A stretch of 36,391 nucleotides of DNA from NCBI GenBank assembly GCA_003990765.1, contig RBNJ01000221.1:1-36391 (forward strand), written 5' to 3'. The notes under the pieces were generated by a model, which saw only the letters and a program-made list of their open reading frames with translations, was not told the origin of the DNA and did no database searches. The stretch comes from Jimgerdemannia flammicorona (lineage: Eukaryota). The translations under genes and the position numbers were made by a program. How positions within the stretch are numbered: position 1 is the first letter of the stretch; each line of letters opens with the position of its first letter. Shown here one piece after another: positions 1-36,391 of the stretch.

Positions 1-3000
1 AAAAAAAAAATATGCCACTCATTGTAAATATCACTAAATAGATGTTATTCCCCACCTAGTGATGTAAGCCTTGTCTATGTATAGATCCACATTATCATAG
101 CAAAAGTATTTGCCAATAATGTCCACCCTGTGTGACAAATGGTAAGTCAGTGCCAAAGTCACTTACAATGATTAACAGATATTTGTATCTTTAATAATTG
201 ATCACGATGACACGTAACTATATCACATGTCAGTATTTATTACATTGGAGGTTCCAGTATGTCAGCGAATTGCTTTTGAGTGAGAGTTGTTGGTTGCTTG
301 ATTGTTGTGAAGTGCGATGGAGAGAGGGAGGTTCTAGGATGAGAGATATTTTATAGTGGATTGGGCAAGGAGGTGAAACTTGATGTTGTGTGGGAGAATC
401 CTGGATCAAAAGGGGGGATGCAGTGTGCATAAGGGAGTGTGCCTCCCTTTTCCCCTTCCAAAAACGAAACCTCGCCGGGATTCCTTCTCCACGAAGATTT
501 ACTCCCTCTGCCGAGGTCTCTCCGCTGAGAACACACCCCATGACCGCACTACAGATAAAAACCACGCGACACTTGTCGCACTGTGTGGAAGATGAGGTAC
601 GAAGACGTCGCATTTGCATCCCCTAGAGAGAGGAGAGCGAAATTGATTTGCTCATAATCACCGAGATATCGTAATTAGAAAATAGTTTATTAGTGTTATC
701 TCCATCACGATCATGGCCTTGCAAATACCCCGACTTTCCGCCCCTTCTACATGGGCGGATATGCGCGAATGGTTCCATTGAGTAGATCAGCTGATGCAAC
801 AGGCATGCAGGATATACGACACTATCAAGAGACTCACACCAAATCAAGTTGCAGCAATGTGTGGGGTAACTACAGAAGAAATAGTTCACATTCCTCTTGC
901 AGAGATATCCGTAAAGTGTCACAATTTCCGAAGACATGGCTAGAACACATGGGAAGATTGGCATTCGCCATCGAGCGAAACGGTGCTTGATCTCGTCGTG
1001 TGGAGCTTCGAAATCGCAAGAACAAACACTAGAAGACTACGGGCGATGACACATTATTAGCTTTCAATGCAAAACCGTCGGTGTGTCGGGACCCAAAACC
1101 GTCCAATCAAGAACCTTACGAACAAGACCTGATAAAGTTCTCGTCAAGCGAAGGTTTTATGCTGCATCTTCTGGATGTTATCGCAGTTGATCAAAAGCGT
1201 TCAGAATTTAGTATCGCGCGAAGACTTGAATTTTAGGCCTAACATTTTTTTTTATTTAGCTTTCCGAATGATCAAGAATAACTATGAATATCAGAGATAC
1301 AAATATACAGCCAAGGAAATTCTAACTATTGCGAATCAGAGACGAAATCCATTTTTCTCAGCAACAAGGGCTAAGTCATTCACCTCCCGGTGGCATGCAA
1401 AACGCGTACCGAAACCAGAGCGCAAGCGCGCCCGGTTAACGCACAGCGCCTGCAAAAGCCTCGGGGATGTCATATTTGGCTAAGTATCTCATCACATTCG
1501 CGTCTCGCTTAAGCGTAAGCACTGAGCTGCGCCCTGTGTCAGATGAAATCAAATCATCAGGGGCAGTCACGGTACCTTGATAGATGTGATTGGTGAAGAA
1601 TTAGGTTGCCTAGAACATTCTGTGGTGTCTTTACTGACTTAGTCTTTCACAAGAGCACTTCGCGCCTTTCAGTCATCATTTATATCATATCACATTAAAA
1701 CTAACAATAATATATATAAACACGGTAATTTACTTAGTATTTGTTGTGTTATTTACAAAGTTGTGTTTTGTGAGCGTCGGCCTCAACGCGGCGAACTTCT
1801 TTAGTTTGAAGAATTGAAGGAAGAAGCTGACGGTCACAAGCTAGTCCTAGTGCACAGCCTGATAAACGTTCCGTCCTTGGCGGGTATACTATCAGAACGA
1901 AGAAAACCTTGGCACTTCTGCGGAGCGACCAAATGCCGCGTTCTCTGTTCACGTGATATCCCGCATCCCAGTCCTTGTTTCAGTTAGTACTCGTTTCGGG
2001 TACCCAATTTCGAAAAGACAATAAGTACGACGAAACCCATCCGGGTGAACACCTCCAGGTGGTACAAGCGACGACAATACCCTCTTTGTGTTCAAGAATG
2101 TATTAAAGATCAATATGCCAAAGCAAAGTTGAAAAAGGACGCTAAAATATTGTTACTACAATACCAGCGCTTTAGCAAAATTGAAATAGGATGTGTCGGC
2201 CACCGGACTTCCGGAAAGAAAAATGCATGAACATGTGCCCAGCTTCAAATTTTGTGTGGATTACATGAACTAGACGCACTATTTTTTTTTTTTATTTTTT
2301 TTTTGGCTTGTTTCCCATAAGAATGACGGAACCAGTGGGTTCTCCCGTCGCCGAGTGGTGCGACGGTTTCAACGTAAAAGAAAAGTAACGCTCTCGGTAC
2401 TCTCCAAACATAATCATTTCTTGTTGGCAATAATACAATTTATCGCCCATTCATAAGAACGCAGTTTCCAAGCGCATACAAAGTCTGTGCTTGTTTATTG
2501 ATTGCCAAATCTAATAAGCTATTATTAGCATTGCACTATCCTATCAACGAGCATCGCTATATTCCCATCCAAATAATTGGGGCGCGGTGTTCGTATTCTC
2601 CTCTCCAGTAAAGATCTCAATGAACACTGCTTGTTTCCGATAGGTTACGTATGCTCGAACCTTTGCTTGTGTGACTATATTACCGCACGATTGGATGTTG
2701 GACAAATGGAATGAAACGGGAATAAACGTGGTGAATCGTTGAAAATGTTGTCAGGTCACGTCACCAAATAAACGAGTTTTGAAAATGGGAATTGGCTCTC
2801 AATTCACCTGCTCTTTACATGTGCATACGTCAATCGATCGTAAGATATGTTCTGTTAATTCACAGCTTGCTTAACCCACCAGCTTGAGCATTCTTCCATA
2901 TGCGTTTGCCGCATGCAAACCCAACTGTATGGTCAATAGTCCAAACGTATCTAATTTTTTGTGCTCCCGGTCGTTCGGGTACCATGAATCGAATCATTCA

Positions 3001-3069
3001 CGTCCCCTTGAATGACTCAAAGACAATTTCAGCCAATTTGGTTCTGTACATCGGACGGACGCGGAGTTT

Positions 3070-3101
<32 letters not shown>

Positions 3102-3343
3102 CTCGTGGTGTAGATACTCCACCAAACAGGGTATATTGATTCGACGACGTTCCATAATTTCAGAATTTATTTTACTAAATTTTTTCAACCACGAAAACGC
3201 ATGTATAGGAGGAAATAAATCTTGGAAAATTTGTATGTATGCAAAGGGAAAAGCAAAGCAATGTATTAAAATTGGCAGCGACACATTAAATCTACATTAT
3301 TCATGCCGAGTATGTACAAAAGCGCGCGAAGTCCGTTTATCTA

Positions 3344-4618
3344 TCACTTGATTCCGCTGTGAATGTCCGAAGAATTGGCATATCCCCTTAGAAACAAACC
3401 TCTCCACCCCTTCTTCTTTTCTTTCCGCGCCTTTATCTCCTCCGTTATCACCCTCGCCCTTTCCACCGCATCCTCATTCCCCTTTTTCCCAGCTCTCTCA
3501 TACCAATCCAACGCCTTCATCAAATCCATCTCAACCCGATATCCCACATGATACCTCCTCCCAAGCTCGTACATAGCGTCCGAAAGCCCTCCCTCCGCTG
3601 CCTTGCGCAGCCATCCATCCGAAACCACGACGTCTTTCTTCACCATACTCCCCTGCGCGTAAAACTTGCCCAACTGCCACTGCGCGCTCGTGTCGCCCAG
3701 CTCAGCCGAACGTGAAATCCAGTCGAAAGCTAGACCCTGGTTTTTGGGGAAACCGCTGTTGCCATTCATGTAGTTCTGCCCCACGCAGTACATCCCGTCC
3801 ATCGATCCCTCGTGTGCCGATTGCAGGAGCCAGTATCGCGCAACAAGTTCACGATCTCCTGCTGGGTCCTCCCCCACAACGTAACCTGGGACGAGACCGG
3901 CTTCCGCGTGACCGCATACCGCCGCCTCGGTGAGCCATCGTAAAGAGTGTTCGTCAATGACGGTTGTCTCGTTGCCATACAAGTAGAAGAAAGACAGAGT
4001 GAACTGCCCATACGCGTCCCCGCCCACTGCCGCGCTGACGAACCGCTCGAACGCTAGACTCTCGTCTTGCGCAACGCCAACCCCGCTTCCGTACGCGTCT
4101 CCCAGGAGCGACTGCGCATAGGCGTATCCCGGAGTAGATGGGGATTGTACTGCCGAGAGCAGAAGCTGCACAACGTGCGGGTGGATCGAGGCATCGGCAG
4201 ATTGTTTGTGGAACCGCGCGCTTAGTTCTGCTTGTGCGTGCATGTGGCCTCGGAGCGAGGATTTTGCGAGAAGGACGAGCGGATGCGCGTCTTCGGAGGA
4301 ATCGGTTTGCGAGAGGACGCCGAGAAATAAGAGGCGCGCGAGGATGTATTGCGCGTTTGGGTCGTTTGCCCGAGCGGATTCTTGCGTGTGCTTGAAGGCA
4401 GGGGCGGTGATGAGCGTCCGGACCCAGCGGTGGTCATCGTTGTCGGTATGTTTTGCGATGGCGTTGCATAGATTTGAAGTCCACTTGTCGCTTAATAATT
4501 GGTCGGCGGCGGAGTGGCTACCTGACATTGCTGAGTTCTGATATCGTTGGAAGGCCGCGTCGACATCTTTGGTGGTCTTTGACGCCAACTTAGCATGATT
4601 TAATTTGGTCACTGTCAT
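3344..4618 (-). CDS. Sel1-like repeat (SLR) protein, intronless, ~424 aa
   Basis: The long ORF carries repeated Sel1 motifs: AQSLLGDAYGSGVGVAQDESLAFERFVSAA, GMYCVGQNYMNGNSGFPKNQGLAFDWISRSAELG, AQWQLGKFYAQGSMVKKDVVVSDGWLRKAAEGG, AMYELGRRYHVGYRVEMDLMKALDWYERAG. The first ATG (MTVTKL) is at 4618; the ORF track's start at 4759 is not ATG. Confidence 0.92.
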   Translation of the reverse strand: MTVTKLNHAKLASKTTKDVDAAFQRYQNSAMSGSHSAADQLLSDKWTSNLCNAIAKHTDNDDHRWVRTLITAPAFKHTQESARANDPNAQYILARLLFLGVLSQTDSSEDAHPLVLLAKSSLRGHMHAQAELSARFHKQSADASIHPHVVQLLLSAVQSPSTPGYAYAQSLLGDAYGSGVGVAQDESLAFERFVSAAVGGDAYGQFTLSFFYLYGNETTVIDEHSLRWLTEAAVCGHAEAGLVPGYVVGEDPAGDRELVARYWLLQSAHEGSMDGMYCVGQNYMNGNSGFPKNQGLAFDWISRSAELGDTSAQWQLGKFYAQGSMVKKDVVVSDGWLRKAAEGGLSDAMYELGRRYHVGYRVEMDLMKALDWYERAGKKGNEDAVERARVITEEIKARKEKKKGWRGLFLRGYANSSDIHSGIK

Positions 4619-6340
4619 TGGGTTGGAATTCGATTTGTGAGGGAGAGTGAACGCTAAGGAGTATAAGTGCGACCAAGCAGTGGTTAAATACCCAGGGCTT
4701 TCTCCAATCCTGTCCTGCGGCCGAGCCCACGAGCACAGCTGAACGGACACAAAAATCAAGTGATCGCTTGGCGGGGGGCTGCACGCGCCACAGTTAATAA
4801 TGTATTGTCTATTCTAATTTTATGCCTTTGCAGGGAAGAAACTCCGTGTTCGTCGCGGGGCCGTGGTCTCATGGTGATCTAAAAATAAAGGACAGCTTGG
4901 CAGCCAAAATGGAGGATGTGTGACAAGAAATATAACATTTGTGGGCCGGGGGTTGTGCAAATGCATAGGGCTGGTTGGGGAAATGGCGAAGCAAATCGAT
5001 CAGAGCGCGTGATCTTTGGCAATTCGGCCTTATTTGGGCAAACGGTTTGGAGTCAATGCCGATGAACGGAAAGCTCGGCGAGAATATCAATGTTGTGAAC
5101 GATCGCGGCCTCACTAGTTGCCGAGGCGGTGAAAGTCTACATATATGTAGGATTGCTATTACAAACTCCAAAGCAGCGTTATGAATTGATTAGTGATTGC
5201 AAATTTGATTGGCTAGGAAATTTTGCGTGATGTGTTGGGTCCCGACCGAGCCTTGCAAAAATTGTCACAAATTCCAGAAAATAAACCGGGTTATCCACAG
5301 TCCCAAGTAAACACATCGCTAACGGCTCCGGTGTCTCACGTGTTGGAGAGGCAGAGGTAATGCAACAATCGTTCTTTGGCATCTGTCTAAAAGAAAAGAC
5401 GTTGCTGTACTTGAGTTGCTATTTGATATTTGGTGTGCTATGTGGCCGTTTTCATTTATCACATAATTTGTGACCAGGTACCATCACGCCATATTTGATT
5501 TAGCAGTCTCGGAATACCGACTGGGATCAGATTTAAGGAAATCGTAAACTTGACGTTGGGTTCGAATATGTCGTGAAGTATATATATTAAATCTTACAAT
5601 AGATGAGGTATATACGTGGGTATGGCAATATAAGACTTGTATATATAGTATAAAAATATCATGGATACTCTAATTAGTATCTTCAAATCATATGTAATAA
5701 GTATTAAACATCTATTATGAACCGTCTTTTATTCAGACAAGTTACTTAGAATAATTATTGTACTTTTCTGACTAAAAATAGATATTTAAATAAAGAGTTT
5801 TTAATTAAGGACTTTAAAATATGTAATTGGTTTAATTTTTTTTAAATTGTATATATATATCACATTTTCTATAATTTTATTTTGATAACAATAAAAATAT
5901 ATAATTATTAAATAACTTAGAATTCTTGATTTGTATTAAAACGATTTCCGGCATTCACGCTGATCACGTACTACTCATGACAACTACGCGACATCCTCTC
6001 CAAACATATATACACATCCGCAGCATATAAACCAGCAACACGCCGATCATCAGTCACGTTACATAAGCCCATGGTGATTGCTTTAGTAGCAAATAAAGTC
6101 AGTCGACCAAGAGTTGGGTCCGAGGCTCAAGAATCCGGGATCCAGGCTATTCCAAGAGACTATGGCAAACCGGAATGCAGAACGAACATAATTAGAACGT
6201 GCTTCAACGCAGAATTTACGCACAGCCAGGCTTCCCAATCGAAAGTAAAAATAGCATTTAGTTTTTTATATATTTTTGAAGCAGCTAATAATAATAATTA
6301 CATACAAATAAATTTAGTTAGATATTAATAATACATTCAA

Positions 6341-7913
6341 GGGAATTTTGGCAAAATGGCAATGATCTCAAATTATTTCTTGTCTTATGAGCAGTGGGGT
6401 GCAGAGGTAAGAAGGCACAGATGACAGAATAGAAAGAAGGTGGAGCACAGATATGGAGGACTCTTTTATTCAGCATTTCAAAGTACAAAACAAAACAATC
6501 AAACAAAACAAATGAAAAATTATTGTCTATAACTCAATAGGGCAGTTGCAAATATAAGTATTATGGTCAGACTGCTTGCAATATCTGCAGGTATAGCTCA
6601 TTATTATCTATACTAGTTTGGATTCATTTCATACAAGGGCAGCCATAAGCAATTTGGACAAAGAGAGAGTGGAGTATATCTTCTGAGAGCTTGCTAGCCA
6701 AAACTGGATCAATAACTTCAGTATACATATGTTCTATATAGGGCCTGATGATAGTACAATATACTGATGAAATCAGTAGACTCTAGATGATACTTGTGGA
6801 TAATAGCTAACATGTAGTAGCAAGAAATGCTTTACTCTTAAAAGTATCTATATAAGTAAGTCTTTGCTACCAAATCTACCCTTCTCTCCTTTTCTTCAAT
6901 ACTATACTTTACTATATATAAATAAGATCTCTTCATATTAGATAATATGAAGAGAGGCAGTATGCTTTACTAGCTGGCTAAAGCTGTCAGCAATATGCAT
7001 TCTAATATACTCAGAGACTGTGATATTAATATTGAGAGTATATATATCAGTAATATAAGATTATTATAATCTAGTATTTATAAAATCAAATGACAATAGC
7101 AAGAGCATACATATGGCACAACTCTAAGATTTTATTATTTATAGACTTAGTGAGATTAGTAGTAATATGTTTAAATTGAGAGACTGAAAATATGGCTTAT
7201 ATTTAGAACTTTATTTTGATGATAGAGATAGCAGACTATAGTTTGTCAGAGTAAGTATTCTTGAGATAATCTATTTGTTAAGTAAGTATATTAATATCAA
7301 ATATTTTTATAGTAGCCTATAGAATTTTTTTGAGTTTTGAAGGAAGATAGCAGACAGATATATATTAATAAATTACTATACTTCTAACCTCAGTATGATG
7401 TAAATACAAATCTTTGAACCTATAAAAAGATCTTTTTTTTTTTTTTCCAATTAGCCTTAAGATGATATAAGCAGTAGATATGTATATAATATATTAGAAA
7501 ACATAACTTCTGATACAGTAAGCAAACCTTTTTCATAATTAGAAAAGAATAGAATGGTTACATTTACTGGAGAAAGAATGGCAGTCTAAAGCTCTGACAA
7601 AAATCAAGTCTAATTTTCAGTATCTTCACTGCTGATGAAAGCATATATAAGTGAAATGATATTATTATTACTATTAAGCTTATTGGCAATGAGAAGGGTG
7701 CTATTTGATAAGATAATTTTGATAAAAGTACTATTAGCTATAAGGAGAGATATAAGGTGAGAAATTTGACAGAGTACAGTTTTAATTGGCAGTATGGCAG
7801 TATTAAGCATCTTATTTTGCAATATAGCAGTAAGCTGGAAATAATGTGCAAAATGGCAGTATTGACTGCCGTTCTGCAAATTATTTTGTTACAACTGCCA
7901 TTTCGCAAATTAT
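6341..7913 (-). mobile_element. Degenerate Mutator-like (MULE) DNA transposon remnant
   Basis: Manual minus-strand translation gives MULE motifs in the correct order, blurred by transitions. These are LLIANSTFIK (~DGTF.K), NSNNNIISLIYAFISSEDTEN*T*FL (~DGNNN..PLAYA...E..W.WFL), FSNYEKGLL (~SDREKGL), YCLYHLKANW, HITTNLTKSINN (~T.N..ES.N), SWIM KTYLYRYF*E*SISCYYMLA (~CSCG..Q..GIPC.H.LA), GCPCMK*I (~GRP..KRI) and the zinc knuckle CRYCKQSDHNTYIC. Related AAATGGCA motifs lie in inverted orientation near both ends. Confidence 0.88.
7841..7913. repeat. Hairpin and repeated motif at the MULE terminus
   Basis: ataatgtgcaaaatggcagt (7841-7860), an attg loop and actgccgttctgcaaattat (7865-7884) form a 17/20 inverted repeat. 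A third copy lies at 7894-7913 and a related copy at ~6344-6362. Confidence 0.75.
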
Positions 7914-8071
7914 GTTTTTCAATAAAGGCACGTGTCGACCCGGCTCTCCCCTGAAAACCTGATAGCGTATCTTTTACCTCATTCCCCGTCTACCCAACAA
8001 AATGTGCAGAAAAACCAAGCATACGTCAGCAGTGCATACCCCTCCGTCTCCTACACCAAACTGTCCCACAA

Positions 8072-9003
8072 GATGAATGACCCATTCCTATACGAAAGAT
8101 TCGCCACCACCTCATTGACCTCTCCACTCTTCCAACTGTTCGACCCAGGCCCGTCGTAAGAAACCAGTTCGACTTGCCACCGGAGCTGTTGCATAATATC
8201 TTCCGCCCGAGAAGACAGATGGCACTGATACCGATGATTCTTCGGATGCGATTGGTCAACCGTGCATGGCATGTAATTGCACGGATATGGGAGGTGTACT
8301 ATTTCACTCTCAACCTCATTCATATCTAAACGCAGGAACGAAATCGCGACCACTCTATCGTCACCTCCTATATATCCAGCCTCGCTGACTACCCCAACGC
8401 CTTTCGCACATACCTCCGTGGCATCCGCCTTCACGACATGAGGCTTGTTTTGCGCACACCTATCCGATGCCCTGTGCTCGAGGATAGCGTCATTCACCTC
8501 CTCGCAGAATCGCCGCACCTTGATGAGAGCACGTTCGCATCAGGTTCGTTTCAGCCGCTTACGTTGTTGGTTGTCGTCGGGAAGCCTCGGCATCAAATAC
8601 CCTCGAGCCCATGATACGCGTAGCTCGATCGCCACCTTCGCCAGCTCGACCAGCTCGCTGCGGGAACCTTCTCCCGCATCACTAAACCGACCGACCTCGC
8701 CGAGCATCGCCACTCGCATGACACTGCCCTCATGGACATATTCTACTCGCCCCCGACGCGCTTCCATTGCCTTGGTCCGCCAGGCGAGGAGCTGATGTCC
8801 ACATTCATTTGGTGCTGCAAGCAATCAGATATTATTGGAACGGAATTTTAAGGCGTGGAAATAGAATTCGACGTCATAGTGGAGTGGGAGATTTATAAGG
8901 CCGCTAGGTGGTTTGAGAAAGGGAGGCCGTGGGTGCGAGGAGGATGGACAGAAGAGGTACCGGTGTTGGTTTGTGGGTGGGACGAGGAAATGGCGGTGCG
9001 ATA
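8072..9003 (+). pseudogene. F-box protein pseudogene (probably F-box/RNI-like)
   Basis: This frame is absent from the ORF track. It reads NQFDLPPELLHNIFR...LRMRLVNRAWHVIARIWE (TTG at 8174), a typical F-box, then hits TAA at 8327. The same frame continues ...YLRGIRL...VIHLLAESPHLDE and meets more stops. There is no in-frame ATG before the F-box. The boundaries are approximate. Confidence 0.65.
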
Positions 9004-9679
9004 ATCAGGTTGGCGATAGCGCTGTCGGGGATTAGTAAATCGTGTGGCAGATGTTGAATCTACTGATGAGAGTCAGTGGTTCGCGGGCAGCTACAATCTG
9101 TTACTATTATGGTCTTTAACTGTTTTGTGGGCATTCCAGCCCTGCTGCATGACCTTTGTTAGAGGGCTTTACGGCGTTTGGTCAATTTGTGTGAAACCTT
9201 CTACATGAATGAGATGGACGATCTGAAAGTTTTATACCTGGTTTCATCGGCACAAAATCATTTATCCAACGGCGCCGAGCTGGAACGCCTATCAGCCGAC
9301 TGGATGTTGTTGACATACCGAACTACTGTTTGTCTTTCTTGATAGTTGTGCTAATGGTATTTCCTCAAAAGCGACAGCAAATATTGTATGTAAAGAGCGA
9401 AAAATACATTTAAATTTGAGAAAAAACGAAATAATAATAAAAAAAATCTATATTTGTCAGAAACTCGATGAATATTATGATGAACGGGCTAATTAATGTT
9501 ACCAACACCCTAACTTGGTGAACGTCTACATGTTTGTTCCCAAGCTACTCCGAGTTGAACCGATCCAAAACGAATGCATTGCATACGTCATGTCATTAAG
9601 GTTACAATAATATTTTGCAGGTATGCGAAAACAAGACGAAGCATTATATGAAATTATTTACTAATAAATGAACCCGCAT

Positions 9680-12304
9680 TCATCTAATATCACATTGTGA
9701 CTCAAGGAATTCCGCGAAATAATCATCCACCTTTTGATACCGATCCAAAATGGCCCAGGCTCCTGTCCAACCATCAGGCCGAATGACCACCACCGCCCCC
9801 AATTCATCGTCAACTCCATACAATGCGTGCATCCCGCCCACTTTGCCCTCATGCTTATCAGCGATCATTTTGAACGGCGCCGTCGAGAGGGAGTCCGCCA
9901 ATTCTTTTGTTCGCGAATTGTCAAATCCTGTCGTCGTCGTGACGAACAGGACGGAGAACGATTCCGTATTCTCGATGCCGCCCCCAAATCGCCGCATAAA
10001 TGAGCCATCCGACGATAAGTGTTCTACCAAAGTTTGGATTCGCCCCATGTTGGAAACCAGATCACCCACAAAGATAAGAAGGTAAAAGCATCCGGTGTGC
10101 GGCATCTCAGTGTGTATCTGCGTCGCCTGGCCTGACGGGTATGTTGCTACCCAGTGGTCCGGTGCACGCTGGCCCGGTTTCAAGCCTCTGCCAGAGGCGG
10201 GAGGGGGCATATCGTAATCGATGGCGTTGAGGAAACTGTCGTTGTATTCGATGCCCGTGCCACAACTGAACCCCGCGAACCTCATCATTGTGTAATTCAA
10301 TTCCTAAAAAAAAAAAAAACATTATGTTTGCTTTCCGTCATTATTCAACGCATCAATGACATATATTACAATATATCGTCTTGGAATATAACAAAAACCG
10401 TACCTTTGCGAACGTCGAGTTCAAACCTGGTGAGAAGCCCCTGGGCGCCTTCAACGCAGCGTAGCTGACGAGCTTCTTATCTAGGTCAATTACTTGCTCT
10501 GCAATCGACCTGCGCTCTTCATTGTATGTTCCCAAGAGCATATTCTTTGCTCCCTTTCGCTCGTACCATAGCAACTTCCACGCCAGGTTGTGGGCGTCCA
10601 TAAGGCCCAGATTTATGCCTACGCGTGAATCATGATAATATGAGATGACGAATAAAAATATTGCGTTATGGGGGAAATATCATAAGATATTTCTGAACGA
10701 ATAATACAATACCTTGCGAAATTGCTGTTGAGTGCGTATGACTTTTAAGTAGAGCAACAAAGACAGAAAAGGTTTTAATGGGCGAGTAAAATTTCGATCG
10801 ATGATGAAATCACAATACCACTATATAACTTGACTTCCACAAACACCAAACGGGATATTGCTTACCACGCGTCACCTGTAGGAAATGGAATCAAGAGATA
10901 TAGTGTGAGTTAGTAAAAGCAGGATATTTGATATAGCACCAATGTCAAAGTTAAATATGTGCAAAAATGTTTACCACAGAGGAAAATCCGATCTTTATAA
11001 GAAAACTGCTCGACAAGACGCTGACCAACTAGGTGAATAATGATAAGTTCATTAACAAACGTGAGTGTTACTGTACTTGGATTATTTTTGTTTTAACTTT
11101 AAACAGCCACTCTTGTAATCCCGCCTACCTGGAAATACAGTCCACCAATGGACATCCTCGAATTCGACTTCCCAAGGCGCCATCCTGGACTTCGTAAGTT
11201 TGAGTAAATCGTCCAGGTTGAATTTAAGGGGGTCACCAGATTCACGGTCATGTGTATCAACAATCGGAAATCCAATCCGAGAAGTTCCATGATCCAACGA
11301 CATTATCGTCACGGTGCCGAAGTCTTGGGATTGAATTCGCCTACGAACGGGTACAGTAAAGCGCGTTAGGTCACGTTTGCGAAGCACGGAACATGCATGC
11401 CCGACAAATGAGGAGATGACTAACACAATTTCGTCTGCATGCGGGATATTGGTCTTGAGTATTCCGTCGATCCTTACGTATAACGAGTCGTCGGTGTCCC
11501 CTTCGAATGCGTAACCTAACCTCTTACGCACGAAGCTGCGGGCTCCGTCGCAACCTAGAAGGTATTTGGGGTATGCAACTAGGATAGCCAAAATTGTTTT
11601 TAGCTGTGTAAGTTAGTGGTAGAGATAATTTCGTATAAATAGCTAAATCTGAGAGTTTGACAGCTTCCTTACCAGATGCTTCTTCTGTTCGCATATCTAC
11701 AAAGCACATAATAGAGGTAAATTGATAGCCAATTTATACACCAATAATCGCAATAATATCCAATTGAGTTGTCAAGTACCTTTCAACACAGCGGACACTG
11801 AACCATCCTCGTCCTGAACGTCGAAATCGACCAACTCTATTGACCTTTCCACTTGCACGCCATATTCGGCCAACTTTTCCGTGAGAAGCTGTTCGATCAT
11901 AAACTGGCGGAGGATCAGCGAGTACTTAAATTCGGTGTCCCTGAGAGCATGTAATGGGGGCCCCATCACCTTCCACTCTCCGTCCGTCACGATCCACATC
12001 TTATGGGATTTGCGGCCCTCCTGTAGGAACGTCTCGCTGAGCCCGCTCTGGTGTAGCAACTCCAAAGTCCGGCTGTGCAACATAGCCGCTCTCCCATATC
12101 TTTCCACTGGAGTTTTGTCTGTAGGCAATTTATGTCAGTTCCAAGTCACAGCCATAGAAAACAGATCGAGGGGGCTTGACGATGCCGGGACATACCGATA
12201 ATGCGTACAGAGAATCCATATCGAAGCAAGTTGAACGCTGCAAATAACCCAACGGGACCTGCTCCGACTATTAGCACGTCTACGGACGAGTATGAGCACT
12301 CCAT
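9680..12304 (-). CDS. FAD-dependent monooxygenase, phenol 2-monooxygenase-like (FAD_binding_3 plus C-terminal thioredoxin-like dimerisation domain), 10 exons
   Basis: Manually spliced at GT-AG sites. It begins MECSYSSVDVLIVGAGPVG (Rossmann GxGxxG) and contains YGRAAMLHSRTLE, the DG motif KYLLGCDGARSFVRKRLG and the GD motif RIFLCGDACHTHSTAISQGINLGLMDAHNLAWKL (assembled from 4 exons, including 10866-10875 and 10713-10741). Later motifs are YNEERR, PGQRAPD and VVIRPDGW. Stop is at 9680-9682. Confidence 0.93.
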
Positions 12305-13087
12305 GTTGAATGAGGTGGGGTGTGGGGGAAAGGAACAACATGTTTCCCTGCCAGATGGTGCGAAGTAAGCATCTCAGTTAATGTGGATCGGCAAATAGAA
12401 TGCTTGCTACGTTTCACGGCAGGGCGGGAAATATCCATACGTGGTGGTTCCCGCGATCATCATTTAAAATTGCTCTAGTCGAGCGGATCGGGTGCGCAAG
12501 TGACACCTCTCGTGGTTATTTGCCCAACACACGATGCACGAATATGCATCTCCTCATGAGATGCATCGGGATCATGGCCGTAAATGAAGAGATTCTCTCG
12601 GTGAAGCATGGAAGTAGGAAAATTGAATGTTATCGTCACTACCTGTGCAGCTACGCTTACGAAAATCCTCCGTTTTAAACCGACAAGCGAAAATTCGGAG
12701 GGGATCGGCACCACCGCACGAATTTGGCAAATCGATCAGTTCACACATGGCCTTGGCGACGGATTTGTATGACACGCCCAAAAAAATCTCCGGGAACCAT
12801 GTATGCGGGAGAACGGACCAGCTACAAATCAGCCAAACCCGACTTTTCGGAACGAGGTCCTGTCACTGTTTGCTTAGGCAATTCGCGGTCCCCTGACAAA
12901 TAGCGTGAAATCACCCATGCAGTTGGGCAAACTTCGCGTGAGAATGCGTTCAGGCTCTATCGACACGTCAAGCCCTTCTGGTGCACTTCCTCATGGAAGG
13001 TAGCAATTCAAGGTCTTGTTTCTGCTTGCGTTTAATTTGTTTTGTGTGCGTAGAGCATGGGTACGTGTCCCTTATTCTTTCGCCTTT

Positions 13088-13089
<2 letters not shown>

Positions 13090-13148
<59 letters not shown>
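13090..13148. repeat. Poly(T) tract, ~59 nt
   Basis: Seen directly; it is the longest of many A/T homopolymers in the window. Confidence 0.9.
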
Positions 13149-13149
<1 letters not shown>

Positions 13150-13664
13150 TTCCTTACTCAACTATAAACCTTACGAGTCCCTCCATATGCCTTTCGTTTT
13201 CAGACTCACGCAGAAATTATCCCTATCGCCTCCCGCGTTGCCGTCCTTCTATAGCGTAGTTACATTATAGAGCTCGTTGGCGCCTAGAGATTTTCATTAA
13301 ACCGTTCCCATTTATAGTAACTAAACTACCGTATGATAAATATATCACCCCATCCGCCCCGTGATTTGCAATACATAATCATTCACATGGTAAAAAGAAA
13401 AAGGCCTAATGCAGAAAATACACATTCACGTGACGGAATGAAGCCGGATTAACCGATAGAGCGTAACAGCGAATAAAGAAATTATAACAGCCACTATGTA
13501 CTCCCAAGCATTAGGTCGTGGCCACCGGTTATGTTCCATGGATTGGAATGTTGTGCAATTTCATTTGCAAGTAATTAAGTTTGGTTCTTGATTTTCGGAA
13601 AGTACATGTATCAACATACAAGGCAATCTTCCTCTACTAGAACCTGACAATCATCCCACTCTAT

Positions 13665-14480
13665 TAAAAATTGCCCATTGTGGCACCCGAGATATCACCG
13701 CGGGATATTTTCGTGCACGTCATACTGGCTCTCGATATCAGCTGCCTGCAATCTCGGATCGGGGCAGGAGCTGGAGACAAGAAATTGGGAAACGTCGTAA
13801 CGGAAGTATTGCTTGGGTTTGATCTTGAGTCGCAAGTACACCAACGGTTTAAGAGTAGTGGCGAGGTGGGTTGCTCGAAACACGTGGCACGGCGATGCGA
13901 GATATTAATTAATTTCCGCGTGCTTGACAGGGGCGTATATACCATGTCGTGAAATTTTTGACGTTACCCTTTTCATTTGGATTGTCATCGTTGTCGAAGG
14001 TGGGTTTGCATTTTCGGAAGTCGTTAAGGTTACAGGGTGAGTATTTATTCAAGGTTACGGATTTGTTATCTTTGGCGGCGAAGTGAAATTTTCCGCATGA
14101 CTGGTGGGCTGACACCAACCTCGAGAAGCCAAACTCAAATGTGAAACATCTATTCGATTCAACTTCCGCTAAGTGACCTTAAGCTTGGAAATTACGCCTT
14201 GAGCGGGTACTCCGCCCGCAAGGAGGCCTACGATACCGTTTGGCTCCACCGATTTGCAAAGCGTGACTATCGGACCTTGTAATTATGATGCCGTAATCAG
14301 GAACCTGTCTTACCCGAGTCTTTGCAAGGCACGGAGAACAGTTTCTGGAGTCAAGAATTTCGACCACGTTATTGACGGGTCAGCGAATCAGAAGGATATG
14401 GTGCGGAAGACATGTTGAAGGCTTTCAGGGATCACGTCACAAATTTGGACGCTTCCGAATTTTATTATCCAGATTAGTAA
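13665..14480 (+). pseudogene. Possible highly degraded F-box/LRR-like pseudogene
   Basis: The fragments PEISPRDIFVHVILALD (F-box-like), RIYHVVKFLTLPF and AK*P*AWKLRLE (~CP.L..L.L) occur in plausible order across frameshifts and stops. Support is weak. Confidence 0.3.
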
Positions 14481-15806
14481 ACGCCCATGCTTCCTTACCA
14501 TAAACTGACCCCCTGCTTCCCGGATAATGATACCACTTATTAAATATTCCATCGACGCCCTACCTAAAGTAACCACAAGCTTTATCCTTGACAACGGCGG
14601 ATTGCACACGTTGATATTAGATTGACCAATCCTGATGCTCCCACTGCCATGGGTGCCGGTTGAGGACTTCTCTAACCCAGTTCACTTGTGAGGCACGTTC
14701 CAAGCAAGCTTTTTTTTGGTCAGTTCGAATGACAGTGAAATAATATCTCGCTCTATATGACCATGTACATCACTAAAACGGATAAAAGGACGCTGCTGGT
14801 CCAAAACATTGTTTCTCAGTCAGTACTAGCAGTACCCACGATCATCTATACATCCTGCGTCTCCACCCTGATAACCGTACTGGTATAGCTAAGACCGGCC
14901 ATCACATTCTAACGCTCTAGTCATAATTACAAGACTCAATGATTCCTACCTTGACCTTCGCTTCTTTTTCGTCACCAGATCATCAGCAGTCGTAACATAG
15001 GTCATCCTGAGCATCATTCCACATAGCCGTTGGCCTTTTAGTAGTAGCGAGTGAAATGGGGAATGATCCACCATCGTTTTCTGTGTTTTCTTATTATTGC
15101 GTTTTCCATTTAGCCGATTATAACATCAGCAACCTTTTTTCATCGGCAGCAATAATTACGTACAGCATTTTTATAACTGACCAGAAGACACAATTCCATC
15201 CTCCGTGTATGTATTCAAAACCTTCGTGTTGGATAGCCATCTTAGATGGGGAAATTAATCAACTGCTACATATTTTACGTGTTCCTATCGACATATAAGA
15301 GTTACGTGATGCAAAGACTCAACGATGTCGTTTTTTAGGAAGGCAAATCCGAGAAAACATAAATCCCCCCGATTTCAGCGTCGTTAAGTAGGACATTAAT
15401 CAAATATAAGCTTTAAAAGGGTGTCCCCTATTAAATTCATAATTTATCTTCGTCTTCACGTCGTCGTTATTAGTGCTGAGGACTTGATATTTCGTGTAAT
15501 TTTGATTCGCATCGCATTCCATAATCTTGCTTTGTGTGCGGCTAACGTTCCTATGTCATCAAACATATTCGATCAATTTCAACCCCTTGATGTAATACTG
15601 ATTTTGTATAAATTACGAGAAGTGGAGCGCAGGGTGCGGGTTCAAGCGGTATTTGTAGGCGTGATTTCCCTGATTTCCTGTCCCGATCGACTTAATCATC
15701 TATATAGTCGATTCGTTAAAAAGACGGATGAACATTTTCTGCCGACTTTCATTCATCACTTTATTTATAGTGCGAGCAACAGATCCGACTAAACTCGAGT
15801 CAAAAC

Positions 15807-15845
<39 letters not shown>

Positions 15846-16349
15846 GCAAAAGAGTAACCGACGTACACAATGGAAATATATCGCAACCTTGTAAGCTGTT
15901 AATTAAACCCACTTGTCCGTTGAGGGCCGGGCCATGTGGGATCCAAGGAGAAACAAAAACAAACGAAAATGAGATTTTACTACATCTAGAGATTTGAGAC
16001 AAAAGCAATGCTTGTCGTCGGACGTCGATCTAAAATCGTTGCCTGGTCGCGGAAATGGAACTAACGCGGCCAGGACCAACCCGCAAATATTGATGTGGAC
16101 GGCGTGAACGGTGCGATGAGGGCACCCCCCCCTTCCCAAGGTGGCGGTATTATGATGGATCTTGGGGGATTGTTGTGCCAGAGAAGGTGTTTGGATGTAG
16201 TGTCGGAACCTTTTCTTTATTTTATTTTATTTTATTTTATTTTTTCTGTCGAGCGTGAAGTTGATAGTCCATTTTGCGGTTAGGGGTGGACTGATTTGTG
16301 TGAGAGAAATTTTTATATATCGTGCGCGTGTTTTTCTCCGCTGCGCGTT

Positions 16350-17136
16350 GGAAGGGGTCTTAGTCTCAAGGACGACATCGTCTCCATTTGGAAGGACTAT
16401 ATCACGATGTGACCATCGTCTGCACACGCAACGATGACGCCCCGTCGGCTTCGGAGCGCTATGCAGTTCTCTGACATCAACAATATGGATCCGGCTGGGA
16501 GATGGCGTGCCAAGCGCCTTGCTGCTCAAATGATGAGCCACTTGACCCTACATTAGCGGAAACCTTTCCTCTCCATATGGCGTATTGCCATCACGCCTGC
16601 AAGAACACCACATGCCCTACGGGGCATCCGTCCGCATGTCGCAAAAAGGCGTGCCACAATGTCAGCCTCCAGTGGGGTCGATCGAAAGTCGGTTCCCGAG
16701 TGGTTGTTTAGGAAGATGGCTAATTTGGGAAGCTTCAATCGGGGAATTCGGAACAAACAGCACGGGTTTCGGTTCCTGGGACGAATTTTCGCGAATAGGA
16801 CATTGTCGTTGAATTCAATGGATCGTATCGCACCTTTATCGTCTGTGAGATTTGGGCTCGTTGGAGAGTATTTCACCCATTTTGATAGTTGTATGAATCG
16901 CCAGCTGCATGTATGACCTTTCCAATTCTTCAAAAACGACGATATGCAATTGCTACAAAAGTGTTGCAAATGGCGATATCGTAACCTTGCATTTAAACCT
17001 AAATGATCATATCTGTACCCTTCCATCAATGGATTCAATTATGGAATAGCCTGGAGCAATCTCTCTAACATGGTGTACCCTACCGTGACCTTACGTAGAG
17101 GATGTAAATTATTGGATAAAAGATCGCTGAGGCTGA
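16350..17136 (+). pseudogene. Pseudogene duplicate of the BTB-SPRY gene at 21377-22871
   Basis: There is direct nucleotide similarity. 16363-16422 matches exon 1 (ctcaaggacga...gtcaccatcgtctgc, ~21403-21466). The match then jumps to ~22078 (cgtcggcttcggagcg), deleting the BTB core, and follows the gene to its stop (ggataaaagatc...gaggctga) with many indels and frameshifts. 3' flank homology continues to ~17462 (vs ~23230). Confidence 0.93.
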
Positions 17137-18287
17137 ACGACTTAGCAATATAAGCATTCTGCCTTAAAATTTTATGACCTATATACATTGTAGCCATAGC
17201 AGTTTTTTTTTTTTTTTTTTTTCGGCTCATGTCTTTTATAGTTGCGTTGAGAACATTTTAATTGAATTTTAACAAAATATATTTTTCTATTTCATTATCA
17301 GAAGTCTAATACATGAGCTTCCGGCTGTGATTTTACACTACTCATTCGATCCGGAATCAGGAATGTCGAATTCCAATTGCAGTTGAAAACACCCTGACCC
17401 ACAGGCACTGAAAGCGGCCTGGCAGGGCCCAACGCTTACCATGACTAGCATCTCCAATGAATGTTTGAATGGTTGTGATTCTGTTTTGGAGCCTTGTTTC
17501 CGGTATCCAAAATTTACATGGCCTTCTTGTTTCCCAAAGCAAGCGCGTCGGGGTCGACCCACGAACGAAACAACCCTCCTCTCTTCCCTCCCGGAAACCG
17601 AAAAGCTTTCCAAAGGACATCAGCTCCCTTGTTCTTTTTGCAGACCGAAACTTCTGTAATAACAGCCATAGAATTCGCGTTATATTCTCGCATGCACATA
17701 CCGTCCACATCTCCTTCTAATTGCGTATCAGACCATCATTAAATTAAAGCCGGTACTAAAAAAGACTTCGTCGGCAATGAAAACAACAAAAAAGCACTTG
17801 CTGAGTTGGTACTGTCCATTCCGGTTGGAATCCATTCTAATGTCCATGCATGCTGGGGTCGTACACGCAGCACTCATCTGAGAAACGTTAAAAGAAAACA
17901 GTTACCAAATATGCATCGATGTTTCAAGTTGTTGAGCTCCCGCGCAGGGGGCAATCACCAATTTGGACCATAAGCCCACAAAACCACCACACACGACTCG
18001 GCACGCACAAGAGACGAAAGCAGGCGTACATTCCCACGATCCAATATATACACTTGGCCGGCAAATTGCAGGGCTCATTGACTATATTTGAGGTCAATGT
18101 CAATCATTATTATACTGATATATTTTACTTTATTCTTGCATGAATGAGGCGAAACTAAAAAAGGTTGCAACGTCGCCTAATGGAAATTGACAGAGGGTCG
18201 CCGTAGCCAAATACTTATTGTTACATGGATACCCCGATAGTCGACTATAGCTGAGCACCTCCCCAACCCGCGGGCCCATAAACTGGC

Positions 18288-20208
18288 TCACAAGGACCTG
18301 AAGACGTCGTGAGAGTCGTACTTCGCCTTGAGCTCGCGCAGGCGTTCATAGTTTGAGCCAACCTCTTTGGCGCTGTCTTCTGAGCCATCGGAGTGATTGT
18401 AATCTGCGATGTTGTTAGGGTCATGTGGCGTGAAATCATATTAGAATACAGTACCCCCCTCCCTTCGCCTTCCAATAAAAAAAAAAAAAAAAAAAAACAC
18501 ATACACATCCTATTAGGATTCCCATCCTTCATAAAAATTTTCTGCAAGCTCCTCGCCCATTCCGATATCTTCGCATCATCCTTCGGATCCTTCCACACAC
18601 TCATAACCGCAACATCAATTAACGGGTCCCTAAACGCGAACGCGGTAGAATCCTTCGGGCGGGCCTCGATGGCGGCGGTAGGAACCAAGAGGACGAGGAT
18701 GACAGACTTTGATGCGCCGGGGACGGACCCCTCTATGGCCGGGTCTGTGAATTGGACAAAGGAGTTGAACGCCTCACGGAAGGTAGCTGGACGCATGTGG
18801 CGGACGTTGGCGTCAGTGGACATCTTGCGGCCGCCGAAGGGGGCCGCGTCGTTACTTAAGCCATTCATATCGCTGTAGGGGCGCATTTGCACCGTCGAGA
18901 CAACGTAGGGGAGGGAGAGAAAGCCTGAGAAGACGGCTTGCGCTTCGGATTCGGGACCTTGATAGAAAGGGGCGGCAATTATGATCGGCTGGAAATGGTG
19001 GGTAGGTGGGTGTTTGTGAATGGTCGGCATGGTGATGTGAACAGTTGATGATCTTACATGAGGTTCTGCGCACTGGTGTTCTTGAATAAAAAAGAAAGAA
19101 AGAGGGACTTACATTGCCGTCCGGGCCACGCGCTATCCCCAACAGACATGCCGACTTGGGGTGACTCTTCTGCATGAGTTCCTCCGAGGCCTCAACGAGG
19201 GCATCCAACTGATTAGGCGGGTATATGAGCATCCCGCCCCAGACTTTGTCGGGGATGTCGTGTGCTTTGTAGGTAAACTGAAAAGTATAACACATATGAA
19301 AAGTGGTCTCACGAGGCCGACTCCTTTGAACTACGACCGCATCAAACAACCGCGCGACCAGCCAGCAAACGCACCTTGGTAACGCAACCGAACTTGTTCC
19401 CCGCGCCACGGATGGCCCAGAACAGGTCGGGCATGCGGTTCTCGTCGATGGTGTGGATGGATCCGTCCGCGAGCACGATCTCTGCCTCGACAAAATTGTC
19501 GATCGCCAGCCCATATTGGCCCGACAGGAAGCCATACCCGCCGCCGAGGGTCAGTCCGCCCACGCCCGTGTGATTGACTGTACCGCCCACTAGCACAAGG
19601 GAACAAGGATTTCGATTCGGATTAGAAAAATGTTCTGCTGGCGCGTCTTCAATGGCAATCCCCAACAAGTGGTTCAATCACCTACCAGTCGCGAGCCCCT
19701 TCTCGGCGGCGGCAGCGTCCACGTCCCGCCAGAGCGCGCCGCCGCCGGATACGATCAGCTTGCGCTCGGCGTCGACGGCGACGTTGCGCAGCTGGTGGAG
19801 GTCGATGACGATGCCGCCGTCGGTGCTGGAGTGGCCGTTGGTCGAGTGGCCGCCACATTTGACGACGAGGGGGATATGGCGAGCGACAGCGAACTTGATC
19901 TGGAATGTGAAATTGAGATAGTATGTGACGATGAATATACATCTCCGACGTTCTCTCGCTCAATGGAGAGATATGGGATGAAAAGTTGTATATACGGGAA
20001 ACCGCGTCAGAAATCTCACCGTCTCAGAGACATCCTGCGCGCTCGCGACCTGAACGACGAGCCCAGCTGGCTTGATGGCATTGTCGGCCCACCGCACAAT
20101 GGATTCTTCATACCCGGGATCGGCGTGCGTGATGACCTTGGCCTGGAGCGACAGGGATTCCTTGAAAGCCTCGAGGGCGGCAGTGGGGATGTCGTTCGCG
20201 TTATTCAT
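18288..20208 (-). CDS. FAD-linked oxidase (FAD_binding_4 plus BBE domain; 6-hydroxy-D-nicotine oxidase/berberine-bridge-enzyme-like), 6 exons
   Basis: Exons 20208-20020, 19899-19686, 19589-19375, 19277-19113, 18988-18505 and 18403-18288 join in frame at GT-AG sites. Motifs are VKCGGHS (His for covalent FAD), [34 protein letters not shown] and the C-terminal BBE motif YYN...[20 protein letters not shown]. Confidence 0.93.
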
Positions 20209-20251
20209 CTTACTCGGGGAGTCAATGGTATGTGAGTGAAAGCTCAGACCT

Positions 20252-20258
20252 TTTTATA
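20252..20258 (-). promoter_or_regulatory. Putative TATA box of the FAD oxidase gene
   Basis: TATAAAA lies on the minus strand ~45 nt upstream of the ATG at 20208. Confidence 0.5.
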
Positions 20259-21376
20259 ACCGCGTCACAAACTGAGCCCCTTCCCTTGCAGGTCTTCGAG
20301 CCCAACGAACTTTTGCGCCCGTACCACACAGGTTAAGGGAGACGCCTCGTCCCTTATCCCCAGTTTGGCAAAGCGGCGGAATCAGCTAGGCGGTCTTTGC
20401 GCCGAAGTGCCCAGTATGATTGATTTTGTTTATTAATTACTCACGATGGCCGTAACACAACCCGTCCTGGATGGATCGCCTTAATCAACAAACAACCCTC
20501 TATGGTTGATTACGTTTTCTAAGCCCGACGACCAAAAATAAAATAAAATTAAAGACCATCTGCACAGGGACTTCATGAATTATCGAGAATTTATATTAAA
20601 ATTGCATGCTAAAAACCAGTTGCAAATTACACCGGTTTTGTATTTGTTCTCATGGGAAATACGTCCCGTAATGGAAAAAAGTTTTCGCAACCATTTTATG
20701 CGGCATATGAAGGACCTGAAAAGGAAGAGCCCGTAAGACAATGGTGCTGGGCGAGAGTGCGTTGGGAAGTGTGCGGAGAAGAGGGTGTTTTAAATGTATG
20801 TAATATAGTGGTTTAGTTGGCTTTTATTGCGCGCCAATGGCACTTGCAAAATAATTAGCAATAAAACATACCGACGTTTTGTTAAGCAAAAGGAAGCAAC
20901 GAATGGCTATCACTCAAATTAATCATCTTTTTAAAAGAGAAGGAAAAAAAAAAAATCTGTCGTGAGGCAATAAATACACATAATAATGTGCATTGTCTGA
21001 AGTACATACAGAAACAAATCAGTAATGCTTCCATAAACTCCTCAACCCACTTTCCACCAACCGCCAAAACAGGACTCCATGTATCATAATCAACAAAGTC
21101 CGTCTGGTTTCCGAACCCCTTAAGCGCCCTCACCACAGACTTGTGTTTTGAACTGCCCATGTGAACAATGTGCATCGGCCTGTAGTGACACTCCACAAAT
21201 CCATACGATAGATCGATGATGCAAGCATCTCGACATTTGCACATGCGAAATGCCACGCATCATCTATTGTCTAACCTTGTCAAACGCTGCGCCACGATTC
21301 AGATCAAAACAGAATAGTTCTTTCCACAACCGAAATCAAACCTCAACTTCCAAACCGAACCTTTTCTCTCGCTTGT

Positions 21377-22871
21377 ATGGACATGGTCGAAAGCGGTATT
21401 TGCCTCAAGGACGATATTGTCTCCATCTGGAAGGACCCAACCTACCACGATGTCACCATCGTCTGCGCCGACGGTGTCGAGCTTGGCGCATGCCGTGCCG
21501 TACTGGCTTCAAGGTTTGTCCGATTTAACAGTTTAGTTTTTTCGTCGTTTTTCATACGCTTTCCACACTCCTGATTTCATATGATCTCTTAATAGATGCC
21601 AAGTTTTCAAGGCGATGCTGTATGGAAACATGCGAGAGGGTTCCTCTCAACGCGTCGTTCTCAACGATATCACCTCAACGGTGCTCAACATTGTCCTCGG
21701 ATTCATTCACACAGAAACTATTGACAATACTGTTGACATTTCCATCGCGGTAGGAATGTACCGCGCAGCAAATTTTCTCCTCCTCCCAAAGCTCATGAAA
21801 ATGGTACTGGATCATGCGCACGACCTCGCCGATTTTGGTGTGGCCTCATCGCTTCTCAACGAAGCCGTCGCCGCTATCCCTTGGAGCGAAGCCAACAAGG
21901 ACCTCTACGACATACTCCTCAACCCCTTTCGCGCTCACAAGCTCGCCATCGGCGAACTGACCGACCTTTCCGAAGAGGCCCTCGAGCTGCTCCTCACCGA
22001 GGCAGTGACCCTTTCCACGCCTGAGCACGACCTGTTGCTATGTGTCGTCGACTGGGTTTGGGGACGTAGCGAGAGGGCGCCGTCGGCTTCGGAGCGCCGT
22101 GCTGTTCTCCATAACATCAACGATATGGTTGCGGGGTGCGACAGCACGATCCAGCTAGGAGATGGTGCGTCGTGCGCCTTGCTACTCAAAATGATGAACC
22201 ACTTTGACCTCACGCTCGTCTGTCCACATCGACTAAAGATCCTTGCGGAGGCAGTCGATACGTTTGCGGGAACCTCTCCACACTACATGGCGTTTTGTCA
22301 CCACGCCTGCAAGAACACCGTATGCCCTACAGGTCATCCGTCCACAAGTCGCGGAAAGACGCGTCACAACGCCAGTCTCCAGTGGGATCGATCAAAAGTC
22401 GGTTCTCAAGTGATCGTTTCGGAAGATGGCCAGGTTGCGGAGCTTCCATTGGGTGTTTTAGGACAGACAGCACGAATTTCCGTTCCTGGGACAAAGATTC
22501 ACAACGATCTATGCAAATGGGACATTGTCGTTGAATCCATTGGATCGCAAAGCGTCTGTGAGATTGGGTTAGTTGGAGAGAAATTCGCACGTTTTGATAG
22601 TCTTATGGAATTTCAGACATCCGCATGGATTTTCCAATCTTGGGAAGGTAACAAACGTACGATGGTTGGACATAATCGTCACAATTACGGCGAAGTAATT
22701 AGAAATGGCGATCTCATAACCTTTCATTTAAACCTAAATGATCATACCTGTGCCCTTTCGATCAACGGATTCAATCACGGGACAGCCTGGAGAAATCTCC
22801 CTGACAAGGTGTACCCGGCTGTCTCCTTACGTGGAGGATGCAAGTATCGGATAAAAGATCATCGAGGCTGA
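21377..22871 (+). CDS. BTB/POZ (plus BACK-like) and C-terminal SPRY/B30.2-like domain protein, 470 aa, 2 exons
   Basis: Exon 1 (21377-21513) and exon 2 (21596-22871), with a gtttgt...aatag intron, give YHDVTIVCADGVELGACRAVLASRCQVFKAMLYGNMRE (BTB). The C-terminal part has WDIVVE...CEIGLVG...YGEVIRNGDLITFHLNLNDHTCALSINGFNHGTAWRNLPDKVYPAVSL (SPRY). Confidence 0.92.
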
Positions 22872-23231
22872 ATGATGAGATCACAAATAGTCCATCTGCT
22901 TTATCTTGGCAATATAATCATTCTGTATCATAACCTATATTGTATTGCCTTAAAATTTTTATGAGCTGTGTGCATTATAGTCATAGAAATTTTTTTCAAC
23001 TCATATCTTAACTATAAACTATTATGTCTGTTTTTAGTCATCTGTTAACAAAATGTAAAATGAATTTTAACTTTCTGTTTTATCATCAGAAGTTTAATCC
23101 ACCAGCTTCTAGTTGTGATTTTACACTATACATTCGATCCGAAATCAGGGATGTCGTACTCTAATTATAGTTCAAAACACCCTGACTGAAAGCGGCTTGG
23201 CGGAGCTGAATGCTTAACCTCCAATGAATCT

Positions 23232-23290
23232 CGTCAAACGCTGCGCCACGATTCATATCAAAACCCCACGACCGAAATCGAACCTCCACT
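23232..23290 (+). repeat. Copy of the BTB-SPRY gene's upstream region placed just after its 3' flank
   Basis: gtcaaacgctgcgccacgattca(t/g)atcaaaac...ccac(g/a)accgaaatc(g/a)aacctc matches ~21279-21347. Confidence 0.85.
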
Positions 23291-24757
23291 CTCTAGCTCG
23301 CTTCAGTCCCCACAGTGCTCGTCATGATCCCAAAATATTCACCAAACTGATTGGTAGAAAGTAAGGGACGAATCGAAACATGTTTCCAAAAATACATTAC
23401 GCGAAATGTCATTCGCCGGCATGTAGATTCGAGATTCGTCGGTTTCGCGCTTTGCCGCTTTATACGCTGCCAACGGTCCGAGTCGGAACTACCAAACTGG
23501 TTTCTGTCTTTGTTGTCGCCAGCAAAAAAATATTACAAGGGTCGTTATCGACGTGGAAGCTTGTCATAAGAAGGTCGAACGTTCGTCATCATGACAAAGA
23601 CGCCACCGCGCAGACATGTGATGCGTCGACCTTATTATGCACTTTACATGCGTACTTGACGACTAGCATACTAGCATAGTAATGTTGCATGCAACCCTCT
23701 TAGCGTTACCCAGAAGCCACCACGAGGAGGTGGGGTTGCGTAGGCTTCCACGTACCTTATAGAGCCCTTAAAAATCTACAACCCATCCAGATCACCCCCC
23801 TACGCCGGTCCCGACGTCTTGCTACCTCTCCACTTATCCAGGGGAGTACGCCGCAGCATTCGTCACTCGTCCTCTTGACTCCTCCAGCCCCTTTGACACA
23901 CCGTGCAGAGCTGGAGGGACACCACAAATCATCCGTATAGGGTAATAGTGTCTCATCCTTCTTGTCTCGGTGGTTCAGTTAGACGCAGCCTCTACCTTTG
24001 GTTAAGATAAAAAATAACATAAACACAAACATAAACCGAAGTAGAAACACGCCAAGGAGGCCTTGGCCGAACCGGCCCGAGGGATGGAAGCACCACACTA
24101 AACCTGTTGAGAGGAGGGAGGTCCTGGAGAAAAAAAAAAAAAAAAAAAAAATGGAAGAAATGTTAGTAGATTGGTATTACGCCGCTACCTGGGCCTGTGA
24201 AATAATAGAAAAATAGAGCGGTTCTCCGATCAAATGGTGGATTGTCAACGGATGCGAAAAATACAAACAGAAAAGCATAACGTGAAGGAAAGGAGGCGGT
24301 GCTATATCCCCCAACTTCCCGTGATCTGATAACGCATTTCGTCATTGCGTTTGCATTTCATGCATTCTGGCGCCTACCGTTGTACCATCAATTGCTAGTG
24401 ACGTACTCTGAAACACCTATCGAAACATTTGAAATGGTGCAAGATCGGTATGAAGAAATACCGCAGAGTTTCAAAATTACGGAAAAGATCAATCACATCG
24501 CTAACTGCCTATCAGTCCTAATTTCCGGCTTATCGGTGCTTAAATAAATATATTGAATGCTCTGGAGTTTTGGATTTTTCGCATTTTATCATGAATATAA
24601 TAGAGCGATGGAACATGGTTCAAATTCCCAGTAGACGAATGTCAAAGCAGAGCAAATGAAAGTATAATGAAATGAGAAGGAAAATTGGTTTCCCGCCGCA
24701 GCATTCCGCAACTCTTTTAAAAACACAACGCACACTACCTGAAGCTCGAGACACAAC

Positions 24758-25138
24758 ATGCCTACCTATACTGTCGACAAAGAATTCCTGGAGATTACTC
24801 TTCAAAAGGAGAACCCCGAGCGATCCGACATCGTCGTTCTTGTCGCTACAAAAATACGCACGATTGTTGAGCACATTGCCGAGGCTGATCACGTACCGCC
24901 GATGCCCCGACTCAAGTTCCAGATCCAGGAGGGTTACCTTCCTGAGGTTCTCCCGAATCGCGACAAGACTTTCTTAACATTCGAAGAATTCCGCGAAAGC
25001 ACGCACAAATACATTCACATCGGCGCAACAGAGCACGCTGAAATCACCGATGGTTGCACAGAAGTGATTGAAGAACTATGCGAGTTCGCAAATTGTCTGT
25101 TGTTGAAAGACAATTTTCTGATGCTACGACCCCTCTGA
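24758..25138 (+). CDS. Hypothetical 126-aa intronless protein
   Basis: An ATG in a good context (cacaacATG) starts an ORF with gene-like C-ending codon usage, globular-protein-like composition and AT-rich flanks. I recognise no domain. Confidence 0.6.
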   Translation: MPTYTVDKEFLEITLQKENPERSDIVVLVATKIRTIVEHIAEADHVPPMPRLKFQIQEGYLPEVLPNRDKTFLTFEEFRESTHKYIHIGATEHAEITDGCTEVIEELCEFANCLLLKDNFLMLRPL

Positions 25139-25741
25139 TAGACAAATATCTTGAGTTGGAGTAGTCAGACTGATGTAGCCTTTAATTCAGTTAGCTGCCT
25201 ACCTTTAGTGATAACATAGTATCCGTGTATTATCTATTGTCTCTTACCATCTTTAATATGCTGGAATTGAGAGATAATGTATATGTTGTTAATATGGTTT
25301 GACATCACTTGTTGGTAACCAATGCAAAATAAACTTTACGCGTTCGCGGTGAGTGTCAAGTTTGCGTAATATTTCAAGTAGATACTTAGTGCTGCAGGAG
25401 TGTCGACTTGCGAAAGGGGACGAAAGGGATTTGATTCCAAAATTTTCTTCAATCAATCCTTACATCAATTTGCTGAATATGGTACCTTGATGGGTGTGCC
25501 GTGACCGCAGGGCGCAAGCATCTGGAACAGGGCAGAAAACACATAACGCGAGCGTACAGTATCTTGAAAATATTTTGCAATATAGGCTTGTCTGTTGGCT
25601 ATCCAGGTGTGTATATGGTATGCGAGCAGGCGATCCACGTCAATGTTGGCTTGATCATACCAGAGATTATACAAAGAACCCGTCAGTAATCAGGCAGGTC
25701 AAAACAGTGTTGGCATCACAGCAGCTTTCATACTGTAAACA

Positions 25742-25909
25742 CTTCTTCTCATGGATTGCCAACACCCTTTCATACAACGGCTCTGCCTTGTCATACTTGC
25801 CCTGGCTGAAGTAGAGCCTAGTCCGGTTGTTCAGAGATATTGCCGTGTCCAGGTGCTCTTGCCCCAACACCTTCTCACGGATCATCAGCGCCCACTCATA
25901 CAGTGGCTT
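25742..25909 (-). pseudogene. Isolated fragment of kinesin-light-chain-type TPR repeats (as in NB-ARC/NACHT-TPR proteins)
   Basis: KPLYEWALMIREKVLGQEHLDTAISLNNRTRLYFSQGKYDKAEPLYERVLAIHEKK matches the 42-aa TPR consensus (ALAIREKVLGPEHPDTA.SLNNLA.LY..QGKY..AEPLY.RAL). Only ~1.3 repeats are present, with no upstream gene body. Confidence 0.85.
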
Positions 25910-26049
25910 GAATCCGGTTGTGATACCGGAATGGCAGTTCTGATTTCAGTAAAGGCGCTCACGGTTCTGGTGGGGATTTGATAAAAGGGGGGGTTTTTTT
26001 TTCAGAACAAGGTTGTTGACGACGTCACAGTATCGAATGAGATGCGGAA

Positions 26050-27528
26050 GTGTGGAATACAACAATTTAATGCAAAATATGCATAGGGATTTCCATTAAC
26101 CAGTAGTGCTAATGAAACTTTCTCAATCTAATTATAGTAGGACTCTGTATACATATGATTTACTTTACATTTCTGGTTTCACTTGCACAATACAATGTCA
26201 AATACAAATTGTCTGTATATTTGTATAGGTAATGGAAATTGCAGAAATATGACCATGATGTATCAACTATATAGGAAATGAGCTATCAAGATTTATACTG
26301 CTAATAATATACTTCAACTTCATACACTTATATTAAATCAACCAAAATGACACTGTAGTGATAATCTCAATTTTATTTATAATAATAGATACCTCTAATT
26401 AACTATAAGTTTACCTCAAAAAGACTGTCCAGTCTATACTCAACAAAGCCCACAGAGGGACTGTGGAATGATACATATTAATAGAAGATATATAATGTCA
26501 GATGAATAAATGTAGTATAATAAGATATTGATATATTACTAAAATATACACTATGATGGAAAAGCCAAGACAGAATTCTATAAGAGAACTTTTATCATTA
26601 ATACTCAAAATAAGTTTTCTAGTATAATGTCATTTACTCTTAATTATTATAAATAATCCAACTTCAGTTATATAATACAAAGCAGTAAAGAAGTTATTGA
26701 GCTTTATAATGAAACTATTTCTATTATTGATCTATATATATAATATAGTTGATAGAGCTAATAATCTGCTATATAATAGAGAAGAAGGATGATATAGATT
26801 AAAATAGATGTTTTAAAAGAAGCAGATACTATCAGTGAGATAGAGAGAGAAATAATAATACTATAAGTCCTATATAAAGCAAAAATTACCATAGTTTATT
26901 CTAACTATATATATTACAAAATATCTACAAACTCTCAATTACTAATCTACTATATAAGTTGGTAAAACCCACCTTACTCTCCTGATATATAATAATAGTA
27001 TTTATTAGTAATAGAGATATTGAGCACCTTCATCAGATAGGCAATAGTATTATAGTTGATCTTATGAATTATCTTGCTGAGTAATATAGAGATATAAATA
27101 AGAATATAATAAATATGAGATCATATTCTGCTATTTTGCCTAATATAGTAAACTAATATATACTATATAATATATACTACCTTAACCTCTCATTTTTCAT
27201 CCTTTCTTCTTAACCTTCTTCTATTATCTTTACTACTTTCCTATCTCTTCTCTCTCTCTTGTCAACTTATTTAAGAGGTTCTAGTTCCTATAAAACATTC
27301 TTTCAGACCTCAAAAACTAGACATCTATACTGTTAGTATATATAACTCTTACTCTCTCTCCTCTTCTGTCTAACTTCTTGTATATTATCATTGAATGAAA
27401 ATTTGCAATAAAGTAAGATTATCAGTATATCTGAGATAGAATATCTATACTAGATCACATTAGGCTATAGGTTGAAGAAGGAAATATATTATAGAATATG
27501 AGCAAGTATGTATGAGAATGTATTTTAA
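26050..27528. mobile_element. AT-rich, CpG-depleted decayed repeat DNA of unassigned family (similar composition resumes at ~32496-33740)
   Basis: It is TpA-rich and nearly CpG-free, like the MULE remnant. No motif was recognised. Confidence 0.4.
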
Positions 27529-27688
27529 TATAGCAAAGTATCTATCGAGTGACCAATTCAACAAAGTAGAAAAGGGGGGATTATGAAGCATAAAATATAG
27601 AATGTGTATAGGGGATAAAGTGGGGTAGGTTTGGCTATATGGAAGCATACACCTCCAAGGCCTGCCATTTGCATTAGCAAAAGGGGCC
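27529..27688. repeat. Split direct repeat B2 (160 bp; B1 at 28026-28185)
   Basis: Manual alignment shows no indels and 15 mismatches, 14 of them transitions. Confidence 0.95.
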
Positions 27689-27730
27689 TTCTTTTATTAT
27701 ATACTACTAAAAGGGGATGGGTGGGAGGGT

Positions 27731-28030
27731 TATGTGAATTGATTGTAAATACTAGTGACTAATTGCAACTTGGCATAGTATATACCTGACTAGCTGAGAT
27801 GTGACAAATACTCAGTCGCTGGACCGATTACATTGTTACTAACTCACATTAATAGTTGGTATATTTTTAAAACACCACTAGCTAAGTTATCTTTGGTATA
27901 GAAAGGGACAAGAAACTGCATGAAATGAGCTAAACTAAGTCCGCTAAGGGGAAATTGCATGATTGTTCCACATAATGTTAAGCGGCTCTTGGCCACTTTG
28001 CTGAAGTTTGAATTGTATTTATAACTATAT
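27731..28030. repeat. Split direct repeat A2 (300 bp; A1 at 32196-32495)
   Basis: Manual alignment shows no indels and 22 mismatches, all transitions. Confidence 0.95.
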
Positions 28031-28299
28031 CAAAGTGTCTATTGAGTGACCAATTCAATGAAGTAGAAAAGGGGGGATTATGAAGCATAAAATGTAGAAT
28101 GTGTATAAGGGATGAAGTGAGGTAGGTTTGGCTATATGGAAGCATATGCCTCCAAGGCCCACCATTTGCATTAGCGAAGGGGGCCAAAACTGCAGGCCTG
28201 GGAAGTGGTTTTAGGCTCTTAATGGTGCCATAAACCACTTATGGGCGAAATTCGGCCATTACCAGCCAAACCCATGACCCACTGAAGATCAGGTAGAGG

Positions 28300-29140
28300 G
28301 AGTCCTGCTAGTGTTGCCGTGGTTTTGGGGAGAATGTGGTCGAGGTGTCGAATGTAGTGGAGAAATACGGTGGATTTCCATTGACCAGCAAGTTGAATGA
28401 CATGATCAGGATAGCCCTCGGCTGCCAGAAGTGTGGCACCACCAATTCGAAAGGAGTGACCATAAATACCGACAGCTAGGGAGGTGCCCGTAAGCAGAGA
28501 TCAAATCGCTTCAATGAATGTAGATCGAGAAAGTGGTGGTCCAGGCCAAGGCAGAAGGCGGGGTCATGAGGTTGCACTGGGAGAATATGGACCATGTTGT
28601 CAATTGCAGTATATGGGCAATTGAAGGTGCCAGAGAAGCCAAGGAAGACATTGCCTGCTCCACCTGTTTTTGTTCGGGGAAGATGTAGAGTCCAGAATGG
28701 TCGAGAAAGGGTGTCATCCAGTCAGCGATGAAGATGGCAATGACAAATTTACCAATTTGGATTGAATACGGAGCCATCTCGAGTAGTAAATTCACCAACA
28801 CACATTAAGCCATAAAAAGCAGAGCATGCTGCTGCCCAAATAGTAGCACCAAAAGGAGTATCTATGTGGAGAGAAAGACAGATAGACTAGAGGTGTTGGC
28901 ACATAATAGGAAGCCAGTTGAGTAAACTGGAAGGTGGTGGGTGAGTCTGAATAGACTTCATAATGGTGTTGAAGAGGGGTAGAGAAAGGCACTGGAGTGG
29001 AGGACCACGCCAGTGAGCAACCTGATAGACTGCGAGATTATAGAAGTAGTTCTTGATAGTGGAGTAGGGCTTGCCATCTTAGACAAGCCAAAGAGCCCAA
29101 TAACTGAGTAATTCATCTTGAAGAGGGAAACCAGCGACCT
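28300..29140 (-). pseudogene. Tyrosine recombinase of the Ngaro element (disrupted)
   Basis: The catalytic region GIYGHSFRIGGATLLAAEGYPDHVIQLAGQWKSTVFLHYIRHL (~28470-28340) carries H-x-x-R, G(R)W and the Y nucleophile. The N-terminal part reads FPLQDELLSYWALWLV*DGKPYSTIKNY. Boundaries are approximate. Confidence 0.9.
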
Positions 29141-29299
29141 CTACAATATTGCAGGAGTTGAGAAATCAGTATAGAGAATTGGTGCCTGACCAGAAGTTAC
29201 CCATTCGAGTGTGGGTACATTAGTAGAGACAGGTGTCGAATTGATGGCGAAGCCAAAGAGGGATGTGATTAATGTAGGCAATGGGTTCTGGGGATATGG

Positions 29300-30860
29300 A
29301 GGGAGTATATAGCAAGATAAGGGGTCCACAGGGTTAGATGCTGAAGAGATGTAATGAGCTTGAATTTCGAATCCGATTTTGAGATGTAAGAGAATGATAC
29401 AACAAAGTAAGTTATTGACAAGAGGATGATGGCATGCCTGATTACTGGTCAACAATTTGACACAGGGCTAGCTATCACACTAGAGAATAATATGTTGAGA
29501 ATGAAACAAGGGGCCCCAGAGCACTAACGAGATCCAAATGGCAAACATTTCTTTCCAGAATATGTCATAGCCATTCAGATCTAAGAAGAAGGGAGCCCAA
29601 CAAGTACTCCACCAGTGTTGGCCCAGCAGGCCACTGGCACCAAGTGTCCCAGATGCATCTGTAAACAGACCACAATCGAGTCACTCAGAATGGTAGAGCA
29701 GGCAATGACCTGGCCATGAGTGTAGAATATCATACCACTACTGTAAGTCGGTGGCTAGTCGAGGAGGTGGAAAATGCTACCCCACATAGGGTGGTTTCCA
29801 AGAGAAAGCAAAGCGAATGATGCTGTTGCAAAACACCTTCCCATCTGGAAGTATTTGAACAATGTGTATAAGATGGCCTGAGAGTGATTGAGCTTCATGG
29901 TGTGAACGTGGACATAGATGGTATGATCGAGTCTACTGAGCCGGTATAAGCCATGATGCTAGTAAGGTGAGAATGCATGTGCGTTTCTTCATTGGGAGAC
30001 TAATCGTCATTATTGGAGTGTCGAGAATAAAGCCAACATACTCTATAGTTGGAGTAAGAGAAATATCTTTGGAGGGTTTGAGTGGGAGGCCGAATCGAGA
30101 TGCGGTAGCATGAAATTGATTATAGGAGGAGAACATGCTGGACGGAAGTGTGACATAGATAAAGTCATCAATGAAATGGCCCAAGTTAGAGAGATTGTAC
30201 AGTTGAATACAGATCCGGATAAAGAGGTCCATGAGAGATGTGAAGATAAAGGGAGCAGAGCAAAGACCAAAGGGGAGGAACATATTGAGGAAGAAAAGAC
30301 CAAGCCAGTAGATATCCTACATAGCCCAATTGGAGCAGTGTACTGAGATAGTGCAGAAGGCATCAGCCACATCAGCCTTCCAGAAGAGCGCAGTAGAGCC
30401 AACTGAGAGGAGAAGGAGAATGACAGCTTGAATGGACTGATACTGGATTGAGAACTTCTCAGGATTGATTCTGTCATTGACTGAACTCTCGTAGAGAAAG
30501 GATAGATGTTGTATAGTATGAAATTTGGACAAGTGCTTCTTAGGAATGGCACCGAGGGGTGCATTGCAAAAGGGACAGAATTCTGGTGGTATGGAGGAGA
30601 GAGATGAAAATGGGCCAAGATAGCGATCTGTAGCTAGCTCAGTGAGAATGTTGGTGGAGAGAACTTCTTGGTGCTGGTAAGCAGAGGTAAGGTTGTTGGA
30701 TATGAGGTCGATACAAAGCTCAGGGTGAGAGTGATTTCCATGCTGATAACCATGGTAGAGACCTGTTAGGTGGTACTGAATGAGTGATTGGTTTGGATGT
30801 GAATGCAGTACCCTTTTCCACTCCTTAATATGGTACAGGGTGGTTGGGTGACTAGAAGTG
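29300..30860 (-). pseudogene. Reverse transcriptase-RNase H of the Ngaro element (disrupted)
   Basis: RT motifs are GPFSS, PLGAIPKK, IQHLSF, SVNDRI, FWKADVADAF, LPFGLCSAPFIF, HFIDDF and EYVGFILDT. RNase H motifs are LFTDAS, IFWKEMFAI and HYISSASNPVDPLS. Confidence 0.92.
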
Positions 30861-30875
30861 GGGGGAATCAAGAGA

Positions 30876-32184
30876 TTAGCCATAGCGAGCAGAGCAAGCC
30901 AGGGCTGTGTGAGGTCCATAGCAGAAGAGGCATACATGCACTCGACCACAGTTTCGATAGGAGCAACCAGAGCTGACAGACTGAGCTTGCTGCACCATCT
31001 GGGTAGATAGGATCATCTGGCTTGGATGGGAAAGTAGGATGCTGGAGTGGGGTTTGGGTGCAGGAGCCAACGGCATGTCTCCGCACCCCACATCGAAAGT
31101 ACAAGAGGTTGGTGGATGAGACCAGTTTTGGGCCACCAGCCAGGTGGGCAGTTGATGAACTTCCCACCACATGAGATCCAGCATAGGAGAACGTAGAGCA
31201 ACATTAGTATGCTAAGGGTGCTGAGGAAGGTTGGCCGATGATTGTCTCAAATGTACAGCGAACCATATCTGGATTGCTGATGTCCAAGTCAGGGAAGGAG
31301 GCCTTGAGTGTATGAACTTGATGGTCAAAGCATTGAAGTACCACCCAGTCATAACAATCATTTATCACTTTAATGATAAAGATTGTGTGGGCAAGAAGTT
31401 GAGGAGCATGGGATGCATGCAAGGTCAATCGGGTGGTACCCAGAGCCAGTAGAGCACCTCGGATGTTAAAGATGGCTTCAAGCCACAGTGGTAGATCTAG
31501 GTTGTAGTCAGGCATGTATATATCTGCTTTTTTGTGGCTGCTTGATCATGAAATGAGAGCGCTGCTGGTCCATTTGGATAGAATCTGATAGTCACTCACA
31601 TCTAGTGATGCCAGCAAGTCGGGCAGTACCCAATTCCATCAAAGCACAGCATCCGAAATGAGAGACAAGGAAGACTCACCACTTTGCAGATTTGGTAGTA
31701 ATTGCGACATCAACCTTATCATGGGAGGTGGTGGCATAAAGGAGGCCATAGCTGAGGGAGGAGTAGTGGTCAGTAGAGGAATTGTCTGTAATAAGCCCAC
31801 TGGTAGCCCTGATACTGGCAGAGTAATTAAGTTGGGGCCTATTGGTATGATGGACAGATGTGTTGCAAGGTGCCCAACTAAAGTAAGAATTAAGCATTCA
31901 ATAAGGGTATCTTCAGCTTGCTCTCCAATAATCAGCTGAGGTAGAGGGTTGGAACTTAGATGGTGTAAGTTGAGATGCATAACTAGTGTGGCTTTTTGAC
32001 CTTCAACTGACAGATGATATTCACGACACAGTGTGACTAGCTGTTCTTTGCAATAAGCACATAGGCCAGATAGATTGGGAATGGGGGAGGGGTGAGGTTC
32101 ATGTAAGGGGACTAAGGGGGCAACTGGTCTTGGGGCTATAGCTGGTTCCAAAGGACCATGAGACTGAGTGCGAATTGGGGGTAT
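30876..32184 (-). pseudogene. Gag-like ORF of the Ngaro element with N-terminal SAP-like motif and C-terminal zinc finger (disrupted)
   Basis: The probable start has mutated ATG>ATA at 32184, in frame with ORF 31639-32151. The SAP-like motif is LSGLCAYCKEQLVTLCREYHLSVEGQKATLVMHL. The C-terminal GCSYRNCGRVHVCLFCYGPHTALAC is a Cys/His finger typical of DIRS/Ngaro Gag. Confidence 0.8.
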
Positions 32185-32195
32185 TGTGAATGTGG

Positions 32196-32495
32196 TATAT
32201 GAACTGATTGTAAATACTAGCGACTAATTGCAACTTAGTGTAGTATATACCTGACTAGCTAAGATGTGATGAATACTCAGTTGCTGGACTGATTACATTG
32301 TTACTAACTCACATTAATGGTTGGTATATTTTTAAAACACCACTAGCTAAGTTATCTTTAGCATAGAAAGGGACAAGAAACTGCATGAAATGAGCTAAAC
32401 TAAGTCCGCCAAGAGGAAATTGCATGATTGTTCTACATAATGTTAAGCGGCTCTCAGCCACTTTGCTAAAGTTTGAATTGCATTCATAACTATAT
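32196..32495. repeat. Split direct repeat A1 (5' terminus of the element)
   Basis: It is a 300-bp direct repeat of 27731-28030. Confidence 0.95.
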
Positions 32496-33880
32496 GACTA
32501 AAATAGTTATACTGATTATAGCTATAGAAATAAGATATGTGAGTTAAATAAAAGAATGACTCAGATGGTAGACTATGGTAAGAGTAATTATATTTGGCAG
32601 TGAGCCTAGAAATAAAGTTGAGACAAGATTCCATATTCATGTTTATATTGGTATCTTTGAGAAAGTAATAGAATATAGGACTATCTGTTAGTACATCAGT
32701 AGCTTAAATATATGTATCCCTTTGTCTGTAGATAAGATTGTCTTTTAAAATCATTTAGCAGACAAATTAAAGTTTGAAAAAAATGATTTTTTGAAACATT
32801 GTTTTTCTGTTAAAAATATATCTCAATTTGTTTAAAACCAACTTTTTTTTTTTTTATAAAATTTTTACCAATGGTAGAATTATTATATAAAATATTATTG
32901 ATAATTTTTTTTTTAAAAGCTATTATGATTTTAAAAGTTATAAACTTTTAAAATCTTGCCTCTAAATATAGGTGCAAAACAGTCAAAGAGATATGGAAGG
33001 AGGAGAGTAATTGTTAGAGAGAGAGATTATTGTGATCAGTCTTATAAAGAGAAGGGATCTATAGAGTCCAAGTTGTCATTGAGCTTAAGAATACTTTTGA
33101 GATTAGAAGTCAAGAATAGAAAATAATATAGTAAGAGAAAATAATATCTCTTAAGCTACTTTAACTAATTCTACTAATTTTTAGCTGATATATATATATT
33201 TATAAATAAGCAATCCCCATTCATAGTAATAGAGTTGGCCCTATATTAGCAGTTAGTATTACAATAGTACAAGAGATAGATAGCTTATAGAACAGCTTGT
33301 AGGTTATAGTTTGTAATAGTGATAAACTTTCCAGATCAGTACAGAGAGGCTACATGAAGTTTGAATATTCAAATTCTGTTTTTTTCTTTAGAGATTATTT
33401 TGTTACATAGATGACAAACAGTATTATTATTCTAAGATACTCTTAATAGTTCTAATAATAAATAGTATTATTATTAAGATCTATTAATAAATAGTATTGT
33501 CAATAAAGTAGTATTATTATTGGGGTACTCAGAGTTTTCTTGACCAAAGATCATATTTTCAAGAATATTAATATCCAAGTACTCTAATCAATCTACTTAT
33601 ACTCTATTTTTATAGTTTATAATTTTCATATACTTTATTTCCACTAGTTATCATATATCTCAAAGAGGAGAGGTAGGTTGAATTGATAAGTGCTTTTATA
33701 GCAAAGCCTGAAGAGTAGCATTATAGGATTGTGGATGCTGATTTTTTTTTTTTTTTTTTTGCAGTTATCAGCCAAATACTCATTGACCAAATGGCCTAGT
33801 GGCCGTTTCTCCAGTCTCAGATGATTTGATGATGTAATTCATATGCCAAGCCAAGTATAGTGTACAGTACTTATACCCAA

Positions 33881-34315
33881 CCTTTTTGCTACTCCTTTTT
33901 AATATACTTAATAAAACAAAAATAAAAATTATAAATTAATAGAACATTCTATCAAGTTTAATCTAATGAAGAGTTTTTTTTATTATTATATATAATATTT
34001 TAATAAAAGTAGTTTTTTTCACTATTTTATAATAGATATTGTGACTTACTAAGACTAGTCACAATTTTGGCCTTAAATTTAAGCACTTTACAAAGCCAAA
34101 TTAAAAATAAAAAAATTTGAAGTTACAAAATAAAATTGAATCATAATTTATGCTCAAATTTTTGTCACTTCTTTTTGCTACTTTTTCTTAATATATTTAA
34201 TAAAAAAATAATAAAAATCATAAATTGATAAAAAATCTTATAAAGTATAAAACTATGAAGAGTAATTTTTTAATTACTATATATAATATATTAATAAAAA
34301 CAGGTTTTTTACTTA
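33881..34315. repeat. Imperfect ~140-bp AT-rich direct repeat (33881-34020 vs ~34171-34315)
   Basis: Both copies begin ctttttgctact and share ...taataaaa...ataaatt...atgaagagt...tatatataatat...taataaaa. Confidence 0.7.
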
Positions 34316-34545
34316 TATTTATATTTTTTTTATATTTTTTAAATCCTTTCTCCTCTACATTAGTCATATTAAAAAATATTATTATTAGAAATATAATAGT
34401 AAATATTATCTACTTTACTTTTATGAAGAGTTTTTTTTTTAATTTTTTCTAATTATAGTAATATATAAATTTAAATTATATATAATTATGAGATACTGTG
34501 ACTAATAGACTAAGTACTTTTTTAAGGCCAAAATTGTGACCAGCC
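34053..34545. mobile_element. MITE-like inverted-repeat unit
   Basis: gtcacaattttggccttaaa (34058-34077) and tttaaggccaaaattgtgac (34521-34540) form a perfect 20-bp inverted repeat, extendable to 25 bp with 2 transitions. Extra copies of the motif lie at ~34550 and ~34780. No target-site duplication was found. Confidence 0.5.
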
Positions 34546-34941
34546 TTAATTTAAGGCCAAAATTATGCCAAATTTAAATAAAATAAACATTTCACATAAA
34601 TATAAATAACCTTATAAATATATCTCCAAATTTATTTATCTTTATTATGTTAGATTCCTGTACTAAATGTGGATGTAACAAGCTAAAGTACATTCAAATT
34701 GAATGTATATTAATAGAGTTATTAATGTTTTTGTGGTTATATCTATAGATAGGTCTATTTTCTCAAGTTGGCTTTCATTTAAAGCCAAAATTGTGATTGG
34801 CCTTTTGCTGAGCTGAATTCATTCCCAGTGTGACTCTACATTTTATTTCTAACTCAGCCATAAGATCATTTATCTGTCAATATTGTCAACAATCTTTCTT
34901 GATATCTTACAAAACTAAGATATATAATATATATATTTTTC

Positions 34942-35800
34942 TGAGATGAGTGATGGGAGATGAGATGAGTGATGGGAAATGAGATAGGTGATGGGAGATG
35001 GGTGATGGGAGATGGGCAATGGGTGATGGGAGATGGGCAATAGAAGATGAGATAAGTGATGGGAGATAGGAGACAAGACAGATAATAGGAGATAGGCGAT
35101 GAGAGATGGGCAATGAGAGATGAGATGAGCGATGGGAGACAAGATGAGTGATGAGAGACAAGCCAAGTGATGAGAGACAAGCTGAGCGATGGGAGACAAG
35201 ACAAGTGATGGGAGATGAAACAAGTGATGGGAGACAAGATGAGTGATGGAAGACAAGATGCCAATGAGAGATAAGACAAGCAATGGGAGATGAAACAAGT
35301 AATGGGAGATGAAACAAGTAATGGGAGATGAAATGAGCGATAGGAGATAAGATGGGCAATGGGAGATAGGCAATGGAAGATAGGTGTCTTGTCTCCCATC
35401 GCCCATCTTGTCTCTTATCGCTTGTTTCATCTCCCATCGCTCATTTTGTCTCCTATCACTTGTCTTGTCTCCTATTGGCATCTTGTCTCTCATTGCCCAT
35501 CTTGTCTCCTATTGCTCATTTCATCTCCCATCGCTCATCTTATCTCCTATTACTTGGCTCATCTCTCATCGCTCATCTCATCTCCCATTGCTTGTCTCAT
35601 CTTTCATCACCCATCTCCCATCACCTGTCTTGTCTCCCATCACTCATCTCATCTCCCATTACTCATCTTATCTCCCATTGCTTGTCTCATCTCCCATTGC
35701 TCATCTCATCTCCCATTGCTCATCTCATCTCCTATCGCTCATCTTGTCTTCCATTGTCCATCTCCCATCATCTGTCTCCCATTGCCCATCTCCTATCACC
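34942..35800. repeat. Foldback palindrome of GATGGGAGA(C/T)-type minisatellite units
   Basis: A purine-rich arm (34942-35384) is followed by its pyrimidine-rich reverse-complement-like arm (35388-35800), with a centre at tgt 35385-35387. Confidence 0.9.
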
Positions 35801-35924
35801 CTTTTAGATGATTTTACTAAATTATTAAATTTATATTTTTTAGTTATAACAAAATGCTAAGACTATCTAAACGATCTCAGTACTTACAAAGTTTAAAATA
35901 TCAAAAAAGTAAACTGGAAGAAGA

Positions 35925-36220
35925 GATTATAGGTAAATATTATTATATATAAATATTATTAATATTATTAATATATTAATTATAATTATAATAATAATAA
36001 TAATATAGATGATAATAATAAGAGAGAAGATGATGATGAAAAGGAAGAAGATAGTGAGGAGGAAGATAATGAAAGAGAAGAAGATGAGAATGATGATGAT
36101 GAAGATGAAAGAGAAGAAGAAGATGAGAATGATAATAAAGATGAAGATATAGATGAAGATGAGAATACAGATAAAGATAAAGATAGAGATGAGAATGATG
36201 ATGAGGATGAAGATAAAAAG
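35925..36220. repeat. Low-complexity (TAA)n/(GAT,GAA,GAG)n tract
   Basis: Seen directly; it may be a decayed Asp/Glu-rich coding stretch. Confidence 0.8.
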
Positions 36221-36391
36221 GCTGACAGCAGTTGGGAACCTCATATTTTTGCACTCAAAGTTCACATGAAAAATTTAGAGAATCTATCTCTAAATTATAT
36301 TTTAAAATATCACCATATATCACAATATATGGTATTTAGAAACAATAACAGGAGTGCTTCTCAAGCTAGTCATCTGATTGCAGAAAGTATC

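Follow-up and report, generated by a model that had tools for sequence, protein, structure and literature searches.

Nearly pure C-to-T decay in the split direct repeats of a putative Ngaro-like retrotransposon from Jimgerdemannia flammicorona

RIP, as known from Neurospora and other Pezizomycotina, introduces C:G>T:A changes into repeated DNA, strikes both copies and both strands, and creates stop codons without frameshifts. Duplications of any appreciable size are subject to it, linked gene duplicates among them; it acts premeiotically and goes with the RID/Masc1 methyltransferase. Its footprint is recognized by a predominance of CpA>TpA, a TpA/ApT index of at least 0.89, a (CpA+TpG)/(ApC+GpT) index of at most 1.03, and a composite index above 0. 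A CpG-biased (TpCpG) hypermutation of transposons was reportedly found in Pucciniomycotina and Microbotryum, in work attributed to Horns et al. 2012 and Hood et al. 2005; these are fungi without RID, and whether the process is RIP-like or a decay of 5-methylcytosine (5mC) is debated. RID is listed only from Ascomycota in Table 1 of one review (PMC13297926), kingdom-wide screens as summarized in PMC12543289 confine RIP-like signatures to ascomycetes, and RIP signatures went undetected in Mucoromycotina according to a statement in PMC8647823 that cites Venice 2020. In Zymoseptoria tritici, a Dim2-dependent mitotic mutator is outlined in PMC8016269 as placing more than 98% of its C>T changes at CpA and sparing CpG. 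Within Mucoromycota, Rhizophagus irregularis is portrayed in PMC8647823 as having a DNMT1-like enzyme and transposons whose CpG methylation is bimodal, and Phycomyces is credited in PMC7862722 and PMC13297926 with DNMT1, a DIM-2-like enzyme, and CG methylation above the non-CG level; the same two reviews cover CpG-methylated transposons in Basidiomycota. For Endogonales, whose huge genomes consist of 77% repeats (PMC10386755), literature searches found nothing in print on cytosine methylation.

The window, a stretch of 36,391 nucleotides from J. flammicorona (contig RBNJ01000221.1), had been given an initial annotation that read its repeats as a product of RIP-like hypermutation, of particular interest if the host lay outside Dikarya. 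The host does so, being a member of Endogonales in Mucoromycota and not an ascomycete. We show herein that decay has left a very pure C>T signature on the repeats at this locus, and that the genes and a duplicated pseudogene are without it. From such a signature, present in repeats and not in genes, one would predict that 5mC is targeted to transposons in this ectomycorrhizal lineage, which is uncultured. Moreover, split direct repeats within single tyrosine-recombinase (YR) elements are internally dated pairs, and may serve as an assay for telling an active mutator apart from the passive decay of 5mC.

Ngaro-like elements are described in the relevant parts of PMC3783388 and PMC13465315 as having A1-ORFs-B1-A2-B2 split direct repeats, with gag, RT/RNase H, and YR ORFs in overlapping frames and without a methyltransferase domain. 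The A and B repeats of the window appear to be the split direct repeats (A-ORFs-B-A-B) of one degraded, dead element of this kind on the minus strand, where the order is A2, ORFs, B2, A1, 42 nt, and B1 (Table 1). A methyltransferase between RNase H and YR is the feature that separates DIRS/PAT from Ngaro. Neither P0009 nor the YR pieces matched a Dam-like methyltransferase at E<=1, and only ~55 codons lie between the end of RNase H and the pol stop, with YR beginning at 29078. The 2013 survey, as reported in these Ngaro sources, recorded DIRS from Mucoromycotina and no Ngaro outside Dikarya, whereas the present element sits in a Mucoromycota host.

Table 1. Positions of the putative element, the satellite, and the control within the window
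Feature	Position	Strand	Remarks
Control: pseudogene with frameshifts, duplicating the 3' portion of the BTB-SPRY gene (21585-22871)	16352-17438	+	signature absent
Repeat B1, 3'-terminal B in coding orientation	27529-27688	-	160 nt, 15 differences from B2
Spacer A1-B1	27689-27730	-	42 nt, polypurine on + strand
Repeat A1, internal 3' copy of A	27731-28030	-	300 nt, 22 transitions vs A2, no indel
Repeat B2, B copy directly after the ORFs	28026-28185	-	ungapped comparison, blastn
Degraded YR ORF, two frames	28219-29078	-	stops 28889 TAG, 28751 TAA, 28724 TGA
pol (RT and RNase H), one frame	29141-31012	-	623 codons; Pfam and homologues; TAG at 30319, 29935, 29779, 29740, 29482, 29470; TGA at 29683
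gag-like ORF, SAP-like motif	31204-32223	-	two in-frame TGA stops (31641, 31548)
Repeat A2, 5'-terminal A in coding orientation	32196-32495	-	ungapped comparison, blastn
19-nt satellite, two inverted arms	34938-35812		34938-35386 G-rich, 35387-35812 C-rich

The pol frame gave a clear Pfam match to RVT_1 (E 4.5e-7), a weak one to RT_RNaseH (E 0.13) with a visible TDAS motif, and matches to its homologues P0002 and P0003 at E 1e-26 to 1e-28. The catalytic C-terminus of YR reads GHSFRIGGAT...AGQW...HYIR. Its match to Pfam Phage_integrase fell below the cut-off (E 0.074), and the best 17 of 20 PDB hits were Cre or Tre (E 0.11-1.4), aligned over Cre 268-311; the HxxR, W, and Y lined up with Cre in a weak alignment (E 0.11). 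The nearest protein relatives found were only 24-30% identical, apart from L001 (52%), an element from another record that is laid out alike and whose spacer (6170-6211) has an equal length (42 nt) and a similar polypyrimidine start. Amino acid identity to L001 was 53-65% for YR and 31% for the gag-like ORF. Two other candidate relatives (L002 and L003, with 16-aa matches) lacked direct repeats and were dropped. The similarity of B1 also reaches to 27519, into a ~10-nt copy of the end of A.

Ungapped comparison reproduced the earlier counts exactly. For A1 and A2 these are 22 transitions among 300 sites, with no other difference and no indel (blastn E 5e-125, 0 gaps); for B1 and B2 they are 15 differences among 160 sites, 14 of which are transitions and one, 27533 G/T, a transversion (blastn E 7.5e-60). 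Jointly, the two pairs hold 36 transitions to 1 transversion and no indel over 460 aligned nt, a pattern with a binomial p of 3e-6. Seventeen of the transitions are of the CpG type (12 in six paired CA/TG sites, and 5 at single CpG/TpG), 14 are CpA/TpA, 3 CpT, and 2 CpC. A recount of the A pair alone (9 CpG-type changes at three paired CA/TG and three single sites, 11 CpA/TpA, and 2 other) matched the former tally. The changes are spread across all four repeat segments, both copies, and both strands. The six paired CA/TG sites prove that a CpG of the ancestor was mutated on one strand in one copy and on the other strand in its partner, and the CpG decay proposed at the outset is real, 17 of the 26 visible CpG copies being mutated. 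An excess at CpA was also borne out: 14 of 67 CpA sites changed versus 5 of 99 CpT and CpC sites (odds ratio 5.0, p=0.0024), a ~5-fold enrichment carried by 14 sites within 460 nt. On the plus strand this CpA class comprises 5 C/T and 9 G/A differences (p=0.42).

Composition separates the element from its surroundings. Its CpG O/E is 0.32 and its CpA/TpG O/E 1.36, while CpG O/E is 1.04-1.13 in four host ORFs and 0.03-0.5 in the AT-rich blocks and the satellite. In the AT-rich, CpG-poor blocks, 35 of the 53 ORFs of at least 45 aa were scanned against Pfam and gave only a TPR fragment and no transposon domain, so that an origin of these blocks from old transposons could not be demonstrated. The pseudogene, 5.7 kb from its parent gene (21391-23216), differs from it by 110 transitions and 58 transversions with 138 gap positions; its reading frames are broken and its CpG O/E is 1.17. 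The spectrum of the repeats (36:1) departs from that of this pair (Fisher p=3e-5) as well as from that of local AT-rich repeats (16:30, p=7e-10).

Since each pair has only two copies, the polarity of the 37 scored differences is not directly readable from them, and it was read elsewhere in the window. Among 36 clean units (of 49 rows), the satellite varies from its reference unit by 120 transitions to 3 transversions, and three CpG-derived positions show CG, TG, CA, and TA states. C>T occurred at 23/216 positions versus T>C or A>G at 1/216. CpA preference is absent there (6/36 at position 6, against 6/36 at position 5 and 7/36 at position 16). An invariant Trp codon in pol has gone from TGG to TAG, and conserved Arg codons show Arg>Cys/His/Gln changes (CAA, TGC, and TGC here; TGC, CAT, and CAT in L001). 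The satellite, the Trp stop, and the Arg changes together give the polarity as C>T, which supports a C:G>T:A process, not drift, behind the A/B differences. Damage to catalytic motifs had been claimed; GRW>GQW was confirmed (a CAA codon within AGQWKS, where Cre has GGW and L001 has TGC), but ATG>ATA was not located. Six of the seven premature stops in pol are TAG; as C>T makes stops only from CAA, CAG, CGA, and TGG, this dominance was rejected as evidence of CpA preference and shows instead non-CpG C>T activity. Two other polarizing approaches were abandoned: the L001 repeats fail as an outgroup because they align only at the ends, and a codon-level comparison of pol with L001 and three homologues was noisy, 49 of 64 informative codons differing at two or more bases.

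In L001, 17 of 19 repeat differences are CpG-type, including six paired sites, with 0 transversions in 804 nt. CpG decay does not differ significantly between the two elements (17/26 versus 17/22), while the non-CpG load is ~10 times higher in the window (19/166 versus 2/163, p=1.4e-4), and thus the second component is not just proportional to CpG decay. TpA O/E is 0.77 in the window element and 0.57 in L001.

How far, then, is the process RIP-like? Changes confined almost wholly to C:G>T:A (36/37), on both strands and in both copies, with C>T polarity, agree with RIP, as does an element inactivated by premature stops and not by frameshifts in pol. CpG decay, CpA excess, and the host's position outside Dikarya bear out the initial annotation. 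An ascomycete-type RIP did not hold up, however. CpG is the main target (17/26, versus 14/67 for CpA; 17 versus 14 changes), and the indices of the element interior are negative (TpA/ApT 0.70, (CpA+TpG)/(ApC+GpT) 1.52, composite index -0.82). In addition, the linked gene duplicate was spared, the satellite is without CpA preference, L001 is almost CpG only, and the host is 77% repeats. The decay of the A and B repeats looks like that of methylated DNA plus a weaker extra component, not RIP in the Neurospora sense. With the Dim2 mutator of Z. tritici, which acts on methylated transposons, the locus shares C>T transitions in a transposon, presumably methylated, and a preference for CpA among non-CpG sites, and a DIM-2-like enzyme is reported in a mucoromycotan, Phycomyces; unlike in Z. 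tritici, CpG is not spared and is the most mutated context. With the hypermutation reported from Pucciniomycotina and Microbotryum, the locus shares a CpG-centered transition bias in transposon copies, although the phylum differs.

The best reading, to which we give a probability of roughly 0.6, is deamination of 5mC that is targeted to repeats, together with a weaker non-CpG C>T process. When the element copy arose, A1 should have been a perfect match to A2, and B1 to B2; the four segments and the coding interior would since have gained almost only C>T and G>A. The main component, CpG>TpG/CpA, would be the product of 5mC deamination, with CpG methylation probably aimed at transposons and satellites and sparing genes. 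A second, weaker component, favoring CpA in the A/B repeats and not in the nearby satellite, probably stems from lower-level non-CpG methylation or from methyltransferase-assisted deamination. Together they would amount to a silencing mark under which the element is gradually and permanently inactivated, by Arg>Cys/His/Gln changes and by premature stop codons. In favor of this reading, CpG is depleted and TpG/CpA enriched in the element but not in genes; homologous CpGs have decayed to TG and to CA in different copies here, in L001, and in the satellite; and the pseudogene, duplicated in unmethylated-looking DNA, has an ordinary spectrum with indels. The likeness to methylated transposons of Rhizophagus and Basidiomycota is one of CpG loss, paired TG/CA sites, and transitions only, though methylation is described there and is a prediction here. 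Against it counts a background that is nearly nil (1 transversion in 920 nt, and 0 in 804 nt in L001) with about two thirds of the CpG copies gone; by mammalian rates, passive decay is usually less extreme. Nor is the CpA excess explained by CpG-maintenance methylation alone, and the extra non-CpG load sets the locus apart from plain 5mC decay, as does the extreme purity of its spectrum.

An alternative is an active, enzyme-driven mutator, one aimed at repeats or heterochromatin and deaminating CpG and CpA in bursts, be it RIP-like, like the Dim2-dependent mutator, or a cytosine deaminase; we regard it as tentative and rather unlikely. It would be a genome defense in a non-Dikarya fungus without canonical RID. 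The purity of all three spectra (36:1, 19:0, and 120:3), the indel-free A pair, the CpA enrichment, and a 623-codon pol with seven premature stops yet no frameshift are in keeping with it; so are the uncoupling of the non-CpG load from CpG decay, a TpA O/E that fits ~10% CpA>TpA conversion, and the precedent of a methyltransferase-dependent mitotic CpA mutator, as outlined in PMC8016269. It sits poorly with CpG as the main target, negative indices, a satellite without CpA preference, an untouched pseudogene, the few CpA sites involved, and the restriction of RIP-like signatures in published screens. With the genome reported as >77% repeats (PMC10386755), any such repeat-targeted defense would be weak. 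Doubtful, and less probable again, is the specific proposal that this early-diverging Endogonales fungus runs an enzyme-driven cytosine mutator on heterochromatic repeats, acting on CpG and also, in some episodes or loci, on CpA, without the ascomycete RID. If true, its footprint would be the roughly tenfold non-CpG load relative to L001 at equal CpG decay, and it would be either an independently evolved or an ancestral version of RIP-like genome defense; should the CpA component hold genome-wide, RIP-like mutagenesis would extend beyond Dikarya.

It is very improbable that the differences predate or accompany integration, through RNA or cDNA editing (APOBEC-like C>U, ADAR-like A>I) or two diverged templates, in which case the genomic repeats would have differed from the start. 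Editing enzymes typically give transition-only spectra, and TA/TG differences are readable in principle as A>G after U. Yet the changes are strand-balanced and spread over four segments, which led us to reject strand-specific cDNA editing, and their polarity is C>T, not A>G, which led us to reject A-to-I editing; a paired CA/TG site requires that both strands of a DNA duplex be hit, and the spectrum is common to a satellite that is no transposon. Neutral divergence of the ordinary kind, naturally biased toward transitions and with a context pattern due to chance, for which the small number of differences and the want of direct polarity in two copies could be cited, has a negligible probability, being refuted by the window's own control and by the binomial test, with the pattern independently repeated in L001 and the satellite.

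RUP52460.1, 'thioredoxin-like protein [Jimgerdemannia flammicorona]', matches the exon at 9680-10303 with 100% identity, and the lineage of this fungus (Endogonales, Mucoromycotina, Mucoromycota) places the host outside the Dikarya, the case to which the initial annotation had tied the interest of its proposed RIP-like hypermutation. The genome is reported as ~240 Mb with >77% repeats (PMC10386755). Three ORFs lie on the minus strand between repeats B2 and A2. The pol frame has two protein homologues, P0002 and P0003 (27-30% identity, E 1e-26 to 1e-28). The C-terminus of the probable tyrosine recombinase aligns with residues 268-311 of Cre; Cre or Tre make up the best 17 of 20 PDB matches (E 0.11-1.4), and Pfam Phage_integrase falls under the cut-off (E 0.074).

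Features of the retrotransposon, the satellite and the pseudogene control
Feature	Coordinates	Strand	Remarks
Repeat B1	27529-27688		
Repeat A1	27731-28030		
Repeat B2	28026-28185		
Repeat A2	32196-32495		
Probable tyrosine recombinase, degraded	28219-29078	minus	C-terminus GHSFRIGGAT...AGQW...HYIR
pol frame	29141-31012	minus	623 codons; RVT_1 E 4.5e-7; RT_RNaseH weak match
gag-like ORF	31204-32223	minus	
19-nt satellite	34938-35812		two inverted arms
Pseudogene	16352-17438		frameshifted copy of the BTB-SPRY gene's SPRY end; compared with 21391-23216

On its coding (minus) strand the element runs A2, ORFs, B2, A1, a 42-nt spacer and B1, that is, the A1-ORFs-B1-A2-B2 layout described as defining for Ngaro-like elements, which are also described as being without the methyltransferase domain of DIRS (PMC3783388, PMC13465315). 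A domain search found no methyltransferase domain in the window element, nor is there room for one. Given this layout, the replication model predicts that the two copies of A, and likewise of B, were identical when the element copy was made. This Ngaro-type layout lacking a methyltransferase domain (27519-32495, minus) occurs here although the host belongs to Mucoromycotina; a 2013 fungal survey, in the part cited here, places Ngaro in Dikarya only and DIRS in Mucoromycotina (PMC3783388). Pyrimidines make up 60% of the coding strand (28186-32195) at each codon position, with G at just 17%, a skew that hypermutation did not produce, because transitions cannot alter purine/pyrimidine content.

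The repeat search and ungapped comparisons reproduced the differences first reported: 22/300 between A1 and A2, all transitions with no indel, and 15/160 between B1 and B2, comprising 14 transitions and 1 transversion (blastn E 5e-125 and 7.5e-60, respectively). Twelve of the 36 transitions fall in six paired CA/TG sites, where an ancestral CpG mutated on one strand in one copy and on the complementary strand in the other, and 5 are single CpG/TpG changes; the others are CpA/TpA (14), CpT (3) and CpC (2). Because just 2 CpG dinucleotides are intact in both copies, 17/26 visible CpG copies have been mutated. Per site, CpA changed more often than CpT and CpC together (14/67 vs 5/99; odds ratio 5.0, p=0.0024), and this class is strand-balanced (5 C/T vs 9 G/A, p=0.42) and present in all four repeat segments. 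The mutation spectrum of the repeats is real and non-random, and the decay of CpG is certain. A pseudogene 5.7 kb upstream of its neighbouring parent gene, in surroundings undepleted of CpG (O/E 1.17), differs from that parent by 110 transitions, 58 transversions and 138 gap positions (36:1 in the repeats vs 110:58, p=3e-5), and two AT-rich local repeat pairs show transitions and transversions at 14:13 and 2:17. Therefore, the bias is neither the general mutation spectrum of the genome nor a feature of every duplication.

Three observations show that C>T and G>A, rather than A>G, is the direction of change. First, 36 clean units of the 49 aligned satellite rows (rows with gaps or >1 transversion left out) show 120 transitions against 3 transversions relative to the reference unit; T occupies 23/216 cells at six non-CpG C positions, vs a transition in 1/216 at six T/A positions (p=2e-6). 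Second, pol stop X425 (TAG, 29738-29740) falls on a Trp invariant in three homologues. Third, conserved Arg codons now read TGC, TGC and CAA. The ancestral satellite unit appears to have had three CpGs, the CG/TG/CA/TA states of which are 9/10/13/4, 0/12/22/2 and 0/11/20/5. The arms, head-to-head arrays of about 450 nt that are 72-83% complementary, have very AT-rich flanks.

A related element, L001, was obtained by a metagenome-contig scan (contig JADMIO011545310.1). Its pol is 52% identical to the window pol over residues 22-619, and its layout is the same, including the 42-nt spacer from the last A to B, which has a similar polypyrimidine start. Its repeat pairs differ at 19/402 positions, all transitions, of which 12 lie in six paired CA/TG sites, 5 are single CpG, 1 CpA and 1 CpT; no CpG is conserved. 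While CpG decay is similar in the two elements (17/22 vs 17/26 copies in the window, p=0.53), the non-CpG load is ~10 times lower in L001 (2/163 vs 19/166, p=1.4e-4), and CpA changes are fewer there (1/57 vs 14/67, p=0.0015). The arginine codon of the GRW motif is CAA in the window and TGC in L001, whereas two further conserved arginines are TGC in the window and CAT in L001; this contrast is the opposite-strand CpG signature again, here between elements. Both elements have TAG then TGG at one shared position (29738-29740; 4213-4215 in L001) where the homologues (n=3) have invariant Trp-Trp, which could reflect independent TGG>TAG hits at a hotspot or an old read-through in-frame stop. The coding strand of L001 (1388-6339) is 56% pyrimidine; a Tc1/mariner-like DDE transposase remnant adjoins it (45-653, minus strand), and CpG O/E is 0.1 in both flanks.

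The RIP indices, suggested as a check in the initial annotation, were negative: in the element interior TpA/ApT is 0.70, (CpA+TpG)/(ApC+GpT) 1.52 and the composite index -0.82, all beyond the usual thresholds in the non-RIP direction. The interior also has a CpA/TpG enrichment (O/E 1.36), which CpG decay predicts. In the satellite, CpA changed no more often per position (6/36) than CpC (6/36) or CpT (7/36). The 6/7 majority of TAG among pol stops was rejected as a sign of CpA preference, since C>T makes stops only from CAA, CAG, CGA and TGG; it reflects non-CpG activity. Two features of canonical RIP that were tested, a predominance of CpA and an effect on every duplicated sequence, fail here. 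The base of the CpA claim is 14 sites in 460 nt, with no echo in the satellite or in L001. What stands of the 'RIP-like in both contexts' proposal is C>T decay limited to transposon and satellite, the CpG decay and a CpA excess in the window copy; for its cause, the evidence favours methylation-driven decay over RIP machinery. Badet and Croll (2025; PMC12543289) describe RIP-like enrichment as unique to ascomycetes, and Dallaire et al. (2021; PMC8647823) state that no RIP signatures were detected in Mucoromycotina; our literature search, over the texts retrieved, found no paper on 5mC or RIP in Endogonales.

We suggest, with a probability of about 0.6, that repeat-targeted CpG methylation followed by 5mC deamination would account for the main component, and that low-level non-CpG methylation or methyltransferase-assisted deamination would add a weaker non-CpG C>T component. 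An active mutator is a rather doubtful cause of the C>T changes, although the extreme purity (a single transversion over 920 nt despite the loss of two thirds of CpG copies), the CpA excess in the repeat pairs and the uncoupling of non-CpG load from CpG decay between the window element and L001 speak for it; the Dim2-dependent mitotic C>T mutator reported in Zymoseptoria is a precedent, but CpG is spared there (PMC8016269). Editing of a retro-intermediate is unlikely as the source of the differences, because the changes are strand-balanced, CpG sites are paired and the satellite has the same spectrum.

Across the window, the four host ORFs tested have a CpG O/E of 1.04-1.13, and most kilobases with genes ~0.9-1.3; the ratio falls to 0.19-0.38 over the element, to 0.22 within the satellite and to 0.00-0.42 in AT-rich blocks (6001-8000, 26001-28000, 32001-35000). 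Such a bimodal distribution agrees with that of CpG methylation on transposons reported for Rhizophagus irregularis, where a DNMT1-like enzyme is expressed (PMC8647823); Phycomyces is reported to have DNMT1 and a DIM-2-like enzyme, with CG methylation exceeding non-CG (PMC7862722, PMC13297926). The AT-rich blocks at 6001-8000, 26001-27500 and 32500-34900 (GC 22-35%, TpA/ApT about 1.0-1.1, no recognisable protein domain) may represent repeats that have decayed completely. The intergenic DNA also contains long uninterrupted poly-T runs: 64 nt at 13085-13148, 35 nt at 3067-3101 and 31 nt at 15814-15844. An open-ended ORF at 35972-36391 codes for a D/E/N-rich stretch of low complexity and extreme acidity, with zero CpG in its DNA.
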